Virus record (IMG/VR): IMGVR_UViG_3300042894_004034
Coordinates: 1-64,000 of that record
Direction: 5' to 3' (one strand)
Source of the DNA: a virus
Taxonomy: Duplodnaviria; Heunggongvirae; Uroviricota; Caudoviricetes
DNA length: 64,000 nucleotides
This document shows positions 1-64,000 of this stretch, one piece after another. How positions within the stretch are numbered: the first letter of the stretch is position 1; each line of letters begins with the position of its first letter. A program made the position numbers and the translations under genes. The notes under the pieces are model-generated. The model was not told the DNA's origin, did no database searches, and saw only the letters and a program-made list of their open reading frames with translations.

Positions 1-109
1 ACAATCAACAACGAGAACTGGTCATGCCCGGAGGTCATCCCAACGAAATAGGGCATAAAATGATTGCAGAAAAGTTGATTTCTACCATAGATGATGTTAC
101 AATGTAAGA

Positions 110-1090
110 ATGCTCGACATTCTTGGATACTTACCCGCCAAACGAAAATCTAGTGCATCGGGGTGGATCAGTTTTAATGCTGTGTGTTGTGAACACAACG
201 GCGACACACCAGATCGCAGAAGCCGCGGCGGAATCAAAACATCTGAACAGGGCTGGAGTTATCACTGCTTCAACTGCAACTACACCGCTAGCTTTATCCT
301 TGGCCGTACTGTAAGTTTCAAGGCCCGCAGGCTCTTGAGCTGGATGGGTGTGCCCGAACGTGAAATAGAAATGTTGAATCTTGAAAGTCTGCGGCACCGG
401 AGCATACACGGCATTCTAGATGATAGACAACGCACCGTGGATATTCTAGCAGATATCAAGTTTGAAGAACGAGACCTGCCGCCATTCGCTGAACTGATTG
501 GTAGCACAGGACTGCATCGCGACTATGTGAGATCAAGATGTGTGCCAGATGATTATCCTGTGATGACACAAACAAATCCAGAAGCCTGGCCCGCCCGTGA
601 TCAAGTGATCATACCATTCACACATCACAACAGCATTGTGGGACACACTGTTAGATTTCTGGATGATCGTAATCCACGCTACATCAATGACATGCAGCCA
701 GGCTATGTGTTTGGCACAGACCTGTTGCGTCCTGACTGGACTCAGGTGATTGTGACTGAAGGTATCTTTGATGCACTTAGCATTGGCGGTGTTGCCTTGA
801 TGCACAACACCATAAGTGATGCTCAAGCTAGATTGATTCGCAATCTTGGTCGAGAAATCACAGTGGTACCCGATCAAGATCTAGCAGGTATGGAACTGGT
901 GGATCGTGCTGTGGAACTGGGCTGGGCTGTGAGCATGCCCGCATGGCCCCGGGAAGTCAAGGATGTGAATGATGCTGTCAAACTGTATGGGCGCCTGGGC
1001 ACATTGCTAACTATAATTGACGCTAGAGAAACATCCAAGATCAAAATTGAATTACGAAAGAAACAACTTGTTAAAAGACTACAGCACTGA
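110..1090 (+). CDS. DNA primase, T7 gp4-like N-terminal type (Cys4 zinc ribbon + TOPRIM)
   Basis: N-terminal CCEHNG...CFNC zinc-ribbon. TOPRIM-like acidic motifs (TEGIFDALS, VVPDQD). Confidence 0.75.
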   Translation: MLDILGYLPAKRKSSASGWISFNAVCCEHNGDTPDRRSRGGIKTSEQGWSYHCFNCNYTASFILGRTVSFKARRLLSWMGVPEREIEMLNLESLRHRSIHGILDDRQRTVDILADIKFEERDLPPFAELIGSTGLHRDYVRSRCVPDDYPVMTQTNPEAWPARDQVIIPFTHHNSIVGHTVRFLDDRNPRYINDMQPGYVFGTDLLRPDWTQVIVTEGIFDALSIGGVALMHNTISDAQARLIRNLGREITVVPDQDLAGMELVDRAVELGWAVSMPAWPREVKDVNDAVKLYGRLGTLLTIIDARETSKIKIELRKKQLVKRLQH

Positions 1091-2504
1091 TGTTCAGAAA
1101 CTATTCCTAGAAATGATGCTGGAGGACGCCGCCAGCTACGTTCGGGTGCAGAACATCTACAATCCAGAAAATTTTGATCGCAATCTAAGAACCGCTGCGG
1201 CGTTTATCAAGGAGCATTCAGAACAGTTCAAGACTCTGCCAGATCGAGCACAGATCGCTGCGGCCACAGGCATCAAGTTGAATGCAGTGCCAGACTTGAA
1301 CGAAGGTCACTATGACTGGTTCATGACTGAGTTTGAAGCATTTACACGACGCCAGGAACTAGAACGTGCCATTCTAAAAGCAGCAGACTTGCTGGAAAAA
1401 GGCGACTATGATCCTGTGGAAAAACTGATCAAGGATGCTGTGCAGATTTCCCTGACCAAGGACATGGGTACAGATTACTTTGCAGATCCAGCAGCCAGGA
1501 TCAACAAGTATTTCAATTCAGGTGGACAAGTTAGCACAGGTTGGCCGCAAATGGATCGACTGCTGTATGGTGGATTCAGTCGTGGTGAACTCAACATCTT
1601 TGCAGGTGGTTCGGGCTCGGGTAAATCCTTAGTCATGATGAACATTGCCCTGAACTGGTTGCAGCAGGGCATGAGTGGCGTGTATATCACACTGGAACTA
1701 TCAGAAGAACTCACAAGTTTGAGAACAGACGCCATGCTCACAAACATGAGCACCAAAGAAATACGCCGTGACATTGACTCAACAGAACTCAAGGTCAAGA
1801 TGGTGGCCAAGAAATCCGGACAGTATCGTGTGAAAGGCTTGCCGGCACAGAGCAATGTGAATGATATCCGTGCATATCTAAAAGAAGTACAGATACAAAC
1901 AGGCATCAAAGTGGACTTTGTGATGGTGGATTATCTTGACTTGGTCATGCCTGTGAGTGCTAAAGTTAGTCCCAATGACTTGTTTGTGAAAGACAAGTAT
2001 GTATCGGAAGAGCTGCGTAACCTGGCTAAGGAACTGGGCGTGTTGTTGGTAACAGCAAGTCAGTTGAACAGATCAGCAGTGGAAGAAATGGAATTTGATC
2101 ACAGCCACATTTCAGGTGGTATCAGTAAAATCAACACAGCAGACAATGTGTTTGGTATCTTTACCAGTCGCTCCATGAAAGAGCGTGGCAAGTATCAGAT
2201 ACAGTGTATGAAATCTCGAAGCTCGACCGGCGTTGGTCAAAAAATTGATTTGGAGTACAACATTGAAACCATGCGCATTACTGATGAAGGTGGGGACGAA
2301 AACGGTCATAACAAACCACAAAGTTCAATCATGGACTCAATTAAGGCCCGCAGTCAAGTCGCGCCTGCTGACAGCGGCAGTAGTTCGCAGCCCTGGGAAA
2401 AGCCCAGACCACGAGACGGTCATGATCCTTTGAGTGGTCGAGTCACAGCAGATGTACAAAGCAACAAACTCAAGCAGTTGCTGGGGCAAATCAAAGCTGC
2501 ATGA
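1017..2504 (+). CDS. DnaB/T7 gp4-family replicative helicase
   Basis: Walker A FAGGSGSGKS. DnaB-like H1a ITLELS. Walker B-like DFVMVDYLD. Overlaps the primase stop by 74 nt in another frame, so the true start is uncertain. Confidence 0.8.
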   Translation: MTLEKHPRSKLNYERNNLLKDYSTDVQKLFLEMMLEDAASYVRVQNIYNPENFDRNLRTAAAFIKEHSEQFKTLPDRAQIAAATGIKLNAVPDLNEGHYDWFMTEFEAFTRRQELERAILKAADLLEKGDYDPVEKLIKDAVQISLTKDMGTDYFADPAARINKYFNSGGQVSTGWPQMDRLLYGGFSRGELNIFAGGSGSGKSLVMMNIALNWLQQGMSGVYITLELSEELTSLRTDAMLTNMSTKEIRRDIDSTELKVKMVAKKSGQYRVKGLPAQSNVNDIRAYLKEVQIQTGIKVDFVMVDYLDLVMPVSAKVSPNDLFVKDKYVSEELRNLAKELGVLLVTASQLNRSAVEEMEFDHSHISGGISKINTADNVFGIFTSRSMKERGKYQIQCMKSRSSTGVGQKIDLEYNIETMRITDEGGDENGHNKPQSSIMDSIKARSQVAPADSGSSSQPWEKPRPRDGHDPLSGRVTADVQSNKLKQLLGQIKAA

Positions 2505-3307
2505 TATACCTAGATTTTTTTTCTGGAAGCCATGGACATTTTTTAGAATACGTGATAAACACCTGGCTACACAAGGGTCCAAGGGTACATAATATTTTTA
2601 CTGAGCACGGATCTTGCCATCAAATTCGCAATGACAAAAATTACATGGCGCACAGGATAGTAGAAGCTGCACATTATACTGAGTTTGATATATCACAAAA
2701 TACTCCAACCAAGGTAGTTAGAATCAACATTAGTCAGGACTGGGCCAACTGGATATATCAAATCAATGTCATGAGCCGAGCCGGCGATATACCTTTAGAA
2801 AAAAAAATAAAACTAACCCCAGAATCAGTGAGACATAGTCCTGTAAAACTTAGAAATGAGTGGTATGCTAAATTTAATTCAACTGTTGATGGATATTCTT
2901 TGCCAGATAATTGGCGCTGGCCCGACGCAGTAGTTTTTGAATTTAACATGGAAAGTTTGTTTGATCTAGTGGAATTTTATAATGAACTGTATCGCCTGGC
3001 CAATTTTTTAGAAATAACATTCGTACCCGACCGGGAGCTAAGTGATTTATTGGAAGAATTTTTAACTAGAAACCAAGGATGGCAATATTACAAAGAATGC
3101 AAACACTTGGCACATGCCGCAATTGCAGGAAACAATATTGAATTTTTTAGTAATGAAATATCTCAGGCATTAATCAATAGTTTGTTGTCAAAGTCCATTG
3201 GAATATTTGATGGAGAGTTGTTTGATAATAATAATTATCCTACATCCACCTGTCAGATATGGAACATTGTGGATCAACACTTAAAAACTTTTGATCAAAG
3301 ATTTTGA
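2501..3307 (+). CDS. hypothetical protein
   Basis: Long ORF, start overlaps the helicase stop (ATGA). No recognised motif. Confidence 0.4.
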   Translation: MIYLDFFSGSHGHFLEYVINTWLHKGPRVHNIFTEHGSCHQIRNDKNYMAHRIVEAAHYTEFDISQNTPTKVVRINISQDWANWIYQINVMSRAGDIPLEKKIKLTPESVRHSPVKLRNEWYAKFNSTVDGYSLPDNWRWPDAVVFEFNMESLFDLVEFYNELYRLANFLEITFVPDRELSDLLEEFLTRNQGWQYYKECKHLAHAAIAGNNIEFFSNEISQALINSLLSKSIGIFDGELFDNNNYPTSTCQIWNIVDQHLKTFDQRF

Positions 3308-4019
3308 TATGAAGAAAATCTTTTGTTTTGGTGACGGATTTGCAACCGGGCATATATGGCCAGAGTGGCCTCAGATTTTACAAACGCTGGTGCCCGAACA
3401 TCAAGTAATCAATACCGCAGGAATTGGAGCAGGTACTGAATTTTTAGTCTCAGGATTTGTTGATCTATTAGATCAGATGCATGATAGCATAGTAATCTTT
3501 CAGTGGCCGACCGCTGACAGATTTGATAAGATAATCGAAGATGACTCCTGGCAAGAGATTATTGCCAACGACCCAACGTATCATTTCAACGTCAATGTAG
3601 ATTTGCAAGGAAAAAACTGGTGGTTAAGTAGTGCTAGCAAAGTTCAGGAGGTCCAGCATTACCACAGCCTTTATGTACAACAAAGCCAACACAATCGTAG
3701 ACAACAAGTATATCATGCACTAGTATCGCAAACAGCTGAAAATTTAAATTGCCAAATAGTTCATACAAGCACAGACTCAGAAAATTTTTTTAGTAAAAAT
3801 AATCAATTTAGCACAACTAGGCAAGCAGAAGTGCAACCGTCGCCGATTGTACATTTTCATTGGTTAATAGAACAAATTATTCCTCAGATCAATGTTACTA
3901 TTGATCCAAATTTACAAAAAGAATTAGAGTCACTAATCAATCAAACACAGTGGATTCCATATGATCTGGATAGAGAATCAATCTGGGCAGAAATAAATAA
4001 TCGACTCAAGTCTAACTAA
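3291..4019 (+). CDS. hypothetical protein, possible degenerate SGNH/GDSL-like fold
   Basis: N-terminal IFCFGDGFATG resembles GDS(L) block I, but Ser is replaced by Gly. Confidence 0.35.
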   Translation: MIKDFDMKKIFCFGDGFATGHIWPEWPQILQTLVPEHQVINTAGIGAGTEFLVSGFVDLLDQMHDSIVIFQWPTADRFDKIIEDDSWQEIIANDPTYHFNVNVDLQGKNWWLSSASKVQEVQHYHSLYVQQSQHNRRQQVYHALVSQTAENLNCQIVHTSTDSENFFSKNNQFSTTRQAEVQPSPIVHFHWLIEQIIPQINVTIDPNLQKELESLINQTQWIPYDLDRESIWAEINNRLKSN

Positions 4020-4284
4020 CTCTAGTTGAAATCAAAAACCGATAAATAATGTCAAAGGTCTGCAATAAAAATCATGCAAAAACGCACCCGTAGTTTGTTA
4101 GAAGAATTAGATTCCATGTATATCGAGCGTGAACGCGATCTAGTGATTGAGAGTCGGGCATCAAATGTCATAGCCAGTGCTATCAACTTGCTGGAGCAGA
4201 TTGATGCTACATACACACCCGAGCAAGCAGAAAATCTCACACGCAAACTGCTGAATTCTATCCGTACCCGGGACGCAGGACGTT

Positions 4285-6288
4285 TTGCTAGAACCGTTAG
4301 AAAAACTCCAACAAGCACATAAACTCAACAGGATCAAGATGAAAATTTTCGAAGGCGGCAATGTATTCAAAGACCCCCAAGGCCAACCACTGACACAACG
4401 CATCAATCAAGCTGACGTTGCCGCTACCATTGCCTGGGTGGAACAAGTTACAGGTATTGAATTTCCTGAAGATCGTTGGTTGGGCAGCACTGGCCGCAAG
4501 GCCACATCTGGTGACCTGGATCTAGCTGTGGATCTTGGAGAAACAACCAAAGAACAGGTGGCAGCCGGGCTAACACAATGGGCCACCAGTCAAGGACTCG
4601 ACCCTCGTGAATGGGTTCGTAAATCAGGCGAAGTGCATCTTAGAACTCCCATCGGCGGAGATCCCGAAAAAGGATTTGTACAGACTGATTTTATGTTCTT
4701 TCCCAACCTGGATTGGGGCACATTCTATTATGGTGGATCTGAAGGATCAGCCTACAAGGGCATGAATCGCAATGTGCTGCTGAGCAGCTTGGCCAAACAA
4801 GCCGGACTCAAGGTGGGCGCAAATGGCATGATCAGCCGCACCACAAATGAACTGGTCCGAGGCGGTCAAGATCCAGACTATGTGTCTGCGGTATTGCTGG
4901 GCGGCACTCAGGACCGAGCTGCACTAAAGAATGTAGAATCAATTTATGCTGCTCTAGCAAAGGACCCCGACCGTGACGCCAAGCTCAAAGACTTTCGTGA
5001 ATATCTAGCCCGTGAAGGCCTTAAAGAACCCGAAATGCCTGTAAAAGAAAATGATGTTAACTTCTTGGCCAGACTACGGGACAGAATAGTAAATCAAGGC
5101 ATGCAGCAATTGATCGAAGCCAAGCCCTTGTATCAGATATACGAACAAGAGCCCACTGCGGTGGGCGGCCAAGCCAAGGGTATTGAGCATCTGGAAGACT
5201 ATGTGTTCCGTCAAGGAACCGCGGGTGTTGACCGTGCGCTGGCCATTGCTGATTCTTTTTACAAACAGCCCAAACAAGGGTCAGTCAAATGGGACGGAAA
5301 GCCTGCTGTGGTATTTGGTCGCAAGCCCGAAACCGGAGAATTTGTGCTCACAGATGATGCAGGATTCGGTGCAGTTGGATATGATGGCCTGTTTACCAGT
5401 ACCGATGCTGTGGCTGACCACATGGCACAGCGTGATGCCAATGCTGCTGCCAAAGGCAATCAGGCCACCCGAGTGCAGACACTGTTGCCAGTGTATCAGA
5501 GTATCTGGCCATATTTGGAAGCTGCTACTCCAGAAAACTTTCGTGGCTATGTCAAGGGCGACCTGTTGTACAGTCCCGAAAAGCCCTGGGAAATAAACGC
5601 AGGTCTGGTGGAATTCAAACCAAACACTGTGGAATACAGAATTCCAGTTGCCAGCAAACTGGGCAAGGACATTGCAGGATCTCAAGTTGGTGTTGCTGTG
5701 CATACCATGTACGAAGATGCAGGCGCTGCCAAGCAGCCACTCAGCAGAGTCAAGTTTAATCCTGTGCCCGGCCTGTTGTTGATCGAACCCATATATGCTA
5801 AGCCTGTGGAAACAGCAGATCCCATTGTCAAACAAATCAAGTCACTGTTGCGCCAAAACCGAGCAGTCATGAACACCTTGTTTAATCCTGCTGAACTACG
5901 TGCCATGAAAATAACTGACTTGGCCAAGCTGGCAATAGACTACATCAACAAACGTGTGGATCCAAACCATGCAGCATACACTGGCAATTTTAGTGATCTT
6001 GTGCCGGGATTTCTAGCCTGGCTGCAACAGACTCAAACACCGCAAAAGTACAACAACATTCTGCAATATCTGCGCAGCCCTACCAGCAATGAACAAGCCT
6101 TGGCTGCTGCCTTTGTGTTGTTTGAATTGCTGCATGATCTGAAACTGGACCTGTTGACCAAGCTGGATGCACAAGTGCCCGGCAACGAAGGATGGGTGTT
6201 TGCAACCCCTGCAGGCTATGGTAAAGCAGTAAATCGCTTTGATTTCACAGCCAGAAACAAAGCTCGAAACAACCCACCAAGCCCTTAA
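4285..6288 (+). CDS. large protein with N-terminal Pol-beta-type nucleotidyltransferase motif
   Basis: LGSTGRKATSGDLDLAVDL fits hG[GS]x9-13Dh[DE]h of Pol-beta superfamily NTases (OAS/cGAS/minimal NTase type). Confidence 0.5.
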   Translation: MLEPLEKLQQAHKLNRIKMKIFEGGNVFKDPQGQPLTQRINQADVAATIAWVEQVTGIEFPEDRWLGSTGRKATSGDLDLAVDLGETTKEQVAAGLTQWATSQGLDPREWVRKSGEVHLRTPIGGDPEKGFVQTDFMFFPNLDWGTFYYGGSEGSAYKGMNRNVLLSSLAKQAGLKVGANGMISRTTNELVRGGQDPDYVSAVLLGGTQDRAALKNVESIYAALAKDPDRDAKLKDFREYLAREGLKEPEMPVKENDVNFLARLRDRIVNQGMQQLIEAKPLYQIYEQEPTAVGGQAKGIEHLEDYVFRQGTAGVDRALAIADSFYKQPKQGSVKWDGKPAVVFGRKPETGEFVLTDDAGFGAVGYDGLFTSTDAVADHMAQRDANAAAKGNQATRVQTLLPVYQSIWPYLEAATPENFRGYVKGDLLYSPEKPWEINAGLVEFKPNTVEYRIPVASKLGKDIAGSQVGVAVHTMYEDAGAAKQPLSRVKFNPVPGLLLIEPIYAKPVETADPIVKQIKSLLRQNRAVMNTLFNPAELRAMKITDLAKLAIDYINKRVDPNHAAYTGNFSDLVPGFLAWLQQTQTPQKYNNILQYLRSPTSNEQALAAAFVLFELLHDLKLDLLTKLDAQVPGNEGWVFATPAGYGKAVNRFDFTARNKARNNPPSP

Positions 6289-6350
6289 TTTTTATCAAGA
6301 TCGATAAATAAAAGTAGGGCAAGTAGCCCACTTACTTAAGGAGACTTTAA

Positions 6351-6782
6351 ATGTCAGGATTTACAAAAACAAACGGCACGAATCAACCAGTATTCAACAT
6401 GGATACAGCCAATGGCAACATTGGCGGAACAGCTAACATTGCTGCAACTGGTTCAGTTAACTTCCAAGGTCCCAAGCTGGATTTCTTCAGCTTGGTTGCC
6501 AATGGTGCGTTGACTACATCAGCAAACGTGAATGGCTATATCAACAATGTGTTGCAAGCTATTCAGACCAAGGGCACTGTGGCCATGTATCAAGTTAGTC
6601 CAGCAGCACCAACAGTGTTGAACTTGGCTATCTATCCAACAGGCGCATACACTGCTGCCACATTGTTGACCACTGCTAATACCAGTGCCACAGTGGCATC
6701 TGGTGGTCAGAACTTGGAATTGAGTTCAGCAGCCGGCAATGCAGTGTTCACTACTGCTGCTACCAACTTTGCTCCTGTCTAA
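6351..6782 (+). CDS. hypothetical Thr/Asn/Ala-rich protein, likely abundant (structural?)
   Basis: Strong SD (TAAGGAG) 8 nt upstream. Clean terminator directly downstream. Confidence 0.55.
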   Translation: MSGFTKTNGTNQPVFNMDTANGNIGGTANIAATGSVNFQGPKLDFFSLVANGALTTSANVNGYINNVLQAIQTKGTVAMYQVSPAAPTVLNLAIYPTGAYTAATLLTTANTSATVASGGQNLELSSAAGNAVFTTAATNFAPV

Positions 6783-6807
6783 TACTAGATAGTAGTAAAA
6801 AATCAAG

Positions 6808-6836
6808 GCCCTGGTTTATTTCCGGGGCTTTTTTTT
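6808..6836 (+). terminator. rho-independent terminator
   Basis: GCCCTGG/CCGGGGC stem (one G.U) with 7-nt loop, followed by T8. Confidence 0.55.
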
Positions 6837-6851
6837 GGCCGTAAATACTCC

Positions 6852-7262
6852 ATGGCATATAGTATTTGTGTATTGACTGATTTTGATTGTAGACCCACTG
6901 GTGTTACAGGACATTTTCGAACAAGCGTCTTGCCGTTTGTGGACCGAGCAGATCAATCAATAACCAATTTTGAATCCTGGAACAGCAGTAGAAATCAACA
7001 ACGCAACTGGGAAACTATATTGCAATTGATAGGACTGTACACACAGCCGCAGCACATATCTAACATACGAATGCAAAACGGTCGTTGGGAATTTGAGTTT
7101 GAAACAGAGTTTGATGATGTGTTCAGACTCGATGAAGATCCAGTGGGCTTGCTCAAACAGGCATGCCGCGGCGTTCCAATCATCAACTATGTTCAGCAAC
7201 AACTGACCACACTACTACAACCAGACGTGAACATTTGGTTCTATCCAAAAGGCCATAAATAA
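6852..7262 (+). CDS. hypothetical protein
   Basis: ORF in gene-dense + strand run. Confidence 0.4.
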   Translation: MAYSICVLTDFDCRPTGVTGHFRTSVLPFVDRADQSITNFESWNSSRNQQRNWETILQLIGLYTQPQHISNIRMQNGRWEFEFETEFDDVFRLDEDPVGLLKQACRGVPIINYVQQQLTTLLQPDVNIWFYPKGHK

Positions 7263-7265
7263 TTC

Positions 7266-7526
7266 ATGGACACAACAGAAATCGAAAAGAAGAGCCTGGA
7301 AGCGCATGTAGAGCTCTGCGCCGAACGTTATCGCCATCTAGAACTGCAACTAGATTCTGCCAATTCTGCTATCAGTCGACTAAAAGACATGACAGAAGAA
7401 GTTCATGCCATGATGCATAAAATTGTGGACAATCGAAACAATCAATTGATAAACTGGGGACTTGGATCTATTGGGTTCTTGTTGGCCACTGTTGGTTGGT
7501 TGTTATCACACTACGTATTCAAATGA
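7266..7526 (+). CDS. hypothetical coiled-coil protein with C-terminal TM helix
   Basis: Hydrophobic C-terminus WGLGSIGFLLATVGWLLSHYVF. Confidence 0.4.
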   Translation: MDTTEIEKKSLEAHVELCAERYRHLELQLDSANSAISRLKDMTEEVHAMMHKIVDNRNNQLINWGLGSIGFLLATVGWLLSHYVFK

Positions 7527-8014
7527 AAGCCAGCCGCAAATTGGCCGCCCTGGCCGAAAGAGAACTGCCTCATCTGCTGGAAAACGTCATTGTAGAAGAC
7601 GGGGAAAAATATCGTGCTTTTGGCAAATACACAATACAGCCCAGAGATCCGGGATTTGACGTTTCCATAAGAGACGATGCTGTGGGCAAATTTAGCACTA
7701 CTAAATCTGCACTTGCCTGGTGCATAGCCGACAGATTAAACTATTTTAATCTTGCTAGACAAATACAAGAGCTAGATCAATCACTCACACGATTGCGCAA
7801 TGATATTTACATCCGTAAGAACATTGCAGATCGTATGTCGGGAACTGCCTGGGAAACTGTAATAACCAAAGTATCCTACCGACAAGACCAAAGTCAACTG
7901 CTGGAACAAGAGTTGACAAAATGTATAAATTTGGCTAAATACTGGCAACTACGAGGAAACTCAAATGAAACTAAACGAACTGGCCGTAACACGCCCCACA
8001 CAACAAATCGCTAA
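7496..8014 (+). CDS. hypothetical protein
   Basis: ORF, no motif. Confidence 0.4.
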   Translation: MVVITLRIQMKASRKLAALAERELPHLLENVIVEDGEKYRAFGKYTIQPRDPGFDVSIRDDAVGKFSTTKSALAWCIADRLNYFNLARQIQELDQSLTRLRNDIYIRKNIADRMSGTAWETVITKVSYRQDQSQLLEQELTKCINLAKYWQLRGNSNETKRTGRNTPHTTNR

Positions 8015-8849
8015 GGTATTCGAGAGTCATTTTGATCAACAAGTTCAATTTGACTCAATGAATCGCGGTCAACTGCACAACATGTATCGCAAGGTACGTG
8101 GGGTATTATCTGAACACAGAAGCGGCCCTGCACGTCACACCAGTGAGCGTGACCCTGCTTACCTGAAATTGATGATGATGGAACAGGCACTTGCAGAAAA
8201 AATCTACGAAGATGAAATGGCCGCTGCCAACACTGCTGCCCCTGCACCGGGAGTAAATCCCCAACAGGCTGCTGCCATGGCTGCCAAGCAAAAGATGGAC
8301 CAGAAGACACAGATACAAAAAGAACTTGAAGATCTGAAAAAACAAGTGACCGACAAGCAGAACGAACTTACCAATCTCAGCAGCACTACCTCAGTGCAAG
8401 AACGTCGTCGTGCTCAAACTTATGGATACTATCTTAGCGAAAGCGAAGTTCAGCAAGCCCAAGTAGTTCTGGCTGCACAAGACATGGTTGACAAAATGCA
8501 AGGCATGATTGAAGACACCACTGAGATGCAGTTCAAAGAATTGCCAGCCTTGGTTGATTCAATTAAAAATCAAATTGGTGCAGATCAAGCAGCTCAGTTC
8601 AACAATGATGCACAAGCAGCATTGACCGGACTGGTTCAGAATCTGCAAGGCAGCAAACAACAGCTGGAACAAGCTCTTGGTGTGGTAACTGGTCAAGGCC
8701 CTGTTGAAATGCCCGGAGCTGAAATGGCTCCACCTCCACCAGCCGGCGAAGAACAAATTGACGTGAGCATGACTGCACCCTCTCCTGAAGAAGAACTAGA
8801 TGCAGCAGCCGTTGGCCCTGCAGCATCTCTAGGACGAGAGCGCAGATAA
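7965..8849 (+). CDS. Gln/Ala-rich coiled-coil protein (scaffold-like), C-terminal LGRERR
   Basis: Long heptad-like Q/E/K-rich stretches. Acidic Pro-rich tail. Ends ...ASLGRERR. Confidence 0.5.
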   Translation: MKLNELAVTRPTQQIAKVFESHFDQQVQFDSMNRGQLHNMYRKVRGVLSEHRSGPARHTSERDPAYLKLMMMEQALAEKIYEDEMAAANTAAPAPGVNPQQAAAMAAKQKMDQKTQIQKELEDLKKQVTDKQNELTNLSSTTSVQERRRAQTYGYYLSESEVQQAQVVLAAQDMVDKMQGMIEDTTEMQFKELPALVDSIKNQIGADQAAQFNNDAQAALTGLVQNLQGSKQQLEQALGVVTGQGPVEMPGAEMAPPPPAGEEQIDVSMTAPSPEEELDAAAVGPAASLGRERR

Positions 8850-9199
8850 TGCGAATTGATGAAGTAGCTGTAGACGACACCGCAGACAAATTACTGGCCC
8901 TGGCCCAATTTGCTGTGGGCCGTGCCACAGATACTTCTGCAAAACTACAAATGCCTGTTCAGGCATTTATCAATCGTGCTAAAAATATTGGGATTGATAT
9001 CACTCCTGATACTTTGCAAAGCCTAGTTGGCCAACCGCCCTTGAGTGGCATAATAGAACCCATGTCGCCAGATGCTACTGAATTGATATTCAAAGGCGGC
9101 GAACAACCTGGACCCACTGCTATGCCGGTAAATCAAGCACAAAATATTGTGGCACAGGCTGCAAAATCGGCCATGAACAAAGACCGTAATCTCGGTTGA
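8849..9199 (+). CDS. hypothetical protein
   Basis: ATG overlaps upstream stop (TAATG). Confidence 0.45.
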   Translation: MRIDEVAVDDTADKLLALAQFAVGRATDTSAKLQMPVQAFINRAKNIGIDITPDTLQSLVGQPPLSGIIEPMSPDATELIFKGGEQPGPTAMPVNQAQNIVAQAAKSAMNKDRNLG

Positions 9200-9209
9200 T
9201 TCAAACTGG

Positions 9210-9238
9210 TTGACTAGTCAGCCTGTTGGTAGTATACT
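9210..9238 (+). promoter_or_regulatory. sigma70-like promoter (TTGACT-17-TATACT) upstream of iscU
   Basis: Hexamers with 17-nt spacer, 18 nt before SD/ATG at 9256. Confidence 0.4.
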
Positions 9239-9255
9239 CAACAAAAGGAACCTGT

Positions 9256-9648
9256 ATGGCTTATTCAAATCAAGTAATCGATCACTACGAAAATCCACGC
9301 AATGTGGGCAGCTTTGAAAAAGGCGATGTAGACGTTGGCACAGGCATGGTAGGAGCACCTGCCTGCGGTGACGTAATGAAGTTACAAATAAAGGTTGACA
9401 ATGATACAGGTATTATTACAGATGCAAAATTTAAAACGTATGGCTGCGGATCGGCTATTGCGAGTTCGAGCCTCATTACCGAATGGGTCAAAGGAATGCA
9501 CATCGACAAAGCAGGAACAATCAAAAACTCCGACATTGCCGAAGAACTAGCATTACCTCCGGTCAAGATCCACTGTAGCATCCTGGCTGAAGATGCCATC
9601 AAGGCCGCAGTAGCAGATTACAAAAGCAAGCATGATCTCCTTAACTGA
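9256..9648 (+). CDS. iscU: Fe-S cluster assembly scaffold IscU
   Basis: GAPACGDVMKLQIKV, FKTYGCGSAIASSS, LPPVKIHCSILAEDAIKAA: the three conserved Cys motifs of IscU. SD AAAGGAA before ATG 9256. The table ORF starts at 9226. Confidence 0.85.
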   Translation: MAYSNQVIDHYENPRNVGSFEKGDVDVGTGMVGAPACGDVMKLQIKVDNDTGIITDAKFKTYGCGSAIASSSLITEWVKGMHIDKAGTIKNSDIAEELALPPVKIHCSILAEDAIKAAVADYKSKHDLLN

Positions 9649-9952
9649 TGATGCTGCTAGAAAAATAACTCAAACCATTCAACGTCGCGGCCATGGTATT
9701 GGTATTCGTGTTGGTGTAAGAACCACAGGTTGCTCAGGACTTGCTTATGTGTTGGAATATGTAGATACAGCACAACCTGAAGATATCTGCATTGACTGTG
9801 CCAACTGCAAATTGTTTGTTGATCCCAAAAGTTGTGCCTATCTTCAAGGACTTGAAGTAGACTACACAAGACAAGGTCTCAATGAAGGATTTGAATTTTC
9901 AAATCCCAACGAACGCGACCGCTGTGGTTGTGGAGAAAGTTTTAGAGTTTAA
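9632..9952 (+). CDS. iscA: A-type Fe-S carrier IscA/HesB
   Basis: C-terminal CGCGESF motif plus upstream Cys (TTGCSG). Confidence 0.8.
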   Translation: MISLTDDAARKITQTIQRRGHGIGIRVGVRTTGCSGLAYVLEYVDTAQPEDICIDCANCKLFVDPKSCAYLQGLEVDYTRQGLNEGFEFSNPNERDRCGCGESFRV

Positions 9953-10663
9953 ATGATAGTCAACCGATACAACTACACGCCCATCAATAGAGAAACCATA
10001 GACGGCAAACGACACTACTGTTTGCCCGACGGCAGCAAGGTACCCAGTGTAACCACAATACTGGACCGAACCAAGTCAGAAGAAAAACGTCAGGTCCTGG
10101 CCAACTGGCGCCGGCGGGTGGGCGAACAAAAAGCACAAGAAATTACCACAGAAGCAGCCAACCGTGGCACACGCATGCATGCGTATCTTGAGCACTACAT
10201 GTTGAATGATGACATGAAACCCTTGCCCGGCAATCCTTTTGCACATCCTTCATGGTTCATGGCAGCAGAAGTTATTCTACAAGGACTGTGCCATGTGAAT
10301 GAATTTTGGGGTGCAGAAGTTCCTGTGTATTATAGTGGGTTATATGCCGGAACCACAGACTGTTTGGGCGTATGGAAAAACAAGCCTGCTATCATGGATT
10401 TCAAACAGACCAACAAACCCAAAAAACGTGAATGGATTGATGATTATTTTGTGCAGTTGGCAGCGTATGCAGCAGCACACAACGAAACCCACGGTACTGC
10501 CATTGACTGCGGCGTTATTTTGATGGCTCAACAGCCCGATGTACTAGCAGACGGTAGCCTGGGCAAGCCCATATACACCGAGTACGTGATTGAGGGAGAC
10601 GAGTTTGCACACTGGACCAATGAGTGGATGAAACGAGTTGAGCTGTATTACGCCACACGCTAA
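9953..10663 (+). CDS. PD-(D/E)xK family nuclease (YqaJ/lambda-exo/Cas4-like)
   Basis: TDCLGV...IMDFKQTNKP resembles the D...(D/E)xK core. Start overlaps the iscA stop. Confidence 0.45.
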   Translation: MIVNRYNYTPINRETIDGKRHYCLPDGSKVPSVTTILDRTKSEEKRQVLANWRRRVGEQKAQEITTEAANRGTRMHAYLEHYMLNDDMKPLPGNPFAHPSWFMAAEVILQGLCHVNEFWGAEVPVYYSGLYAGTTDCLGVWKNKPAIMDFKQTNKPKKREWIDDYFVQLAAYAAAHNETHGTAIDCGVILMAQQPDVLADGSLGKPIYTEYVIEGDEFAHWTNEWMKRVELYYATR

Positions 10664-10687
10664 ATACAGCACAGAATCAGGATTCAT

Positions 10688-12289
10688 ATGGCAATTGTAC
10701 AAGTTAGTCGCATCACAAACCGTAAAGGTCTAGCAGAAAATCTGCCGCAATTGGCCGGTGCAGAATTGGGCTGGGCTATTGACGAACGCAAATTATACAT
10801 CGGCAATGGCACCCTTCAGGATGGCGCACCGGTTGTTGGCAATACTGAAGTTCTCACAGAGTTCTCAGATTTGCTGTTGGTAAATGGAGCATACACCTAC
10901 CAAGGTGCTGCTGCTGGATACACTGTGCAAACTGGTGCCACGTCAGGCAGTCCAGTTAGTTTGAGTTTACAAAACTGGTTGGATCAATTTGCCAGCGTCC
11001 TGGACTTTGGTGCAGTAGGCGATGGTGTCACAGACGATACGGCTGCTATCAATCGCGCATTGTACCAGTTGTTCTGTAGAGAAATCAATCCACAAATTCG
11101 CCGGTCGTTGTTCTTCCCGGCCGGCGTTTACTTGGTTACTGAATCAATCATAATTCCGCCTTATGCCAGACTCTACGGCGAAGGTGCAAACTCTAGTGTT
11201 ATTACGCTGGACACTTCAAGCCCTACAAGTACCTTGAGTGAATACGTGGCCAGATTTGGCGACAGTCTACAACAGACAGGTGTAAACATTGGAAATAACG
11301 GTGCTATTGCACCTACCAATATTGAAATTGCTTTCCTAGGATTCCAGTCATTGGCAATCACAGACATCATGCTGGTACAGGATGCTAGTTTTTGCACATT
11401 TACCGATGTTGGTTTTAACGGACCGTTGGTTCAGGCCGATCTTGTGACAGATGCTGACAATATGGCATGTGTGCGGTTTGACTCAACTCTGAGTTTGATC
11501 TGCAACAACATCACCTTCCGTAGATGCAGTTTTACAGGCGCCACCTGGGCATTCAACACTGCCAACGAAACGCAAGGGTGTGTGGTAACTGAAAGCCAAT
11601 TTGACACATTGTTCCAAGGTGTGCTGTTGGGTGACCCGACGCCTGTGAATGGTGGACCAACTGGATTCCGAATCCTGGGCAACAGCTTTGATAACATCTA
11701 TGCTGAAGGTATCAAAATTGCTGCCAACACCGGACTCAATGCTTCGGGCTACAATGTGTTCTATGACGTTGGCAACCACTTTAATGGAACCACAAGTCCA
11801 GCCACATCAGTAATCAACTTCCTGGGTGAACAAAATGTCAGCATAGGTGACATGTTTGAACGTACTGCTGTTTATGCTACCACCTATCCACGAATCAACA
11901 TAAATGATGGAGTTAATCTTGCGTATGAAAGTGCTGACCAAATCAAACAAGGCACCTATGTAAGAGAAACGGGTCAGGCACTGACCTTGGTGGACAACAC
12001 TGCCGGTCAAGTTATAACCACATTTGATGCGACCAAAATTCGTGCAGTACAAATCAATTACACTATTGTGAGAACAGTTGACATTCAAACCGGAGTGTAT
12101 TTTATTGTGGCAGGCACAACTAGCTCGGGCACAGGATTAACTGGACAAGATACCAGTGTAAATAATGGCACAGGTCCGGGTGTGACATTTGCTGTGAGCG
12201 AAACAGCCAGTGTGGTATCCTGGACTGCAACCACTTCCAGTACCGGTAATGCTGGTACTATTCAATATTCAATAACCCACCTAGCATAA
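10688..12289 (+). CDS. tailspike/tail fibre with pectate-lyase-3-like beta-helix (putative depolymerase)
   Basis: LDFGAVGDGVTDDTAAINRAL is the hallmark start of the pectate_lyase_3 beta-helix seen in phage tailspikes. Confidence 0.6.
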   Translation: MAIVQVSRITNRKGLAENLPQLAGAELGWAIDERKLYIGNGTLQDGAPVVGNTEVLTEFSDLLLVNGAYTYQGAAAGYTVQTGATSGSPVSLSLQNWLDQFASVLDFGAVGDGVTDDTAAINRALYQLFCREINPQIRRSLFFPAGVYLVTESIIIPPYARLYGEGANSSVITLDTSSPTSTLSEYVARFGDSLQQTGVNIGNNGAIAPTNIEIAFLGFQSLAITDIMLVQDASFCTFTDVGFNGPLVQADLVTDADNMACVRFDSTLSLICNNITFRRCSFTGATWAFNTANETQGCVVTESQFDTLFQGVLLGDPTPVNGGPTGFRILGNSFDNIYAEGIKIAANTGLNASGYNVFYDVGNHFNGTTSPATSVINFLGEQNVSIGDMFERTAVYATTYPRININDGVNLAYESADQIKQGTYVRETGQALTLVDNTAGQVITTFDATKIRAVQINYTIVRTVDIQTGVYFIVAGTTSSGTGLTGQDTSVNNGTGPGVTFAVSETASVVSWTATTSSTGNAGTIQYSITHLA

Positions 12290-12295
12290 AAAGCG

Positions 12296-12721
12296 ATGTG
12301 GCTCCCCACTTTTGCTCAACGGCTCGACAGTTGGTCACAACTCCGGGCCCAAGCCGCACAGGTCGATTCAGAATCTGCACTGCACCTGATTAATGCCTGG
12401 TGGTTTTGCGCTCCGTGGCGTGCTTACCATTTGCACTGGGATGATCGGCCCACTTGGCCAGATCCCTGGCAACTATTGAGCGACAACATGTACTGCGGCC
12501 TTGCTCGCGGACTGGGAATCATGTATACTATAGCTATGCTGGACCACTCGGAAATGCAGGATTCCCATCTAGTAGACACTGGAAGTGACAATTTAGTCCT
12601 AGTTACCCAAAAGAAATATATATTGAATTGGGGGCCGGAACAAGTGTTAAATATCAACCCAGGACCTTATAAAGTTCATCATAGTGTTTCGCTACAAGAA
12701 ATAAAACAACAAATTAAATAA
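12296..12721 (+). CDS. hypothetical protein
   Basis: ORF, Trp-rich, no motif. Confidence 0.4.
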   Translation: MWLPTFAQRLDSWSQLRAQAAQVDSESALHLINAWWFCAPWRAYHLHWDDRPTWPDPWQLLSDNMYCGLARGLGIMYTIAMLDHSEMQDSHLVDTGSDNLVLVTQKKYILNWGPEQVLNINPGPYKVHHSVSLQEIKQQIK

Positions 12722-12723
12722 TA

Positions 12724-15039
12724 ATGAAAACAATCACAGTACAAAAGCGCAATGGCCTTCGTGAGCCGTTGGCGTTGGAAAAATGGCAGACACAGATTGC
12801 AAAAGTATGCGCAGGCATTGCAGATGTTAGTCAAAGCATGGTAGAAATCAAGGCACAATTGCATTTTTATGATGGCATCACCACTAGAGAAATAGACGGT
12901 ATCACGCTTAGAGCCATTGTTGACTTGATTGACGTGGAATCAAATCCCGGAGTTGGGCACACCAACTATCAGTTTGTGGCCGGCAAGCAACGACTATCAA
13001 TGTTGAGAAAAGACGTTTATGGTACCTACACACCTCCTCACCTGTATGACATTGTGAAGACCAATGTGGCCACAGGCTTGTACACTCCTGAGTTGTTAGA
13101 GTGGTACACCGAAGATGACTGGAACCGCATGAATGACATGCTGGATCATGCCAAGGACGAACAATACAGTTATGCAGCTATTGAGCAGCTGATTGAAAAG
13201 TACCTGGTAAAAAATCGTTCAACAGGACAAACTTATGAAACTCCACAAATTAGATACATGGTCGCGGCCGCTACTGTATTTCACTCAGAAGAACCGAACA
13301 CAGCGAGAATGCGCTATATCAAAGAATATTACAATGCAGCGAGTGATGGTCTTTTTACTCTTGCTACTCCTGTTCTGGCTGGCCTGGGGACTCCTACTAA
13401 ACAATTTTCGAGTTGCGTCCTTATACGCAGCGATGACGACCTCGATAGTATATTTGCTTCGGGCGAAATGATGGCCAAGTATGCCAGCAAACGTGCTGGC
13501 ATTGGCTTAGAGATTGGTAGACTACGTCCGTTGGGTTCACCCATTCGCGGTGGCGAAATCATGCACACAGGTATGATACCATTCTTAAAAAAATGGTTTG
13601 GTGACCTGCGCTCATGCTCACAAGGTGGCATTCGCAATGCCTCAGCCACAGTGTTCTATCCCATCTGGCATCATCAGTTTGATGACCTTATTGTACTCAA
13701 GAACAACCAAGGCACAGAAGAAACTAGAGTCAGACACATGGATTATGGAGTGGTCCTCTCCGCCTTCTTCTGGAGACGATTTAAGAATAAAGAGATGATC
13801 ACATTCTTTGATCCTAATGAAGTGCCAGATCTGTATCAGGCATTCTACAGCAATACAGAACTGTTTGAAGAACTCTATGTCAAATACGAAAAGCGCAAGG
13901 ACCTTCGCAAGAAGACCATGAGTGCAGAAGAAGTATTCAAGGGTGGCATCTTGAAAGAACGCACAGACACTGGCCGTATCTATCTAGTGTTCATTGACAA
14001 TGTGATGAAGCAGGGTCCATTTGATCCTGAGTATCATACAATCTATCAGAGTAATCTATGTTGTGAAATACTTTTACCTACTAAGTCTTTTAAGCGCCTC
14101 GATGATGCTGATGGCCGCATCGCTTTATGCACTCTTGGTTCCATTAATTGGGGTGCCTTCCGTAATCCTGAAGATATGCGCAGGGCTTGTCGCATTTTAC
14201 ATAGAAGCCTCAATAATATATTGGACTATCAAGATTTCTTATCAATTCAATCCAAACTAAGCAATGACGAGATTCGTCCGCTAGGTATTGGTATTACCAA
14301 CCTGGCATACTGGCACGCCAAGCGTGGCTTGCAATATGGTGAAAAGGATGCACTAGGTGAAGTCAAAACTTGGATGGAACACCTGGCATTTTACTTGACC
14401 GAAGCCAGTGTAGAACTGGCCAAGGAACGCGGCAAGTGTCTAGGCAGCGATCACACACGCTACGGTCAAGGAACATTCCCCTGGGAACTACGAGCTCAGG
14501 GTGTGAATGAACTTGCAGACTTTGCTCCAGAGCTGCCATGGGAAGCCCTGCGTACAGAAATGAAAACGCATGGGGTACGCAATGCCACACAAATGGCAGT
14601 GGCTCCTGTGGAATCCAGTTCAGTTGTAATCAACTCAACCAACGGTATTGAAATGCCTATGAGCTTGATCAGTGTTAAAGAATCCAAAGCCGGAAGCCTG
14701 ACACAGGTGGTTCCAGAGTACCACAAACTCAAGAACAAATATCAACTGATGTGGGAACAGAAAGATTGTGATGGTTACTTGAAGACTGCGGCTGTTATTG
14801 CTGCTTATGTTGATCAGAGTATCAGCACCAACACATTCTACAATCCTGCACACTTTGCAGACCGTAAGGTTCCGACCACCCTGATTGCACGAAACTTGAT
14901 GCAGTCACACCACTGGGGCCTGAAAACTTTTTACTACAGCCTGATCAACAAAACAGGCAGCAAGAATGTCACAGAAGATGCCCCGCTTGAAGTGATTGAC
15001 TTTGACGATCAAGACGACTGTGAGTCGTGCAAACTTTAA
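12724..15039 (+). CDS. nrdA: ribonucleoside-diphosphate reductase alpha subunit (class Ia) with ATP cone
   Basis: ATP-cone start (VQKRNGLREPL). Active-site SNLCCEI. C-terminal CESC redox tail. 771 aa. Confidence 0.9.
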   Translation: MKTITVQKRNGLREPLALEKWQTQIAKVCAGIADVSQSMVEIKAQLHFYDGITTREIDGITLRAIVDLIDVESNPGVGHTNYQFVAGKQRLSMLRKDVYGTYTPPHLYDIVKTNVATGLYTPELLEWYTEDDWNRMNDMLDHAKDEQYSYAAIEQLIEKYLVKNRSTGQTYETPQIRYMVAAATVFHSEEPNTARMRYIKEYYNAASDGLFTLATPVLAGLGTPTKQFSSCVLIRSDDDLDSIFASGEMMAKYASKRAGIGLEIGRLRPLGSPIRGGEIMHTGMIPFLKKWFGDLRSCSQGGIRNASATVFYPIWHHQFDDLIVLKNNQGTEETRVRHMDYGVVLSAFFWRRFKNKEMITFFDPNEVPDLYQAFYSNTELFEELYVKYEKRKDLRKKTMSAEEVFKGGILKERTDTGRIYLVFIDNVMKQGPFDPEYHTIYQSNLCCEILLPTKSFKRLDDADGRIALCTLGSINWGAFRNPEDMRRACRILHRSLNNILDYQDFLSIQSKLSNDEIRPLGIGITNLAYWHAKRGLQYGEKDALGEVKTWMEHLAFYLTEASVELAKERGKCLGSDHTRYGQGTFPWELRAQGVNELADFAPELPWEALRTEMKTHGVRNATQMAVAPVESSSVVINSTNGIEMPMSLISVKESKAGSLTQVVPEYHKLKNKYQLMWEQKDCDGYLKTAAVIAAYVDQSISTNTFYNPAHFADRKVPTTLIARNLMQSHHWGLKTFYYSLINKTGSKNVTEDAPLEVIDFDDQDDCESCKL

Positions 15040-15060
15040 CAAAATAGAAATATAAAACAA

Positions 15061-16161
15061 ATGTCAAAACAACAATATAACTTGGCAACACGAACCGATT
15101 ACCTCAATCGCAAGATGTTCCTGGACCCTGCAGGTCCTGTAACTATTCAACGCTTTGAAGAAGTCAAATACAAAAAGATTGCAGACTATGAAGCCACAGC
15201 ACGTGGCTTCTTTTGGCAACCCGAAGAAGTCAGTCTTACCAAAGATTCAAATGACTTCAAGGATGCCAGCGAAACAGTTAAGCATATCTTTACCAGCAAC
15301 TTGTTGAGACAAACAGCTCTAGACAGTTTGCAAGGTCGTGGACCCAGTCAGATCTTTATGCCTGTGGTATCATTGCCAGAACTAGAAGCTCTAATCTACA
15401 ACTGGACATTCTTTGAAACCAACATTCATTCAAAGAGCTACAGTCACATCATTCGCAACATCTACAACGTGCCCAAGGATGTGTTTAACACCATTCACGA
15501 CACGCAACAGATCATCGACATGGCATCAAGTGTTGGCAAATACTATGATGACCTACACAGAATCAACTGTGCCAAAGAACTAGGCCAACCTGTGGAAGAA
15601 GTAGAACATGTGAGAGCAATCTGGATGGCATTGCATGCCAGCTATGCACTGGAAGCGTTCCGCTTTATGGTCAGCTTTGCCACAAGCCTGGCCATGGTAG
15701 AGAACAAGATCTTCATGGGCAATGGCAATATCATTAGTTTGATCCTGCAAGACGAGATCTTGCACAAGGAGTGGACTGCTTATATGATCAATCAGGTCAT
15801 CAAAGAAGATCCACGCTTTGCCGCAGCCAAGGTTGAGTGCGAAGCTGAAGTGTATGAGTTGTATCTGGATGTGATCCGTGAAGAAAAGGGCTGGGCAGAC
15901 TACCTGTTCAACAAGGGACCTGTGATTGGACTCAATGCCAACATTCTCAAAGACTTTGTGGACTACACAGCCGTGGGCGCACTCAAGGAAATTGGTATCA
16001 AGTATCAGGAACCTGCACCTCGCTCGACACCTATTCCTTGGTTCAACAAGCATGTGAACACATCAAACAAACAAACTGCACTGCAAGAGTCTGAAAGCAC
16101 TAACTATGTTATTGGAGTCATGAGCGATCAGCTGGACTACGATGCACTACCGGAGTTATAA
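15061..16161 (+). CDS. nrdB: ribonucleoside-diphosphate reductase beta subunit
   Basis: 366 aa directly after nrdA. Ferritin-like helices with E/H iron ligands. Acidic C-terminal tail. Confidence 0.8.
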   Translation: MSKQQYNLATRTDYLNRKMFLDPAGPVTIQRFEEVKYKKIADYEATARGFFWQPEEVSLTKDSNDFKDASETVKHIFTSNLLRQTALDSLQGRGPSQIFMPVVSLPELEALIYNWTFFETNIHSKSYSHIIRNIYNVPKDVFNTIHDTQQIIDMASSVGKYYDDLHRINCAKELGQPVEEVEHVRAIWMALHASYALEAFRFMVSFATSLAMVENKIFMGNGNIISLILQDEILHKEWTAYMINQVIKEDPRFAAAKVECEAEVYELYLDVIREEKGWADYLFNKGPVIGLNANILKDFVDYTAVGALKEIGIKYQEPAPRSTPIPWFNKHVNTSNKQTALQESESTNYVIGVMSDQLDYDALPEL

Positions 16162-16329
16162 AATGAAAACTCAATGCACGATCTGCCCACTAGAGGGCTC
16201 ACATTACACACAATTTTGCTCACTGCTTCCTGTATATCAGTTAGCAAATACAGTGCATGAATGTCAATATCAAACTGAATGTTCACAAATTAGAGAGTCA
16301 ATAGAACTACAAAAGGAATTAGAAAAAGC

Positions 16330-16557
16330 ATGACAACCGCAATTGTATGGTCAAAAGACCAATGCCCCTATTGCGACCAGGCCAAAACGCTACTGGAATC
16401 TCGAGGCATTGAATATGAAGAACGCAACGTGAGCCAGGACTGGACACGTGAACAACTACTAGAAGCAGTACCAAATGCTCGAACATTACCACAGATCTTC
16501 CTGGATGAAGAACTTGTGGGCGGATTTACAGAACTTAGAAAGAAATTAACAGAATGA
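16330..16557 (+). CDS. glutaredoxin
   Basis: CPYC active site near N-terminus. 75 aa. Downstream of nrdAB. Confidence 0.8.
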   Translation: MTTAIVWSKDQCPYCDQAKTLLESRGIEYEERNVSQDWTREQLLEAVPNARTLPQIFLDEELVGGFTELRKKLTE

Positions 16558-16853
16558 AACATCTCGAAGGCAGCACAGTAACTTTTAAATTGAACTCTGG
16601 CGAAGAACTCATTGCCAAACTAACACGGGCCGACGGAGATTGGCTGGAAATCAGTGCACCAGTTAGTGTAGCACCTGGACCGCAGGGCCTGGGACTAGTG
16701 CCCAGCATGTTTACTGCTGATGCAGATGAGCCAGTCAAACTAAACATCAACAACGTGGCAATTTACGCATTGACAGATGATGCAGTCAAGATGAAGTACA
16801 TCGAAGCATTGACTGGAATCCGAGTGCCGGAAAAGAAATTGATAATGGGTTAA
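16554..16853 (+). CDS. hypothetical protein
   Basis: ORF overlapping the grx stop. Confidence 0.4.
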   Translation: MKHLEGSTVTFKLNSGEELIAKLTRADGDWLEISAPVSVAPGPQGLGLVPSMFTADADEPVKLNINNVAIYALTDDAVKMKYIEALTGIRVPEKKLIMG

Positions 16854-16884
16854 CAGCCCAGTATTTCACATCCATAAATACAGC

Positions 16885-17100
16885 ATGGGGCATAGATTTG
16901 TAATCATGAAAGGCACTGAGCTTTTTGTGTATGATCAATACAAAGATATTCCTGACGATCTAGATCATGTGATAGAATTTCTGCCCGAAATTCCACCTGA
17001 ACCACACACTCAACAGCAGCACGAAGAGATAGATGCCTGGTGTGGTCTTTTTTTAAAACTTATGGAAAAGGCATATGCGACCAGTAGCAAGATTAGGTGA
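16885..17100 (+). CDS. hypothetical small protein
   Basis: ORF. Confidence 0.3.
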   Translation: MGHRFVIMKGTELFVYDQYKDIPDDLDHVIEFLPEIPPEPHTQQQHEEIDAWCGLFLKLMEKAYATSSKIR

Positions 17101-17362
17101 TCCCGGAGTTCCACATTGTTCTCCCTACGTTATTGCCAACGGCAGTCCCACGGTATTTGTCAATTTAAAACCTGCTGCAAGATTAGGTGATATTAGCACA
17201 GCGCATTTACGACCCGGTAATCCGTGTCGAGGGCATGTGGCGCCAATTTCTTCAGGAAGTCCAACTGTGTTTGTTAATCTTAGACCTTTGGCACGACTGG
17301 GCGATCCCTTGGCCGCATGTACTTTTATAGCTTCCGGAAGTCCAACCGTTTTTGCAGGATAA
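17075..17362 (+). CDS. PAAR-repeat spike-tip protein
   Basis: Three repeats of ARLGD...GSPTVFVN, including a literal PAARLGD. Cys/His Zn site. Confidence 0.75.
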   Translation: MRPVARLGDPGVPHCSPYVIANGSPTVFVNLKPAARLGDISTAHLRPGNPCRGHVAPISSGSPTVFVNLRPLARLGDPLAACTFIASGSPTVFAG

Positions 17363-17365
17363 CAC

Positions 17366-19294
17366 ATGGCCATAAGTGTGTTGACTCCATTACAAATGAT
17401 TGCCGGCGCCACGTTAAGCAACAACGGTGGAGTGGCCATTGCCAACACCTGGACAGCAGCAGTAACAGCCTACACCAGCACATCACTATTGACGCCATTT
17501 TTTAATACTGTGGGTAATAGTGCTGCTGCCAACATCAGTGGAAACACACTGACCAGCATGTTTACATTTTGTGCAAACACTGTGCCTGCACTAGCTGACA
17601 ACACACCTGCTGCGTATGCGTCTCTAGGCACAAACACCACATCTGGATTTACTGGCATAATTACTGCCCAGGGCTCTAGCTATCTTGGCAATGGCAATGT
17701 TGCAGTTTTTGCGCAGGTGTTTGGTGCAGCACAAGGTTACATAACTTCGGTCAATCAATTTATCAACACCAGCGTAAACAGTCAGACCTATCTTGGGTCA
17801 ACGTTTACCACCATGAACAGTCTTGTCACTGGCAATCTCAGTGACACCACCTTGGCCATGACAACATTTGGACTAGACCTAGAAGCACTGGGACAATTGA
17901 TTGATCTTGACAATCTTGGTAATTTTGGTTCTCCAGCAGCACTGCTACGACAATTGGTTACACTGACCAATCTCACACCAAACATTCAAGCTATCTTGAT
18001 TCAAGCAGGACTTGACGAAGCCAGCATTGGTAATCTAACCACTCCCAATGTCAATGTAAGTGATAGTGTACAACATCTGGCATACCTGGGCCTGCTGAAT
18101 GTCACAGGTACTGACCTAGAACAGGTGTTGGCTATTTTTGGTGTGACTACCAAGAACATAAACACCATGGCAGACCTGTTGAATCCTGCAAAAATATTCC
18201 CCAACAGCATTGCCAGTCTCACAGTACGCACCTACAATCAAGATACCACGTCAGTGCTACGGGCCATCTACGACAACACACAAGGCACAGTGAATTCAAA
18301 ATTGTTGATTTACTTGCCAAGATATGTGTTGACCTTGGGTACTCTGAATATAATCAGCTACGAAAGACTTGCCAGAATCATACCAGCAGACCAGGCTCTG
18401 GCCTGCAAGGCCATACAAGTTAGTCTACAACAAATAAAAAATATAAGCAATCTCAATTTATCTCAACTGGCAGTAGCATTTGCTTTCATGCAGACCACGA
18501 GAGATCTGCCATCTATATCTGCACTAGAACAGGCTGTGCCTGCTAGCGTGGCTGCATACTATTCTAATTCATATGCTACCGGCTCAGGACCAGACGGAAC
18601 ACTGGTAATTACTGATCTTCTTGGCGCAGCAGTCGGAGTTGACTATACAAGTGTGCTGAGCAACACCACAGTCACAATCAACAGTATGACCAGTGCAGGT
18701 ATCCTGGCCGGGTTGACCGACACCTATGGCAGAATGCAAAATACTGTCAACGGAGTGTACGGCAATGCTGTTGCCGGACCAGTTACGATTCCTGCAGGCA
18801 CAGGTGTTGGAGTGTATGCCAATGCTGATGCAGCATTACAACAACTAATAGCCAATGCCACAGTGCAGGTTTCTAACATATCCGCAACATACCCTACCCA
18901 ATCAGGCGTTTTAAATTCTGACTTCAACTCGATGGCAGCAAAATTGATTTCTGAAAATACCAATCTTGCACTGGCCAGCATAGACATTGCCAATCTTGAC
19001 GCATCGGGTCGCGGACCAGTCATGAGTTTTGTGCAAAATCTGCCTGACTACGGAATCAATACAGAAGCCAATGGTCCAGCACAGTTTATCGAAACAGTGG
19101 CTGATCTTACCACCCAAGGCGGACAAGCTATTGTGGCCTGCCTGAGAGAAGGACGTAATCTCTTGGTGCTAAACGGCGTGGGCATTGGGCAAGATACTGC
19201 CATACCCAGCGAGTATGCAGGCGTAGTTCCGCAGGCCAATCTCATACCATCCACCTATTCAGACGCAGAAGCAGCCAATCTAGTGGTAAAATAA
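17366..19294 (+). CDS. large Thr/Asn/Ala/Gly-rich virion (tail/baseplate?) protein
   Basis: 642 aa, immediately after the PAAR gene. Composition typical of phage fibre/baseplate proteins. Confidence 0.45.
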   Translation: MAISVLTPLQMIAGATLSNNGGVAIANTWTAAVTAYTSTSLLTPFFNTVGNSAAANISGNTLTSMFTFCANTVPALADNTPAAYASLGTNTTSGFTGIITAQGSSYLGNGNVAVFAQVFGAAQGYITSVNQFINTSVNSQTYLGSTFTTMNSLVTGNLSDTTLAMTTFGLDLEALGQLIDLDNLGNFGSPAALLRQLVTLTNLTPNIQAILIQAGLDEASIGNLTTPNVNVSDSVQHLAYLGLLNVTGTDLEQVLAIFGVTTKNINTMADLLNPAKIFPNSIASLTVRTYNQDTTSVLRAIYDNTQGTVNSKLLIYLPRYVLTLGTLNIISYERLARIIPADQALACKAIQVSLQQIKNISNLNLSQLAVAFAFMQTTRDLPSISALEQAVPASVAAYYSNSYATGSGPDGTLVITDLLGAAVGVDYTSVLSNTTVTINSMTSAGILAGLTDTYGRMQNTVNGVYGNAVAGPVTIPAGTGVGVYANADAALQQLIANATVQVSNISATYPTQSGVLNSDFNSMAAKLISENTNLALASIDIANLDASGRGPVMSFVQNLPDYGINTEANGPAQFIETVADLTTQGGQAIVACLREGRNLLVLNGVGIGQDTAIPSEYAGVVPQANLIPSTYSDAEAANLVVK

Positions 19295-19365
19295 CCCTGG
19301 ATGCATCACAATCCGCTAAGTAACTAGTGTGAATAGCACAAAAATTAATTTTAAGGAAAAACCTC

Positions 19366-20247
19366 ATGAAGAAATATGCTTTAGTAATGGCCCTAGCATT
19401 GGCCGCCTCCCTAGCACAAGCTGACGCCACCGTTTACGGTAAAGCTCGTGTGTACCAAGAAAACACCAAGACCGGCACCGCCGAAGGTGTAACCGCGTTG
19501 ACAAACGATTCCAGCCGTTTCGGTATCAAAGCCACAGAAGCACTTGCTGGCGGCATCACTGCTGGCGTTGTGCTTGAAACTGGCTACGGTGGCGACGCTC
19601 CTGCAGCAACCACACTGGGTGACCGCACTGCTGTTGTTGGCTTGTCTCACAAGTTGGGTTCCGTGGCCATGGGTCGTGACAAACACACCATTGCTCGCAC
19701 ACTTGACAACTATGACGCCATGGGCAATGCTTTTGGTTCCAGCACCGCAGTTATTCATGCTGCACAAGGTTCACGTTTGCAAAATGCAGTGTTCTTGACT
19801 GCCAAGCCTGTTGCTGGACTTTCTGCTACGTATGCAATTGCCAACAGTGAAGTTGCTGGTGGCACTACAGAATCACAAGCCAGCAGTGTTGAGTACACTG
19901 TAGGTGCTGTGAGCGCAACTGCTGCTCGTTTGACCACTGGTACCAACAGCTATTCAGGCATCGTTGGTGCTAGACTAGCTCTGGCATCTGGCACAAAAGT
20001 ATTTGCGATGTATTCTGAAGACAAAGTATCTGGTGCATCAACCACTGGTAAATCAGTTGGTGTTAACCAGGCTGTTGGTGCAGTGACTTTGCTTGCTGGC
20101 TACGGTGAGAATGACACTGTCAAGGCCTACAATGTTGGCGCATCTTATGCACTGAGCAAGAACACTTTGGTTCATGCACGTTATGTCAAAGAAGATTCTG
20201 CAACCAATGTACAGAAATTTGGTGCTGGTCTAGAAGTCAACTTCTAA
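19366..20247 (+). CDS. Gram-negative general porin (Neisseria/Burkholderia porin_4-like) with signal peptide
   Basis: Signal peptide MKKYALVMALALAASLAQA. TVYGKARVY...RFGIKA...LETGY N-terminal pattern. C-terminal ...GLEVNF with terminal Phe. SD AAGGAAAAA. Confidence 0.65.
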   Translation: MKKYALVMALALAASLAQADATVYGKARVYQENTKTGTAEGVTALTNDSSRFGIKATEALAGGITAGVVLETGYGGDAPAATTLGDRTAVVGLSHKLGSVAMGRDKHTIARTLDNYDAMGNAFGSSTAVIHAAQGSRLQNAVFLTAKPVAGLSATYAIANSEVAGGTTESQASSVEYTVGAVSATAARLTTGTNSYSGIVGARLALASGTKVFAMYSEDKVSGASTTGKSVGVNQAVGAVTLLAGYGENDTVKAYNVGASYALSKNTLVHARYVKEDSATNVQKFGAGLEVNF

Positions 20248-20278
20248 ATCCTGCACTGTATAACGCAGTACAACAAAA

Positions 20279-20302
20279 ACCCGCTGAGGCGGGTTTTCTT
20301 TT
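20279..20302 (+). terminator. rho-independent terminator
   Basis: ACCCGC/GCGGGT stem, loop TGAG, then TTTCTTTTG. Confidence 0.7.
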
Positions 20303-20304
20303 GG

Positions 20305-20333
20305 TTGACCAATAATACCCATGATGCTATAAT
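20305..20333 (+). promoter_or_regulatory. conserved sigma70-type promoter, family copy 1 (TTGACC-17-TATAAT, then ACACACATG)
   Basis: TTGACCAATAATACCCATGATGCTATAATACACACATG. The ATG at 20341 follows the -10 element directly. Confidence 0.6.
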
Positions 20334-20340
20334 ACACACA

Positions 20341-20493
20341 TGCAACCAGCTGCTGCCCGTTATGAAAAGTTCAAACGAAAGATGTTGTTGTACTATCATC
20401 GCAGCGAATTTACAGTGGTAGAATGGATTGTGTGGTTGGCTATTTTGGGTTGGTTGACCAATATTGCTCGAAATGCTATAATACACACATAGA
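20341..20493 (+). CDS. small hydrophobic protein (50 aa), possibly leaderless
   Basis: ATG 8 nt after the -10 element. Contains VVEWIVWLAILGWL TM segment. Not in the ORF table (<60 aa). Confidence 0.3.
20454..20482 (+). promoter_or_regulatory. conserved sigma70-type promoter, family copy 2
   Basis: TTGACCAATATTGCTCGAAATGCTATAATACACACA. Followed by SD GGAG and ATG 20512. Confidence 0.6.
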
Positions 20494-20511
20494 GCAAAAC
20501 AGGAGCAGAGA

Positions 20512-20703
20512 ATGGACATTACTCAAGCTATCTCAATCTGTGAACAGTATCGCATTGATCACAGCGTCAGCGGGTTTTTGTTAGAAACTCTGGAATCCAT
20601 GCTGGCTGCAAAACAACGCAACGAACTCACTGCTGAACAGCGAGTGGCCCTGCAAACAGTCATGAACAAAGGTATGAGCCTGATTGCAAAGGCTGAAAAA
20701 TGA
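20512..20703 (+). CDS. hypothetical small protein
   Basis: ORF downstream of promoter copy 2. Confidence 0.45.
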   Translation: MDITQAISICEQYRIDHSVSGFLLETLESMLAAKQRNELTAEQRVALQTVMNKGMSLIAKAEK

Positions 20704-21050
20704 AATGGTTTGCTGAAACAACTGAATGGTCCGGTGACACGGCACCCAATCATGTGTACCTGATGGACGATGGCAAGAGCAAGATGTATGCCTATGTGAA
20801 GTTTGGCACAGGAGCAGCACACAAATTTCGTACGCCCATGCGGATTGACATCCGTGGACGCAAATTCAAAATTGTGCCTGATCAATGGAATGTTTCTGTT
20901 GACGTGGCACCACCTGCAGGTGAGACCTGGACCGTGGCCGGCAGCAAGGGTGAGGTTTATACCGTGACTCGGTTAAACGGCAACTTGAGCTGCACTTGCT
21001 CGGGATTTCGATTCCGCGGCCAGTGCAAGCACACAAAACAAAACGGTTGA
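20700..21050 (+). CDS. SWIM zinc-finger protein
   Basis: C-terminal ...SCTCSGFRFRGQCKH, a CxCxnCxH SWIM signature. Confidence 0.5.
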   Translation: MKWFAETTEWSGDTAPNHVYLMDDGKSKMYAYVKFGTGAAHKFRTPMRIDIRGRKFKIVPDQWNVSVDVAPPAGETWTVAGSKGEVYTVTRLNGNLSCTCSGFRFRGQCKHTKQNG

Positions 21051-21075
21051 CCAATATTCGCCAATCTGTTATAAT
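21047..21075 (+). promoter_or_regulatory. conserved sigma70-type promoter, family copy 3
   Basis: TTGACCAATATTCGCCAATCTGTTATAAT. SD AAAGGAG. ATG 21104. Confidence 0.55.
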
Positions 21076-21103
21076 TAACGCTTAAACACAAAAGGAGTTT
21101 TAG

Positions 21104-21487
21104 ATGCTTTATACTTTCGCTGGTACTTCCGTTCTCAAAGGCGCTGTCAAAGTTCGTTTTGCCAACTCAGAAGCTCGGGGCAAGCAATTGGCCAAGCTGG
21201 GCGACACTGATGTGAATATTGTGCCGTTGCCAAGTGCAATGGACAAGGCCGGTGCTGTGTGTTATCTGCAGAATCTAGCAGGCTTTGCTGACACTGATGC
21301 GGTGCGTGAAGCACTGGCAGGCGAAGTGGCAGTCAAACTCCGCCCTGCTAAAACTGCAAAAAAACATCTCACCAAAACTGTTCGTGTCAAGACTGCAAAG
21401 CCTGCTCGTGTTCGCCGCACTGAGCCAGTGGTTGTTACTCAAGCAGAAGTTGACGCCTTGATGGCAGCAGTATTTGGAGTTAGGTAA
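21104..21487 (+). CDS. hypothetical protein with Lys/Arg-rich C-terminal region
   Basis: KTAKKHLTKTVRVKTAKPARVRR basic stretch. Confidence 0.45.
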   Translation: MLYTFAGTSVLKGAVKVRFANSEARGKQLAKLGDTDVNIVPLPSAMDKAGAVCYLQNLAGFADTDAVREALAGEVAVKLRPAKTAKKHLTKTVRVKTAKPARVRRTEPVVVTQAEVDALMAAVFGVR

Positions 21488-21734
21488 CATGACCAATCGC
21501 AAAATTGACTTTGCTCAATTGGGTTTTAATCGATACCAAGTGTCAGACATGAACATTGTGATGAACCTGAAGACTCCAGAAGAAATTCAGGACTGGATGG
21601 TGGCAGTGGGTGCAGCGGATGTGGCCTATGCCATCAGTTTGCTGGAACAAGCTGCCTTGCTTGAGCTGGACAGTGCAACTGACACCATGAAACGTTTTCC
21701 CGAAGCAATGGCTGCAATTAGAAAGGTAATGTAA
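21474..21734 (+). CDS. hypothetical protein
   Basis: ORF. Confidence 0.4.
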   Translation: MELGNMTNRKIDFAQLGFNRYQVSDMNIVMNLKTPEEIQDWMVAVGAADVAYAISLLEQAALLELDSATDTMKRFPEAMAAIRKVM

Positions 21735-22090
21735 TGGGACTGGACATGTATGCTTATGCTGCCGCCAAGGCAGCAACAAATGACGAAACTGGACAGCGTG
21801 AAATTGCCTACTGGCGTAAACATCCTAACCTGCATGGCTGGATGGAGCGACTTGCTGAATCAAAAGATTTAGAGTACGACTCATTCAACGGCGTTGAACT
21901 AGAACTCGCCTGGGAAGATCTTGAAGCTCTGGAACAGGCAGTTACTCACAAACAATTGCCTGCCACTAGCGGATTCTTTTTTGGGCAGGACAGCGACGAC
22001 GAATATCGAGACAGTGATCTTGCGTTTGTCCGAGCAGCCAAAGCAGAAGTGTTTTTGGGACTAAAAGTTTTTTATAACAGTAGCTGGTAA
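21734..22090 (+). CDS. hypothetical protein
   Basis: ORF. Confidence 0.4.
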   Translation: MGLDMYAYAAAKAATNDETGQREIAYWRKHPNLHGWMERLAESKDLEYDSFNGVELELAWEDLEALEQAVTHKQLPATSGFFFGQDSDDEYRDSDLAFVRAAKAEVFLGLKVFYNSSW

Positions 22091-22443
22091 TGAATACATT
22101 GATTGATTTTAGTGAAGCCGAGGATGATTTGAGATACATGGGTATGGAAATCCCATTGCATACCCGCGAAACACTTCAAAACTATTTGATTAAGGGGTTT
22201 ACGCCATGTGGGTTTTGCGAATCAATGTTAGCAAAAGATTACGACCGTGCATTGGCTGTTGCTGATACTGCCAATCGTCAAATGTTTTGGGCTATAGCAA
22301 CTTGGATTAGGGAAAATGCACCCGAAGGAAGTTGGGGTAGTTATGATATAGTCAGTAACTGGTGCAATGATGTTAATGGGTCGCGCACTGAGTTTGCTAT
22401 TGATGCTGAAAAAAGATTTGTTTGGAAGAAGTTAAAAGAATGA
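22090..22443 (+). CDS. hypothetical protein
   Basis: ORF. Confidence 0.4.
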   Translation: MNTLIDFSEAEDDLRYMGMEIPLHTRETLQNYLIKGFTPCGFCESMLAKDYDRALAVADTANRQMFWAIATWIRENAPEGSWGSYDIVSNWCNDVNGSRTEFAIDAEKRFVWKKLKE

Positions 22444-22898
22444 AAAAAATCTACTACGAAAAACGTGGCCGCAGATATGTTCCTGTGTCTGAGTATGACA
22501 ACGATCTTGCGGATAGTTTTTCTAAAGGTACTCATCTTGTGATGGTTTACCCAGGGGGTGCTAGTCGCCGATACAACATTGACCCTAACTATGCGGCCAT
22601 GATGGCGGCCAGCCGAGTAGCCGAAGAGGCTATGATTCGGGCAATGCATAAAGCCAGTGAAATGCGGCCTGTTCGCACTCCTATCACACCTGCACAACAA
22701 AAGGCATGGAAGAAATTGGCTAAAGAGTTTGGTGATGAACTTTGTACGTTGAGCGGAGCCAGTTCACACGATATTGCCGAAGCAGGTATTCGTGCCCTGC
22801 AGACGGAAGCAGACAAACTCATGACACATGCCAGTGTTCGTGCAGCCTATGAACAATTTCTATTAGTATGTGCTTTGGCCCGCCCGCAGGAGAATTAA
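22422..22898 (+). CDS. hypothetical protein
   Basis: ORF. Confidence 0.4.
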   Translation: MEEVKRMKKIYYEKRGRRYVPVSEYDNDLADSFSKGTHLVMVYPGGASRRYNIDPNYAAMMAASRVAEEAMIRAMHKASEMRPVRTPITPAQQKAWKKLAKEFGDELCTLSGASSHDIAEAGIRALQTEADKLMTHASVRAAYEQFLLVCALARPQEN

Positions 22899-22901
22899 AT
22901 A

Positions 22902-24269
22902 ATGCATGACATTGACTTTGACAACAATGAGTTTTGGAAACACGTAGTGGTAGCTGACTGGATTCGCGACCTTGAATCCAGCGACAGCCGCTTGCACAAA
23001 GAACGAGTGATTGAAAAAGCCTTGATGGCTTCAAAATTGGGCAGTGCCGGCGCACAGGGTTTTTTGTTCAACTGTTACCTGGCATACAATCCTTTCTATG
23101 TGTACAATGTTCGCCAGGTGCCGGAGACTGAGGGTCTAACCGGACAGCCCAACCCGTGGCCTATATTCTGGGGCTTGTGTGAGGACTTGAGAACTCGCGG
23201 AGTAACCGGGCATGCTGCTAGAGATCGCATTGAACAAGTGAGTGAACTGTTTGATTCGGAGCAGTGGAATGGCATGTGTAGACGAGTCTTGATCAAGGAC
23301 CTGCGCTGCGGCATCAGTGAGAAAACACTCAACAAGGTTCTGGGCAAAACATCCTGGAAGATACCTACCTTTACCTGCCAGCTGGCGCAAGATTCAACTG
23401 ATCGTCCGGCCAAGATGAAAGGCATCAAACGCCTGGAGGTCAAACTGGATGGTGTGCGAGTTCTGGCAGTGGTACAAGGTGCCAGTGTTACACTGTACAG
23501 CCGCAATGGCAAGCCGTTTGAAAACTTTCCGCACGTGGCCGAAGCCATTGCTGCCAACCGCAAACTGATTGGTGCGTTTGGCGGACGATATGTGCTGGAC
23601 GGCGAGATTGTAGGTGCCAGCTTTCAACAACTCATGCGGCAGGCACAACGCAAAACAAATGCCGAAACCACGGACATGGTGTATCATGTGTTTGATATCA
23701 TTCCACTTGACAGTTTTCAAGAAGGACACTATAATGCACAACAGAGCAAGCGACTTGATATTTTAACAGGATCTCGAGCACGGTTTGATGCTACAGATTG
23801 TCTGCGTCTCATGGACGGTATCACTGTGGATCTGGACACAGCCGAAGGGCATGACATCATGAATCGATATGCACAGGATGCTGTGGCCAACGGATTTGAA
23901 GGTATCATGATCAAGGATCTTGGCGCACCATATGAGTGCAAGCGATCTAGTTTTTGGATGAAATGGAAACCCACAATCACAGTTGATCTTAATATTGTGG
24001 GTTTTGAAGAAGGTACCGGTCGCAATCAGGGCCGGTTGGGTGCTATAATTTGTGAAGGAGTTGATGATGACCGTAGAATTTGCGTTAATGTTGGCAGTGG
24101 GTTTAGCGATACTCTTCGTGATGAGTATTGGGCCAGTCGGAATGAGCTACTTGGTGACGTGGTTGAAGTCGAAGCGGACGCAGTCACACAAAACCAAGAC
24201 GGATCATACTCATTGAGATTTCCGCGCTTTGTACGCTTTCGTGGATTTGAAGCAGGAGAAAAACTATGA
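22902..24269 (+). CDS. ATP-dependent DNA ligase
   Basis: Motif I KRLEVKLDGVRV (KxDGxR). Downstream nucleotidyltransferase and OB-fold length is appropriate. About 170-aa N-terminal extension. Confidence 0.8.
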   Translation: MHDIDFDNNEFWKHVVVADWIRDLESSDSRLHKERVIEKALMASKLGSAGAQGFLFNCYLAYNPFYVYNVRQVPETEGLTGQPNPWPIFWGLCEDLRTRGVTGHAARDRIEQVSELFDSEQWNGMCRRVLIKDLRCGISEKTLNKVLGKTSWKIPTFTCQLAQDSTDRPAKMKGIKRLEVKLDGVRVLAVVQGASVTLYSRNGKPFENFPHVAEAIAANRKLIGAFGGRYVLDGEIVGASFQQLMRQAQRKTNAETTDMVYHVFDIIPLDSFQEGHYNAQQSKRLDILTGSRARFDATDCLRLMDGITVDLDTAEGHDIMNRYAQDAVANGFEGIMIKDLGAPYECKRSSFWMKWKPTITVDLNIVGFEEGTGRNQGRLGAIICEGVDDDRRICVNVGSGFSDTLRDEYWASRNELLGDVVEVEADAVTQNQDGSYSLRFPRFVRFRGFEAGEKL

Positions 24270-24466
24270 CAGAAGTCAGCAGAATATCTGCACAAAATGC
24301 AGAAGTGTATCGACAGATGGAAATCAAAAAGGTGGACAAGCGTCACGAAGAACTTAGACTAGAAGAACGACGTGTACAGGCCGATGCCAAAGTTGATGAA
24401 CAAGCAAGAATTGAAATGAATCGTAGAATGAACCGTGCGGGACAAAACATAGATAGAATGGCCTAG
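24266..24466 (+). CDS. hypothetical small coiled-coil protein
   Basis: ORF. Confidence 0.35.
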   Translation: MTEVSRISAQNAEVYRQMEIKKVDKRHEELRLEERRVQADAKVDEQARIEMNRRMNRAGQNIDRMA

Positions 24467-24503
24467 CCGGGTCAACCATGAACAGTAATTTTTAGGAAAA
24501 ATC

Positions 24504-24731
24504 ATGCACAAAACAGTTTACACAGAAGTTGAAGTTGATGTTAATCTTGGAGATTTTGAAACAGAGGACCTGATCGAAGAACTAGAAAGTCGTGACGAAT
24601 TACCCTCGAGTCATGGCCCATATGATGCTAAAGAGCTAGTGGAACAAATCTGGATGCTTCGACGCAACGGTAAAAACTATGATGCACCATTGGATCAGTT
24701 GGTGTATGCTGTGACTGGACGCATCATTTAA
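24504..24731 (+). CDS. hypothetical small acidic protein
   Basis: ORF preceded by conserved leader motif and SD. Confidence 0.45.
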   Translation: MHKTVYTEVEVDVNLGDFETEDLIEELESRDELPSSHGPYDAKELVEQIWMLRRNGKNYDAPLDQLVYAVTGRII

Positions 24732-24766
24732 TCAATCATGAATAGTAATTTTTTAGGAGAAATCAA

Positions 24767-24979
24767 ATGGCAACAGCAAAAACAGTAAATCGACTCAGCG
24801 ATAAGCTGACCAAGGTAAATGAATCATACACTGTGAATCGTTATGACAACGGTTTCATGGTAGAGGCAAGTGGACGCAACAAAAAAGGTGACTATGTCAC
24901 TGCCAAGATCTTGTGCAACACACTGGATGAAGTGCTGGCTCTTGTGAAAGAAGCCTGCGAGATGGACCTGGACGTTTAA
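24767..24979 (+). CDS. hypothetical small protein
   Basis: ORF preceded by the same conserved leader motif. Confidence 0.45.
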   Translation: MATAKTVNRLSDKLTKVNESYTVNRYDNGFMVEASGRNKKGDYVTAKILCNTLDEVLALVKEACEMDLDV

Positions 24980-24983
24980 TATC

Positions 24984-25160
24984 ATGATTAAACTTTGGTT
25001 AGCGTTTGCTATTATTGCTGTTCTCATACACTTTGGCATCACTGCTGTTAGAAAGATGGACGGCAAGGAACAATTAGCCTTGACAAAAAGTATAGGTTAC
25101 AGTATAATTGTGTCACTGGCAGTGGTAATGGTAATGACAGTGATTGTAATTTTATTTTAA
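24984..25160 (+). CDS. small 2-TM membrane protein (~58 aa), possible NfeD-like partner of the SPFH protein
   Basis: MIKLWLAFAIIAVLIHFG...SIIVSLAVVMVMTVIVILF. Immediately upstream of the SPFH lipoprotein. Not in the ORF table. Confidence 0.35.
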   Translation: MIKLWLAFAIIAVLIHFGITAVRKMDGKEQLALTKSIGYSIIVSLAVVMVMTVIVILF

Positions 25161-25169
25161 GGAAACACA

Positions 25170-25973
25170 ATGAAGCGTATTTTAACTCTCTCTATCTTGG
25201 CTGCTGCTGTACTGGCAACAGGTTGTACTCGTATTGAAACTGGTGAAGTTGGTGTGCGAGTGGGTTTTGATAAACAGGTCCAGAGTGGTGAACTACTTCC
25301 TGGGTCTTTCAATCAATCAATCATTGGTGAGGTTCTTACGTTCCCCATCAAGGACGTAAACGTGGTGCTGGAGAATATGACTCCTGTTGCCCGAGACAAC
25401 AGCACCATGAAAGACTTTGATGCAGTGGTTGTTTACAACATCAACCCCCAGCAAGTAAGTGAATTGTATGCAACCAAGAACAAGAGCTTCCATACCGAGT
25501 TCAAAGGTGATACCTATGTGATGTACAATTACATTGTGCAGAATGCTCGTAACGCTATCTACAAGGCCGCTCGTAAGTATGAGGCCCTGGACATGGCAGA
25601 TGCCCGTAGCGACATGGAAACCTTTATCAAGGAAGAAATTGTTCGCAATCTTGCCGAAGAAAAACTGGACGGTAGTATCAGTATTAGTCAAGTGCTAATC
25701 CGTAATATTGTACCAGCTGACTCAGTTGTGGCCAGTGCTAACGAATTGGTCAAGGCCAAGAACGAGTTCAAGACCGAAGAAGTCAAAGTGGCCACTGCTC
25801 GCAAGCGTAATGAGTCAATGCAGGCCAACCCAATGGCAATTCCCTTGCTGATGGCCGAAGCACAAGCAGATGCCATGCGTAAGTTGCCAGATGCTATTGC
25901 CAACTTCAAAGGTCAAACCTTGGTCATCAACGGTGTTGTGACTCCCACAGTACAGACCAACAGCGCAAAATAA
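25170..25973 (+). CDS. SPFH/band-7 (stomatin/HflK-like) domain lipoprotein
   Basis: Lipobox LATGC. TGEVGVRVGFDK...GSFNQ...LTFPIKDVNV resembles the SPFH core. Confidence 0.5.
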   Translation: MKRILTLSILAAAVLATGCTRIETGEVGVRVGFDKQVQSGELLPGSFNQSIIGEVLTFPIKDVNVVLENMTPVARDNSTMKDFDAVVVYNINPQQVSELYATKNKSFHTEFKGDTYVMYNYIVQNARNAIYKAARKYEALDMADARSDMETFIKEEIVRNLAEEKLDGSISISQVLIRNIVPADSVVASANELVKAKNEFKTEEVKVATARKRNESMQANPMAIPLLMAEAQADAMRKLPDAIANFKGQTLVINGVVTPTVQTNSAK

Positions 25974-25988
25974 CCCAAAGGAACTATC

Positions 25989-26672
25989 ATGGCAGTCTGG
26001 AGATTATCAACACATTACAAAAAGTCAGCAGTTGAAAAACAGCTCTGGTACAAGGATGGTGTGACAATCAGCAAGGAAGAAGGCTATCGTTGGGGCACGT
26101 TCTATTGCGAAAGTGATGAAATGCCTGATGTTGATCTTGCCAACCCAGACGGCTACGAACTCTACGGCTATGACTGGGAACTGGACAGCCTGGATGATGG
26201 TTGCTGGAGTGACTGGACATTTCCTGAGGATATGAGCGCAGCAGAACGTGAGCAGATTGAAGCTGCCTGGGACCAGGATTTCTCAGACGGACTTGAAGCA
26301 CTGGGCTGGAGTCACAATGATACTGAATACTGGTTTCATGGTCCCTTGCTTATGACCAATGAAACCACTGGTGAAGAGTTTTCAGGCCTGGCAGAAGAAT
26401 CACAAGAAAAAACTGCTCAACAGTTGGCAGCCGAACTTGACGAATTGATTGCTGAAATGCCAGGCATTCCAGACTATGCTGTGAAAACACCTGCGATGAC
26501 TGAGTGGTATGACAGTGATACTCTTCCTGCGCGAACAGGCAGCTACGAAGTTATCACAATGACCTGGCCGTTTGTGATGTTTGCTGACTGGAATGGACGT
26601 GCCTGGCAACGAGAAGGCTTTGCAATCAACCCCTCGGCCTGGCGTGGACTGGCCGAGGATCCTGCCAAATAA
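25989..26672 (+). CDS. highly acidic Trp-rich protein (function unknown; DNA-mimic-like composition)
   Basis: D/E- and W-rich throughout. Confidence 0.45.
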   Translation: MAVWRLSTHYKKSAVEKQLWYKDGVTISKEEGYRWGTFYCESDEMPDVDLANPDGYELYGYDWELDSLDDGCWSDWTFPEDMSAAEREQIEAAWDQDFSDGLEALGWSHNDTEYWFHGPLLMTNETTGEEFSGLAEESQEKTAQQLAAELDELIAEMPGIPDYAVKTPAMTEWYDSDTLPARTGSYEVITMTWPFVMFADWNGRAWQREGFAINPSAWRGLAEDPAK

Positions 26673-26673
26673 T

Positions 26674-26702
26674 TTGACAACAGGCCACAGTGCCTGTATA
26701 AT
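26674..26702 (+). promoter_or_regulatory. consensus sigma70 promoter TTGACA-17-TATAAT
   Basis: Perfect hexamers with 17-nt spacer at the start of a ~190-nt non-coding stretch. Confidence 0.55.
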
Positions 26703-26877
26703 TACTGTGCATGACCAAGGAGATGGTGCTGTTCGATAGTGCGGTGGAATTCCTAGGCCCACTGCTACTGTGGCATGTGAACATAAGTCACGTAGGTTGA
26801 GACACTGTCCTTGAATAAAATCAAAACCCGGCTGGTACCTGGGGGTATGCCAATAAGGACTAACACAGTGAAAGGAT

Positions 26878-27195
26878 ATGTATATGTCTGTTGAAATTGG
26901 GGCCGCTGCGTTGAGCATGTCCGAGTCACTCAGCTCTCTTGAATCAACGCCCTTGGTCATGCACCGTATTTGGTTTGATATCTCAAGCACCGACGTCTGG
27001 TACTCAATCCAGCGTGAAGCAAAAACACTCTATGGCACAGGTTGGAAAAGCCAGTCACGAGTCAAGCGCAAACTAGACAACATCTGGGGCAATCAAACAT
27101 CCTATCCAGTTTGGTTCGATGTGCCTGAACAGTCTTTTGCATCCTGGATCTCGGTAAAGTACGCTGTGAGTGCCAAGATAAAATCCGGTAAATAG
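26878..27195 (+). CDS. hypothetical protein
   Basis: ORF with SD AAAGGA. Confidence 0.4.
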   Translation: MYMSVEIGAAALSMSESLSSLESTPLVMHRIWFDISSTDVWYSIQREAKTLYGTGWKSQSRVKRKLDNIWGNQTSYPVWFDVPEQSFASWISVKYAVSAKIKSGK

Positions 27196-27199
27196 TCTT

Positions 27200-28612
27200 A
27201 TGTTTCTTAGTCTTATAACTCTAGCCGTGGCTCTGAGTCTCAGCGTTATTGCTGCCTACTACAGCATTGCCGGCCTGGCAGCTATATTTGCAGCCGCAGT
27301 GATACCCATCATGATCATGGGATCCATCCTGGAATTGGCCAAGGTGGTTGTGACCATATGGCTGCACGAGTACTGGCCACGAGCCAGATGGTTGATGAAA
27401 ATATACCTGGTGTCTGCTGTGATCATGCTAATGTTGATCACCAGCATGGGCATCTTTGGTTTCTTGTCAAAAGCACACAGTGATCAGAGTCTTGTGAGTG
27501 GCGACAGTCAGGCCAAGGTTTTGATCTTTGATGAAAAAATTCGAACATCCAAAGACAACATTGACGCCAACCGTCGGGCACTTAAACAGATGGATGAAGC
27601 TGTGGACCAGGTCATGGGTCGCAGTGCCGATGAGAAAGGTGCTGAGAAAGCTGTTCAGATCCGCAGATCTCAAAATAAAGAACGTGCTCGTCTCATAGCC
27701 GAAATTGACACTGAGCAGAAAACCGTGGCCAAGCTGAACGAAGAAGCAGCACCACTCCGAGCAGAATTTCGCAAGATCGAAGCTGAAGTAGGTCCAATCA
27801 AGTACATTGCAGCCTTGATCTACGGTGACAATCCTGATGCCAATGTTCTGGAACGTGCAGTACGCTGGGTGATCATGTTGTTGGTTTGTGTATTTGATCC
27901 ACTAGCTATCATGATGCTGTTGGCATCTACAGAAAGTCTCAAGTGGGCACGTGAAGGTCGCACCAGTCGAGTGCTTGAACCTGAGCCACCAGCATATGAA
28001 CCTGATGATGGTCCCATTGATCCAGAAGTACTGGAACAGTTACGTGCTAGAGCACAACAAGACTTGCCCACTGGCGAACTTGTGAGCCGGCAAGAACTAT
28101 TTCCTGAGAACCCGCATCCAGCCGGTTGGATGTTTGAGCCCGACCCACAGCCAGTGCCACAAGCAGCAGAAACAACACTGCCCGACGATGATGACTCCGA
28201 CGAAGAAAGTCCTGAACTCAAAGCAGCCATGACACAATGGAAGGCCGAGAATCCCACAGACACACTCAAACATCAACGAAAATTATTTGACTCTGGGCAG
28301 ATAGAAGAACTGCCTTGGCTAAAGTTTTTGCCATCACATGAACCTACATCTGGATTTGGAACACACCTGCCCGACACTGCTGTAAAAGGTGACAGCTATG
28401 TGTTGACCACAACGATTCCCAATGTGTTGTATAAATTCAACGGCTCCGGCTGGATCAAAGTTGACAATTCTATAAAAGACCAGTATACTTACGACATAGC
28501 ATACATAGATCACTTGATTGTTCAAATTGAAAAAGGATTGTATGATCCTGAGCTTTTGAGTGACAGTGAACGTGATCAAATCGAACAACGCATACAACAA
28601 CTTCCAGAATAA
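27200..28612 (+). CDS. multi-pass membrane protein with central coiled coil and acidic C-terminal domain
   Basis: Four hydrophobic helices at the N-terminus, Q/E/K-rich heptads, [11 protein letters not shown]. Confidence 0.45.
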
Positions 28613-28616
28613 AATA

Positions 28617-29828
28617 ATGATCAAAGAAACCCATTCCTCATGCAGCTTCTGTGGCAAAAATAAAGATGACGTGCGTAAACTTATTGTTGGCGAGTATGCA
28701 GGCATCTGCAACGAGTGCGTGGATTTTTGTCAGGGACTGTTGTCAACTGACGAACCAGTTGTGCCACCCGAACCACCATCAGCCAAACTAGATCCAATGA
28801 TCCTGAAGAACTATCTGGATCAGTATGTGATTGGTCAGGACGCTGCCAAGATCATGATCAGTGTGGCCATTGTGAATCATTACAAACGCATCAGCAAGAC
28901 CACAACTGATCCAGAAATGGACAAAGCCAACATCTTGATGTTAGGACCCACTGGCTCAGGCAAAACTTTGTTGGCCAAGTCAGTGGCACGTTATCTTGAT
29001 GTGCCATTTGCCATTGCTGATGCCACAAGTATCACTGAAGCAGGATATGTGGGTGACGATGTGGAAAGTCTAATCACTAGATTGTATGCTGCATCAGGCA
29101 ACGATGTGGCCAAGACACAGCAGGGTATTGTGTTTGTGGATGAGATTGACAAAATTGCTCGCAAGGGCGAAAGCTCGTCGATCACTAGAGATGTGTCAGG
29201 CGAAGGTGTACAACAGGCCCTGTTAAAAATGGTAGAAGGCACTGTGTGTCGTATTCCAGCAGCAGGTGGTGGCAGAAAGCATCCTGGTGGTGACATGATT
29301 GAAATTGACACTCGCAACATTTTGTTTATTGCTGGTGGCGCATTTGTGGGGCTAGATACCATAGTGAAAAATCGTGTGCAAGGAACCTCCATTGGCTTTA
29401 ACGCCAAGGTTGCAAAAACATCTATTGATACCGATCTGGACATGACCACACCAGATGACCTGGTGAAGTTTGGCATGATTCCGGAATTTGTTGGACGTTT
29501 TCCCAACTGGGTCAGTTTGAAACAACTCAGCAAAGCGGACCTGATTAGAATTCTCACAGAGATCAAGAATAACTATGTGGATCAGTATCGTTGGCTATTT
29601 TCTGAAGATGGCGTGGACTTGACGTTTACTGTGGCGGCACTGGATGAGATTGCGGAGCGCACCTTGGTCAATCAAACTGGTGCACGTGGTCTGCACAGCG
29701 AACTAGAACGTGTGCTGTTGCCGCACATGTTTCATCTTGCACAATACCGCCAGCAAGGCATTGCTGTGCTGTCAATTGACACGGATCAGGTGGCAGAACC
29801 CGAGGAACTCCGGGTTGTAAACAGCTAA
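28617..29828 (+). CDS. clpX: ATP-dependent Clp protease ATPase subunit ClpX
   Basis: N-terminal C4 zinc-binding domain (CSFCG...CNEC). Walker [13 protein letters not shown] pore loop ([10 protein letters not shown]). Walker [10 protein letters not shown]. Start taken at ATG 28617; the table ORF begins at 28560. Confidence 0.85.
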
Positions 29829-29829
29829 A

Positions 29830-30090
29830 ATGTACATTGAATTTGCATGGTCAAAGGATGGTGGCGGTCAGACAGCAGCACATGCAGTGGGCACAGTTTC
29901 TAAAAAACTGGCCACCTGGGCAAACAAGTACAACGTCGAGTACAAGACAAAAATAATCAAATGCAAGTTACGAGTAACTTTTGATTTGGACGAGTATTAC
30001 ACATTGTTTGGGCTGACCTGGGTCTTGGACCCAAAGTACCCAAGCTGGACAAATTACCGACTGATATCTGACCTAAATAACAAAATATAA
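29830..30090 (+). CDS. hypothetical protein
   Basis: ORF. Confidence 0.4.
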   Translation: MYIEFAWSKDGGGQTAAHAVGTVSKKLATWANKYNVEYKTKIIKCKLRVTFDLDEYYTLFGLTWVLDPKYPSWTNYRLISDLNNKI

Positions 30091-30173
30091 TTCTGATCTG
30101 TAGTATAATAAATACTGCGGTAGATGCCCATGGTGGGGTCTACACTAGTCATCTTGCTTAATAGGAGAAAAAC

Positions 30174-30620
30174 ATGACAAAAACTCTCACCCTTCGTAGT
30201 TTCGATATTCCTGCAATTCACAAGTTTGGAATTGGATTTGATAATCTATTTGACGACCTTATGCGTGTCACACAGCATCAAGCCACTACAAACTATCCTC
30301 CCCACAATGTGATCAAAACTGGCGACGACACTGTCACCATTGAAGTTGCTGTGGCTGGATTTGCTGAAGGAGAAATTGATATCAGTCTGGATAAACGTCA
30401 GTTGGTGATCTCTGGTGCCAAAGCAACAGAACAAGATCAAGCTCACGAATATCTACATCGTGGTATTTCACAACGCGACTTTAAACAAACATTCCCACTC
30501 AGTGAGCATGTGGAAGTAAACGGCGCAAGCATCAGCAATGGTATCTTGACTGTGTATCTGGAACGCAAAGTTCCTGAGTCAGCCAAGCCTAAAAGTATTG
30601 CAATCACATACGCAGTATAA
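30174..30620 (+). CDS. small heat-shock protein, Hsp20/IbpA family
   Basis: Alpha-crystallin domain pattern: IEVAVAGFAEGEIDISLDKRQLVISG ... GILTVYLER. SD AGGAGAAAAAC. Confidence 0.8.
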   Translation: MTKTLTLRSFDIPAIHKFGIGFDNLFDDLMRVTQHQATTNYPPHNVIKTGDDTVTIEVAVAGFAEGEIDISLDKRQLVISGAKATEQDQAHEYLHRGISQRDFKQTFPLSEHVEVNGASISNGILTVYLERKVPESAKPKSIAITYAV

Positions 30621-30638
30621 TATAATTGTGTAAATACA

Positions 30639-30983
30639 GTGGTGGAACTGTTCCACCACTCCATAAGGAACAACATGGCAAACGCAGAAGCAGCAACTAT
30701 TTCAAAAACAAAAAAAGCCATCAAGGAGCCGTCTCTTTACCGTGTGATCTATATCAATGACAGCACCACTGCCATGGAATTTGTGATAGAGAGTCTAGTG
30801 GAATTTTTTGGTTATACTGAAGAAACTGCCACAGAACTCACTGTAAGCATACATGAGCACGGATCAGCTATTGTTGCAGTGTTGCCTTATGAAATCGCCG
30901 AACAAAAAGGCGTAGAGGTTACTGAAAGTGCAAGAAAGCAGCAGTATCCATTACAGATCAAACTAGAGCCTGACGCCGAATAA
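30639..30983 (+). CDS. clpS: ClpS adaptor protein
   Basis: Near-colinear with E. coli ClpS: PSLYRVIYINDSTTAMEFVIESLVEFFGY...ATELTVSIHEHG. The second pocket Asp is Ser here (NDS vs NDD). Confidence 0.8.
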   Translation: MVELFHHSIRNNMANAEAATISKTKKAIKEPSLYRVIYINDSTTAMEFVIESLVEFFGYTEETATELTVSIHEHGSAIVAVLPYEIAEQKGVEVTESARKQQYPLQIKLEPDAE

Positions 30984-30991
30984 GTTCGGGA

Positions 30992-31795
30992 TCACGTTTC
31001 TACAACAATTCTTTTGGGAAAATAAGGTGCCTGTTTGTAAGGGGTGTCGCCTCGGCCCCGACAGTTGTTGACAAATCTCACCCCATTTACATTTTGATCC
31101 ACGGCCCCGTGATAGTGACCAAAACACCAGGTATGTATTTTGTGCTCAGTGTCATTGGTGCGTACTAGATTCATGAGTCGATTGCCCATGTGATTAAATT
31201 GTACAGTACCGGCTAGTACAATATCATGTTGTATCAAATTTGCACCCGGTACTGTGTGCGTGACAATCACAATCTTTTTGACATCGTTGTGCGTTTGTAA
31301 TTTTTGTACACTGTTGATCAGATAAGCAGCGTCAGCTCTGGCACAATTGCTAAGTTCTTCAGGGTCAATTGAGTGTCCGGGCATGAATCGTTCATACCAA
31401 TCTACCATGCGTTGTTTGCCCTCGTCTCGACTGATGGATGTGTCCAGATCGTAGCCCCACCAACCATTGGTTCCTAGAATAGCCACACCGTCGATTATTA
31501 TCACGTTTTCCTGGAGATAAGTCACTCTCTGCAATTTGCCTATTGTTCTGGCCAGATCGCGATAGCTTTCTCCTAGCTCATGATATCTGTATCGGTGTTC
31601 ATCATTGCCGTCGATATAAAACACAGCAGCATAACAGTTTGACAGATGTTTCAGTGTGTTTCTTACTATTTTGGGATCTGGACTTATGTCACCTGCTACC
31701 ACACAAACAGGACTGGTGGGCTGACCACTCCAGTTGAATTCTTCAGACCAGGTGTCCAAATGTAGATCAGAAATTAAATCAAAGGTCATGCTCAT
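30992..31795 (-). CDS. calcineurin-like metallophosphoesterase
   Basis: GDISPD, GNDEHRY, GHYHG metal-binding motifs. Confidence 0.6.
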   Translation of the reverse strand: MSMTFDLISDLHLDTWSEEFNWSGQPTSPVCVVAGDISPDPKIVRNTLKHLSNCYAAVFYIDGNDEHRYRYHELGESYRDLARTIGKLQRVTYLQENVIIIDGVAILGTNGWWGYDLDTSISRDEGKQRMVDWYERFMPGHSIDPEELSNCARADAAYLINSVQKLQTHNDVKKIVIVTHTVPGANLIQHDIVLAGTVQFNHMGNRLMNLVRTNDTEHKIHTWCFGHYHGAVDQNVNGVRFVNNCRGRGDTPYKQAPYFPKRIVVET

Positions 31796-31819
31796 GATAC
31801 ATATTTAAAAGGAATTGAC

Positions 31820-32176
31820 ATGCACATAATATTTGGAGAAGAGATTGGCCAAGCCGCCGCAGAAAAGTACATTGTTCTGGAACTGGATACATTTGAGATC
31901 AAAGGAAAAGAATCTCCAATGACTGCATACGCTCTTGTAGAGCATGTGCCATTACAGGACATGCCCACAATGAATCACTTTCATGATCTGCACACCAATC
32001 TCATGGTTGAATACCGCAAACGCAACTGGAAGTATTGTGAAGACGCCATGGAACATTTACAGGGCAAATGGAATGGAGACTTGGACACTTTTTATACCGA
32101 GTTGAACACCCGTATTCAACGGCTAAAGACCGAATCATTACCCGACCACTGGTCCGGAACTGTTCTTAAGAGCTAG
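31820..32176 (+). CDS. hypothetical protein
   Basis: ORF. Confidence 0.4.
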   Translation: MHIIFGEEIGQAAAEKYIVLELDTFEIKGKESPMTAYALVEHVPLQDMPTMNHFHDLHTNLMVEYRKRNWKYCEDAMEHLQGKWNGDLDTFYTELNTRIQRLKTESLPDHWSGTVLKS

Positions 32177-33430
32177 GTAATTCAATACCTGATCTATTTC
32201 TTTTTGTGAACGAGTATCGTTGATTCCCAAGATACGATCTAGTTCTTGAAATTTCTTCCAGTGTTTTCCGGTACAATGTTGATTGACAGTAATTATGGCT
32301 TGATTCATATTGTCAACATATTCTTGTACTATGCTGGCTTGCCAGGCAGCTGAAAAAAATCTCTGCTTGTTTCTCTCAGCAATTTTGTGCAGTTGATTCC
32401 ATAGTATGATTTTATCCGCTGGACACATGGCAGCAATCCTGGTGATTTCCTGAATCACAGCGGCCAATCTAGCCACCGGATCTGTTTCAAGATCATAAGA
32501 CTCATCAATAAGATCTCCAAAGGTCTCAAATCCGTAACTGCGCAAATATTCTAAGCTACCGGTAGTGGCAACCAGCATAAAGGGTTTGCCACACGCAATA
32601 GGGCGCAGCGCCTTTTCTGTGAGATGCAATCGTGAATCATCAAACAAGGTTTCCAGCACAATTTCCATGCCTGTTTGAGCATAATCCTGATTGTTGTAAT
32701 CGGCACTGGCATGAGAATTATGTGTGTTTGCAGGCAATACTGTTTCTAGATTTGCATTAGTGATTGCCAAATTGGAATTCTCAAACTTGTGTTGACTATA
32801 GTGCATGTCTGAATCCACAGGTGCAAAACTGGTGCGGCAATATTCCACTAAACCTGCTTTAATCAATTGATCAGCAAATGCTAGTCTATATTCTCTAGTA
32901 CCTGACCAAGCACGATTGTATATTAAAAAATCTTGCATAAACGTGGCGGTATTATATTGCAACACAGGATCATGCGCAGCATATCTAAACCAATCAGCTG
33001 CAATCACAGCATGACTCCAGTAGTACACAGGTAAGAATCCATGTTGGAGGTAGATATCTGCCTCTGAGCTATTTTTTTCCGAATGCACAAGCAAAACATA
33101 ATCATACAGACTGGTATGAATTGATCCTTTAAGGTGCCGTGATTTTTGGTACTCAATATATTTGTCTTCTAAATATAAAGAATTCGATTGGTGTTTGTCC
33201 ACACATAGTCGAGCAAAATCATCTAGATTCCAATAACAAAAATTCAGCGGCTCCTGGTCATGAAAAATTGTTGGTGGCCTGGTCATCATTTTAGACCAAT
33301 CTACGTATGAATATAACGGCGTTAGATCTTCAAGTTTTTTTGAGCCATGTGGCCAAAAGCGATAAATTGTTATATCATGATTGACAACGTCATGCAAAAA
33401 GTTGTATAATCTATCTAAAGGAACTGACAT
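32138..33430 (-). CDS. hypothetical enzyme, paralogue family member A (shared C-terminal module with 48180..49205 and 49186..50175)
   Basis: C-terminal block KPFMLVATTGSLEYLRSYGFETFGDLIDESYDL aligns with the other two paralogues. Confidence 0.5.
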   Translation of the reverse strand: MSVPLDRLYNFLHDVVNHDITIYRFWPHGSKKLEDLTPLYSYVDWSKMMTRPPTIFHDQEPLNFCYWNLDDFARLCVDKHQSNSLYLEDKYIEYQKSRHLKGSIHTSLYDYVLLVHSEKNSSEADIYLQHGFLPVYYWSHAVIAADWFRYAAHDPVLQYNTATFMQDFLIYNRAWSGTREYRLAFADQLIKAGLVEYCRTSFAPVDSDMHYSQHKFENSNLAITNANLETVLPANTHNSHASADYNNQDYAQTGMEIVLETLFDDSRLHLTEKALRPIACGKPFMLVATTGSLEYLRSYGFETFGDLIDESYDLETDPVARLAAVIQEITRIAAMCPADKIILWNQLHKIAERNKQRFFSAAWQASIVQEYVDNMNQAIITVNQHCTGKHWKKFQELDRILGINDTRSQKEIDQVLNYLALKNSSGPVVG

Positions 33431-33432
33431 AT

Positions 33433-34671
33433 ATGAAGAATATTGGATTTATTGGAATTGGAAAATTGGGCCTGGACTGTGCAGAAGTTTTTGCTGAACA
33501 GCACACAGTACGGGGATATGATATTTACCCGCGAATCAGTGACTCAGTGAAAGTTTGTGACATAGACGAACTTGTGAATCAAAGCGAGTGGATCTTTATT
33601 GCTGTGCCAACTCCACACCAGGAAGGTTACGATGGATCTGTTCCAAGCAGCCATATGAAACCCAAAGACTTTGGTCACGATGCTGTGATTGACGCTATCA
33701 AGAACATAAACAAATATGCAACTAGTCCAAAAAAGATTGTGTTGATCAGTACAGTATTGCCCGGGACCACACGCCGCAAGTTTTTCCCACTGCTGGATCC
33801 ACAGCATCAGTTCCTGTATAACCCTTATCTAATTGCCATGGGATCGGTCAAATGGGACATGGTCAACCCAGAAATGGTCATGATTGGCACCGAAGATGGC
33901 AACCCCAATGCTCTAGCAGGCGAACTGATTGATCTGTACAAGACTATTATGGCAAACAATCCACGCTACGAAATTGGCACCTGGGACGAATGCGAAGCCA
34001 TTAAAATTTTCTACAACACATTCATCAGTGCCAAAGTTGGTCTGGTCAACATGATTCAGGACTTTGCTCTACGTATTGGACACATCAATGTTGATGTGGT
34101 CACAGATGCCTTGGCTCGTAGTACCATGCGTATCATGGGACCCAAGTACATGACAGCGGGCATGGGCGATGCAGGTGCTTGTCATCCACGTGATAACATT
34201 GCTCTGCGTTGGTTAGCAGAAGAATACAACATTGGCTACGATTTGTTTGATACTGTGATGCATGCTAGAGAAATACAAGCCAAAAACTTGGCTCAGTTCC
34301 TGATTGATCAAGCTGCATTGCACAGTCTGCCTGTGGTGATTCATGGCAAAGCATACAAGCCAGACGTTCCTTATTGCATTGGCAGTTACAGTACCCTGGT
34401 TGGATTTTATCTAGAACAAGCAGGGCACCAAGTGGTCTATATTGATCCTCTTGCAGATGATCGAACCCACGTGGTTGACAGTGTGGATTACCCTGCGGTG
34501 TTTCTTTGGGCACACAATCGCAAAATCACGTATGAATACACTGGCGACCAATTGGATACCCAACCCTACTGTGCTATCAAACCGGGCAGCATTATTGTTG
34601 ATCCTTGGCGCAAACTGACTTCAACTGCGGAGTACGAAGTCGTTCACTATGGCAACACTCGACCAAAATAA
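33433..34671 (+). CDS. UDP-glucose/GDP-mannose dehydrogenase family protein
   Basis: N-terminal Rossmann GFIGIGKLG. Catalytic-Cys motif GDAGACHPRD (cf. GGSCFPKD). 412 aa. Confidence 0.55.
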   Translation: MKNIGFIGIGKLGLDCAEVFAEQHTVRGYDIYPRISDSVKVCDIDELVNQSEWIFIAVPTPHQEGYDGSVPSSHMKPKDFGHDAVIDAIKNINKYATSPKKIVLISTVLPGTTRRKFFPLLDPQHQFLYNPYLIAMGSVKWDMVNPEMVMIGTEDGNPNALAGELIDLYKTIMANNPRYEIGTWDECEAIKIFYNTFISAKVGLVNMIQDFALRIGHINVDVVTDALARSTMRIMGPKYMTAGMGDAGACHPRDNIALRWLAEEYNIGYDLFDTVMHAREIQAKNLAQFLIDQAALHSLPVVIHGKAYKPDVPYCIGSYSTLVGFYLEQAGHQVVYIDPLADDRTHVVDSVDYPAVFLWAHNRKITYEYTGDQLDTQPYCAIKPGSIIVDPWRKLTSTAEYEVVHYGNTRPK

Positions 34672-35170
34672 CATCTGGGTCCAGGGGCATATAGATGTTA
34701 CCTGGGGTCTACAACATCGTGAGCTTGTCTATATAAACGAACAGTTCAATGATCGAGAAAGTCTAGCAGAATGGCGTCAGCTGGGATATACGCAAAGTAA
34801 ATTTACCGGGGACATGTATGACATGCGTTTCCCTGAGCCTGTCTGGATGCAATCTATCTGTGACAAGTTTCCTTGGACCAAGCTAGGATGGAGTGTGTAT
34901 TGTATGTCGCCAGGTACAGTATTACCAGCACACAGAGACAGCTACAACAGATTCAAACTCATACACGGGCTTGAATCAACACAGTCAGTGGTTCGTACCA
35001 TTGTGTTCTTAGAAGACTGGGACAGTGGGCATTACCTGGAAATGAACGGTGCTCCTATTACCAATTGGCGTGCTGGTGATTGGGTCAGCTGGCGCGATGA
35101 TTTCTTACACCTGGCCGCCAACGTTGGCAAAACTGATCGCTATACTCTACAATTAACCGGGACCGCATGA
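34649..35170 (+). CDS. hypothetical protein (possible cupin/2OG-oxygenase-like HxD...H)
   Basis: PAHRDSY ... FLHLAAN. Weak. Confidence 0.3.
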   Translation: MATLDQNNIWVQGHIDVTWGLQHRELVYINEQFNDRESLAEWRQLGYTQSKFTGDMYDMRFPEPVWMQSICDKFPWTKLGWSVYCMSPGTVLPAHRDSYNRFKLIHGLESTQSVVRTIVFLEDWDSGHYLEMNGAPITNWRAGDWVSWRDDFLHLAANVGKTDRYTLQLTGTA

Positions 35171-36096
35171 AAATTTTCAGTCACGATGAATACAGTACAC
35201 TCAAGAGCATAGTGGTCGGCGACGCTAGTCATGCAAACTGGCCTGTCAACGATCCGGTGTTTAGCTCAGAAGCAGAGCGTACACTCTGGAAAGAAACACC
35301 TCTACCTGCTGGTCCTGTGCCACAATGGATCATAGACGAAGCCAATCAAGACCTGCAAACGCTGGCAGACACGTTGACAGCACACGGTGTTGAAGTAGTA
35401 CGTCCGGATCCACTGAATTTTCAGGTCCACGATGGCCTCTACAACTACTGTCCGCGTGATAGACTAATTGTGCATGGGTCAATTGTGGTCGATCCTGCCA
35501 TGATGTATCCTTGTAGAGATATGGAACTACAGTGTTATCATGATATTTTACAAGCAGCAGATCAAGTTATCACAATGCCACGAGCTGCAGGCATGGTTCT
35601 AGACGCTGCTAATATTTTGCGTGTGACACAACACAAGTGGTTGTTTCTTGAATCAGCCTCAGGCAATCGAGCAGCATACGAATGGTTGTGCAATCAGTTT
35701 CCTGATGTGGATATTGAACTGTGCAACTTCTATGCTGGTGTGCATATTGATTCGACTATTGTGGCCTTGAATGCAGAACAATTTGTTGTGAATGGCAGCA
35801 GGCTAGATCGGAATAGAAAAGATCTACCACGACATCTCAAGGGCAAAGAGATATTTTTTGTTGACGAAGTGGTGGCACAAGGATTCTATCAATATCCGTA
35901 TGCTTCAAAATGGATTGGACTCAACATGTTGAGCATTGATCCTCATACAGTCATAGTTGATGCCAAACAACAAGCCATGATACAGGCTCTGGAACAGGGC
36001 ATGGGCATGACAGTTATTCCGCTAGAACTGCGTCACAGCAGAACGCTGGGCGGCGGTTTTCATTGTGTGACTCTAGATCTGCATAGAGAGCCATGA
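35167..36096 (+). CDS. guanidino-group-modifying enzyme superfamily (agmatine deiminase/amidinotransferase-like)
   Basis: C-terminal GGGFHCVTLDL matches the GGG(N/I)HC(I/V)T catalytic-Cys motif of agmatine deiminase/PPAD/amidinotransferases. Confidence 0.5.
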   Translation: MKIFSHDEYSTLKSIVVGDASHANWPVNDPVFSSEAERTLWKETPLPAGPVPQWIIDEANQDLQTLADTLTAHGVEVVRPDPLNFQVHDGLYNYCPRDRLIVHGSIVVDPAMMYPCRDMELQCYHDILQAADQVITMPRAAGMVLDAANILRVTQHKWLFLESASGNRAAYEWLCNQFPDVDIELCNFYAGVHIDSTIVALNAEQFVVNGSRLDRNRKDLPRHLKGKEIFFVDEVVAQGFYQYPYASKWIGLNMLSIDPHTVIVDAKQQAMIQALEQGMGMTVIPLELRHSRTLGGGFHCVTLDLHREP

Positions 36097-36641
36097 ATAT
36101 AGCCTGGCTGTTGGCTGAAAATACTCTGTTGCCGCCGGGTCAGGACACACAACCCATGCGTGACATTGCACCCATCTGGGGCAGCTGGCGCACTCAACGA
36201 GCATATCAAACTGACAATGTGGTGTGCTGGGATGCCGACCAAGCAGCGGTGTTGATCGAGCAAGGCTACGCTGATGTATGCAATCTTTACATTCCAGAAA
36301 CTGTTTATGAAACTCTGCACAAACCGCCGCGTGTTAATGTGTTTGGCGGAGCATTTGATTTTGTTGTGGATTCTGTGGATGACATTGTGGCTGCTCATTT
36401 ATCGGCCAGTGTGGCAGATGTCATAATCATGGTGGGGTTTGACCTGGAATCCAAACCCAACGCAAAGGTCAGCCGAAACAACTATATTGGATTGTTAGCG
36501 CAGTCGATTCGTGACAGCGGAAAACAGTGGGTGATAGTGGATCATCCAAAAAATCTTGACGAGCCTATCCAAAAACTCTCCAATATCACTAGAGATTTAT
36601 TACCAAATGTGTTACAATTACTGAACAACAACAGTGATTGA
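36093..36641 (+). CDS. hypothetical protein
   Basis: ORF. Confidence 0.4.
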   Translation: MNIAWLLAENTLLPPGQDTQPMRDIAPIWGSWRTQRAYQTDNVVCWDADQAAVLIEQGYADVCNLYIPETVYETLHKPPRVNVFGGAFDFVVDSVDDIVAAHLSASVADVIIMVGFDLESKPNAKVSRNNYIGLLAQSIRDSGKQWVIVDHPKNLDEPIQKLSNITRDLLPNVLQLLNNNSD

Positions 36642-37671
36642 TATGACTATACCCCAAATTGGTTTTTGTTGCAAATGGCTCAATGATCCGTCCGAATGCG
36701 GCGGCATGAAAGTCAATGCTGTGGACCGTGAACTAAACGGCCGATCAACCACCATGCGCTGGCTTCGAGAGCACAAGGATGAAGCTGAACAGCGGCAATG
36801 GGACATAATGAATCACAATGCCACAGCAGCAGTTCGCATGATTGAACGAGTGGCTACCCTGCCTGAAGGTCGTAGAATGGTACGGCTGGGTTCAGAAATG
36901 CTGCAAGGCTATACTGAACCTTCATGGATCGACTGGTGGCAGCGCAAAGAGATACAAGATCACTGTGAACGGATCTTTGCTCCTGTGGGCGAAACTGCCC
37001 GCAGACTGGGTGTGCGACTCAGCTTCCATCCCGGACAGTTTTGTGTGCTGGCCAGCGAGCATGACGTGATTGTGGAACGCAGTATCCTGGAATTTGAGTA
37101 TCATGCAGACATGGCCCGCTGGATGGGCTATGGAAAAAGTTGGCATGACTCGGGATTCAAGATAAATGTACATTTAAGTGGCAAAGGTGGTGTCACTAAA
37201 TTCCTAAAGACCTTGGGTCGCCTCAGTTCCGAGGCCAGGAATCTTATCTCCATCGAAAATGACGAAATGACAAATGGCATCGATTCTACTTTACTTGTGG
37301 CTGAGCATGTGGCTCTTGTGCTGGACATACACCATCACTGGATCAACTCCGGAGAATACATCACGCCTGCGGACCCTCGTGCGCAACGGGTTGTTGAGTC
37401 TTGGCGTGGTGTTCGTCCTGCTCTTCACTACAGTGTTAGCCGTGAAGATATTTTGGTGGGTCACGATCACCGAGTTCGACCCGATCTTGCTGGACTACTT
37501 GCAGCAGGTTTTAAAAAGCAGAAGCTCCGGGCACACAGCGATATGATGTGGAACACTGCCTGCAATGAATGGGCCCTGACATTTGGTGATCAGTGGGATA
37601 TTCAGTGTGAGGCCAAGGGCAAGAATCTTGCCAGTGAGCAGGTGTACAATCAGCGACTGGCCCAGACATGA
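36634..37671 (+). CDS. UV-damage endonuclease (UvdE)-like TIM-barrel protein
   Basis: FHPGQF, ENDE, HHH motifs resemble UvdE/xylose-isomerase-like TIM barrel metal sites. Recalled from memory only. Confidence 0.4.
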   Translation: MIDMTIPQIGFCCKWLNDPSECGGMKVNAVDRELNGRSTTMRWLREHKDEAEQRQWDIMNHNATAAVRMIERVATLPEGRRMVRLGSEMLQGYTEPSWIDWWQRKEIQDHCERIFAPVGETARRLGVRLSFHPGQFCVLASEHDVIVERSILEFEYHADMARWMGYGKSWHDSGFKINVHLSGKGGVTKFLKTLGRLSSEARNLISIENDEMTNGIDSTLLVAEHVALVLDIHHHWINSGEYITPADPRAQRVVESWRGVRPALHYSVSREDILVGHDHRVRPDLAGLLAAGFKKQKLRAHSDMMWNTACNEWALTFGDQWDIQCEAKGKNLASEQVYNQRLAQT

Positions 37672-37964
37672 ACGATATACTACCCAACATTTTTTCTTGG
37701 ATACGAGATGACTATAAAACTTACCCTGTGCGTTTTGCAGTTGAGATTGTGGCTTGGGCAGTGTCTATTGGCTGCTCGATCACAATGGCGATCACCGTCC
37801 CAAACCCTCCGTTGTTGTACATGTATCCTATCTGGATCACTGGTTGTGCCATGTATGCTTGGGCTAGTTATACTAGGAAATCTTTTGGTATGCTGGCTAA
37901 CTACATCCTGTTGGTGAGCATAGACATGGTGGGACTGGTTCGCATGATTCTGCAAATTGTGTAA
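37668..37964 (+). CDS. small membrane protein
   Basis: Three hydrophobic segments. Confidence 0.4.
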   Translation: MNDILPNIFSWIRDDYKTYPVRFAVEIVAWAVSIGCSITMAITVPNPPLLYMYPIWITGCAMYAWASYTRKSFGMLANYILLVSIDMVGLVRMILQIV

Positions 37965-37977
37965 CAAAATTGTAACA
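37960..37977 (+). promoter_or_regulatory. Pho-box-like direct repeat TGTAACA-N4-TGTAACA upstream of pstS
   Basis: Two 7-bp repeats at 11-bp periodicity, 39 nt before pstS ATG. Second copy at 39291..39308. Confidence 0.45.
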
Positions 37978-38015
37978 TTTTAGTCATTAAATAAATGTAC
38001 TAACAAGGAGTCAAG

Positions 38016-39011
38016 ATGAAAAAATTATTAGCTATTCTATTATCAGTTGTTGCAGTTTCTGCAACAGCACAAGAAGTTACAGGAGCCGGTGCAACATTTC
38101 CGGCTCCGTTGTATTCAAAGTGGGCTAGTGACTACAACCGCGTGACCAACATCAAAATCAACTATCAGTCAGTTGGCTCAGGTGCAGGTATCAAACAGAT
38201 TGAAGCCAAGACAGTCACGTTTGGTGCAAGTGATATGCCACTCACAGATGATCGACTAAAAGATCTGGGACTATTCCAGTTCCCCACAGCAATTGGCGGC
38301 GTGGTTCCTGTGATCAACGTCAAGGGCATCGAACCTGGACAAATGAAACTCACAGGCACATTGCTTGCTGATATCTTTCTAGGCAAAATTACTCGCTGGG
38401 ATGACGCTGCTATCCGGGCACTAAACCCCTCATTAGCATTACCTGACCAAGCAATCACTGTGGTTCGCAGAGCAGATGGATCAGGAACTACATTTATCTG
38501 GACCAACTATCTCAGCAAGGTATCTAAAGAATTCAAAGACACCATTGGTGAAGGCACAGCAGTCAACTGGAAAGTTGGAGCAGGCGGCAAAGGCAACGAA
38601 GGTGTTGCTGCCATGGTTAGACAACTTCCAGGAACACTGGGCTATGTTGAATTTGCTTATGTAAAACAAACCAAGATGAACTGGGTCAATGTACAGAACG
38701 CTGCTGGCACCTGGGTGGCACCCACAGAAGAATCATTCAAGGCAGCTGCCGCAAATGCTGACTGGAACCGAACATACTTTCAGATTCTAACCAATCAAGC
38801 AGGCAAAGAAGCATGGCCCATCTCAGGTGCTACATTTATCCTAGTGTATTTGAAACCCGAAGATGCTGCTAAATCCAAAACTGCTATTGCTTTCTTTGAC
38901 TGGGCATTTGCCAGTGGAGATCGAGCAGCAGATGACCTAGACTATGTGGCATTGCCTTTAGCAGTGAAGAACAAGATTCGTGCAGACTGGAAACGGTTGG
39001 CACTACACTAA
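38016..39011 (+). CDS. pstS: phosphate ABC transporter substrate-binding protein PstS
   Basis: Signal peptide. TGAGATFPAPLY...SVGSGAGIKQ...GASDMPL...RADGSGTTF PstS hallmarks. SD AAGGAG. Confidence 0.85.
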   Translation: MKKLLAILLSVVAVSATAQEVTGAGATFPAPLYSKWASDYNRVTNIKINYQSVGSGAGIKQIEAKTVTFGASDMPLTDDRLKDLGLFQFPTAIGGVVPVINVKGIEPGQMKLTGTLLADIFLGKITRWDDAAIRALNPSLALPDQAITVVRRADGSGTTFIWTNYLSKVSKEFKDTIGEGTAVNWKVGAGGKGNEGVAAMVRQLPGTLGYVEFAYVKQTKMNWVNVQNAAGTWVAPTEESFKAAAANADWNRTYFQILTNQAGKEAWPISGATFILVYLKPEDAAKSKTAIAFFDWAFASGDRAADDLDYVALPLAVKNKIRADWKRLALH

Positions 39012-39056
39012 ACCGACCGCAAGATTGAGCGGAGGCTGGAACTCGTAACCAGCACT

Positions 39057-39080
39057 AAGGGCCCCAAGGGCTCTTTTTTA
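39057..39080 (+). terminator. weak rho-independent terminator after pstS
   Basis: Short GC stem (GCCC/GGGC) followed by CTCTTTTTTATT. Confidence 0.35.
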
Positions 39081-39131
39081 TTGGCAATTATTTCACTAAC
39101 GGTATAAATAGTTTTCAAGGATGGGCAACTT

Positions 39132-39293
39132 ATGAAACAATCAAAATTGATCACAAAATTATACCGAGCCTGCGTTGACCACGATGACAAGAAGATTCAA
39201 CAACTTCGTCAAGAAGAATATCGAAAAATTCTGAAACACAAGGCTGCTGGCAAGGCATTTACTGCCCGATGGACTCTGGTACAGATATAGTGT
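39132..39293 (+). CDS. small basic protein (~53 aa)
   Basis: ATG with SD AAGGA. Not in the ORF table. Confidence 0.25.
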
Positions 39294-39308
39294 AACACAA
39301 CTGTAACA
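39291..39308 (+). promoter_or_regulatory. Pho-box-like direct repeat TGTAACA-N4-TGTAACA
   Basis: Same 18-nt motif as at 37960, 32 nt before ATG 39340. Confidence 0.45.
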
Positions 39309-39339
39309 TTATTGGGGCGAACTTCTGCTTAAATACCCC

Positions 39340-40104
39340 ATGCAGAAAACTTATCGCAGTATCTTTATCTCAGATGTACATCTTGGTACCAGAGACTGCC
39401 AAGCAGAGAAACTCAACAACTTTCTAAAAAACAACACCTGCGAGACCCTGTATCTTGTGGGAGACATAATAGATGCCTGGCGCATACAACAAAACAAGTG
39501 GCGTTGGAAACAGAGCCATACCAACGTGGTACGCAGAGTGCTAGGTCATGCCAAGCGTGGTACTAGAGTTGTGTATGTGGCCGGCAACCATGACGAATTT
39601 CTAAGGCCCATGATACCATATGGATTTAGTTTCGGACATGTTGAAATACACAATCAGATAGAACACATAGGTGCAGATGGCAATCATTATCTGGTGGTGC
39701 ATGGTGACTTGTTTGATGGCATCACCAGACTGGCGCCCTGGATAGCATTTCTTGGAGATCGAGCATATGATATCATTCTTTCTGTCAACAGCAAGTTCAA
39801 TTGGATACGTCGCCGTATGGGTTTTGGGTACTTTAGCCTTAGCAAGTTTCTTAAGCACAAGGTCAAAAAAGCAGTAGACTTCATGTTCAAGTTTGAAGAA
39901 AATCTAGCAGGCTACTGCAAGAAGCGTGGCTTTGATGGAGTCATCTGTGGACACATACACCACGCAGAGATCAAAGAGATCAACGGAGTTACATACATGA
40001 ATGATGGCGACTGGGTTGAATCATGCACAGCCCTGGTAGAACATCATGATGGTGCATGGGAAATAGTTACTTGGACCCGGGAGACAGACCATGAAAATCA
40101 GTGA
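39340..40104 (+). CDS. LpxH-like metallophosphoesterase (UDP-2,3-diacylglucosamine hydrolase family)
   Basis: N-terminal SIFISDVHLG...LYLVGDIIDAW pattern of the LpxH/YaeI family. GNHD, GHIHH motifs. Confidence 0.55.
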   Translation: MQKTYRSIFISDVHLGTRDCQAEKLNNFLKNNTCETLYLVGDIIDAWRIQQNKWRWKQSHTNVVRRVLGHAKRGTRVVYVAGNHDEFLRPMIPYGFSFGHVEIHNQIEHIGADGNHYLVVHGDLFDGITRLAPWIAFLGDRAYDIILSVNSKFNWIRRRMGFGYFSLSKFLKHKVKKAVDFMFKFEENLAGYCKKRGFDGVICGHIHHAEIKEINGVTYMNDGDWVESCTALVEHHDGAWEIVTWTRETDHENQ

Positions 40105-40801
40105 CAAAATCACTATAGTAGTGCCTTGCAAGAATGAAGAGGCATATATTCATCATTTGCTAGATGCTTTGCGAGCACAGAACATAGGTGATACTAGAGT
40201 TATCATTGCTGACTGTTCAACTGATACAACTAGACAAGTTATACAGGACAACAGTTGGGAATTGAATGTTGAAATAATCGACGGCGGTCCTGTGTCTATG
40301 GCCAAGAACAACGGAGCACGACTAGCCACTACCCCATACATCTTGTTCATTGATGCTGATGTGCGTTTTTTCAAATACGATGTGATCCGTGATGCTGTGG
40401 ATAAAATTGAATCTATGAACCTGGATCTTGTGGGTCTGAACATCAAGTGTTATGATCAAGACCTTAGAGCAAAAGCAGGATTTGTTGTGTTCAACACCAT
40501 AAATCATGCGCTGAAATATTTCTCTCCTTTTGCAGTTGGAGCGTTCATGCTCACACGTAGAGATCGGTTTGAAGAATATGGCGGTTTCCCTGAAAACTTT
40601 TCCACCAGCGAAGATTACTTTTTGTCCAGAAAATACAGCCCTCGAAAGTTTAGAATCATCCGACACCACCTTGGACAGGATAGTCGTAGATTCAAAAAGA
40701 TGGGCTACATGGGCATGGCCAAGTACCTTGTGAAAAACTTTGTGAATCGCAACAACAAACAATACTGGGACAGCCTAGACAACAGCAAGTACTGGAGTTG
40801 A
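40091..40801 (+). CDS. family 2 glycosyltransferase
   Basis: ITIVVPCKNEE start. DxD-like FIDADV. Confidence 0.6.
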   Translation: MKISDKITIVVPCKNEEAYIHHLLDALRAQNIGDTRVIIADCSTDTTRQVIQDNSWELNVEIIDGGPVSMAKNNGARLATTPYILFIDADVRFFKYDVIRDAVDKIESMNLDLVGLNIKCYDQDLRAKAGFVVFNTINHALKYFSPFAVGAFMLTRRDRFEEYGGFPENFSTSEDYFLSRKYSPRKFRIIRHHLGQDSRRFKKMGYMGMAKYLVKNFVNRNNKQYWDSLDNSKYWS

Positions 40802-40823
40802 AATTGAGTATTGTTTAGCGATT

Positions 40824-41486
40824 TTGCAGCTAAATAGCTCTATGAGAGCAAACGAATTTCTTAATGAAGGTACCGCACATCCAGTTATTGTAGTGGATGT
40901 GCAACCCGAGTATTCAGGCATGCATGATGGGGATGAAAGTGCTGTTTTTCCGCAAATTATAAACTTTGTCAACAAGCAAACTGGCCCTGTGTTGATGTTT
41001 GTCAATGCAGAAGATCAAGGACTCAGTGGTGATACTGTGGCTGCGATTCAAACATACTGGGAAGATACCATTGATCCAGACTGGTACGACAACAACCCTG
41101 ATGTTAATCCCATTAACTGGAGCCGCTTTCAAATAGTGGACAAAGGCTATGGATACTTCCGTGGATGGATGGATGCTGGTATAGAACCGGCTACTATTAT
41201 TGCTACCATACGTGAGTTATATCAACAACACAAAAGCGACAGCAGAGAATTGCAGTTTCCTCCATTCAACAAACGCACGCCACAGCAGTCCTTGATCCAG
41301 GGTGCTATGGAAGAATTAAATGATGAACCTCTGACAGTAAACTGGACTAGTGTGGCACAATTAAAACGATTTAGTGGTGCTTACCTGGTAGGCGGTGCTA
41401 GAGATCAATGTTTACGAGAAGTTGAATTGTTGATGAATGCGTTTAATATTCGTTACAAACGCATAGACAGTTTGGTGTACACATGA
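40824..41486 (+). CDS. hypothetical protein
   Basis: ORF. Confidence 0.4.
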   Translation: MQLNSSMRANEFLNEGTAHPVIVVDVQPEYSGMHDGDESAVFPQIINFVNKQTGPVLMFVNAEDQGLSGDTVAAIQTYWEDTIDPDWYDNNPDVNPINWSRFQIVDKGYGYFRGWMDAGIEPATIIATIRELYQQHKSDSRELQFPPFNKRTPQQSLIQGAMEELNDEPLTVNWTSVAQLKRFSGAYLVGGARDQCLREVELLMNAFNIRYKRIDSLVYT

Positions 41487-42379
41487 GAGCACAAGAATTC
41501 CTAGCAGAAGCAGCCACCGCAGTGGTGTACCATTATGCAGGTATAGGTGCAGCAGCCAAAATACTCACCAGCGGTGTATTTCAACTCAGCAGCGTGACCG
41601 GCAACAAGAGTGAAGAAATGTATGCTCCCCCGGGATATCTTTATTTTTTAAGTACCACACGCAGTCGAGTGGGCGACTATCATAGATATGTTGGCACAGG
41701 CGGTGTGATGTTTGTGATCGACGGCACCTGGTTGAATCGCAACTACAAGACTCGACCTATGGACTACTGGGAACGTGCGTGGTTGCACAGCGACGGTGCT
41801 AGAAGTCGCGAAAGCGAAGACCGTGTGTTTAGTCGTGAGCCCGAAATCTCAATTGAAGGTGTGACAGCGGTACATGTGCTGCTGAAAGAACAAAGTGAAT
41901 ATCGCAGCCCTGAAGCCAGAACAGTGTTGATTGCTGCAAAGAAGCGTGGTATCCCTGCGTATTTTTACACAGACGAAACTGCCTGGCGTCTGCAAGACAC
42001 ACGCAAGACGGTGAGCCCAGCCTCAGCAGCGGCCGTACTCAAGGGCGCACAACCCAGGGGTGTTACACCCAGCAGGCCACCAACTATGTATCTGGAACCG
42101 TGGCTGGAACTGATCTACAAAAACAACAAGTCAGAATTGTCTCCACGTGCAGAAAAACTACGACATGATCTGGTGTACTATGGATCAAGATATCCTGATG
42201 AGGATAGCGGACTGGGAGTGGACATGGGCAATGCTCGCAAGCCCAACAGTTCAGACTATCCCACAGCAGTCAAGATCAACAACTACATGCGTAAGAACAA
42301 ATTCCCAACCACTGTTGCACTCAAAAATGCCATGGTGGACAAGTGGGACAAGATCAACACACCCACGGTACAATCGTGA
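41483..42379 (+). CDS. hypothetical protein
   Basis: ORF. Confidence 0.4.
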   Translation: MRAQEFLAEAATAVVYHYAGIGAAAKILTSGVFQLSSVTGNKSEEMYAPPGYLYFLSTTRSRVGDYHRYVGTGGVMFVIDGTWLNRNYKTRPMDYWERAWLHSDGARSRESEDRVFSREPEISIEGVTAVHVLLKEQSEYRSPEARTVLIAAKKRGIPAYFYTDETAWRLQDTRKTVSPASAAAVLKGAQPRGVTPSRPPTMYLEPWLELIYKNNKSELSPRAEKLRHDLVYYGSRYPDEDSGLGVDMGNARKPNSSDYPTAVKINNYMRKNKFPTTVALKNAMVDKWDKINTPTVQS

Positions 42380-42401
42380 GATAACCCCTTGCGGGGTTAT
42401 C
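42380..42401. other. perfect 9-bp hairpin between convergent genes (possible bidirectional terminator, no U-tract)
   Basis: GATAACCCC-TTGC-GGGGTTATC. Confidence 0.35.
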
Positions 42402-42418
42402 AAAAGTTCAGTTGATAA

Positions 42419-42655
42419 TTAGACTGGCTTTTTGGCAGCAGGCTTTTTTGCAGCTGGCTTTTTGGGCTTGGGAGCAGCTTTCTTTGCAGCCGCTGGTTCA
42501 GCAACTATTGGCGCAGTGACTGGTGCAACTTCGGCGTGTGTCCATGGTGCTTCTATCTTGTACGGTGCCTGGGCTTCTGGAGCAGGTTTGCCCAGAAAGA
42601 ATTGTTTGATTTTTGTAAACATAAGTTCTCCTATGAAATATTTACCAACGTTCAT
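42419..42655 (-). CDS. small protein with Lys/Ala/Pro-rich histone H1-like C-terminal tail
   Basis: ...AAKKAAPKPKKPAAKKPAAKKPV. Confidence 0.5.
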   Translation of the reverse strand: MNVGKYFIGELMFTKIKQFFLGKPAPEAQAPYKIEAPWTHAEVAPVTAPIVAEPAAAKKAAPKPKKPAAKKPAAKKPV

Positions 42656-43083
42656 TGTATAACAAACTTATTTGATTTTTGTCGATTTTCAGTAAAAGTT
42701 GTTACTCGTAAATTATGTTCTACATGCAGTCCGCACACTAATTTATTAGTCAATGGCACAATGTGATCAACTTCGTGTTTTACACCAGTTGAAATAGTTA
42801 ATCCTGCCGCTTCTTCATATATTGATCGAATTGCTGTTTTATTTGCCCAAGCTGGCATAGCGTTTTTAGTTCTTTTTTGTTTTTCAATTGACCATTGGCG
42901 ATGGTATGCAACAATTTCTTCTTTTGATCGGTCGGGCTCATTAAGTGTCCCCCATCTCATTTTTGCAGAATACCTAGCCTGATGACTTGTACAGCAGCAG
43001 TTACGCCGCCAATTAGAAAAAGGTTTATTACATTCGGGCAATGCACAGTGTTGAATTTCAGGAAGGGCATTGTTTAATGTCAT
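42652..43083 (-). CDS. HNH endonuclease with N-terminal Cys-rich zinc finger
   Basis: HEVDHIVP...GLHVEHNLRV...EN H-N-H core. N-terminal CALPECN...CCC. Confidence 0.6.
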   Translation of the reverse strand: MTLNNALPEIQHCALPECNKPFSNWRRNCCCTSHQARYSAKMRWGTLNEPDRSKEEIVAYHRQWSIEKQKRTKNAMPAWANKTAIRSIYEEAAGLTISTGVKHEVDHIVPLTNKLVCGLHVEHNLRVTTFTENRQKSNKFVIQ

Positions 43084-43195
43084 ACTTTATTTACCCAAAT
43101 TGGCATAATACCGCCGTAAAATGTTGCCCTGCAGCAATTTGTCATATATAATAGCATGCTAGGATGCTGCATAGGGCGGGTCCGGCTAGTAAATT

Positions 43196-43498
43196 TTGTC
43201 TAAAGGAAAAATTATGTTTACATCAGAAGCAATCATCGACGCCGTACAAAACGGTAAAAAAACTTTCGTCAACACATTCGTCACAAACGAAGCTGTGAAA
43301 GAAGCCATGGTCAACTTTGTTGACACTCAAGCTGAATACACCAAAAAAGCAGTCAAGGTTGGTCAAGACACTGCCGCAGTGTTGGCCAGCGAAATGGTCA
43401 AGACCATGCAACAAGCTACCAAATTTGACTACAGCAAGTTTGGTGAAGGTATCATGAAGGCCTACCAGACCACACAAAAGCCTGCCAAAGGAGCCTAA
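43196..43498 (+). CDS. phasin-like small protein (tentative)
   Basis: MFTSEAIIDAVQNGKKTFVN...VKEAMVNFVD resembles the phasin_2 N-terminal pattern. SD AAAGGAAAA. Confidence 0.3.
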   Translation: MSKGKIMFTSEAIIDAVQNGKKTFVNTFVTNEAVKEAMVNFVDTQAEYTKKAVKVGQDTAAVLASEMVKTMQQATKFDYSKFGEGIMKAYQTTQKPAKGA

Positions 43499-43690
43499 AT
43501 GCTGCTAGACGCCAGTGTATCGACTGCACAAGACCAGCAGCCTACAGGGCTGTCTGAGTTTTGGATCTGGGTAAAGCGCACGTTCACTGACCCTTACCGG
43601 GACGAAATCAACACGTATCTGGCACAATCAATTGATCATGCCGACGTTGAACGTAGAATAAAAGTGCTCATGAAAAGAGGCATGCTCTAA
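43499..43690 (+). CDS. hypothetical small protein
   Basis: ATG overlaps upstream stop (TAAATG). Confidence 0.4.
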   Translation: MLLDASVSTAQDQQPTGLSEFWIWVKRTFTDPYRDEINTYLAQSIDHADVERRIKVLMKRGML

Positions 43691-43706
43691 ACAGGTCACA
43701 GCAGAG

Positions 43707-43735
43707 TTGACCAATAATCCGGTTAGTGTTATAAT
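43707..43735 (+). promoter_or_regulatory. conserved sigma70-type promoter, family copy 4 (diverged spacer), -10 inside a hairpin loop
   Basis: TTGACCAATAATCCGGTTAGTGTTATAAT. Confidence 0.5.
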
Positions 43736-43760
43736 AACAGCACTAACCGGATTTCTTTTG
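43719..43760 (+). terminator. hairpin plus T-tract (terminator for 43499..43690) overlapping promoter copy 4
   Basis: CCGGTTAGTG...CACTAACCGG 10-bp stem, then ATTTCTTTTG. Confidence 0.5.
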
Positions 43761-43765
43761 AACTT

Positions 43766-43921
43766 ATGAAACCTTTATCTTTTGTGATACAGTTGCCTAG
43801 ACAGCGCAGACGTGCTGTGGAACTGTATAGTCGCGACACGCCGTTTCGTAGCCGAACAGAAAAAAGCCGTGTGCAATATCAGCGCCGTGCCAAACATCCG
43901 GGACAAGATCTTGATCGCTGA
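43766..43921 (+). CDS. ArfA-like (alternative ribosome-rescue factor A) small basic protein, 51 aa (tentative)
   Basis: AVELYSRDTPFRSRTEKSRVQYQRRAKH aligns with E. coli ArfA [31 protein letters not shown]. Not in the ORF table. Confidence 0.35.
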   Translation: MKPLSFVIQLPRQRRRAVELYSRDTPFRSRTEKSRVQYQRRAKHPGQDLDR

Positions 43922-44150
43922 ACAAGACCTCAATCAAGATCTAGGTGCAGGGCGCCGCTTTGCTGTGGCACCGTCAGAACTGGGCTTTGGCCACAGGCTG
44001 GTCATACTCAGTGACTTTGCGTACTGGGTTGAGCATGATGCTGAACTGGTTGCCTGGTGTGAGCGCAACAATGCTATCCTTGAAGGAGCCACTGTTGAAC
44101 TTGCAACTGACCAAGACCTTGTGATGTTTTTACTACGGTGGAGCCCATGA
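43812..44150 (+). CDS. hypothetical protein (start uncertain; overlaps the ArfA-like ORF in another frame)
   Basis: GTG start in the table. An in-frame TTG at 43911 is an alternative. Confidence 0.3.
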   Translation: MLWNCIVATRRFVAEQKKAVCNISAVPNIRDKILIAEQDLNQDLGAGRRFAVAPSELGFGHRLVILSDFAYWVEHDAELVAWCERNNAILEGATVELATDQDLVMFLLRWSP

Positions 44151-44371
44151 AAAAACTCTTGATACCCATAGCAGCTCTGGTTCTAAGTGGCTGCATGTCC
44201 ATTGTGCAAAGATCACCTCCTGTGGATGTGAGTCTGATACCCAATGATTGTGCCAATCAACAGCGTATTGTGCGCTGGTTAGAAAATCAAAGCCGAGGAG
44301 AATGGAATGAACAAGTCGCTCAAATCAAAGCACGTATTTGGCATCTTCGTTACACTTGCAATCCTGTGTAG
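44138..44371 (+). CDS. small lipoprotein
   Basis: MEPMKKLLIPIAALVLSGC lipobox. Confidence 0.5.
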   Translation: MEPMKKLLIPIAALVLSGCMSIVQRSPPVDVSLIPNDCANQQRIVRWLENQSRGEWNEQVAQIKARIWHLRYTCNPV

Positions 44372-44642
44372 CGGATGTGCTTCAAACTCACAGCAGCCCA
44401 TGGCCGCATATGACCTGGATTATTTTCAGATCACATGTTCCCAAAAGGCACAACAGATTGCCATGTTGCAAAGTATGCGCAGCACCAGAGATGACAGACT
44501 GTTTGCACGGGCCAGCAATGCACTACAACCCTGGTTGATAATTACCAACCCAGGTCAGTACAATGAAAATATATCACGTGGGTCAAGTCGTACAGATTGG
44601 CTGCTGAATCAGAAACTCATGGAGTTAGCACAATGTCCATGA
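44307..44642 (+). CDS. lipoprotein
   Basis: Signal peptide with lipobox LCSGC. Confidence 0.5.
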   Translation: MNKSLKSKHVFGIFVTLAILCSGCASNSQQPMAAYDLDYFQITCSQKAQQIAMLQSMRSTRDDRLFARASNALQPWLIITNPGQYNENISRGSSRTDWLLNQKLMELAQCP

Positions 44643-45202
44643 AAACCATAATATATGGCCTGGCGCTGGTCACAGCAGCAGCACAAGCCGACCAGTGTGT
44701 GCTGCAAGACAAAACAGTTTTACACAGTGCCGTGACTGTGGCAGAACGCACCAAGATCACGGCCACAGTTGTGCCCGAACCCACAGGTGGCAAAAGATGT
44801 CTGGTAAACTTTCAGGCCAGAGTTGGTGCCATCTGGTACACCGCATTTGGTGAATATGCCTGGTCTGGAGACACACCAAGAGATCAAGCCTGTGCAGCAG
44901 CCACACGTCGAGCCGATGATTCAGTAAGAGAACAAGTGAGTTCCAGCAGAGTAATTTCGGAAAAGGTTTTGATTTGCCGGGATGATCCTACTCTAAATAC
45001 TCTGCGACAAGTGAATCCAGGTGTCACCGGAGAACTGGCACAATTCAGACCACACCCAGACTATGCCACTGAATTCTGGCACAACGGAACCCAGTGTCGT
45101 TGGTTCCTGGACACAGGATATATCGTGCGTGATGTGCGTACATGGCAAGGTATTATTTGTAAAATCCATGACTCAAAATGGGTAGTGATTGACAAATTTT
45201 AG
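44597..45202 (+). CDS. secreted protein (signal peptide, Cys-rich)
   Basis: MSMKTIIYGLALVTAAAQA signal peptide. Confidence 0.5.
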   Translation: MAAESETHGVSTMSMKTIIYGLALVTAAAQADQCVLQDKTVLHSAVTVAERTKITATVVPEPTGGKRCLVNFQARVGAIWYTAFGEYAWSGDTPRDQACAAATRRADDSVREQVSSSRVISEKVLICRDDPTLNTLRQVNPGVTGELAQFRPHPDYATEFWHNGTQCRWFLDTGYIVRDVRTWQGIICKIHDSKWVVIDKF

Positions 45203-45210
45203 AATCAGAC

Positions 45211-45239
45211 TTGACCTAAATTCAATCTTGTGTTATAGT
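45211..45239 (+). promoter_or_regulatory. sigma70-like promoter TTGACC-17-TATAGT
   Basis: Upstream of the entericidin-like ORF. Confidence 0.35.
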
Positions 45240-45268
45240 TACGTATCAATAACTTTTTAGGATTTTGT

Positions 45269-45391
45269 ATGAAATACATTTTGACATGCATGGTTGCTCT
45301 GGTTCTTTGTGCCTGCGGCACAGTGGGTGGAGCAGTAAGTGGAGCTGGGGCTGATCTTGGCAAGGCCGGCGAGTGGATTAAATCTAAATAA
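45269..45391 (+). CDS. entericidin-like small lipoprotein (40 aa)
   Basis: MKYILTCMVALVLCACGTVGGAVSGAGADLGKAGEWIKSK: lipobox plus Gly-rich amphipathic tail like EcnA/EcnB. Not in the ORF table. Confidence 0.4.
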   Translation: MKYILTCMVALVLCACGTVGGAVSGAGADLGKAGEWIKSK

Positions 45392-45399
45392 GGATCAAT

Positions 45400-45972
45400 A
45401 TGAAATATTTTATTGCATTGGTTACTGTGGCCTTGTTGGCCGCATGTGGCTCAACCCCCAAAGAACAGTACGAACGGCGTGCCTATGAAGAACGTCAGCG
45501 ACAAGAAAAAGCAGTGACATCTGCTATTGATCGAGCACCTAAATGGATGACTGAACTGCCTGTGAGTAACAGTGCAGTGTATGCCAATGGCAGTGCAGTC
45601 AGCACAGACATGAGCATGGCAGACTACAAGGCCAAGCTGTTTGCGTATGGCAAGATTTGCATGGCAGCAGGCGGAAAAGTCAGTCAGCAATCCAAGATTT
45701 TTATGATGGACACATCTGAAGCCAGCCACGAAACCAGTGAAATTGCCATTCGCGGCATGTGCCCAGGCGTGGATATTACCGGGGTCGAAACCAAAGAAAT
45801 CAAGCGAGTTGCTGATGGCACCAGATTCCGTAGCTATGTGCTGGTGGCCCTGCCAACAGGTGATGCCAATGTGCTGAAAAAACGTCAGGATCAGATACGA
45901 CTGCAAGCACAAGCCCAGGGTCGTAGCCAACAAGCGTTTGAAGAACTGGACACTGTAACACAAAAGCAATAA
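45400..45972 (+). CDS. lipoprotein
   Basis: Lipobox LLAACGS. SD AAGGA. Confidence 0.5.
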   Translation: MKYFIALVTVALLAACGSTPKEQYERRAYEERQRQEKAVTSAIDRAPKWMTELPVSNSAVYANGSAVSTDMSMADYKAKLFAYGKICMAAGGKVSQQSKIFMMDTSEASHETSEIAIRGMCPGVDITGVETKEIKRVADGTRFRSYVLVALPTGDANVLKKRQDQIRLQAQAQGRSQQAFEELDTVTQKQ

Positions 45973-45996
45973 TCTGCGATAATATACGCATAAATA

Positions 45997-46022
45997 AAAG
46001 CAGTCCACTCGGGCTGCTTTTT
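45997..46022 (+). terminator. rho-independent terminator
   Basis: GCAGTCC/GGGCTGC stem, loop ACTC, then TTTTT. Confidence 0.55.
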
Positions 46023-46035
46023 CCACTACAAATTT

Positions 46036-46608
46036 ATGGCCACAGAAACTGAAAATCTAGATCAATCACACACCCAACGGCTGGCCGACTCAGGCATGCT
46101 GGTACTCATGGGTGAAATAGACCATGACAGTATCAAACCAGTGATAGAGTGGATTCTGCATGAAAACTATGTGGTCAAGAAAAAGCGCAAAGAACTCCTG
46201 CTGATGATCTGCTCAGAAGGTGGAGACATGAGTGCTGCCTTTGCACTAATTGATGTCATGCGCAGCAGTGCTATTGCGGTCAAAACAGTGGGACTGGGAC
46301 AGATTGCCAGTGCAGGACTCTTGATATTTCTAGCAGGTTCCCCGGGACGTAGAATCCTTACTCCCAACACCAGTATCCTGAGTCACCAGTTCAGCTGGGG
46401 CAGCGATGGCAAGGTGCATGAATTGTTTGCTACCATGCGTGAATTTGAGCTTACACAAAAGCGCATGATACAGCACTACCGGGACTGTACCGGGCTTGAT
46501 GATGAAACTGTTCGGGCCAAGCTGTTGCCACCACATGATGTTTGGCTTGATGCTACTCAGGCTCTGGAACTGCACATCTGCGATGCAATATCCACACTGG
46601 GACGTTAA
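46036..46608 (+). CDS. ClpP-family (S14) serine protease, second divergent copy (possible prohead/maturation protease)
   Basis: GQIASAGLL (Ser) and LSHQF (His) positioned as in the ClpP catalytic triad. 190 aa. Confidence 0.6.
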   Translation: MATETENLDQSHTQRLADSGMLVLMGEIDHDSIKPVIEWILHENYVVKKKRKELLLMICSEGGDMSAAFALIDVMRSSAIAVKTVGLGQIASAGLLIFLAGSPGRRILTPNTSILSHQFSWGSDGKVHELFATMREFELTQKRMIQHYRDCTGLDDETVRAKLLPPHDVWLDATQALELHICDAISTLGR

Positions 46609-48149
46609 CGACGCTCGCGCCCTAGGGTGGCACGATCCATTCTGGGTTCGCGATTTGTCTTTGCTGCTCGTGCACCAGGACCCGATAGTCTTGGTGTGCC
46701 GGTAACTGCATCTAGATCTTCGGCACCAGTAGCAGCTGGAGCATTGTCCCAACTGGCTTTTCGGTATTCGGTGAGTTTTTCCAACAGCGGACCCTTTTCA
46801 ATGTAAGTGCGAACATAGATACCGCCCTTGGGTTTGTTCTCTACTTTCATCCTGATGGTCAGCAGTTTATTATTAGGGTTATCGCGTTCATGAATGACCA
46901 CTTCTGGCCAAGTTTTTTTATCAACGTAAGTGGCTTCAAGATCTGTATTCTTTAATTTTTCAACCAGCTTGTTGAATCTCAAAATCTTGAATCCACCATC
47001 GCTGAAGTCCACCAGTTCAACATTGGGATCGCCCAGTGTAGCAAAGTGTGTGATACCAGTGGCAATGGCATCAATTATGTTGGCTTCATCTTCAGGTCTG
47101 GCGTTTTTCAATTTGTTGTCTAGTTCGGTAGCAGCATATTGATATATTTGTTTGAATGCATCTCTTGTTGCTGTTGGTGAATTGGATTTCATTGCCTTGG
47201 TAAATTTGGCCAACGCAGAACTTGCATCAACACCAAAATAATTCCACAAGATCTGTTGGGTTTCTGCACTGTCGCCACCCACTTGTCCAAACTGTTTAAT
47301 ACCACCTACCTTGAGACTGGTATTGAGTCTAAGTTTACGTGGCTGGCCATTTTCATCAGTGACAAACACCCACACATCGGTCTTTTGTTCTGTTTCACCT
47401 GTGACGCCATCGGCCATGATCACGATCTGATCTGACCTGCCATTGATATAAAAATACTTGCTGTATCGTTCAGCGTCCGAACTGTTGACATAAGCAGCGG
47501 CACTGGAGAATTCACTGGCCAACAGCGGTCGCTTGGCAGGATCCATGAGATCCTGATACGGCCCGGATTTAAGTCTCAGCACAAACGAAATCACATCCGC
47601 ATGTTCATTATCAAAATCTTCCACTTCCACTTGATATTGATCCTCACCGGTTTGCTTTAAACTGTCAAGCACATTGCCGATGTCCTGAGCGGTCACTGTG
47701 CCGATATCTTCGTCAGATTCACGTTTGGTGAATTTAGCAAACATAGCAGCGCCCAGAATACCTTCGGCTGTTTCGCCGCGATTGGCAATTTTCCCAACAT
47801 CGTCGTCGGCAGTGGCTCCAGTATACACATTAAACGCTGCCCCAATGGTACTAGAACTGCCAACAATCAAAACAGACTGTCCAGCATTATTGGAAAAAAT
47901 ATAACCGTCGCCGCCTTTTCCATATGTAACTGTGGGGAGATTTAAGATATCTTTTTCGCTCAATTCTGTGTCGTCTTGCCTGGTCAATGGCGGAGTAGCA
48001 TCAAATCCTTGTTGCTGCAACAATGTCAGTAACTTTTTTCCAGCTTCTGACCCTGTGGAAACAGAAAATTGAGTGCCAGGTCCATATTTGGGTTTACTGA
48101 TGGTCACCTCAGTTATTATGCTGTCAAGTACGTTGATTAAATCTCTCAT
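46605..48149 (-). CDS. large hypothetical protein ending in LGRERR (virion-associated?)
   Basis: Start taken at ATG 48149 (MRDLINVL); the table ORF extends to 48260. C-terminus ...ATLGRERR. Confidence 0.45.
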   Translation of the reverse strand: MRDLINVLDSIITEVTISKPKYGPGTQFSVSTGSEAGKKLLTLLQQQGFDATPPLTRQDDTELSEKDILNLPTVTYGKGGDGYIFSNNAGQSVLIVGSSSTIGAAFNVYTGATADDDVGKIANRGETAEGILGAAMFAKFTKRESDEDIGTVTAQDIGNVLDSLKQTGEDQYQVEVEDFDNEHADVISFVLRLKSGPYQDLMDPAKRPLLASEFSSAAAYVNSSDAERYSKYFYINGRSDQIVIMADGVTGETEQKTDVWVFVTDENGQPRKLRLNTSLKVGGIKQFGQVGGDSAETQQILWNYFGVDASSALAKFTKAMKSNSPTATRDAFKQIYQYAATELDNKLKNARPEDEANIIDAIATGITHFATLGDPNVELVDFSDGGFKILRFNKLVEKLKNTDLEATYVDKKTWPEVVIHERDNPNNKLLTIRMKVENKPKGGIYVRTYIEKGPLLEKLTEYRKASWDNAPAATGAEDLDAVTGTPRLSGPGARAAKTNREPRMDRATLGRERR

Positions 48150-48179
48150 GGTGTATTTAGTGACACCATAAGTATTGGA

Positions 48180-49205
48180 ATGACAGAACCTATAGCAATA
48201 GAATTCAGCGGCGATTGCTGGAATAATCCTACTCAATTTCAACAACAACTTAATCAGCACCCACCTGGAGAACCACTGGTCTTGGACCTACGTGGAGAGG
48301 GTCCTAGCTTGTCGGCACTGGGCATAACCAAATCAATCAACGCCTGGCTCATGGCTAGGAAACAAACTCCTGATACTGTGCAGTTAATAGGATGGAGCAA
48401 TCCTGTAGAATTTGTGCCATACCAGCGTGTGAAATGCAGCAAGATAAGTCATTTTTTCTTCATGGTTCAGGATTATTGGCAACACACAGAACCCACACTA
48501 GAACAACAACTAGAATATCAACAACCTTTTGGATTGTTTGTTGGAAGAATTACACTCAGCAGAGCTGCTATTCTGTATCAAGCACATAGCACTAGTCTTT
48601 TTGCCAGCATGATGAATCACATACAACCATTTCCTTGGAAACGAGAGATAGGTGATGTTCACGATTTAGAAAACATATCAGACTGGTTATCACTGTATGA
48701 TCAGGCCCGGATGTTTGCTTGGTATGATCAACGGATTGTGACCAGTGTGGACAACAAATCAGTAAGAGATCAATTTGCTACTCCTGCATCATCAGCAGAA
48801 ACCAATACTAGTTTGTTGCAGCACTATCACAATTTTGCTGTGGAGATAGTGTGTGAAACTTACACCTTAGGAAATACATTCTTTCCTACTGAAAAAACCA
48901 TACGTCCTATCATGGCTGCCAAACCCATGTTGGTATATGCACCACGTTACTATCTAGCAAGATTGCGCAGCATAGGGTTCCAAACATATCACAGCATCTG
49001 GGATGAAAGTTATGACCTGTATGAAGGTGCCGATCGTTGGCGACTTATGCAACAAAGTATGCGCACCTTGCTGGAGTGCGGCCGTGCAGAACAAAAACGA
49101 ATATTAAGTTTTGCACATGAGATAGCTCAATACAATCGGCAACATCTTGCGGACATTTGTAACAATCAAACCAATATACTAGACCATGATTATTCAAAGA
49201 TTTGA
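48180..49205 (+). CDS. hypothetical enzyme, paralogue family member B
   Basis: C-terminal EKTIRPIMAAKPMLVYAPRYYLARLRSIGFQTYHSIWDESYDLY aligns with A and C. Confidence 0.5.
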   Translation: MTEPIAIEFSGDCWNNPTQFQQQLNQHPPGEPLVLDLRGEGPSLSALGITKSINAWLMARKQTPDTVQLIGWSNPVEFVPYQRVKCSKISHFFFMVQDYWQHTEPTLEQQLEYQQPFGLFVGRITLSRAAILYQAHSTSLFASMMNHIQPFPWKREIGDVHDLENISDWLSLYDQARMFAWYDQRIVTSVDNKSVRDQFATPASSAETNTSLLQHYHNFAVEIVCETYTLGNTFFPTEKTIRPIMAAKPMLVYAPRYYLARLRSIGFQTYHSIWDESYDLYEGADRWRLMQQSMRTLLECGRAEQKRILSFAHEIAQYNRQHLADICNNQTNILDHDYSKI

Positions 49206-50175
49206 CAACGGCTGGGGCTTGCAGTTTCCACTCAAGAAGTTTGAAACACACATAGTTGATCGCATGCTCACGCACATATCTGCCGACTCTTCTAGAACTG
49301 TTGTTATCAATTCTGTATGGTATACCAAACAATATCATGAACAAGTACTGGAATGGTTGCGTAACAATCCAGTTGATTGTATTGTGCTGATTGCCATGTT
49401 AGATGCGGCTATTCCTGCTGCTGATTGGTATAGTGAGTTTGAATGTGAAATATCGACTGTGGGATATTATGCAGGACCACATGCTGTGGATTTTTGTGCA
49501 GTGTTCGTGGATGAATTTTTAAATCCACCATCATTGGATATTCTAATGGATCCGTCTCTGATTGATACAGCCTACATGTGTTTGAATCGCAAGCCACACT
49601 GGCATAGACAAAAGCTGTATCAAAGACTTGAAGCCAGTAACTTGTTGGACCGTGGTATAGTAAGCATGGGAGGCACTGGTTCAGCAGTAAGATCTTTGCC
49701 AACTGATTGCGAGCCGGACAATCTTGCACCCAACGCTGCTGCCACACATTACGGCGTACCCAATGATATAGTGAGTCTGGGCCACATGCAAAATTGGCAA
49801 CGACACCTGGTAAACATTGTGACTGAAACGTTTTTCGATATCAATCAGACTGGATTTGTAAGTGAAAAAATCTACAAACCCATAGTAGGATGTAGACCGT
49901 TTTTGGTGTATGATCCTGATGGCGGCACCCGCTGGCTAACAGATCGAGGGTTTGAACCGTATGTTGCAGACTTTGCGGATATCACCGACTTGAACCTTGC
50001 TGAGCCAGCGGCCATGCACCGATTCCTTGGAGTGTTGTGTGACCAGACACCTGAGTACTGGCAAGCCAAATTTCTTGCTCTTAGTGAAAAAATACTATAC
50101 AATAAACATCACTTCACTGATTATGTTCATAGTCAGAAACAAAAAATCCAAAAAGGAATATCATGCCAAATCTAG
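49186..50175 (+). CDS. hypothetical enzyme, paralogue family member C
   Basis: C-terminal [43 protein letters not shown] aligns with A and B. Confidence 0.5.
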
Positions 50176-50753
50176 TACCAATTGTTGTTGAATCCACAAG
50201 CAAAGGCGAACGCAGCTACGACATCTACAGTCGCTTGCTTCGAGAACGCATTATCATGCTGGACTCAGATGTAGACGAACATAGTGCCAGTTTGATTGTG
50301 GCACAAATGTTGTTTCTTGAAAGTGAGAATCCTGACAAAGATATCAGTTTGTATATCAACTCACCCGGCGGCAGCGTCACAGCAGGCATGGCCATCTATG
50401 ATACCCTGCAGTTTATCAAGCCTGATGTGCAGACCATTGTGATGGGACAGGCCTGCTCAATGGGATCATTGCTGGCTAGTTCTGGTGCTAAAGGCAAGCG
50501 ATTTATCTTGCCCAACGCTCGTCACATGATTCATCAACCTTCGGGCGGCTCACGTGGACAGGCCACAGACATGCTGATCCAGGTCACAGAAATTCTCAAG
50601 ATGAAACAGGTGCTGACTGAGATCTATGTCAAACATAACTCAGCAGGCAAAACATTTGAAGAATTCACAGCAGACATGGAGCGCGACAATTTCATGAGTG
50701 CGCAAGAAGCCGTAGACTACGGACTTGCTGACAAGATACTGACCACTAGATAA
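50163..50753 (+). CDS. clpP: ATP-dependent Clp protease proteolytic subunit ClpP
   Basis: Canonical [10 protein letters not shown] (Ser), MIHQPSGG (His), downstream Asp. 196 aa. Confidence 0.85.
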
Positions 50754-51895
50754 TGTTTTTCCATATCAGCCAGCAGCCACAAGAAAATTACCCATGCCAG
50801 TGGCAACTGAGTAGTTTTGCAATCAGTACCGATCCCGGATGGAAACAGTTTGCTATTGGTCCTGTGCAAATTTTGTACAAAGGCTACGCAGACGCAGGAC
50901 CTTTAGAATCGCTACTTGGTCAGATAATGTTTCAGAGCACGCCGCATCTGACTGGCAATTTTTGTGCGCTGGTTGTTGTAAATGACACACTAACAATTCA
51001 GTCTGATCGCTATCGCGGATTCCCAATTTATATCAATGACGCCGGCATAAACAATTTGATTGCAACTGACCGCACTGCCTGGACTGACAGCTTGATCACA
51101 GTACATGCAGATCTTGCAGTGACCGAACACAAGTTTGATGTGATTGGCAGCATCGATACTGGTTATTCAACTGTTGATGATATTGATATCTTGCTGTGTA
51201 AAAAAATTCAACAGTATGCGCAACAGGTAACAGAGCCAATACGTGTGTTTTTAAGTGGTGGCGTAGATACATTACTGGTGTATAGTTATCTTTGCCGATA
51301 TCAGATTCCGCATGAATTGGTCTGGGCAGAGCACTGTGACCATGATGCATTTTGGTTGGCAAACCATGCTGATATTTGCAAAAATTGGGGATATCGACAA
51401 ATACATCACTGGCAAGAACCGTGTGTGTTGGCATCAGGTGCACCCGGCGACGAATTTATGCTACGCAGCCCTGTCACTGCCAATCAGTACCTGATGCATC
51501 ATGGCTCTAGTGTTTTGCAATTGCTAATGGAACATCCCGATTGCTTACATCGAGAATATTTCAAGTTACAAAAGCATGTGAAAGTATTTTCTGATCAGAT
51601 GTGTAACTATCAACCTGCCACAGATCAAGATTTTAATTGGTCAGTGTGCAATACCGTTGTGAATGATTGGCAACACTGGCATATTGGAAACACCCTGACC
51701 TGGACTCCTCTGAGAGATCTTGAATTGTTTAAGTTGTGCCTGCGCTTGCCTTTAGAACTGGCAAAAGGTCAAATCATGAACAGCAGTGTTAGCCGCACAC
51801 TAATCGAACAAAATGTTCCAGGACTGACCTCAGCACTGAGCAATCAAAAAAATACTGGGAATGTGATGAGAAATCTACAGCAGTTATTAAGCTAA
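50753..51895 (+). CDS. asparagine-synthetase-B-like PP-loop ATP pyrophosphatase lacking the glutaminase Cys
   Basis: PP-loop FLSGGVDT (cf. SGGxDS). N-terminal DRYRGFPIYIND resembles the AsnB RDRxGxKPLYY region. No Cys2. Confidence 0.45.
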   Translation: MFFHISQQPQENYPCQWQLSSFAISTDPGWKQFAIGPVQILYKGYADAGPLESLLGQIMFQSTPHLTGNFCALVVVNDTLTIQSDRYRGFPIYINDAGINNLIATDRTAWTDSLITVHADLAVTEHKFDVIGSIDTGYSTVDDIDILLCKKIQQYAQQVTEPIRVFLSGGVDTLLVYSYLCRYQIPHELVWAEHCDHDAFWLANHADICKNWGYRQIHHWQEPCVLASGAPGDEFMLRSPVTANQYLMHHGSSVLQLLMEHPDCLHREYFKLQKHVKVFSDQMCNYQPATDQDFNWSVCNTVVNDWQHWHIGNTLTWTPLRDLELFKLCLRLPLELAKGQIMNSSVSRTLIEQNVPGLTSALSNQKNTGNVMRNLQQLLS

Positions 51896-53011
51896 CATAT
51901 CTGCTGTAAATTTGCAATAGTCCAGGATGTTGATTTTCTTCACACGGTCCATGTCTTCCACAAACTTTTTAAACTTTTGATGCAACACATGATCATAGTT
52001 GTTGGTCGCCAATGCATCGACTATTGATTGCAGTGCATTCACCGCATTTTGTTGTTGTCCTATTTCAATAGCAGTTGATTTAATTTTTTCAATAGATCGA
52101 GTTAAACTAGCAACAATCTCTGCTCGATATTGATCTGGCACTACCAGGGTTCCCAAGTAAGCATCGCTCGGGACACCAAAAGAAACCACACTGGGCCATT
52201 TGGCCAGCAGCATATCTAACACCTCTTCTATATAAATGTAATTGTATGCTGAGGAGGTAATGTTCACTCGCAAGTCCACATGAGAGTATTTTTGGATTTC
52301 TTGAAAGTTCTGATGCACTGTATCCCATTCAGTACCATAGCGTATGTACTCTGCAGGTCTCCCCACAGCGTCAATGCTGAACACCACAGTGATAGGATGT
52401 TGATAGTTTTTGATCCAGTCCCATCGAATCATGCTGCCATTTGTGAACATGGTAATGTTGGCGGACAAATGTTCAGCAGCCCAGTCTAAAAATTTCAAAC
52501 AATTTTTGTCATAAAACGGTTCACCGCCTAGCAATACCACATTACGGATTCGATCAGCGAACGGTAACAAAAAATCAAAATTGCTGATGCTTTGACTGTT
52601 GACATCTTTGATATCTATTATTCCAGCCTGATGATGAAACTGCGCCACTCGAGTGCTGGCCTCAGGCCAACAAGTTTGACAAGCAAAGTTACACACAGCC
52701 CCTGGACGAATTTCCAAAGTAATATCGTTGCCGCTGTATTCTGCATAGGACCGAGCACCGTTGAGACGAGTGCTATCACCCCTGCCTGTTTTTTCTATAG
52801 AATGGCAATGCTCACAACCGCTGGGCCAAGAATCTTGTGCCAGTTGATTTTTAATTCTGATAATCTGATCAGATTGGTGCCATGTGTCAAGATTGACCGA
52901 ACCAAGTTGATTTTGTGCTGTCCATGAAGAATCATATTTCCAAACACAACATGGTTTCACCACTTGGTCATAAGAAATAGCAACCCCGTGGTCTAGAAAT
53001 TTGCAATGCAT
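51887..53011 (-). CDS. radical SAM enzyme
   Basis: CNFACQTC (Cx3Cx2C) radical SAM cluster motif plus an extra N-terminal Cys pair (CEHCH). Start taken at ATG 53011; the table ORF runs on to 53140 through the promoter repeat. Confidence 0.6.
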   Translation of the reverse strand: MHCKFLDHGVAISYDQVVKPCCVWKYDSSWTAQNQLGSVNLDTWHQSDQIIRIKNQLAQDSWPSGCEHCHSIEKTGRGDSTRLNGARSYAEYSGNDITLEIRPGAVCNFACQTCWPEASTRVAQFHHQAGIIDIKDVNSQSISNFDFLLPFADRIRNVVLLGGEPFYDKNCLKFLDWAAEHLSANITMFTNGSMIRWDWIKNYQHPITVVFSIDAVGRPAEYIRYGTEWDTVHQNFQEIQKYSHVDLRVNITSSAYNYIYIEEVLDMLLAKWPSVVSFGVPSDAYLGTLVVPDQYRAEIVASLTRSIEKIKSTAIEIGQQQNAVNALQSIVDALATNNYDHVLHQKFKKFVEDMDRVKKINILDYCKFTADMLA

Positions 53012-53077
53012 AGAATATTTAGTAACGCATTTTTGCCAGCATAAAAATACAATCTTGACATTTATTCGATAGTTTGA

Positions 53078-53106
53078 TTGACCAATATTACCCGAAGTGC
53101 TATAAT
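53078..53106 (+). promoter_or_regulatory. conserved sigma70-type promoter, family copy 5
   Basis: TTGACCAATATTACCCGAAGTGCTATAATACACACA. Confidence 0.6.
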
Positions 53107-53131
53107 ACACACAGAGCAACAAAGGACTAAC

Positions 53132-54358
53132 ATGATCCAACTTTGGGCATATCTAGCAATCAGCCTGGTGTTGACAGCCTGCGGCGGCGGCTCAGACAAT
53201 GGTCAGCCCAGTTCAGATCAGAATCAGATAACTCCGACTGTTGCATTTACTAGAGTGCTAAATCAAATTACTGAGAGAAACAGAGTTGAAACCTATGCTG
53301 TAGGTGATCTCAATGGCGACGGACTAGATGATGTAGTAGTTGGTGGGTGGACAGGCACAGGCACGTCATACCTTGCTGTGCTGATTCAAAATGCCAACGG
53401 TTCACTAACTGATCGAACTGTTCAGCTGGCAGGAACTAATCAGTACTCCGGTAGCCAGCGCATGTTCATACTGGACGTGGACAACGATGGATTTGCGGAT
53501 ATTTGGCTGCCCGGATTCAATGACTGCACGGGTTGTTCTGCCCAAAGTGTCATGCTTTGGGGCAATGCGAATGGTATCTTTACACGGCAAACTTTTGCTA
53601 CTGCCATAGATAGTCATGGAGCAGGTGTTGCTGATCTCAACGGCGATGGACGTAAGGATTTTCTTATTCGCGGGGTCTGGGACGGAACCACAAACAACTA
53701 CGGATATTATTTGAACAATGGCAATAGAGCGTTTACTTTTGTAACAAACTCGCAATTAAATGGTGCAGCAACGTGTGCAGTAGCCAAAGATCCAGTCTCG
53801 GGTCATATTGCAGTGGTTCAAGGCAACAACAACCAAGTAGCAGGATTTAGTCACAGTATCAATATTTTTGACGCCAACCTAAATTTAATCACGCAAATCG
53901 GTGTGGCCAGTCAAGATCCTGCAGTCAATGACTTGATCAACAGCATCAGTGTTGATGTCAACGCAGATGGATTAATGGATTTTGTGCTGGTGTTTAATCC
54001 TTTAGCAGGCGCAGGCGGCAGGAGAGAAGTTTGGCTCAATCGCGGCGCAGACAACTTTTCATATGCATACACAATTGACAGTGGCTACAGCAACGGCTAT
54101 GACATTCAAGCCCTAGCCTATCAAGGGTCCAGTTACTATCATTTCAATGCTGCCAACGGAGATGGCAATTTGTACCGACTCCAAGGTGGTCAATTTCTAG
54201 GGTACCTGCGAGAAAGCTTTTTGACCATGGCACGTGCCTTGGGAGCCAACCCCGGAGTCAGAGACTGGAGTGTGTGGTCTTCCACTGTTTATCGAGGCGC
54301 CTCAGGCATGTACATGCTGCAACATGTGACCGGGGGCTACTACACCCAAAAACTTTGA
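53132..54358 (+). CDS. FG-GAP/VCBS-repeat lipoprotein
   Basis: Lipobox LVLTAC. Repeated DxNGDG Ca-binding-type motifs: DLNGDGLDDVVVGGW, DVDNDGFADIWL, DLNGDGRKDFLI, DVNADGLMDFVLV. Start at ATG 53132; the table gives TTG 53078, which is the -35 element. Confidence 0.55.
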   Translation: MIQLWAYLAISLVLTACGGGSDNGQPSSDQNQITPTVAFTRVLNQITERNRVETYAVGDLNGDGLDDVVVGGWTGTGTSYLAVLIQNANGSLTDRTVQLAGTNQYSGSQRMFILDVDNDGFADIWLPGFNDCTGCSAQSVMLWGNANGIFTRQTFATAIDSHGAGVADLNGDGRKDFLIRGVWDGTTNNYGYYLNNGNRAFTFVTNSQLNGAATCAVAKDPVSGHIAVVQGNNNQVAGFSHSINIFDANLNLITQIGVASQDPAVNDLINSISVDVNADGLMDFVLVFNPLAGAGGRREVWLNRGADNFSYAYTIDSGYSNGYDIQALAYQGSSYYHFNAANGDGNLYRLQGGQFLGYLRESFLTMARALGANPGVRDWSVWSSTVYRGASGMYMLQHVTGGYYTQKL

Positions 54359-54481
54359 AATACAGGTTGCATAAAAATCAATATTCAGTTATAATACATT
54401 TTGGAGTTGAAGAATGAAATATAAAATATTAATGGCGGTGTTGTTCACAGTGGGTTTGTTTTTGATGCTGTTGCCTTTTGT

Positions 54482-54730
54482 ATGGCTAGGGACCAAGTGA
54501 TGACACAAGATGAATACCTGCGAGAACTTGCATCTCAAGTGGATCCGGACTTGGTGGAAAAATTTCGTGACTGGCCCGATGAGACCAGGATGTACATGTA
54601 TCTCCACAACATTCAGTTGGCACACATGGCCAGATTTGAACACATGTTGAAAGAACACACCCTGAACATTGCTGCCTTGAACAGTCGACCCACAGTGAAT
54701 GCTGTGAGCACCACCTGGATTGAGCCCTAG
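54482..54730 (+). CDS. hypothetical protein
   Basis: ORF. Confidence 0.35.
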   Translation: MARDQVMTQDEYLRELASQVDPDLVEKFRDWPDETRMYMYLHNIQLAHMARFEHMLKEHTLNIAALNSRPTVNAVSTTWIEP

Positions 54731-54857
54731 GCCATGACAGTGCTATGGATCTGGAGCCTGCTGACCTTGAACAGCGAAGGCCTGATTCAGCAATCACGTC
54801 CCATGCAAACTGAGCCCGAGTGCCTGCAGTTGTCCGCAATAGTACGGGTATTCAACA

Positions 54858-55157
54858 ATGACACCGGAACCTTGTGCATACGTCACAAGATCTCTGTGCC
54901 TCGACAGGAGTAACACAATGGGAACACTAGCTGAATATTTTGCTGCCAATCGTTACGTGAGCCAGTATGAAATTGGTACACGACTGTTCGGTCGCTGGAA
55001 CAAGATTCCGTTTGTGGGCACAGTGGGCAATGACAGTGTAGTAAACGAACTAGAAGGTCCCATGATCAGTGTTCGACTGGACCTGCCCATCAAGTATGAG
55101 GACAGAATCTACAATCACATTCGTGTGAAACATGCGGATGTGAAGCTTTATCGGTAG
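54858..55157 (+). CDS. hypothetical protein
   Basis: ORF. Confidence 0.4.
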   Translation: MTPEPCAYVTRSLCLDRSNTMGTLAEYFAANRYVSQYEIGTRLFGRWNKIPFVGTVGNDSVVNELEGPMISVRLDLPIKYEDRIYNHIRVKHADVKLYR

Positions 55158-55163
55158 GGGAAT

Positions 55164-55457
55164 TTGACACAGAGTCAAATATTATTTTATTTTAACTTAG
55201 GAAAAATTATGTTCAAAGATATTCGTGTTCGTGCAGCTCTTAGGACTCTGGCAGTGTTTGTAATGGCTGCGGTGTCAGGTTTTGCAATGGTACTGGCTCT
55301 GGAAACTTATGGCTTCAGAGCAGTGATGACCCTGTGTTCTGTCATAGTGGTGATCTGGGTCGGATCCATCATATACGAGTTGATGCTGCTGGAGTTGAAG
55401 CATGAAGAAGCAGCGGAAGAATACCGTGTGCAACTTGAAAAATCCACTACAGAATAA
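55164..55457 (+). CDS. small membrane protein
   Basis: Two hydrophobic helices. SD AGGAAAAA. Confidence 0.45.
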   Translation: MTQSQILFYFNLGKIMFKDIRVRAALRTLAVFVMAAVSGFAMVLALETYGFRAVMTLCSVIVVIWVGSIIYELMLLELKHEEAAEEYRVQLEKSTTE

Positions 55458-55461
55458 GCAG

Positions 55462-55490
55462 AAAGCCCCTTTCGGGGCTTTCATTTTTAC
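55462..55490. terminator. bidirectional rho-independent terminator between convergent genes
   Basis: AAAGCCCC-TTTC-GGGGCTTT 8-bp stem with A/T tracts on both sides. Confidence 0.7.
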
Positions 55491-55714
55491 GCAGCGTCTA
55501 CAAACTTCTTGAGTTCTTCGGCCTTGACCACAATGTCCGTACTGGACGGAAAATCTGGTAAGGTTGGGAACGGATGAGACTCTCGATTGGCATCAGTCAG
55601 CTTGGAATGGTATTCCTGCATCTTTGCGTCTCGAGATTGGATGATTGGCGTCTGAAGGATTTCTCTAGCCAAGTGTAAGAGTTCGAGACGAATCTCGTAA
55701 GGTGTTTTGCTCAT
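55487..55714 (-). CDS. hypothetical small protein
   Basis: ORF ending at the terminator. Confidence 0.4.
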   Translation of the reverse strand: MSKTPYEIRLELLHLAREILQTPIIQSRDAKMQEYHSKLTDANRESHPFPTLPDFPSSTDIVVKAEELKKFVDAA

Positions 55715-55786
55715 GTTTTTCTCCTGTGTATGTGTGTGTAATCTGCCAACTGCCCTATGCTTTTGGCAGAATGCTACACGAGCCTA

Positions 55787-56218
55787 TTACTTATAGATGT
55801 AATTTATGGTGTTGGAATTTTCTCTCAATTCCACAGCACCGTTCTTGAGATGGAAACGTCGAGCCATTGGGGTCTTGGGACTCAAGGTCACATAGGTCTG
55901 TATTTCAGGAAACTCGGATCGGATAGACTGTTGTGCTTCTTGAATCAGGCTACGGCCAGCGCCAGCAGTGTAACTCCAGATGGTGTAAAACACAGCAATG
56001 GTAGCACTCTCCACAATGTTGACCATGTCCTCTACCGCAGCAGGAATAACAGACAAGAACTTCACACAGGTCACTGCTTGAGTTTGATCACCACTTTTGA
56101 GCATGTAGATTCTGCTGTTGGCGTTGACTCGGTCGGTCACCGGAATTTCTGGTCGCACAGGGTCGTCCAGGATCAGTTGGTTCAGGTCTTCAGTAATTGT
56201 AGTAATTGTGTATAACAT
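55787..56218 (-). CDS. GNAT-family acetyltransferase (tentative)
   Basis: AVFYTIWSYTAGAGRSLI resembles GNAT motif A (Q/RxxGxG/A). Confidence 0.4.
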   Translation of the reverse strand: MLYTITTITEDLNQLILDDPVRPEIPVTDRVNANSRIYMLKSGDQTQAVTCVKFLSVIPAAVEDMVNIVESATIAVFYTIWSYTAGAGRSLIQEAQQSIRSEFPEIQTYVTLSPKTPMARRFHLKNGAVELRENSNTINYIYK

Positions 56219-56402
56219 AATCTACGCCGTTGGTTATGTGCAGCTATTTATCATTGGCATCAGATCAGGAAATTTTATCAGAACACTAGATTATGGCAAC
56301 ATGATCGTCCAAACATGCTTGATTATATCGCACACATGCGTTATACTATGATCATGCTGTGACGCAAACAGCTAATTTAACTTACTTTGAAAGGTAACAA
56401 TT

Positions 56403-56672
56403 ATGCGCTTTAATCCAGAAACTAAAACCTACAAACTCTTCTCCGCTCTCAATGCAGGCGAGAAAGTATCCGCCAGTGTCGCTTCCAAGCGTTTTGGCAT
56501 CAAGAACATCTCCGCTGACGTATCACGTATTCGTCAAGCTGGTTTTGCAGTGTATGCCAACTCTCGTGTGGCTGGCAACGGTGTCAAGGTAACTGAATAT
56601 CGTATTGGCAAACCAAGCCGTAAACTCGTGGCATTGGGATACAAAGCCCAGGCCATGGGAATCACTCTCTAA
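56403..56672 (+). CDS. small putative HTH DNA-binding protein
   Basis: VSASVASKRFGIKNISADVSRIR helix-turn-helix-like. SD AAGGTAACAA. Confidence 0.35.
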   Translation: MRFNPETKTYKLFSALNAGEKVSASVASKRFGIKNISADVSRIRQAGFAVYANSRVAGNGVKVTEYRIGKPSRKLVALGYKAQAMGITL

Positions 56673-56714
56673 GAGATTCCGCGCTGTCTGATTCAAACCG
56701 GACACTAGGCAAAC

Positions 56715-56740
56715 AAAACCGGTGCAATGCCGGTTTTCTC
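56715..56740 (+). terminator. rho-independent terminator
   Basis: AAAACCGG-TGCAATG-CCGGTTTT, then CTCTT. Confidence 0.65.
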
Positions 56741-56769
56741 TTGACTGATATTCACTTTTGTAGTATAAT
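56741..56769 (+). promoter_or_regulatory. conserved sigma70-type promoter, family copy 6 (TATAATACACACATG; leaderless start)
   Basis: TTGACTGATATTCACTTTTGTAGTATAAT. ATG 56776 lies 6 nt after the -10. Confidence 0.55.
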
Positions 56770-56775
56770 ACACAC

Positions 56776-57228
56776 ATGCTAAAAAACTTATTCAAACGCC
56801 TGGGTCGATACCGCGTGATCATGGATCGACTGGATGGAGAACCTTACCTGGAACGCTACTATGTGTTTCTCCGGGACCGCTCATGGTTTCCATTCAACAT
56901 CTTTGTTCACAAGTTTCTCAAAAGTGATCCGGATGATGTGCATGACCATCCGTGGCCGTTTGCCACACTGATTCTTCGAGGTGGATACTGGGAATGGCGT
57001 CCCTTGTTTGACGCTCAAGGTCGTCGCCAAGGTGAAACAGCCCGTTGGTGTGGTGCAGGAAGTTTTCGCACAGCACGGGCCAACACCTATCACAGGATCG
57101 AGCTTGATCCTGATGTCACTTGCTGGACCTTGTTCATGCCCGGTGCCAAACAACGTGACTGGGGATTTCTTGTAAAAAACAAGTGGGTGCAGTGGGAACA
57201 ATATTTGATTCAAAGGAAAACAACATGA
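56776..57228 (+). CDS. hypothetical protein (possible cupin/2OG-oxygenase-like; HDHP...YHRIE)
   Basis: ORF starting at the conserved ACACACATG. Weak HxD...H. Confidence 0.4.
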   Translation: MLKNLFKRLGRYRVIMDRLDGEPYLERYYVFLRDRSWFPFNIFVHKFLKSDPDDVHDHPWPFATLILRGGYWEWRPLFDAQGRRQGETARWCGAGSFRTARANTYHRIELDPDVTCWTLFMPGAKQRDWGFLVKNKWVQWEQYLIQRKTT

Positions 57229-57545
57229 AATGGTTCAAACGCATGATCGTTCGTTGGGTGCGAGAAGATTGGGACAAAGCAGGTACTTCTGAGGACTCAG
57301 CAACGTATCCAATGCCCACAGGAAATCGTCGAAAGAATCTAATTGGTCTGGTCAGCGACGACGTGGAAAGCGATGCCGGACTCAATATCACAGTACGCAA
57401 AGCAATTGGTGGCAAAATCATAACGTTCAGGCACTATGATGCCAAAACAGATCGCAGCAGCAACAAATTATACATTGTGCCTGATGAACTGGATTTTGAA
57501 CGTGAACTGGGCAAGATGATCACGCTGGAAAGCATGCGAGGCTGA
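57225..57545 (+). CDS. hypothetical protein
   Basis: Start taken at ATG 57225 with SD AAAGGAAAA; the table ORF begins at 57183. Confidence 0.4.
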   Translation: MKWFKRMIVRWVREDWDKAGTSEDSATYPMPTGNRRKNLIGLVSDDVESDAGLNITVRKAIGGKIITFRHYDAKTDRSSNKLYIVPDELDFERELGKMITLESMRG

Positions 57546-57558
57546 AAGTAAATACATT

Positions 57559-57954
57559 ATGGAAACTATTGTTGATTTCGCCCAATGGGTGCTCTGGATC
57601 GCCGGTGCTATTATCTTGGTCACTTGGCTAGCACAACTGGTGCTAAAAACATATCTCCTGATAAAAATAAAACAGTATCAGACTGAACTGCAACCAGTCC
57701 TGGACGTGATGGAACGTGCTGTTGCTGGCCAACTAATCTTGCTCACGGTAGAAGTTGACCACAATCAGTATCTGTGCTATAATGCACTGACTCAGGAATT
57801 TGTGTGTCAAGGCGTTGATGTAACCGAAATAGTTCAACGTTTCAGAGCCAGATTTCCGGACAAGTCATTGACAATATTCAATGGTGATGACACAGCAGTG
57901 GAAACACTACAACAACAATCTAGAGCACAACATGAAAATCTCAGTTTGCAGTGA
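57559..57954 (+). CDS. hypothetical protein with N-terminal TM helix
   Basis: ORF. Confidence 0.4.
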   Translation: METIVDFAQWVLWIAGAIILVTWLAQLVLKTYLLIKIKQYQTELQPVLDVMERAVAGQLILLTVEVDHNQYLCYNALTQEFVCQGVDVTEIVQRFRARFPDKSLTIFNGDDTAVETLQQQSRAQHENLSLQ

Positions 57955-58786
57955 CCTCCATCTGGAGTTTGGTGACCTTGACTTTGCCAACACAGAGTCA
58001 GCACAGGTTCTGATTCTCTCAGGCGATATCTGTGTGGCCAAAGACATGGTTGCACATGACACCGTTGAAGTGCTGGGCATAGATGGCCGCAGCGGTCGCT
58101 ATCACAAATTCTTCCAACGCTGTTCAGAACGGTTTGAGCATGTGGTGTACATTGTGGGCAATCATGAGCACTACAATCATGACTTTGCAAAAACTATTCC
58201 ACGCCTTAGAGATGTGTTGAGTTATTTGCCTAACCTGCACATTATGGAAAAAGATTCGCTTGATATCGGTGACATCACGTTTCTGGCTGGCACGTTATGG
58301 ACAGACATGAATCGCGAAGATCCGCACACCTTGTATGCTATTCGCGGCTACATGAACGATTTTCGTTGCATCACCAACAGCGCCAAAGACACCCACTTTC
58401 GTGACACAGATGGCAACTTTCATACTCGTGTGTCCAGATTTAGTCCTGAAGACACTGTGGAAGAACACAAGGCCATGCTGGAGTTTGTGAACACTGCTAT
58501 CACAGCCCGACCTGATCGGCAGTACGTGGTTGTGGGTCATCACAGTCCCAGCAAGCTCAGTACCAAGCCACAGTACGAGGATGACCAAATGGTGAATGGT
58601 GCATACAGCAGTGACCTAAGTGAGTTTATTCTTGATCATCCGCAGATTCGACTGTGGACACATGGACACACTCATCATGAGTTTGATTACCTGGTTGGTA
58701 CCACCAGGATTGTTTGTAACCCACGTGGCTATGTCGGTTATGAGCAGCAGGCCACTGACTGGCGATTGCTGACTGTTGAGGTATGA
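57932..58786 (+). CDS. calcineurin-like metallophosphoesterase
   Basis: ISVCSDLHLEFGDL, LSGDI, GNHEHY, GHHSP, HGHTHH motifs. Start taken at ATG 57932. Confidence 0.6.
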   Translation: MKISVCSDLHLEFGDLDFANTESAQVLILSGDICVAKDMVAHDTVEVLGIDGRSGRYHKFFQRCSERFEHVVYIVGNHEHYNHDFAKTIPRLRDVLSYLPNLHIMEKDSLDIGDITFLAGTLWTDMNREDPHTLYAIRGYMNDFRCITNSAKDTHFRDTDGNFHTRVSRFSPEDTVEEHKAMLEFVNTAITARPDRQYVVVGHHSPSKLSTKPQYEDDQMVNGAYSSDLSEFILDHPQIRLWTHGHTHHEFDYLVGTTRIVCNPRGYVGYEQQATDWRLLTVEV

Positions 58787-58977
58787 CAGAATTGTCCCTG
58801 ACTCGAGAACAAGTGCAACAGCTGGCAACATTTTTTGCTCTGGACTTGAGTATTCACGGTGTGACCATACGTGAGAGTCACGACAACGGCATTGGAACCA
58901 GCCATCGCGCCACGTTACACAAGACTGAAGCGGCACGTGATTTTGAAGCAGACATTACTGATGTCTCAAACTGGTAA
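58783..58977 (+). CDS. hypothetical small protein
   Basis: ORF. Confidence 0.35.
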   Translation: MTELSLTREQVQQLATFFALDLSIHGVTIRESHDNGIGTSHRATLHKTEAARDFEADITDVSNW

Positions 58978-58984
58978 GGAACTT

Positions 58985-59164
58985 ATGACTGAACTTGAAA
59001 CTTTGTTGAAAACACATGACTGGGGTCATGCAGGATACGTTGCTCGCCCTGCGCTGGATCAGGCCATGCGAGCCACGGCCGGTGCAGAAGCTGCTGCACT
59101 GTGGGAAAAATACTGTCCTTGGAGCATGACCAATGGCGGATACATTGCTTGGAGCGACATATGA
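58985..59164 (+). CDS. hypothetical small protein
   Basis: ATG with SD AAGGAA. The longer table ORF from 58871 overlaps the upstream gene. Confidence 0.35.
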   Translation: MTELETLLKTHDWGHAGYVARPALDQAMRATAGAEAAALWEKYCPWSMTNGGYIAWSDI

Positions 59165-59868
59165 AAGTGTATATTTCGAAATATCGTAGTCACTGGATCT
59201 CACCTTACACAATCTTGGACTATGCGTTTTTTTGGACTGACTGGTCAAAGTGCAGTCGGGACAAACGCATTCTTGGACTTGACACAAAATATATTGAGCA
59301 TCCCGACTGGGTGGAACGCTGGAGTGATCGACTAGAACCTGTCAGTAAAGGTATCATGTGGGTGTTGGATCGTGTGCATCCGCCTATCAACTACATCAAG
59401 ATTGATCACTATGACACCTGGAGCATGGATTCGACTCTAAGCCCTGTCATCTTGCCCATGCTCAAACAACTCAAGGCGGTCAAGCATGGTAGTCCACATG
59501 TGGACGATGAGGATGTGCCTGAAAACCTGCGCAGCACCGCAGCACCGGCCAAAGAAAACGACTGGGACACAGATGGCAATCACTTTGCTCGGTGGGACTG
59601 GGTCATGGACGAAATGATCTTTGCATTTGAGTGCAAGGTAGATGACTCCTGGGAAGAGGCTTTCCGTTCAGGAGATCATGATATAACATGGATTCCCGTA
59701 GATGCTGACGGCAATCAAGTGCCCAAGGGCGAACACAAGTATTACCAGATGGGCAAAGGCCCCAAGGACACCTACCAGTGTGACTATGAGGGTATGCAAG
59801 TGGTAGAAAAGCGCATCCAAAATGGCTTTAGATTATTTGGCAAGTACTATCAGGCACTCTGGGACTGA
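59161..59868 (+). CDS. hypothetical protein
   Basis: Start taken at ATG 59161 (overlaps upstream stop). Confidence 0.4.
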   Translation: MKVYISKYRSHWISPYTILDYAFFWTDWSKCSRDKRILGLDTKYIEHPDWVERWSDRLEPVSKGIMWVLDRVHPPINYIKIDHYDTWSMDSTLSPVILPMLKQLKAVKHGSPHVDDEDVPENLRSTAAPAKENDWDTDGNHFARWDWVMDEMIFAFECKVDDSWEEAFRSGDHDITWIPVDADGNQVPKGEHKYYQMGKGPKDTYQCDYEGMQVVEKRIQNGFRLFGKYYQALWD

Positions 59869-59907
59869 TCCAGACACTGCCGACCGTTCAACAACTCAAA
59901 GGAATCA

Positions 59908-60150
59908 ATGTTCACTCAAATGGCTCAGCAACTGTTACAACGTCACGAATCCAGTGCAGAACCCAACTCGATTGATCTAGACAGCTATCTAGACTGGCAA
60001 CGCAATCACACATTTGAGGCCCTACAAAACATACGTTATGGACAGAGTTTTTGCAATCACTTTGACATCACTGACAATCGTATTTTCTATGAACGTGACT
60101 GGACCCGCTGTGACAAACTGATTCGAAAAGAATGGCTGAGCCGTCCCTAA
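59908..60150 (+). CDS. hypothetical small protein
   Basis: ORF with SD AAAGGAA. Confidence 0.4.
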   Translation: MFTQMAQQLLQRHESSAEPNSIDLDSYLDWQRNHTFEALQNIRYGQSFCNHFDITDNRIFYERDWTRCDKLIRKEWLSRP

Positions 60151-60359
60151 ACAGGGTCACTATAAAAAATGCCACAGCTGATGATGCAATCAGGCTCAAG
60201 TATCAGCTGGTGCAAGATGGGCTGATTCCGGGGCAGGATTTTGAATGGTCCTGGGTGAGATTACAGGATCCCAACGACTTGTATCCTGTGGTACGAGTGG
60301 CGTATTTTGATTTTGTGAATCCTGTGTTGGCCACATTTTACCAGCTCAAGTGGACATGA
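60132..60359 (+). CDS. hypothetical small protein
   Basis: ORF. Confidence 0.4.
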   Translation: MAEPSLNRVTIKNATADDAIRLKYQLVQDGLIPGQDFEWSWVRLQDPNDLYPVVRVAYFDFVNPVLATFYQLKWT

Positions 60360-60374
60360 ACATAATTAATTGTA

Positions 60375-60611
60375 ATGCAAGTTGAACTAACAGGACCAGT
60401 AACAGAGAGTCGTGAGCGCAAGAGCTTTGAGTACTCCTGTGAGATCAACAAAAAGCTGGGCACACTGGATCGCATGCTGAACTGGTGCAGAACTGAACTA
60501 CTACACGACTGGCGATGGGAACTGGTGGGTTCAGGTGATGATCAGTGGCACTATATTTTCTATTTTGACACCGAACGCGATCTGTTTGCATTCACTCTAC
60601 AATGGCAATAA
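60375..60611 (+). CDS. hypothetical small protein
   Basis: ORF. Confidence 0.4.
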   Translation: MQVELTGPVTESRERKSFEYSCEINKKLGTLDRMLNWCRTELLHDWRWELVGSGDDQWHYIFYFDTERDLFAFTLQWQ

Positions 60612-60612
60612 C

Positions 60613-60885
60613 ATGAGCACAGAACAAGACAAATTTGACCACAGCCGCAGAAGGCTCAAAGATGACAATGCTGTAAAAAAGCAGACCCGAATTGCCAAAG
60701 GATTTGGTCTACCAGTTGACGAGCCACACAAGTTTGCCAAACGTCATGCCATGGATTGTGGCAAGCCAAAGTGTGTGATGTGTGGCAACCCCCGTAAAAC
60801 TTTCAAAGAGTTAACCCAGCAAGAAAAGCGACTGTTCCAGGACCTGGACCAGAGTCGCGGAACACCACCCGCAGAAACTGATTGA
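60613..60885 (+). CDS. small basic protein with CxxC...CxxC zinc ribbon
   Basis: MSTEQDKF... DCGKPKCVMCGNPRK. Internal Met start of table ORF 60535. Confidence 0.4.
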   Translation: MSTEQDKFDHSRRRLKDDNAVKKQTRIAKGFGLPVDEPHKFAKRHAMDCGKPKCVMCGNPRKTFKELTQQEKRLFQDLDQSRGTPPAETD

Positions 60886-60910
60886 CCTTTATTTGCCCGT
60901 ATGCTATAAT
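60882..60910 (+). promoter_or_regulatory. conserved sigma70-type promoter, family copy 7
   Basis: TTGACCTTTATTTGCCCGTATGCTATAAT. SD GGAG. ATG 60941. Confidence 0.55.
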
Positions 60911-60940
60911 CGAGCATATGACAAACACCGGAGCAGATCA

Positions 60941-61279
60941 ATGAGCGACGACCGTAAGGGCATCTTTGCTGTGATGTGGGACTGCAATGGTCTAGAAGCA
61001 GTGCAGGCAGTTCCGTACCCTGCAGACACTACCTTTGCCTTGCTCAAAGGCGACCAGCCGCCAGCCTTTCCCAAACTCATGCACTGGACATTGCGGGCTC
61101 GTTTCAACAGCCACCGCCACTACGAAATCTACATAATCACTGCCACCCCCGGCATTACAGAAGATGATGTTCGAGACATGTTTGACGCTGATCCGCAGAC
61201 AGCAGCAGACACCATAAGACGTATAGGTCAAAAGTACTACAGTGATCGCCAGGGACCTGGTCGCATAGCAATCACCTAG
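60941..61279 (+). CDS. hypothetical protein
   Basis: ATG 60941 after SD. The table ORF from TTG 60893 is the -35/spacer. Confidence 0.45.
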   Translation: MSDDRKGIFAVMWDCNGLEAVQAVPYPADTTFALLKGDQPPAFPKLMHWTLRARFNSHRHYEIYIITATPGITEDDVRDMFDADPQTAADTIRRIGQKYYSDRQGPGRIAIT

Positions 61280-61282
61280 TGG

Positions 61283-61311
61283 TTGACCATTATTGCCCAG
61301 AGTGCTATAAT
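61283..61311 (+). promoter_or_regulatory. conserved sigma70-type promoter, family copy 8
   Basis: TTGACCATTATTGCCCAGAGTGCTATAATGCACACA. SD GGAG. ATG 61343. Confidence 0.6.
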
Positions 61312-61342
61312 GCACACATACCGCAACAAACCGGAGTAAGAT

Positions 61343-61528
61343 ATGATTAAAGCAGTTGAAAGCAATCTTCCTATTGAACAACTCGAAATACTTCGCCCAA
61401 TTTTTAGAACTCTTGCCAAACTACAAAGCAAGCAACTTCGAATTCGTTTTCGCGGCCCACGTCGTGATACCATGCGTTTGTATTGTTTGAAACGTGATGC
61501 CGTTCGTTTCAGTGTTTACATAGATTAA
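61343..61528 (+). CDS. hypothetical small protein
   Basis: ORF downstream of promoter copy 8. Confidence 0.45.
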   Translation: MIKAVESNLPIEQLEILRPIFRTLAKLQSKQLRIRFRGPRRDTMRLYCLKRDAVRFSVYID

Positions 61529-61539
61529 AAGATAATAAT

Positions 61540-62115
61540 ATGAACAAGCTCGCTGATGCTATTAAAACGGTTATCCCTAATGTCGTCCAAGAATGGAATG
61601 ATATTAAACTTCCGTTGTTTGAACAACTTGTTGAACAAACTTTTAACAAGTATTTTGAAGGTCGCCAAACACAAGAAAAAACTAAAATGGTAGCTCCTAT
61701 ACTAGATAGTATTTTTGCTAGACATGTAAAAGCAATCATTCCAGAATTTGTTGTCTCAGAAGGTAAAGGTCAAGACTATCTATATGGTAGTATTCCTTTT
61801 GAAGGTAAGATTACATTTGGTAGCGGAGATAGTTGGACCGGGAACGGGTATAGCAAGACACCGTGGCATCTTCTTATGCGTTTCGAATTAACAGAACAAG
61901 GAAAGATTGTTAGCCAGTTTGCTATGATAACTGATCTTTCTCAATGCGAAAGTAATTGGACTGCCCCGGGAACAACTAGTAACTTTAGTACATTAAAATT
62001 TAAAGTCAAAGACATGGACAATCTTATTCCAATTATTGGAAAATTAAGTAATAAAACAAAGACAGGCAAAGATGCAACATATGTGTCAGCATTGATGGAA
62101 GCTGTCTATAAATAA
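61540..62115 (+). CDS. hypothetical protein
   Basis: ORF. Lower GC than neighbours. Confidence 0.45.
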   Translation: MNKLADAIKTVIPNVVQEWNDIKLPLFEQLVEQTFNKYFEGRQTQEKTKMVAPILDSIFARHVKAIIPEFVVSEGKGQDYLYGSIPFEGKITFGSGDSWTGNGYSKTPWHLLMRFELTEQGKIVSQFAMITDLSQCESNWTAPGTTSNFSTLKFKVKDMDNLIPIIGKLSNKTKTGKDATYVSALMEAVYK

Positions 62116-62119
62116 AATT

Positions 62120-63112
62120 ATGCAAACAAATATAATTCACTTACAAGATTGTGTGGAGGGCATGTTGGCATTGCCTCCGCACAGTGTAGACATTGTTGCT
62201 ACGTCGCCACCTTATAACTTAGGTATTGCTTACGGAACCTACAAAGACAATAAGCCGCGCCAGGAATATCTTGATTGGTTGGGCAAAGTATTTGAGGCAG
62301 TAAAGCATTGTCTCAAAGACGATGGACATTTTTGGCTCAACGTTGGTTACAGTAATATTGATCCCTGGGTCGGTATGGATGTAGCACAGGTTGCCCGGGA
62401 ACATTTTGTTTTGCAAAATAACTTTACCTGGGTCAAGAGCATTACAATCAACGATGTTACTACCGGACATTTCAAGCCCATCAATAGTGATCGTTTTGCT
62501 AATCCAACATGGGAACATCTGTTTCATTTTACTAAGGCAGGAGCAGTGCCTTGTGACAAATTAGCAGTGGGTGTTCCTTACATGTGGGACTGTAATATTG
62601 ACAACACCGGACGTATCAAAGGCCGCTTGGCTAAAAAGTTAGGGTTCAAAGATATCAAAGACTATAATAAAAACGCCACCACTGGACAAAAAGAAAATTT
62701 TGATATTGAAATTGCCAACAAAATTGCAAATCAAAAGCCCAAAGCAGATAGTAGATGTCGGGGTAATTCTTGGTTTGTTCCATATGATACTATTGCCAAC
62801 AGAGAAAAACATCGAGGAAGTCACCCTGCAACTTACCCAGTGGCATTAATTGAACAATGTATCAAATTTAGTGGGATTAGCAGCGGAGTGTTGGTTGATC
62901 CGTTTATGGGATCCGGAACTAGTGCCGTTGCCGCAGTTAAATGTGGCTTAGAATATATTGGGTTTGACATCGACACAGAATACCGACAGTTTGCACAGGA
63001 TCGAATTGCTGATTTTATCCAACAACTATCGGTGCCAGAAATAATTGAACCTACTAAGAAAAAATCCAAAACAATACAAATGGGCAATCCGTCTCTGTTT
63101 GAATTTACTTGA
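62120..63112 (+). CDS. DNA methyltransferase (beta-class N6-adenine or N4-cytosine)
   Basis: Motif IV VATSPPY precedes motif I VDPFMGSGTS, the beta-class order. Confidence 0.7.
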   Translation: MQTNIIHLQDCVEGMLALPPHSVDIVATSPPYNLGIAYGTYKDNKPRQEYLDWLGKVFEAVKHCLKDDGHFWLNVGYSNIDPWVGMDVAQVAREHFVLQNNFTWVKSITINDVTTGHFKPINSDRFANPTWEHLFHFTKAGAVPCDKLAVGVPYMWDCNIDNTGRIKGRLAKKLGFKDIKDYNKNATTGQKENFDIEIANKIANQKPKADSRCRGNSWFVPYDTIANREKHRGSHPATYPVALIEQCIKFSGISSGVLVDPFMGSGTSAVAAVKCGLEYIGFDIDTEYRQFAQDRIADFIQQLSVPEIIEPTKKKSKTIQMGNPSLFEFT

Positions 63113-63184
63113 CCAAATTACCTGGCCATTGACACAGCATTTTGATTATTTTAAACATTTAATTATCAACATAGAGAAATAATT

Positions 63185-63412
63185 ATGAGTACACTAATAT
63201 TCAACGGTCGTCCTTGGACAGTGTTTGACGCTCACAACAAACTACACCGTCAGTGGTTTGCAGAATTTCAACGAGACCGTACCTGGGGACATTGTCCTGT
63301 GCGATTCATGTCCGATGACCGTGAAGGCGATTTACTGACCATGATCCAACGCAGACTGATTGACTACTATCTTGCCAAGGAATTTGGCCTAGCAAAGAAA
63401 TCACGAGCATGA
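63185..63412 (+). CDS. hypothetical small protein
   Basis: ORF. Confidence 0.4.
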   Translation: MSTLIFNGRPWTVFDAHNKLHRQWFAEFQRDRTWGHCPVRFMSDDREGDLLTMIQRRLIDYYLAKEFGLAKKSRA

Positions 63413-63834
63413 ACAATTCTCAACTGTATTTTGCCTACGGCATGAATACCAATCATATTGAAATGTCCTTTCGATGCCCGGATGCTTTTGCCCTGGGCCA
63501 TGCTCGACTGATTGACCATGCTTTTAGATTTGCTGTTCATGCGGATGTAGTGCCATGTGCTGGCAGTTATGTGGATGGAGTGTTATGGAGAATCACCGAC
63601 CGAGATCTCGACAGCCTGGACATACTGGAAGGTTACCCCACCTACTATGGCCGGGATAGTTTGAGAGTGAGTATAGAATCAAGAATTGTTCAAGCCGTTT
63701 GCTACAGTATGCAGCCCGGGCGATCTGACTCCCCTCCCAGTGCCGGTTACATGAACATGGTGCTGGAAGGATATGCTCAGCACCATGTGCCAACTGAACA
63801 GTTGTGGAATTCGGTCGAGCTGGTTGACCAATAA
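63409..63834 (+). CDS. gamma-glutamyl cyclotransferase (AIG2/GGCT)-like protein
   Basis: N-terminal YFAYGMNTN matches the YFAYGSNM GGCT-fold signature. Confidence 0.5.
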   Translation: MNNSQLYFAYGMNTNHIEMSFRCPDAFALGHARLIDHAFRFAVHADVVPCAGSYVDGVLWRITDRDLDSLDILEGYPTYYGRDSLRVSIESRIVQAVCYSMQPGRSDSPPSAGYMNMVLEGYAQHHVPTEQLWNSVELVDQ

Positions 63835-63852
63835 TGCCCGAAGTGCTATAAT
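63824..63852 (+). promoter_or_regulatory. conserved sigma70-type promoter, family copy 9
   Basis: TTGACCAATAATGCCCGAAGTGCTATAATACACACA. ATG 63879. Confidence 0.6.
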
Positions 63853-63878
63853 ACACACACAGCAACAAAGGACACAGA

Positions 63879-64000
63879 ATGGAACATGCTTTCGAAGGCC
63901 CTGCAAAAGCTCGTGAGTTTTTGAGCAGCCTTATGCCTTCCATGATTGGCCAATTGGGCCTGGGTCGTAGCCGTCGAGCTTTGTTGGTAAAAATCACTCC
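63879..64000 (+). CDS. hypothetical protein (5' partial, runs off window)
   Basis: ORF MEHAFEGPAKAREFL... open to the window end. Confidence 0.4.
   Translation, partial: MEHAFEGPAKAREFLSSLMPSMIGQLGLGRSRRALLVKIT

Follow-up and report, generated by a model that had tools for sequence, protein, structure and literature searches.

The window, by which we mean the whole stretch of 64,000 nucleotides analyzed, encodes a porin of the Porin_4 type that has a signal peptide and ends in Phe, confirming what a sequence-only reading had proposed. The gene holds a stable position in a family of jumbo phages and is under purifying selection. We lean, with some reserve, towards a role of the porin as an auxiliary uptake pore of the infected cell, mainly on the grounds that porins of this family are repeatedly paired with PstS, TctC and TctA.

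The porin gene and its signal peptide

The porin ORF and its parts were located as follows:
19366..20247, + strand: porin ORF, 293 aa, the sole long ORF at that position
19366..19422, + strand: Sec signal peptide MKKYALVMALALAASLAQA, residues 1-19, cleavage between AQA and D
19423..20247, + strand: mature porin, 274 aa plus stop, ending GLEVNF (C-terminal Phe β-signal)

A Pfam search, named beforehand as the check on the porin assignment, found Porin_4 (PF13609) as the sole match of the window porin, with 85.3 bits against a cut-off of 27 (E=8.6e-24); the refuting outcome, a lack of any profile match, did not occur. The match covered residues 8-275 of the porin and positions 3-304 of the 310 positions of the profile. 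Searches with PHROGs and NCBIfam profiles gave no matches for the porin. The motifs quoted from the sequence were all present in the translation at exact coordinates: TVYGKARVY at residues 22-30, RFGIKA at 51-56, LETGY at 70-74 and the terminal EVNF. More than 120 homologues over 50% identical to the porin kept the frame, the length and the C-terminal NF, and the dN/dS was 0.09-0.2 for pairs with unsaturated synonymous sites (0.09 for pstS), indicating that the ORF is far beyond chance. In an alignment of 30 homologues F293 was invariant and N292 nearly so.

The N-terminus reads MKKYALVMALALAASLAQA followed by DATVYGKARVY, with KK in the n-region and a 14-residue hydrophobic core. In the family profile it aligned residue for residue with the Neisseria PorB precursor, MKKSLIALTLAALPVAAMA followed by DVTLYG, supporting the cleavable signal peptide that had been claimed. 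Judged from the sequence, the n-region, hydrophobic core and AQA site followed by D would make a textbook signal peptidase I substrate. In the AlphaFold2 (AF2) model the signal peptide appeared as a detached helix of low pLDDT (residues 3-14).

Predicted fold, loops and conserved residues

The AF2 model was built on 30 homologues and reached a pLDDT of 82 and a pTM of 0.79. It contained 16 predicted strands, a count that takes residues 42-46 and 51-59 as one bulged strand, in agreement with the barrel pattern expected of a general porin. When the model was compared with the PDB by Foldseek, BpsOmp38, Omp32 and PorB ranked at the top with TM-scores of about 0.78 and OmpF-type porins came next; the top 50 matches thus include the 16-strand trimeric porins BpsOmp38, Omp32, PorB and OmpF. 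Sequence searches of the PDB gave significant E-values solely for β-proteobacterial porins (Omp32, BpsOmp38 and PorB). Profile, fold and genomic context (see below) together bear out the assignment to a phage-encoded, Porin_4-type 16-strand general porin.

The features common to the window porin and Omp32 of Delftia acidovorans, BpsOmp38 of Burkholderia pseudomallei and PorB of Neisseria are the Porin_4 domain, the 16-strand fold, a conserved Arg cluster and Glu of the barrel wall and a GRD motif at the start of loop L3; with PorB it also shares the signal peptide and the mature N-terminus D/Q-V-T-V-Y-G. In contrast to these proteins it is phage-encoded, is only 20-22% identical to the solved structures and is about 35-60 residues shorter, with gaps in L3-L7. 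Most family members have a C-terminal signal of the type G-x-x-H-x-F, whereas the window porin has V, not H, at position -3.

The predicted constriction loop is located as follows:
19684..19773, + strand: loop L3, residues 107-136, between strands 5 and 6

L3 is 30 residues long, carries two short helices (108-115 and 127-130, DSSP on the AF2 model) and is among the most conserved regions of the porin, with D114, D117 and H131 invariant. Residues R51, E71, R87 and R137 are also invariant and align with R38, E58, R75 and R133 of Omp32, which form a charged cluster on the barrel wall. From its position L3 is the predicted constriction loop, and it may face the basic cluster on the barrel wall. 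Since L3 keeps two invariant Asp, as in unspecific porins, there is no sign of phosphate specificity.

The porin retains loops L2, L3 and L4, and no other loops are as conserved as these. L2 is the latching loop of known porin trimers; here its highly conserved sequence is DAPAATTLGDR, and its retention is suggestive of a trimer. Of the surface loops L1 and L5-L8, only turns of 2-5 residues are left (DSSP on the AF2 model), which offer little surface to receptor-binding proteins. This trimming would suit an alternative in which the phage remodels the cell surface, the porin being useless as a receptor to competing phages or to the phage's own progeny and so serving superinfection exclusion. 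We consider this alternative a live rival but an unlikely one; an extra porin would leave the receptors already present in place.

The carrier genome

The window has 45% GC. Its genes include those for a DnaB-type helicase, a class I ribonucleotide reductase (RNR), an ATP-dependent ligase, an exonuclease, a PAAR protein, a tail-spike-like protein and a protein matching a virion-protein PHROG; no tRNA genes and no Rfam elements were found in it. The exact porin occurred on 13 independent contigs with identical neighbors, and relatives of it on 25 IMG/VR contigs (loci). On a contig of 244 kb a porin about 50% identical to that of the window stood in the same gene order: a pectate-lyase-like gene, the large and small RNR subunits, glutaredoxin, a protein of about 635 aa and the porin, followed by small ORFs, ligase, a ClpX-like gene and HSP20. 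A contig of 357 kb carried a porin of the same family and shared the upstream part of this order. This synteny indicates that the window belongs to a jumbo-phage genome and that the porin gene keeps a stable position within this jumbo-phage family.

Among the part of the window ORFs that was scanned, no integrase or lysogeny genes were seen, and the carrier is a lytic-looking jumbo phage with a genome of more than 200 kb. Comparison of 10 kb by megablast and of the porin by tblastn with 50,697 phage records gave no matches, that is, no cultured relative.

The sole match in a scan of GTDB was a contig of a 'Haliscomenobacter' MAG with a porin copy 95% identical to that of the window, and another relative of the porin was labelled as an Opitutae MAG. 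These labels raised the question of an artefact, in which a cellular porin was placed in a phage context by chimeric assembly or the contig itself was cellular. We regard this as extremely improbable, given the 13 independent contigs with identical porin and neighbors, the 25 IMG/VR loci and a synteny that persists at 50% protein identity on phage contigs of 244-357 kb. In addition, window and MAG contig are collinear, with 89% identity at the nucleotide level, the two MAG labels belong to different phyla, and the TTGACA/TATAAT promoters and Shine-Dalgarno (SD) sites of the window are unlike those of Bacteroidota. The most plausible reading of the 'Haliscomenobacter' contig is that of a phage contig placed in the wrong bin.

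The upstream neighbor and exchange of the mature porin

Two genes precede the porin in the window:
17075-17362, upstream of orf642: PAAR gene (phrog_281, E=2e-22)
17366..19294, + strand: orf642, hypervariable upstream neighbor of the porin, 642 aa

The order PAAR, hypervariable protein of about 640 aa and porin (arrangement A) is that of the window lineage. In loci L015-L017 the porin was 96% identical to that of the window and the upstream protein 33%. In loci L032-L035 the mature porin was 47-49% identical to that of the window while the DNA of the signal peptide was nearly unchanged, indicating a cassette-like replacement of the mature porin.

Both observations could be taken in favor of surface remodelling: the porin lies directly after PAAR and the hypervariable orf642, which in this respect resembles a receptor-binding gene, and cassette exchange, as in the swap of the mature domain, is typical for loci of surface interaction. 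Among the further products of the phage are several lipoproteins, a nucleotide-sugar dehydrogenase and glycosyltransferases. Against this, orf642 had no matches in Pfam, PHROG or PDB and thus lacks detectable fibre homology, although it may be a candidate tail or fibre component, and the low overall dN/dS of the porin gave no sign of diversifying selection.

A precedent for a surface role comes from lambdoid phages. Lc and NmpC are OmpC-like members of Porin_1 from temperate enterobacterial phages and have a role in lysogenic conversion. Lc of phage PA-2 and NmpC of the DLP12 prophage are, like the window porin, encoded by phage-borne genes; they are expressed in the host outer membrane and come with the IpeX sRNA (PMC12197685). 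By analogy, remodelling by the window porin may coincide with repression of host porins. The likeness does not extend to the carrier, which here is a jumbo phage with no lysogeny genes among the ORFs scanned, nor to sequence, since tblastn against the 50,697 phage records revealed no homology to Lc or NmpC and the window porin had no Porin_1 match. An IpeX-like sRNA in the 3' UTR of the porin was considered and rejected, since the 3' UTR offered only a non-conserved hairpin of 5 bp and Rfam gave no matches.

Expression signals

The signals flanking the porin are:
19353..19357, + strand: SD-like AAGGA, 8 nt before the ATG (direct reading and SD scan)
20276..20305, + strand: intrinsic terminator, AAAACCCGC-TGAG-GCGGGTTTT then CTTTTGG
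20305..20333, + strand: near-consensus sigma-70 promoter, TTGACC-17-TGCTATAAT, the first of its family, starting the next transcription unit

The claim that the gene is flanked by a strong SD and a clean terminator held. Relatives of the porin have AAGGAG or AAGGAA at the same place as the AAGGA of the window, and the terminator hairpin (20276-20297), 29 nt past the stop, has a 9-bp stem with 5 GC pairs and is followed by a T-run. A GC hairpin after the porin stop was present in all lineages examined, with a T-run in most, and the hairpin sequences differed.

In the window and L011, both of which differ from the relatives named next in the sequence ahead of the porin, no sigma-70-like promoter was evident there. 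Such promoters did stand directly before the porin in L017, L032 and L034 (TTGACA-17-TATTAT or TATAGT), in L007, L021 and L022 (TTGACT-17-TATTAG), in L025 (TTGACA-17-TATTAC) and also in L020. The window porin may be read through from orf642. The suggestion of a moron-like, independently expressed gene was thus upheld in part: the terminator is real, but the window has no evident promoter where relatives have one, and the gene is positionally conserved rather than patchy.

Link to pstS and other uptake genes

The uptake-related region of the window contains:
37960-37987, + strand: Pho-box-like tandem repeat, directly before the window pstS
38016-39011, + strand: pstS (NCBIfam PstS equivalog, 426 bits against a cut-off of 339)
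39291-39307, + strand: second Pho-box-like site, before the metallophosphoesterase
39340-40104, + strand: LpxH/PlcP-like metallophosphoesterase, with a homologue after pstS in L022 and L030
40091-40801, + strand: GT2 glycosyltransferase, with a homologue after pstS in L022 and L030

In the window the porin lies 18 kb from pstS. In 11 loci of other lineages (arrangement B) the porin is followed by a hairpin, a spacer of about 110 bp and then pstS, which is 83-85% identical to the window pstS. The spacer holds a Pho-box-like element, ATGTAAT-ATTA-CTGTCAC, that agrees at 11 of 14 positions with the Pho-box consensus CTGTCAT-N4-CTGTCAT quoted in PMC8528852, and this element is also conserved before the window pstS. 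Exact matches to TGTMAY-N5-TGTMAY on the + strand of the window were two only, directly before pstS and the metallophosphoesterase. With a hairpin between porin and pstS and a separate promoter for the latter, co-regulation of the porin and pstS is not supported.

The association with uptake genes is not confined to phosphate. Distant members of the porin family adjoin TctA and/or TctC, of the tripartite tricarboxylate transporter, on phage-like contigs, and on the P0155 contigs, which are too short for a context class, TctC lies downstream of the porin.

Before the porin itself no Pho box matching at least 11 of 14 positions was found in the window or in the sister loci. A resemblance at 9 of 14 positions before the sister-phage porins was not significant and was dropped. 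The porin had no match to Porin_O_P in Pfam. The link to PstS and nutrient uptake that had been suggested therefore stood as far as gene content is concerned, with pstS in the window and directly downstream of the porin in sister phages, whereas the specificity for phosphate was unsupported. PhoE of E. coli and OprP/OprO of Pseudomonas are likewise outer-membrane pores genetically associated with the Pst phosphate system; the window porin differs from them in these same respects and in showing no sign of phosphate selectivity.

We infer the following course for uptake through the porin. The precursor would be exported by the host Sec system and cut after AQA, and the C-terminal ...NF β-signal would be recognized by BAM for insertion into the host outer membrane, presumably as a trimer. 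During a long infection the added pores would raise or maintain the influx of small hydrophilic solutes to the periplasm, such as orthophosphate and, in related phages, also organic acids. Phage- and host-encoded binding proteins (PstS, and TctC in relatives) would then capture these solutes for the nucleotide-hungry replication of a genome of more than 200 kb. Gene adjacency in mosaic phage genomes gives weak support for uptake, and the 18 kb to pstS as well as the lack of a Pho-box-like site and of an evident promoter of its own before the window porin speak against it.

The same genome also encodes an SPFH/Band_7 lipoprotein, HSP20, ClpX- and ClpS-like proteins and the LpxH-like phosphoesterase and GT2 glycosyltransferase listed above. 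These genes would fit envelope maintenance, in which the phage replaces major outer-membrane proteins and lipids during a long infection with host transcription off, so that the envelope holds until lysis, and the porin is mainly structural. The codon usage of the porin, the most deviant of 26 genes tested, could reflect high expression. This explanation seems to us rather improbable: porins are very stable and need no replacement within one infection, and the repeated pairing with solute-binding proteins and transporters would be left unexplained.

The host

The host is probably a proteobacterium of the Burkholderiales, to judge from the β-proteobacterial affinity of the porin and from the sigma-70-like sites, SD motifs and proteobacterial-type Pho boxes of the window; Polynucleobacter or a member of the Oxalobacteraceae would be candidates. 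In the window 18 TTGAC-N18-TATAAT sites were counted where 1.6 would be expected; 17 lie on the coding strand, and many have TTGACCAATAWT...TGCTATAAT in common. SD-like motifs preceded 29% of crude starts against a background of 6%. A Bacteroidota host had been considered on the basis of the MAG label and in part of the bS21 huge phages of Chen et al. (PMC9723584). It was rejected, since these promoter and SD counts and the Pho boxes argue against it. The β-proteobacterial affinity noted from the sequence was corroborated by the PDB sequence matches and by the matches in PLSDB, all 165 of which were to Betaproteobacteria (25-33% identity), as were the nearest cellular relatives.

Relatives and evolution of the porin

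An exhaustive profile search of 1.84 billion representatives returned 5,137 relatives of the porin, 75 of them at E<=1e-30 and nearly all of these 291-320 aa long. Among the best 150 of the 5,137 relatives, 72 clusters were nearer to the window porin (median 301 aa) and 62 nearer to a confirmed cellular porin (median 334 aa); taken at 50% identity, the family of the window porin comprises about 70 clusters. An H-x-F ending is found in most clusters of either group. Among confirmed cellular relatives P0198 is the nearest; it is 30% identical to the window porin and adjoins rplM/rpsI and argC in an NCBI MAG; its named relatives are Oxalobacteraceae.

Every classifiable context down to E~1e-30, in a sample of about a dozen, was phage-like or otherwise mobile. 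The contexts so classified were L007, L009, L022, L039, the 357-kb contig, P0187, L037, L043, L045 and L046, and their signatures included S21, HSP70, NAMPT, DUF2201, RNA ligase and Rep3 plus tubulin. A homology search with P0187 gave five matches. On the basis of these contexts we put forward the hypothesis that the short porins form a virus-only clade.

The GC content of the porin (0.498; GC3 0.401) is inside the range of the phage. Together with the dN/dS of about 0.1-0.2 and the 30% identity to the nearest confirmed cellular porin, this indicates that the gene is not a recent pickup. By the criteria used for auxiliary metabolic genes, the porin has viral flanking genes, a low dN/dS and a composition ameliorated to that of the phage.

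Comparison with other viral porins

Phage porins were known before, and the lambdoid proteins discussed above are one case. Another is the viral OmpL-like porin of the glnK-amtB-ompL cluster in viruses of marine oxygen-minimum zones (Gazitua et al. 2021, PMC8115048). There too a viral β-barrel porin adjoins an uptake system, and the cluster was read as an auxiliary metabolic module of unknown substrate (PMC8115048). That porin, in contrast to the family described here, is OmpL-like and of Bacteroidetes origin, is associated with ammonium and was reported on just a few contigs.

Predicted porin folds are also encoded in metagenomic phage genomes of uncultured Caudovirales, as in the porin-annotated BFVD/UniProt proteins A0A6J5L4P1, A0A6J5LP82 and A0A8S5S2G8, which shows that automatic annotation has already brought porin genes of uncultured phages into the databases. 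These proteins differ from the window porin in being 11-22% identical to it, in size (285-612 aa) and, for all but one, in lower TM-scores; no study of them was found in the literature. A literature search of incomplete coverage turned up no account describing this Porin_4 clade, how it is conserved in jumbo phages or its pairing with PstS or TctC. The clade is apparently undescribed, a prior description being possible.

Auxiliary phosphate genes of phages such as pstS, phoH and phoA are well studied, while to our knowledge the outer-membrane step of phage-aided uptake has been largely ignored so far. As a tentative generalization, towards which we do not yet incline, large aquatic phages might keep private, long-evolving, loop-trimmed porins and place them in the host outer membrane as the first step of phage-encoded import routes, with porin and PstS for phosphate and porin and TctC/TctA for organic acids. 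If this is true, viruses begin at the outer membrane and rebuild nutrient uptake from there towards the inside of the cell, beyond boosting periplasmic or cytoplasmic steps. The pairing of a virus-specific porin clade with binding proteins would suggest that phage replication in nutrient-poor waters may be limited by how permeable the outer membrane is, and that phages may change this permeability in the cells they infect, possibly along with the sensitivity of these cells to other phages. The porin is also a naturally minimal 16-strand barrel, as predicted, with 274 residues and almost no surface loops, and could serve porin engineering.

Variability at the porin locus

The porin genes of four homologous loci (L032-L035) encode proteins with 47-49% identity to the window porin. 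Their signal-peptide coding sequence is almost identical to window positions 19366-19425, and the terminator and promoter downstream of the porin are the same as in the window. Low porin identity between conserved flanks suggests that the mature-domain cassette of the L032-L035 porins was swapped by recombination at these flanks.

The porin gene is preceded by the following region:

17075-19294: PAAR gene (phrog_281), then the gene for a 642-aa protein

The 642-aa protein is rich in Ala, Thr, Ser and Asn, and no homologues were detectable in Pfam, PHROGs or PDB. It is hypervariable among otherwise close phages, with 33% identity where the porin shows 96%, and could act at the tail tip or in receptor binding.

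TctC-like, TctA and porin genes were found on a second set of phage-like contigs (L037, L038, L043, L044, L045, L047 and the contig of porin relative P0187), often with hexapeptide-transferase-like and AMP-binding enzyme genes 3' of them and with S21, HSP70, NAMPT and DUF2201 nearby. Together these genes resemble a tripartite tricarboxylate uptake module that is carried by viruses and includes a porin of its own.

A possible lipid-remodelling module

A further region was located in the window and in three relatives:

window 39291-40801: Pho-box-like site, LpxH-like metallophosphoesterase and GT2 glycosyltransferase
L022 8088-9540, L030 1837-3289 and L021 5721-6890: the same region

The Pho-box-like site upstream of the metallophosphoesterase is TGTAACACAACTGTAAC; its L021 counterpart, TTGTCATATATCTGTCAT, matches 13 of 14 positions. 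The top NCBIfam match of the metallophosphoesterase was LpxH, at 46 bits, far under the cut-off. The glycosyltransferase gene lies 3' of the metallophosphoesterase gene and overlaps it. The PlcP-Agt operon is PhoB-controlled and remodels phospholipids to glycolipids (PMC8528852, PMC4796936); the phage pair resembles it in arrangement. A lipid-remodelling module encoded by a phage, if true, would be of interest in itself.

Promoters, predicted envelope proteins and proteostasis genes

20305, 20454, 21047, 43707, 53078, 61283, 63824 (+): near-identical strong sigma-70 promoters
25170-25973, 44307-44642, 44633-45202, 45400-45972, 53078-54358: predicted envelope proteins
28560-30620 (also L039 18606-20900): ClpX-like ATPase (zf-C4_ClpX domain) and HSP20

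The promoters follow the pattern TTGACCAATAWT...TGCTATAAT with an extended -10. TTGAC-N18-TATAAT occurs at 18 sites in the window, where 1.6 would be expected; 17 lie on the + strand. The family probably marks early transcription units. Because its members are near-identical, many loci gave spurious BLAST matches to ~63.8 kb. The ORF start at 53078 is overlapped by a promoter and is probably incorrect.

A heuristic signal-peptide scan, the sole basis of the envelope calls, predicted lipoboxes in an SPFH/Band_7 protein (LATG|C), a 111-aa protein (LCSG|C), a 190-aa protein (LAAC|G) and, read from an internal start, an FG-GAP repeat protein (LTAC|G); a 189-aa protein was predicted to be secreted. 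The ClpX-like and HSP20 genes are a proteostasis set conserved across the window's jumbo-phage family, to which a syntenic 244-kb relative adds ClpS.

Probable misbinning of phage contigs

In public databases, contigs of this phage family appear to have been binned with bacteria from two separate phyla, the MAG of L011 (NZ_JBBAKG010000031.1) being labelled 'Haliscomenobacter sp.' and that of P0115 'Opitutae bacterium'. Both placements are likely binning contamination, which could mislead host prediction.

Follow-up and report, generated by a model that had tools for sequence, protein, structure and literature searches.

Clp protease, Hsp20 and ClpS genes in an uncultured freshwater jumbo phage, a distant relative of Pseudomonas phage PA5oct

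Introduction

Genes for a predicted ClpX unfoldase, a small heat-shock protein and a predicted ClpS adaptor lie together in a 64,000-nucleotide stretch of viral DNA (positions 1-64,000 of IMGVR_UViG_3300042894_004034, hereafter the window), and two genes for ClpP-type peptidases lie further along the same strand. This locus raises the question of what a phage equipped with such genes could do with them, and whether their products would act as one machine. The five genes are as follows.

28617..29828, + strand: clpX, AAA+ unfoldase with an N-terminal C4 zinc domain
30174..30620, + strand: hsp20, IbpA-like small heat-shock protein (holdase by homology)
30675..30983, + strand: clpS, predicted N-degron adaptor of ClpA/ClpC-type unfoldases
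46036..46608, + strand: divergent ClpP paralogue (S14) with an intact Ser-His-Asp triad
50163..50753, + strand: clpP, canonical ClpP peptidase subunit

A preliminary description of this DNA had placed and named these five open reading frames; all five were recovered at these positions by profile searches, and the profile matches and retention of key residues confirm each identity.

Results and discussion

Phage origin of the contig

Approximately 35 kb of the window is collinear with Pseudomonas phage PA5oct, the collinearity running through genes for helicase, exonuclease, RNR alpha and beta, hub lysozyme, ClpX, Hsp20, ClpS and ClpP at 23-54% identity. Hundreds of IMG/VR viral contigs of 100-350 kb were found to be relatives of the window, and phage-type replication genes and a tail-spike-like gene are present in the window itself. 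The collinearity and the viral relatives bear out the phage origin assumed in the preliminary description, and the source of the DNA is an uncultured freshwater jumbo phage that is distant kin of PA5oct. An origin in a host chromosome or prophage remnant, with the Clp genes being ordinary cellular genes, would fit the closeness of each protein to a bacterial housekeeping homologue (ClpP, for example, is 66% identical to its E. coli counterpart). Such an origin is extremely improbable, however, given collinearity with a cultured lytic jumbo phage, the hundreds of related viral contigs, a coding density of 95% with one dominant strand and numerous ORFans, and RNA scans that detected no tRNA, rRNA or Rfam RNA in the window. 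Gene order is also unlike that of bacteria, where clpP-clpX and clpS-clpA form operons; in the phage clpS is linked to clpX and hsp20, and clpP lies 20 kb from clpX.

Conservation of the clpX-hsp20-clpS block

Three further genes adjoin or interrupt the clpX-hsp20-clpS region.

27200..28612, + strand: 470-aa predicted membrane/coiled-coil protein, conserved upstream neighbour of clpX
29830..30090, + strand: 86-aa ORF, a variable slot in the clpX-hsp20 interval with patchy conservation
30992..31795, - strand: metallophosphoesterase (PHROG 1649, 3e-28), convergent neighbour of the module

A seven-gene block around clpX-hsp20-clpS was kept in essentially all 80 related viral loci retrieved, indicating an arrangement far beyond chance. 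Across these loci ClpX identity was 64-98% and the contigs measured up to 352 kb. All five genes are under purifying selection, with median dN/dS values of 0.08 for clpS and 0.13 for clpX, hsp20, clpP and the clpP paralogue. The clpX start lies 4 nt past the stop of the 470-aa gene, and tblastn matches to the latter (43-90% identity) immediately precede clpX in nearly all of the 80 loci; its product had no significant match to a Pfam or PHROG family. The 86-aa ORF gave no Pfam, NCBIfam or PHROG match, and its slot in PA5oct is occupied by S21 and two hypothetical genes. The metallophosphoesterase gene retained its position and orientation in nearly all loci, and in PA5oct a metallophosphoesterase gene is located 4 kb upstream of clpX. 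Rather than an isolated occurrence, clpX-hsp20-clpS is a conserved arrangement common to hundreds of environmental jumbo-phage contigs and PA5oct.

ClpX and canonical ClpP

The window ClpX scored well above the cutoffs of NCBIfam equivalog NF003745 (505.6 bits, cutoff 359) and of TIGR00382 (484.7, cutoff 370.75), and contains the Pfam domains zf-C4_ClpX, AAA_2 and ClpB_D2-small. When aligned with E. coli ClpX (PDB 8e91) the zinc cysteines, Walker A, Walker B, GYVG pore-1 loop, RKH loop, IGF loop, GARGL and the sensor-2 arginine all matched. In the zinc domain (zf-C4_ClpX, 48.4 against a cutoff of 27) the CSFCG...ICNEC segment aligns with the E. coli sequence, and both the zinc finger and the GYVG pore loop had been correctly called beforehand. 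The ClpP-docking loop reads GTSIGF. Among 95 clade ClpX sequences GYVG was present in all 95 and RKH in 86, and the docking loop was IGF in 75, MGF in 17 and LGF in one (together 93/95).

The product of clpP exceeded the cutoffs of the subfamily model NF001368 (309.5, cutoff 249) and of NF009205 (249.2, cutoff 228), and fell just under that of the strict equivalog TIGR00493 (297.0, cutoff 308.6). The Ser-His-Asp triad columns (S111, H136 and D185 of the E. coli precursor) are invariant and the N-terminal axial loop (LVPIVVE...) is conserved, so that with the NF001368 score the protein is the near-canonical ClpP it had been taken for. In the IGF pocket Y62, F82, I90, M92, F112 and L114 are kept, and the position of E. 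coli Tyr60 is occupied by Ser in the window and by S, L, N or H across the clade; because of this replacement the geometry of ClpX docking may differ. At its start clpP overlaps the preceding ORF, and its stop codon is where the following ORF begins.

Judged by their sequences, the predicted clpX and clpP products appear fully equipped to form an ATP-dependent ClpXP protease on their own, with the zinc N-domain, pore loops, RKH loops and IGF docking loops of ClpX, and the catalytic triad, axial loops and largely intact docking pocket of ClpP.

A divergent ClpP paralogue linked to clpP

The second peptidase matched Pfam CLP_protease with 97 bits (cutoff 20.2) and, with its intact triad, represents the divergent S14 protease previously proposed. 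It scored below the cutoff of every NCBIfam ClpP model (best score 92.2 against 228). The axial-loop motif is missing, there being no LVPxVxE/GERS segment, and the positions of Y60, Y62, F82 and F112 are occupied by L, M, S and I, such that the aromatic IGF-docking pocket is lost; of the features by which ClpP was recognized, it retains just the triad and membership of the fold-level Pfam family. Its best PDB matches were ClpP1-type paralogues from Listeria and Mycobacterium. An AlphaFold model had a pLDDT of 56, too low to use. The paralogue is very abundant, with approximately 4,450 relatives. One gene separates it from clpP in the window.

46605..48149, - strand: 514-aa antisense gene between the two peptidase genes (PHROG 3560, unknown function, 5.7e-38)

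The 514-aa protein gave no Pfam match, and in at least 40 loci a homologue of its gene likewise separates the paralogue from clpP.

The lack of an axial loop and of aromatic docking residues, together with tight linkage to clpP, suggests that the paralogue and canonical ClpP may form a mixed complex similar to ClpP1P2. In the ClpP1P2 systems of Listeria monocytogenes, Mycobacterium tuberculosis and others, two ClpP paralogues are likewise encoded close together, and it is the ClpP1 subunits of such systems that the window paralogue best matches. ATPases dock on one ring only in ClpP1P2 systems. The phage pair is similar in that docking features are present only on the canonical paralogue. It differs in that its mixed complex is putative, and in the divergent paralogue the Ser-His-Asp triad is complete whereas the N-terminal loop segment is missing altogether.

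Alternatively, the paralogue could act independently as an ATPase-free peptidase, or as a partner of a host unfoldase or host ClpP, with no mixed complex with phage ClpP. Homologues approximately 50% identical to the paralogue occur in Synechococcus phage BUCT-ZZ01, a T4-like cyanophage (Kyanoviridae) that is absent among the phage-ClpP matches listed, and the paralogue may therefore not strictly need phage ClpP. Independent action is also consistent with the presence of the paralogue in only 17 of 80 ClpP-centred loci and with the unrelated antisense gene that usually lies between the two peptidase genes. It is nevertheless rather unlikely, as clpP was found within 5 kb downstream of the paralogue, on the same strand, in 71 of 80 clade paralogue loci, with a gap of 25-108 bp in four loci, and the paralogue is without the axial loop and docking pocket that it would need to serve any Clp ATPase alone.

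Intracellular proteolysis or virion assembly

A different role would be that ClpP and/or the paralogue are head-maturation (prohead) proteases, with ClpX and Hsp20 being assembly chaperones or translocases for virion proteins that do not act on the host proteome. A possible contribution of phage ClpA and ClpX to virion assembly has been suggested by Iyer et al. (PMC7824862), RefSeq names the ClpP homologues of PA5oct and Atu_ph07 'head maturation protease', and both window peptidases match PHROG head-maturation families. However, both scored below the cutoff of 120 of the head-maturation model NF045542 (105.9 for ClpP and 52.3 for the paralogue), whilst canonical ClpP is above the cutoff of a ClpP model. 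Neither gene lies in a context of portal, protease, scaffold and capsid genes, the neighbours of the paralogue and clpP being lipoprotein-like and unknown genes. The axial loops of ClpP and the IGF loop of ClpX are features of an ATP-dependent protease, and phage G has a separate head-maturation protease. The paralogue is present in a Kyanoviridae phage, a T4-like group that matures heads with a gp21-type protease. Taken together these observations make a role confined to virion assembly improbable.

ClpS and its probable partner

The clpS ORF spans 30639-30983, with an AAGGA ribosome-binding site 6 nt upstream of the ATG at 30675, which on sequence is the likely start codon. The protein matched Pfam ClpS (PF02617; 87.7 bits, cutoff 23) and the structures of E. 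coli and Caulobacter ClpS (3e-19 to 5e-19), and scored below the cutoffs of all ten NCBIfam ClpS models (best NF000669, 89.4 against 149). With 41% identity to the E. coli protein, it is a divergent family member.

In an alignment comprising E. coli ClpS, PA5oct ClpS and four clade members, the pocket residues N34, D35, T38, M40 and H66 were invariant, as were E79 and K84, which we take to be the residues docking on the ClpA N-domain. An N-terminal extension of approximately 19 residues, counted from ATG 30675, is present, and this extension of ClpS is required for substrate hand-off. The predicted clpS product thereby has the intact pocket core and ClpA-docking residues of an N-degron adaptor. 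Alignment with E. coli ClpS also upheld the earlier reading of the pocket as N-D-S in place of N34-D35-D36. The altered specificity that had been drawn from it does not amount to a distinctive switch: position 36 belongs to a variable rim around an invariant core, being Ser only in the window phage and its nearest relative (L006), N in most clade members and PA5oct, and D or E in a minority. In ClpS, D36 has been reported to repel acidic P2-P5 residues (PMC12258705).

The preliminary description had grouped these genes as a whole ClpXP-ClpS set. The genes are indeed all present, but they do not constitute a single machine. The unfoldase on whose N-domain ClpS docks is ClpA (or ClpC) and not ClpX, and the residues for ClpA docking are invariant in the alignment above. 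Searches of the window, of the adjoining 10 kb on its right side and of over 300 related loci recovered no ClpA. The loci searched were those flanking ClpX, ClpP, the paralogue or a SOD marker, covering approximately 75 kb of the window phage and windows of roughly 20 kb of its relatives. Conversely, none of 160 ClpA-bearing viral loci (0/160) was on a contig carrying the ClpX module. ClpA is encoded in more distant relatives with shared flanking genes, these being PA5oct, Atu_ph07 and the viral contigs L283, L291, L299 and L303. Because no phage ClpA was found, a host ClpA, assumed to exist, is the most probable partner of the phage ClpS. Similarly, Iyer et al. (2021) predicted that phage ClpS feeds host ClpAP (PMC7824862).

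ClpS might instead be an inhibitor or decoy whose main effect is to block or divert host ClpAP, not to deliver N-degron substrates, so that phage proteins are protected or a host response dependent on ClpAP turnover is disabled. The failure to find a phage ClpA in the loci searched and the invariant ClpA-docking residues would both suit an inhibitor. E. coli ClpS inhibits degradation by ClpAP of ssrA-tagged and other substrates and of ClpA itself, which also counts for inhibition. Dougan 2002, as summarised in the Atu_ph07 paper, is cited only for ClpS modifying ClpAP substrate specificity (PMC6102473). Against inhibition, the core of the N-degron pocket is as invariant as the docking residues and clpS is under strong purifying selection; neither would be needed for blocking, which disfavours a pure ClpA blocker. 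The N-terminal extension likewise argues for delivery of substrates, and a mainly inhibitory ClpS is considered improbable.

Hsp20

The hsp20 product matched Pfam HSP20 (PF00011; 3.5e-16, 59.6 against a cutoff of 20.8) and PHROG 432 'Hsp20' (2e-39), and its C-terminus (...KSIAITYAV) holds I-A-I, an I-x-I motif. Its score of 118 bits against the IbpA equivalog model was below the cutoff of 212, and it is therefore not an IbpA orthologue. Relative to L006, the closest relative, the core of the gene (30319-30584) has been replaced, the Hsp20 core having been swapped between close relatives.

Proposed function

We propose that the phage ClpX and ClpP assemble during infection into a protease that would degrade selected host or phage proteins, tagged or misfolded chains, whilst Hsp20 would keep unfolding or excess virion proteins recoverable. 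ClpS would work not with ClpX but by plugging into a ClpA-type unfoldase, most probably that of the host, shifting host ClpAP towards N-degron substrates and off other substrates. The divergent paralogue and canonical ClpP may form a mixed complex, as in ClpP1P2, in which ClpX would dock on the canonical ring alone. As a whole, the set would let the phage keep command of protein degradation and folding throughout a jumbo-phage infection, which is long and protein-heavy. The separation of clpX and clpP by 20 kb and their lack of co-transcription count against this proposal. The assembly, substrates and timing of the phage Clp proteins are what we infer here, and the proposal as a whole (phage ClpXP, an Hsp20 holdase, ClpS on host ClpA and a mixed ClpP complex) appears to us somewhat more probable than its alternatives combined.

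A bolder version is tentative and in our view unlikely to hold in full. According to this the clade builds an asymmetric protease, in which a ClpX-docking ClpP ring is paired with a paralogue ring that has a full triad and is without axial loops or an ATPase-docking pocket, as the viral counterpart of ClpP1P2, and at the same time a rim-neutralised ClpS takes over host ClpA, with N or S in place of D36 extending its N-degron range to substrates whose N-terminal residue is followed by acidic ones. If true, these would be two separate phage routes into host proteolysis.

Should phage ClpXP and ClpS re-target host proteolysis, this would represent a widespread host-takeover strategy among large phages. 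The present analysis corrects the mechanism in assigning ClpS to ClpA, probably that of the host, rather than to ClpX, and identifies an abundant clpP-linked phage ClpP paralogue that may form a mixed peptidase.

Comparison with known phages and bacteria

The gene set had been thought not well described. It is in fact already annotated in PA5oct, published for Atu_ph07 and included in the review by Iyer et al. (2021) of ClpP, ClpS, ClpX, ClpA and Hsp20 in jumbo phages (PMC7824862), and the window is a new example of a known jumbo-phage trait, solid but ordinary as it stands. Phage Clp components have so far been listed in several jumbo-phage genome papers, those on AP-J-162 and phage G likewise listing such Clp/chaperone genes, and no functional study of phage-encoded Clp components was found in the literature.

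In the annotation of PA5oct (vB_PaeM_PA5oct, Arenbergviridae; MK797984; proteostasis region EST35_0255 to EST35_0272) ClpX, small variable ORFs, a heat shock protein (Hsp20) and ClpS occur in the same order as in the window, with ClpP 7.5 kb further downstream; genes for a metallophosphoesterase and an ATP-dependent DNA ligase also lie in the vicinity. The two phages also share a non-Asp residue at ClpS position 36 (NDN in PA5oct) and Ser at the Tyr60 position of ClpP. The four proteins are, however, only 31-53% identical, and FtsH, DnaJ, ClpA and a chaperonin, encoded additionally in the PA5oct region, were not found in the window phage. PA5oct ClpP has a 10-residue insertion in the handle region, unlike the window ClpP, and no counterpart of the divergent paralogue was present in the 100 kb of PA5oct examined. 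As a cultured phage with the conserved block, PA5oct offers a practical experimental model.

Agrobacterium phage Atu_ph07 and Sinorhizobium phages Phosso and AP-J-162 are Rak2-like jumbo phages (PMC6102473, PMC7824862, PMC11242549) with ClpX, ClpP, a second ClpP-like protein, ClpS and Hsp20 in one genome, as published; Atu_ph07 was reported with ClpX, ClpP, a ClpP-like protein, ClpA, ClpB and ClpS (PMC6102473). Their ClpP proteins are 65-70% and their ClpX proteins 47-49% identical to those of the window, and a homologue in Phosso is 50% identical to the divergent paralogue. Unlike in the window, these genes do not form a cluster but are dispersed across genomes of 470-490 kb, which also encode ClpA, ClpB and DnaJ. 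Compared with ClpXP, ClpS-ClpAP and IbpA/B of E. coli K-12, all defining ClpX, ClpP and ClpS-core motifs are also found in the phage, the replacements being D36 to S in ClpS and Y60 to S in ClpP.

Promoter-like elements and a stem-loop in the clpS leader

Four candidate regulatory elements were found in the region.

28461..28489, + strand: sigma-70-like promoter match TTGACA-17-TATACT (11/12), from a consensus scan
30102..30115, + strand: AGTATAATAAATAC, promoter-like element upstream of hsp20, followed by a weak hairpin and an AGGAG ribosome-binding site
30614..30637, + strand: AGTATAATATAATTGTGTAAATAC, promoter-like element ending in GTAAATA, the GTAAATA being invariant across the clade
30639..30659, + strand: perfect 9-bp stem-loop GTGGTGGAA-CTG-TTCCACCAC in the clpS leader (z = -3.1 against shuffles)

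The sigma-70-like match sits inside the 3' end of the 470-aa gene, 128 nt before clpX. It is regarded only as a lead because the 15 sigma-70-like sites of the region are not above the shuffled expectation of 11.0 +/- 3.2. A TAAATA-N5-ATG element precedes the 470-aa gene, and TAAATA in the clpS leader was invariant in 35 distinct clade leader sequences. The window has three occurrences of the motif AGTATAATA, where 0.27 would be expected, and two of these precede hsp20 and clpS. Folding of the hairpin that follows AGTATAATAAATAC was not significant (z = -0.6).

T4-type phages possess promoter-plus-stem-loop cassettes (PeSLs), and the T4 late promoter is TATAAATA. From sequence alone, the clpS leader resembles PeSLs in having a short AT-rich promoter-like element (TATAAT...GTAAATA) followed by a stable stem-loop in an intergenic position, and its motif differs from that of T4-type PeSLs and the T4 late promoter. 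The stem-loop is not followed by a T-run and is therefore not an intrinsic terminator. It lies directly 3' of the invariant GTAAATA, and across the 35 distinct clade sequences double compensatory changes were observed at all seven consensus pairs (7/7).

Identity of the proteostasis genes

The preliminary description had named ORFs for ClpX, Hsp20, ClpS, ClpP and a second, ClpP-like protease, and all five were present at exactly the positions it gave. These genes, with an antisense gene lying between the two peptidase genes, are as follows.

28617-29828 (+), clpX, 403 aa
30174-30620 (+), hsp20, 148 aa
30675-30983 (+), clpS
46036-46608 (+), divergent S14-family ClpP paralogue, 190 aa
46605-48149 (-), antisense gene, 514 aa
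50163-50753 (+), canonical clpP, 196 aa

The ClpX sequence, read from the ATG at 28617, scored 505.6 bits against the curated equivalog model NF003745 (cutoff 359) and 484.7 against a second curated equivalog, TIGR00382 (cutoff 370.75). When aligned to E. coli ClpX (PDB 8e91) the zinc domain and pore loop reported earlier were borne out by four zinc cysteines and a GYVG motif, and the Walker A sequence GPTGSGKT, Walker B, the RKH loop, the GARGL sensor-2 and the IGF loop that docks ClpP were also present. Hsp20 matched Pfam HSP20 at 3.5e-16 and PHROG 432 at 2e-39, and is IbpA-like yet scored under the IbpA cutoff. The ClpS ORF scored 87.7 bits against Pfam ClpS (cutoff 23) and matched E. coli ClpS structures at 3e-19, its start being assigned to the ATG at 30675 because an AAGGA ribosome-binding site lies 6 nt upstream. 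ClpP is canonical (NF001368, 309.5 against a cutoff of 249), with 66% identity to E. coli ClpP and an intact triad and axial loop. Pfam places the paralogue in the ClpP fold family (97 bits), and it scored below the cutoff of every NCBIfam ClpP model. Profile searches with NF003745, Pfam ClpS and NF001368 recovered the families proposed for ClpX, ClpS and ClpP, and the original observation is confirmed.

Phage origin and relatives

The stretch had been taken for phage DNA rather than host chromosome, and gene content, genome style, viral relatives and collinearity with the Pseudomonas jumbo phage PA5oct all uphold this. The window encodes a DnaB-type helicase, a class Ia ribonucleotide reductase (RNR), an ATP-dependent DNA ligase, a tail-spike-like protein and a DUF6267 protein; coding density is 95%, nearly all genes lie on one strand and small ORFans are numerous. 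Neither tRNA genes nor Rfam RNA matches were found in the window. Among IMG/VR viral contigs a ClpX query returned 235 relatives; the best 80 are 64–98% identical and lie on contigs of up to 352 kb, and an identical ClpP protein sequence occurs on freshwater-lake metagenome contigs. Megablast of 27–33 kb against deposited phages gave no match, relatives being seen at the protein level only. By local tblastn the window is collinear with PA5oct from 146.9 to 181 kb at 23–54% identity, the common order being helicase, virion protein, exonuclease, RNR alpha and beta, hub lysozyme, ClpX, Hsp20, ClpS and ClpP. These data indicate that the window is part of an uncultured freshwater jumbo phage, a distant PA5oct-type relative.

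Several auxiliary-type genes typical of aquatic phages were also observed, encoding a UDP-glucose dehydrogenase (33433-34671), an Asp/Arg-hydroxylase-like protein (34649-35170), a UvdE UV endonuclease (36634-37671) and a PstS-like phosphate-binding protein (38016-39011), and a further metallophosphoesterase is encoded at 39340-40104. To the right of the window, in an extension from the same phage (L331, 10427-20426), are genes for NAD synthase, a cell-wall hydrolase, a methyltransferase, a WYL-domain protein, an IF-1-like protein, an Fe/Mn superoxide dismutase (SOD) and an Fe-S assembly protein.

Comparison with described phages

Such a gene set had been thought not well described, a view at odds with reports for PA5oct, Atu_ph07, AP-J-162 and phage G and with the survey of Iyer et al. 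2021. The PA5oct annotation (MK797984) lists ClpX (169742-170968) followed by S21 and two hypothetical genes, a heat shock protein (172055-172486) and ClpS (172602-172904), and further FtsH, DNA ligase, ClpP (180349-181020), a chaperonin, DnaJ and ClpA (193623-195842). Atu_ph07 encodes ClpX, a ClpP-like protein, a Clp ATPase, ClpA, ClpB, ClpP and ClpS (PMC6102473), and AP-J-162 has six Clp ORFs together with Hsp20, DnaJ and GroES (PMC11242549). In phage G, ClpP is adjacent to ClpX, both were detected by mass spectrometry, and the head-maturation protease is separate from ClpP (PMC12484599). Iyer et al. 2021 surveyed ClpP, ClpS, ClpX, ClpA and Hsp20 in jumbo phages and predicted that phage ClpS brings targets to host ClpAP (PMC7824862). 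No published functional test of such phage Clp/Hsp20 genes was found in the literature. The window is a new uncultured example of a known jumbo-phage proteostasis set, with PA5oct as its closest described counterpart.

Conservation of the clpX-hsp20-clpS block

The genes of the block run in the order 470-aa membrane protein, ClpX, a variable small ORF, Hsp20, ClpS, a convergent metallophosphoesterase and orf118, and both order and orientation of these seven genes are kept in essentially all of the 80 best-matching viral loci. All five proteostasis genes are under purifying selection (median pairwise dN/dS 0.08–0.13), ratios that are conservative since dS is near saturation. Among clade ClpX sequences GYVG was present in 95/95, RKH in 86/95, and IGF, MGF or LGF in 93/95. 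The 86-aa ORF in the variable slot of the window, orf86, was considered as a homologue of the S21 found in the PA5oct slot, an idea that was rejected as orf86 has no family match.

Compared with L006, the closest relative of the window, DNA was approximately 91% identical at 26468-30318 and at 30585-30983; the intervening 30319-30584 (approximately 265 bp), which encodes the Hsp20 alpha-crystallin core, had no detectable DNA similarity, and the Hsp20 N- and C-termini were conserved. Such a cassette-like swap inside hsp20 accounts for the bimodal Hsp20 identities of the clade (approximately 50–59% versus 71–84%). In the window, clpS and the convergent metallophosphoesterase gene are just 8 bp apart (30983-30992); in L006 approximately 500 bp of additional sequence (5337-5850) separates them.

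Features of ClpX and ClpP

In window ClpP the triad and axial loop are retained, as are most IGF-pocket positions (Y62, F82, I90, M92, F112 and L114, E. coli numbering); together with the IGF loop of ClpX, this gives the two proteins the features required of a self-contained ATP-dependent protease. At the position of E. coli Tyr60 both the window and PA5oct proteins have Ser, and clade members have S, L, N or H, a replacement that could tune docking. PA5oct ClpP (L247, 1349-2017) differs by 10 extra residues, GTTQQVELGI, inserted in the ClpP handle region beyond the catalytic His; they are missing from both the window and E. coli proteins. The clpX gene starts 4 nt after the upstream membrane-protein gene and clpP is overlapped by both neighbours, an arrangement suggesting that each is translationally coupled within a larger unit.

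The clpP gene lies within a lineage-specific cluster (48180-53014) of overlapping starts and stops. Two of its ORFs, of 341 and 329 aa, are distant paralogues of each other (28% identical over 124 aa) and have no family match. The cluster also contains a 380-aa ORF without a Pfam match, whose SGGVDT motif resembles a PP-loop, and, on the minus strand, a radical SAM protein. In most relatives these genes are missing around clpP.

The divergent ClpP paralogue

The paralogue is a member of a family of 4,450 environmental proteins (E <=1e-10), all of approximately 190 aa, with homologues of about 50% identity in Sinorhizobium phage Phosso and Synechococcus phage BUCT-ZZ01 and of 35% in Ralstonia phage RsoM2USA. 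Its Ser-His-Asp triad is invariant, the N-terminal axial-loop segment is missing, and the pocket aromatics Y60, Y62, F82 and F112 have given way to L, M, S and I. The best PDB matches were ClpP1-type subunits of heteromeric ClpP1P2 peptidases. Of 80 paralogue-centred loci, 71 have a canonical clpP no more than 5 kb downstream and on the same strand; the gap has a mode of approximately 1.6 kb, filled by an antisense gene, and shrinks to 25–108 bp in four loci. The 514-aa antisense gene (46605-48149, minus strand; PHROG 3560) has homologues in this position at 40 or more related loci, and the three-gene arrangement therefore looks ancestral for the clade.

The residues, structure matches and linkage of the pair fit a mixed, ClpP1P2-like complex of ClpP and paralogue, in which ClpX would be docked by the canonical ring alone. 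An AlphaFold2 model of the paralogue (mean pLDDT 56, pTM 0.48), built from an alignment too shallow at 31 sequences of 73–93% identity, was too poor to use. The two peptidases might instead be head-maturation proteases; PHROG is unable to separate these from ClpP because both peptidases match the same families. This role is disfavoured by gene context, no head-morphogenesis context being found for the paralogue in the two phages examined, Phosso and BUCT-ZZ01, and by dedicated-model scores of 52.3 for the paralogue and 105.9 for ClpP, both under the threshold of 120. The ClpP/paralogue pair, as a possible mixed peptidase, is the most interesting residual lead.

ClpS and its likely partner

ClpS is an adaptor of ClpA (ClpC in some lineages) and not of ClpX. 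The earlier interpretation, right as to genes and phage origin and wrong as to novelty, was mechanistically mistaken in joining ClpS to ClpX in a single "ClpXP-ClpS set", and is thus partly supported. Alignment of E. coli, PA5oct and clade ClpS proteins indicated that the pocket core (N34, D35, T38, M40 and H66, E. coli numbering) and the ClpA-docking residues E79 and K84 are invariant; window ClpS also has an N-terminal extension of approximately 19 residues. Position 36 is variable among 91 ClpS matches, the commonest reading being NDN, as in PA5oct, with some NDD or NDE. The NDS reported for the window is correct and is shared only with the 98%-identical L006; NDS as a clade-defining specificity change was rejected as confined to two sequences. 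D36 is reported to act as a rim charge disfavouring acidic P2–P5 residues (PMC12258705) and a D35A/D36A/H66A triple mutant lost binding (PMC9810338). Asn or Ser at position 36 would likely relax discrimination against acidic downstream residues, and a new N-terminal specificity is likely not the effect to be expected.

No ClpA gene was found in the window, in the 10 kb to its right, near ClpX, paralogue or ClpP in the fetched loci (tblastn with PA5oct and E. coli ClpA), or up to 10 kb from the SOD marker in either direction in 80 close relatives, 14 of which encode a GroES-like co-chaperonin 8–10 kb beyond the SOD gene. Viral contigs were also scanned with PA5oct ClpA and with ClpA from a family-related contig. 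None of the 160 loci retrieved together was on any of the contigs known to have the ClpX module (19 module contigs being at least 100 kb), although each search took the best 80 of at least 600 matches and absence is therefore not proven. Some ClpA-bearing contigs share flanking genes with the window's family and, with PA5oct and Atu_ph07, indicate that ClpA is present in the wider group; in the window's clade it is unconfirmed and possibly absent. DnaJ adjoins ClpA in 124 of 158 viral ClpA loci, as in PA5oct, and ClpS, Hsp20 and ClpP never occurred in the flanks of these 158, indicating that DnaJ-ClpA and ClpX-Hsp20-ClpS are separate modules. DnaJ-ClpA looks like a second, independent jumbo-phage chaperone module. 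Our working conclusion, drawn from just a fraction of each genome, is that phage ClpS would probably act on host ClpA.

Regulatory elements

The element AGTATAATA is present upstream of both hsp20 and clpS, with three occurrences in the window against 0.27 expected. In the clpS leader it ends in GTAAATA, invariant across the clade, with a GC-rich hairpin directly 3'. This and related elements, with examples of the TAAATA-N0-5-ATG sites, are as follows.

30631-30659, GTAAATA and hairpin of the clpS leader, with homologous leaders in the related loci L006-L085
45991-46021, TAAATA and strong terminator-like hairpin (z = -5.3) preceding the paralogue gene
6351, gene preceded by the same TAAATA-then-hairpin layout
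12715, TAAATA-N0-5-ATG site
16875, TAAATA-N0-5-ATG site
22896, TAAATA-N0-5-ATG site
27189, TAAATA-N0-5-ATG site
39330, TAAATA-N0-5-ATG site
48159 (-), TAAATA-N0-5-ATG site
53021 (-), TAAATA-N0-5-ATG site
62109, TAAATA-N0-5-ATG site

The clpS-leader hairpin of the window has a perfect 9-bp stem (30639-30659, z = -3.1). Across 35 distinct clade sequences the stem varies freely in sequence while pairing is kept, with double compensatory substitutions at 7/7 consensus pairs (at one position, for example, CG 16, GC 7, UA 4 and AU 4). The hairpin had no Rfam match, and an intrinsic terminator was rejected as no T-run follows it. Our best guess is that it lies downstream of a phage promoter and, as a stem-loop, stabilises the 5' end of the transcript.

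A scan for sigma-70 promoters gave matches not enriched over shuffles. TAAATA-N0-5-ATG occurred 16 times in the window against 3.4 +/- 1.6 expected, a count reached in 0/100 shuffles, and lies directly at many gene starts. Among these are the starts of the gene preceding clpX, of the 514-aa antisense gene and of the genes for RNR alpha, DNA ligase and the radical SAM protein. The TAAATA motif is similar to the late-promoter motif of T4, TATAAATA, and may be a phage-specific promoter or translation-start signal.

Follow-up and report, generated by a model that had tools for sequence, protein, structure and literature searches.

A phage gene pair for a glutaminase-less AsnB-like protein and a radical SAM enzyme: a possible tailoring cassette

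Introduction

Lasso-peptide cyclases (McjC type) and TsnB9 use the AsnB scaffold to form amides at the expense of ATP but without hydrolyzing glutamine. Beta-lactam synthetase and CarA, both of about 500 amino acids and associated with clavulanate or carbapenem pathway genes, also have the two-domain AsnB fold and a PP-loop, and both lack the N-terminal nucleophilic Cys of AsnB itself. Lasso cyclases occur with a precursor peptide, a leader protease (B protein), and an RRE. Phages also offer a precedent for a radical SAM enzyme combined with a PP-loop amide former. This is QueE and QueC of the 7-deazaguanine pathways, in which the PP-loop ATPase turns a carboxylate into an amide with free ammonia and then into a nitrile. 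QueC is a single-domain protein with a C-terminal Zn-binding Cys motif. Among characterized radical SAM enzymes, anSME, BlsE, viperin, and MoaA carry their auxiliary clusters at the C terminus.

Here we analyze two convergent genes in a 64,000-nucleotide stretch of phage DNA (the window). A preliminary description had reported a 380-amino-acid open reading frame on the plus strand (50753-51895) and a second on the minus strand (51887-53011), and both are present as described. We refer to their products as ASNL (AsnB-like) and rSAM.

Results

ASNL is a predicted glutaminase-dead member of the AsnB/beta-lactam synthetase superfamily

The first gene and its motifs are as follows.

50753..51895, plus strand: ASNL, putative glutaminase-less PP-loop amide synthetase, 380 aa
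51254..51271, plus strand: PP-loop SGGVDT, the ATP pyrophosphatase signature (ASNL residues 168-173), aligned to AsnB and CarA
51662..51682, plus strand: family-specific motif NDWQHWH (ASNL residues 304-310), from conservation across the family

ASNL had no family match in Pfam, NCBIfam, PHROG, or PADLOC. Against Pfam Asn_synthase and GATase_7 there was nothing at an E value of ≤0.1, and the sole NCBIfam match was spurious (SrfG, 13 bits). By NCBIfam it is also not a tRNA-modification enzyme, which the preliminary description had named as an alternative. Its AlphaFold2 model (pLDDT 90.9, pTM 0.89) was matched by Foldseek to beta-lactam synthetase, human ASNS, CarA, TsnB9, and E. coli AsnB, with E values from 1e-10 to 1e-7, a probability of 1.0, and alignments of 450 to 540 columns. 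The best structural matches were beta-lactam synthetase (PDB 1M1Z and 1JGT; E = 1.7e-10) and CarA (1Q15; E = 7.6e-9), at an identity of 10 to 13% and a TM score of 0.44 to 0.48. TsnB9 (7YLZ; E = 1.1e-8, TM 0.53), human ASNS (6GQ3; E = 1.5e-8), and E. coli AsnB (1CT9; E = 6.7e-8) were also found. No lasso cyclase appeared in the PDB fold search, and ASNL is much shorter than those enzymes. The modeled fold is that of two domains, an Ntn-type N-domain and a PP-loop ATP pyrophosphatase domain.

Profile comparison gave a similar picture. An hhalign of the ASNL profile with E. coli AsnB (E = 1.2e-4) covered 120 columns from the end of the N-domain to the PP-loop, and it paired GNFC with GMFA, DRYRGFPIY with RDHLGIIPLY, and the two PP-loops with one another (SGGLDS in AsnB). 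There was also a weak profile match to CarA, again at the PP-loop (SGGLDS). Across 45 homologues, down to 24% identity, G170 and D172 of the PP-loop were invariant, residue 2 was Phe, and M1-F2-F3 were invariant or nearly so. The MFF N terminus means that there is no N-terminal Cys and hence no glutaminase nucleophile; AsnB has its nucleophilic Cys at position 2 (Cys1 once the Met is removed), and ASNL has the invariant Phe2. Despite loss of the Cys, polar residues of the N-domain have been kept (D27 and K43 invariant; N69, R88, and N101 nearly so). The invariant residues G170, D172, G229, G232, D233, and K366 were compared by eye with the AsnB motifs SGGxDS, GxDE, and the C-terminal Lys. K366 may correspond to the conserved Lys that, along with a catalytic Tyr-Glu dyad, promotes lactam closure in beta-lactam synthetase and CarA.

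ASNL differs from those two enzymes in its length, in having invariant motifs of its own (the MFF N terminus and NDxQHWH), and in its surroundings, where no genes of the clavulanate or carbapenem pathways are found. It is also 170 residues shorter than AsnB. Within NDWQHWH, which we used as a pattern to search for family members, H310 is invariant and D305, Q307, H308, and W309 are nearly invariant. This motif may bind a substrate or a metal. The preliminary description of ASNL as a PP-loop enzyme with an AsnB-like N-domain and no N-terminal Cys is therefore upheld by the AlphaFold2 model, Foldseek, hhalign, and the invariant Phe2, all of which point to a glutaminase-dead member of the AsnB/beta-lactam synthetase superfamily.

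The family is large. At 90% clustering, ASNL has 889 matches. A profile search over 1.84 billion representatives gave 375 clusters in all (50% identity) and reached no AsnB protein at an E value of ≤0.001. There are about 400 relatives in JGI metagenomes. ASNL was absent from the cultured phages in INPHARED, and the family has so far been seen only on phage-like contigs.

The partner is a radical SAM enzyme with a presumed N-terminal auxiliary cluster

51887..53011, minus strand: rSAM, radical SAM enzyme of NCBIfam NF033640, 374 aa from MHCKF
52670..52693, minus strand: CX3CX2C motif CNFACQTC (rSAM residues 107-114), with C107, C111, and C114 invariant
52805..53005, minus strand: N-terminal Cys-rich region of rSAM (C3, C21, C22, C66, and C69), from Cys conservation

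The minus-strand gene had been described as a radical SAM gene with extra Cys residues, and this proved correct. Its product matched NF033640 (twitch domain-containing radical SAM protein) with 197.2 bits against a cut-off of 170, over positions 12 to 394 of 398. Pfam Radical_SAM gave 27.3 bits, slightly under its cut-off of 29.5. The start at 53011 is supported by a conserved M-x-C-K-F start in the orthologues. From its sequence, the CX3CX2C motif is the predicted site of the SAM-cleaving [4Fe-4S] cluster. The extra Cys residues at 3, 21, 22, 66, 69, and 171 are all conserved, with C21, C22, C66, and C69 invariant and C3 nearly so, and the N-terminal Cys-rich region presumably holds an auxiliary Fe-S cluster (an "N-terminal twitch"). 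There was no Pfam SPASM match in the window rSAM. Distant rSAM paralogues at one other locus (L127) have SPASM matches at their N termini.

In the AlphaFold2 model of rSAM (pLDDT 87.9), the C-terminal 80 residues form a helical bundle. Foldseek matched only the radical SAM core, to anSME, BlsE, SkfB, viperin, SuiB, and MoaA, with a TM score of about 0.4. The partial TIM-barrel core in common with anSME (4K37), BlsE (7VOB), viperin (6Q2P), and MoaA (1TV7) gave E values of 1.6e-6 to 4e-4, TM scores of 0.33 to 0.42, and identities of 12 to 19%. Their auxiliary clusters are C-terminal, whereas the Cys-rich domain of the window rSAM is N-terminal. The core resembles peptide-modifying SPASM enzymes (anSME, SkfB, and SuiB) as much as it does the sugar- or nucleotide-acting BlsE, viperin, MoaA, and DesII.

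Several better-known identities were rejected. The anaerobic ribonucleotide reductase activase NrdG, raised in the preliminary description, does not apply (TIGR02491, 15 bits with a cut-off of 126; TIGR02495, 13 bits with a cut-off of 131). QueE (19 bits against 260), MoaA (28 against 284), and viperin/pVip (viperin_w_prok, 43 against 180, core residues 106-258 only) were also rejected; PADLOC pVip gave 44 bits, again over core residues 106-258 only. The ribonucleotide reductase in the window is class I (large and small chains).

The rSAM family has 701 matches at 90% clustering, many of them labeled "AslB-like" by JGI annotators. The window rSAM belongs to a phage subclade of NF033640 (about 700 clusters at 90% identity) that obligately adjoins ASNL. 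Our literature search found no biochemical function for NF033640, and we know of none. We are highly confident of the enzyme classes assigned here to both proteins.

ASNL and rSAM genes stay together across phage genomes

The two genes are convergent, and their 3' ends share 9 nt. When loci were retrieved with rSAM only (identity of ≥42%, n = 29), ASNL was adjacent in 27, and the remaining 2 end at a contig edge on the relevant side. All 27 rSAM loci with flanking sequence therefore adjoin ASNL, in agreement with the earlier suggestion of a functional pair. The distance was ≤150 nt in 23 of 23 unique orthologues with flanks. Gene order varied among the 27 loci: 19 were convergent, 7 were codirectional with rSAM downstream, and 1 had rSAM upstream. 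The pair occurs in at least four genomic contexts, including a jumbo-phage type with ClpP, a heptose cluster, and a T4-like type in which it is flanked by a gene for a large acidic protein and a gp32-like gene. Starting from the 80 closest metagenomic ASNL relatives, rSAM was kept in 56 of 64 loci. ASNL and rSAM distances were correlated (Mantel r = 0.37, reached by 2 of 2,000 permutations).

Could the adjacency simply be inherited gene order, with ASNL a stand-alone, ammonia-dependent asparagine synthetase-like gene and rSAM unrelated to it? Of the 69 unique viral ASNL loci, about half lack an rSAM gene in the nearest four genes, and several ASNL contigs of 149 to 252 kb have no rSAM orthologue that a motif scan could detect, as this explanation would predict. 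However, ASNL adjoins rSAM in 27/27 orthologue loci, across three gene orders and several unrelated contexts. ASNL also has no Pfam Asn_synthase match, is considerably shorter than AsnB, and has invariant motifs of its own, and it retains D27 and K43 although the Cys is lost. We consider the absence of a joint function very unlikely.

Both proteins belong to large conserved families, so the gene pair is more than chance. Because every rSAM orthologue adjoins ASNL, and not the reverse, ASNL appears to be the core step and rSAM a frequent accessory. More distant ASNL members are found next to, or inside, runs of other rSAM genes that are accompanied by genes for MetK, a Pfs-like nucleosidase, and a ferredoxin. 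We are fairly confident that ASNL and rSAM are a genuine, functionally coupled pair. They are neighbors in very different phages, and therefore they probably build one modified molecule together.

ClpP is a frequent upstream neighbor

50163..50753, plus strand: canonical ClpP, 196 aa (CLP_protease, 270 bits; NF001368, 309 bits against a cut-off of 249)
48180..50175, plus strand: two overlapping paralogous genes (341 and 329 aa) upstream of ClpP, from paralogy comparison
32138-33430, minus strand: third paralogue of the 341/329-aa genes, from paralogy comparison

The stop codon of ClpP overlaps the ASNL start codon (TAATG). ClpP lies directly upstream of ASNL in 48 of 58 metagenome loci, which are close relatives, and in 22 of the 69 unique loci on viral contigs. 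It is the most constant upstream neighbor of ASNL and the strongest single neighbor in the window's own clade, and the preliminary description had passed over it. The 341/329-aa pair holds the same position in three other loci (L033, L149, and L158). These paralogues had no match in Pfam, NCBIfam, PHROGs, or a PDB profile search; we take them to be possibly glycosyltransferase-like, from a TEK motif.

ASNL might be a partner of ClpXP rather than of rSAM, for example by tagging or processing proteins for the phage ClpX/ClpP1/ClpP2 protease as an ATP-dependent amide ligase with a Pup ligase-like logic. The TAATG overlap, conserved in about 80% of close relatives, and the ClpX and two ClpP paralogues encoded by the window phage are consistent with this. 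Even so, ClpP is linked to ASNL in only one clade, made up of related jumbo-phage contigs. The whole gene order of that clade is conserved (lipoprotein genes, ClpP-like, p551, and ClpP), so the linkage can reflect common descent. Many ASNL lineages have no ClpP nearby, whereas the link to rSAM survives rearrangement, and we know of no precedent for AsnB-fold protein ligases. Therefore, we regard a ClpXP partnership as highly improbable.

The neighborhood and the possible class of substrate

9226/9256-9648, plus strand: IscU (NifU_N, 182 bits)
9632-9952, plus strand: IscA (Fe-S_biosyn, 66 bits)
63409..63834, plus strand: GGACT/AIG2-like gamma-glutamyl cyclotransferase homologue (PF06094, 47 bits), 10 kb downstream of the pair

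The IscU and IscA genes noted earlier at 9256..9952 are present. These phage-encoded Fe-S scaffold proteins could plausibly supply clusters to a two-cluster rSAM.

Recurrent near the pair are sugar-nucleotide genes, GGACT, ferredoxin, MetK, and further rSAM genes. The preliminary description had passed over the sugar-nucleotide genes that recur at related loci. In three loci (L031, L024, and L044), the pair closes a tightly packed same-strand cluster encoding a sugar C-methyltransferase, a GT9 heptosyltransferase, a PfkB kinase, a cupin, a cytidylyltransferase-like protein, and an SDR epimerase. A kinase, a cytidylyltransferase, and a cupin are encoded directly upstream of the pair in two others (L125 and L131), and an RmlC-like epimerase is nearby in L056. 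Genes for a UDP-Glc/GDP-Man dehydrogenase-like protein and a GT2 are also present in the window. Of the 69 unique loci, 8 have GGACT near the pair, as do 9 metagenome loci, and its orthologues in other loci are one to four genes away; the window copy is 62% identical to that of L012.

The preliminary description had raised RiPP tailoring. In such a reading, ASNL would act as a lasso-type cyclase or C-terminal amidase on a peptide or phage protein, a SPASM/twitch-type rSAM would cross-link or epimerize it, and the upstream ClpP might process it. Lasso cyclases and the thiostrepton amidase are among the AsnB homologues that lack the glutaminase, the best rSAM fold matches include anSME, SkfB, and SuiB, which modify peptides, and many rSAM homologues bear the AslB-like label. 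The ClpP stop/ASNL start overlap, with ClpP upstream in 48/58 close relatives, and the occurrence of distant ASNL members in clusters of four to five rSAM and methyltransferase-like genes, an arrangement associated with RiPP clusters, also fit. However, no small precursor-peptide ORF by the pair was conserved across contexts, as the small flanking ORFs vary by locus, and the neighbors scanned included no transglutaminase-like leader protease and no PqqD/RRE domain. The lasso cyclase context is thus not seen at the ASNL loci scanned. Many lineages have the pair without ClpP, which is of a canonical housekeeping type and has as its partner a phage ClpX encoded at another site in the window. The presumed auxiliary cluster of rSAM is N-terminal, unlike those of characterized RiPP maturases. 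The RiPP proposal was not sustained, and we consider peptide or protein modification improbable.

The other earlier proposal was DNA-base hypermodification. The two enzymes would modify a nucleotide or a phage DNA base by the logic of QueE and QueC, and this would help the phage to evade restriction. T4-like contigs place the pair between packaging and replication genes (TerL-like by eye, gp32-like, and UvsX-like), and the window has a DNA methylase and other DNA metabolism genes. The rSAM core also has weak partial matches to viperin_w_prok (43 bits), pVip (44), MoaA (28), and QueE (19), but all of these fall far short of the family cut-offs (180 bits for viperin_w_prok, 284 for MoaA, and 260 for QueE) and reflect only the generic core. 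The two pairs of proteins are not orthologous: ASNL has the two-domain AsnB fold and no C-terminal Cys cluster, it had no NCBIfam QueC match, and viral QueC-like structures were found only at E values of ≥1.6e-3. Nor was a hallmark gene seen: there was no thymidylate synthase-like hydroxymethylase, base kinase, DpdA/TGT, FolE, or QueD among about 55 window ORFs scanned, which is weak evidence because only 64 kb of a genome of probably >200 kb is visible. We view hypermodification as unlikely.

Discussion

Our preferred reading, which we hold tentatively and at somewhat less than even confidence, is that ASNL and rSAM are a conserved two-enzyme tailoring cassette of phages that combines ATP-dependent amide formation with radical chemistry. 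The cassette is so far known only from phage-like contigs. By analogy with the AsnB/beta-lactam synthetase superfamily, ASNL would bind ATP at the PP-loop and adenylate a substrate carboxylate, giving an acyl-AMP and PPi. The acyl-AMP would then be resolved by an amine, supplied either within the same molecule or by free ammonia or a second small amine, and the product would be an amide or a lactam. The rSAM, which has a presumed second, N-terminal Fe-S cluster, would reductively cleave SAM, and the 5'-deoxyadenosyl radical would remove a hydrogen either from the substrate that ASNL acts on or from the amide that it forms. Oxidation, epimerization, dehydration, decarboxylation, or C-C bond chemistry could follow. 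Our data show the fold, the motifs, the family to which rSAM belongs, and the conserved linkage, and from these we infer the adenylation and amide chemistry, the order of the steps, and the substrate class alike. Two observations sit less easily with a cassette: rSAM is not close to ASNL at about half of the 69 unique viral loci, and the linkage to ClpP is left unaccounted for.

We judge that the substrate is most likely a small molecule, namely, a (nucleotide-activated) sugar destined for a phage-directed glycan. Taken by itself, the assignment to a sugar or sugar nucleotide is possible but doubtful. It is common for functionally unrelated accessory genes of phages to lie in one island, and the sugar context is seen at a minority of loci. 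That the two possibly glycosyltransferase-like genes of the window (48180..50175) have no family or structure match also counts against a sugar. The chemistry does not follow directly from the heptose context, because ADP-heptose-type sugars have no carboxylate for AsnB-type adenylation.

Whatever the product is, ASNL is a sizeable family outside all four domain libraries scanned (Pfam, NCBIfam, PHROGs, and PADLOC), and its near-obligate pairing with an uncharacterized two-cluster rSAM family makes a compact two-gene module. Identifying the product would give a function to both families at once and would add a reaction to those of the amide-forming enzymes built on the AsnB scaffold. Phages may turn out to use the module for a new modification of a sugar, nucleotide, or peptide that is relevant to host recognition or defense evasion. 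More speculatively, and we think this rather unlikely, the cassette might make a new phage-specific molecule, either a hypermodified nucleotide or DNA base or an amide-bearing sugar on virions or DNA, through an enzyme family that has no cellular counterpart. In that case, the larger arrays of rSAM genes around ASNL on marine phage contigs would be true biosynthetic gene clusters by which phages carry out complex radical chemistry. The multi-rSAM clusters that have their own MetK, Pfs-like nucleosidase, and ferredoxin suggest that some phages carry self-sufficient radical SAM biosynthetic clusters.

Gene content of the window and the ASNL-rSAM locus

The window comes from a large, phage-like genome. 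Its replication and nucleotide genes encode a Toprim primase, a DnaB-like helicase, a class I ribonucleotide reductase, and an ATP-dependent DNA ligase. The helicase shares 46% identity with its counterpart in the Pseudomonas jumbo phage PA5oct and 45% with the one in Agrobacterium phage Atu_ph07. ClpX, UvdE, a DNA methylase, and many host-like proteins are also encoded. The host-like genes include those for a Gram-negative porin, an SPFH/Band 7 protein, Hsp20, and a PstS-like phosphate-binding protein (19366-20247, 25170-25973, 30174-30620, and 38016-39011, respectively). No tRNA genes were found in the window. The two genes of interest here are as follows.

50753-51895, + strand: ASNL, AsnB-like PP-loop protein without the glutaminase cysteine, 380 aa
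51887-53011, - strand: rSAM, radical SAM protein convergent with ASNL, 374 aa counted from MHCKF

The rSAM start was placed at 53011 because every orthologue begins M-x-C-K-F. Each of the two stop codons lies 9 nt inside the partner's gene, and rSAM is the only radical SAM gene in the window. Scanning 45.8-54.6 kb for promoters and terminators was uninformative, because counts were at or below the shuffle expectation.

Directly beside the rSAM start is a gene for an FG-GAP/VCBS-repeat protein (53078-54358) whose sequence includes a lipoprotein-like signal (…LVLTACGG…). In L149, a locus without rSAM (L numbers denote loci of other viral contigs fetched for comparison), a member of this family is encoded two to three genes downstream of ASNL. 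The small minus-strand protein encoded at 55787-56218 weakly matches the C-terminal domain of malonyl-CoA decarboxylase (PF05292, 27.6 bits), and two related loci, L002 and L003, conserve it.

ASNL has an AsnB-type fold

ASNL had no match in Pfam, NCBIfam, PHROGs, or PADLOC, and phmmer and profile hmmsearch against the PDB found nothing significant. It was tied to AsnB by fold search and hhalign only, not by sequence searches. An AlphaFold2 model, made with 40 homologues in the alignment, had a pLDDT of 90.9 and a pTM of 0.89. Foldseek matched this model to beta-lactam synthetase (E 1.7e-10, probability 1.0) and, each with probability 1.0, to human asparagine synthetase, carbapenam synthetase, TsnB9, and E. 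coli AsnB. When a profile of 45 diverse ASNL members was aligned by hhalign with residues 118-252 of E. coli AsnB (E 1.2e-4), GNFC was paired with GMFA, DRYRGFPIY with RDHLGIIPLY, and SGGVDT with SGGLDS. Together with the invariance of F2 and F3, these results confirm the preliminary description of ASNL as an AsnB-type, two-domain PP-loop enzyme that lacks the glutaminase cysteine. The other invariant residues of the family are D27, W30, K43, G44, G170, D172, G229, G232, D233, R238, H310, P319, and K366, and the family has a nearly invariant motif of its own, N-D-x-Q-H-W-H.

Even so, ASNL has about 170 fewer residues than AsnB and falls outside every curated AsnB model. It is not AsnB proper (no cysteine and no model match), it is not a lasso cyclase (no partners among the neighbors scanned), and it does not belong with QueC. 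By analogy, it would work like an amide synthetase built on a glutaminase-less AsnB scaffold.

Clustering at 90% leaves 889 homologues, all labelled "hypothetical"; at 50% identity, a search of 1.84 billion representatives gave 375 clusters, almost all of them 350 to 410 aa long. No member was found among the BFVD viral structures, in which the best matches were ordinary viral "asparagine synthases" (TM ≤ 0.56, 12% identity). Megablast with the locus and tblastn with two ASNL variants gave no match in 50,697 cultured phage records. Motif scans for ASNL and rSAM found no relative among GTDB species representatives, with limited sensitivity because the patterns are specific to the close subfamily.

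rSAM is a twitch domain-type radical SAM protein with additional conserved cysteines

rSAM scored 197 bits against NCBIfam NF033640 ("twitch domain-containing radical SAM protein"), for which the curated cutoff is 170. To our knowledge, this family has no assigned function, and we found no description of one in the literature. The conserved cysteines C107, C111, and C114 form the SAM cluster; C3, C21, C22, C66, and C69 make up a putative N-terminal auxiliary site, and C171 is also conserved. A radical SAM enzyme with extra cysteines, as first proposed from the sequence, is what the NF033640 score and the cysteines outside the SAM cluster indicate. Viperin, MoaA, QueE, and NrdG were rejected as identities, with scores far under each family cutoff.

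The AlphaFold2 model of rSAM (pLDDT 87.9) matched only the generic radical SAM core in Foldseek, with anSME, BlsE, SkfB, viperin, SuiB, MoaA, and DesII at TM 0.3 to 0.42. No characterised function is transferable to rSAM. Its relatives in cultured phages, which are in KVP40-like Vibrio phages and RsoM2USA, are only 22 to 27% identical.

ASNL and rSAM are probably functionally coupled

Loci were gathered in three independent ways, using ASNL as bait in IMG/VR, rSAM as bait, and ASNL as bait in JGI metagenomes. The first gave 69 unique loci, with an NF033640-type rSAM no more than four genes away in 35 and directly downstream in 27. The second gave 29 loci with an rSAM orthologue of at least 42% identity. 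ASNL adjoined it in 27, and in the other two the contig ends on the side where ASNL is expected. After duplicates were removed, ASNL was within 150 nt in all 23 loci with flanks. The third was restricted to the 80 closest relatives, most of which came from freshwater lakes; rSAM adjoined ASNL in 56 of the 64 with enough downstream sequence.

Among 27 unique pairs, 19 were convergent, 7 were codirectional and had rSAM downstream (the two genes usually overlapping by 4 nt), and 1 had rSAM upstream. The adjacency is kept in the ClpP context of the window's clade, at the end of a heptose-type sugar cluster, in T4-like marine contigs, and in several other contexts. In the T4-like contigs, the pair has a gene for a large acidic protein on one side and gp32-like and UvsX-like genes on the other. 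Because the adjacency survives rearrangement and change of genomic context, ASNL and rSAM are very likely to be functionally coupled, and it is highly improbable that they have no joint function. We found no description of this pair in the literature.

ASNL is less strictly tied to rSAM than rSAM is to ASNL. Roughly half of the unique viral loci with ASNL lack a nearby NF033640-type rSAM, and a motif scan did not find an rSAM orthologue in several ASNL-bearing contigs of 95 to 252 kb. We take ASNL to be the core activity and rSAM a frequent accessory. The window's gene order (p551, a paralogue pair, ClpP, and ASNL) is kept in L149, L158, L152, and L156, which have no rSAM. Since ASNL in these syntenic loci is only about 30% identical to that of the window, its divergence may track loss of the rSAM partner.

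ClpP and the genes upstream of ASNL

The window encodes its own ClpX (28560-29828) and two ClpP paralogues (46036-46608 and 50163-50753), one canonical (NF001368, 309 bits) and the other divergent. The stop codon of the 50163-50753 gene overlaps the ASNL ATG as TAATG. ClpP is the most constant ASNL neighbour within the window's clade. It was no more than four genes away in 25 of the 69 unique IMG/VR loci (directly upstream in 22) and directly upstream in 48 of 58 metagenome relatives. Metagenome loci with both flanks had rSAM and ClpP in 36 cases, ClpP only in 3, rSAM only in 5, and neither in 2. We rejected ClpP as the main partner of ASNL, because this link is lost outside the window's clade whereas the rSAM link persists. 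The ClpP link may reflect descent, because it is limited to one clade in which the whole neighborhood is syntenic. A functional tie is possible, because the stop-start overlap is conserved, but a role for ASNL related to ClpXP is very unlikely.

Between the two ClpP genes is p551, a conserved minus-strand gene for a 551-aa protein in phrog_3560, a family of unknown function; it shares 31% identity with a protein of Synechococcus phage ACG-2014f. Two paralogues just upstream of ClpP (48180-49205 and 49186-50175) and a third on the minus strand (32138-33430) share a conserved "..TEK..P....P.lvY" region. They had no match in family libraries or in a PDB profile search, and the pair recurs upstream of ClpP in L033, L149, and L158. 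A motif suggested that the pair might be glycosyltransferases, but we gave this idea no evidential weight.

Neighboring genes as clues to the substrate

In L031, L024, and L044, the ASNL-rSAM pair is at the end of a same-strand series of overlapping genes. These encode a sugar C-methyltransferase, a GT9 heptosyltransferase, a PfkB kinase, a cupin, a cytidylyltransferase-like protein, and an SDR epimerase. This phage-borne heptose-type cluster (L031:903-8920, and also in L024 and L044) leads straight into ASNL, rSAM, and a GGACT/AIG2-like gamma-glutamyl cyclotransferase gene. In 8 of 69 unique loci and 9 metagenome loci, the cyclotransferase gene lies on the rSAM side at a distance of one to four genes from ASNL; its orthologue in the window is at 63409-63834. 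Kinase, cytidylyltransferase, and cupin genes are directly upstream of ASNL in L125 and L131. A 2Fe-2S ferredoxin gene is directly upstream in L056 and L137, with an RmlC-like epimerase gene close by in L056. The window itself carries genes for a UDP-glucose/GDP-mannose dehydrogenase-like protein and a GT2 glycosyltransferase. We tentatively favour a sugar or sugar nucleotide as the substrate. Weaknesses of this reading are that the sugar context occurs in a minority of loci, that heptose sugars have no carboxylate, and that the predicted rSAM fold resembles peptide maturases no less than it does enzymes acting on sugars or nucleotides.

The likeness to peptide maturases speaks for a peptide or protein substrate. 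However, the RiPP precursor peptide considered in the preliminary description did not emerge, as no small ORF beside the pair is conserved between contexts, and we consider such a substrate improbable. The sole recurrent candidate, the hydrophobic c54, was in two closely related loci only (L160 and L166). A nucleotide or DNA base, in keeping with the earlier suggestion of DNA hypermodification, is somewhat less improbable but still unlikely, with no hallmark gene of base hypermodification among about 55 window ORFs scanned.

More divergent ASNL genes are inside arrays of three to five radical SAM genes with methyltransferase-like genes. Arrays of three to seven radical SAM paralogues, several of which have an N-terminal SPASM domain, were seen at L127:28-12686, at L166:3683-12010, and in L162, and also in L072, L082, L087, and L089. 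The L127 array encodes ASNL, a 600-aa radical SAM protein, a Pfs-like nucleosidase, a methyltransferase, and MetK. The nucleosidase and MetK are support functions for radical SAM chemistry, and the multigene arrays look like self-sufficient phage radical SAM gene clusters. The IscU and IscA genes reported earlier in the window were confirmed (NifU_N, 182 bits; Fe-S_biosyn, 66 bits). These phage-carried Fe-S assembly scaffold genes (9226-9952) overlap by 17 nt (9632-9648).

A working model for the ASNL-rSAM pair

From its homology to AsnB, beta-lactam synthetase, CarA, and TsnB9, ASNL would adenylate a carboxylate at the PP-loop. Ammonia or another amine would then complete an amide or lactam, with no hydrolysis of glutamine. 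Because invariant polar residues persist in the N-domain, this part of the protein probably still binds a ligand. rSAM, with its predicted second cluster, would carry out a step initiated by hydrogen abstraction on the same molecule.

ASNL forms a new branch, at family level, of a known superfamily, and its conserved partnership with rSAM is also new. Rather than a demonstrated surprise, the pair offers a clean and testable way into unknown phage chemistry.
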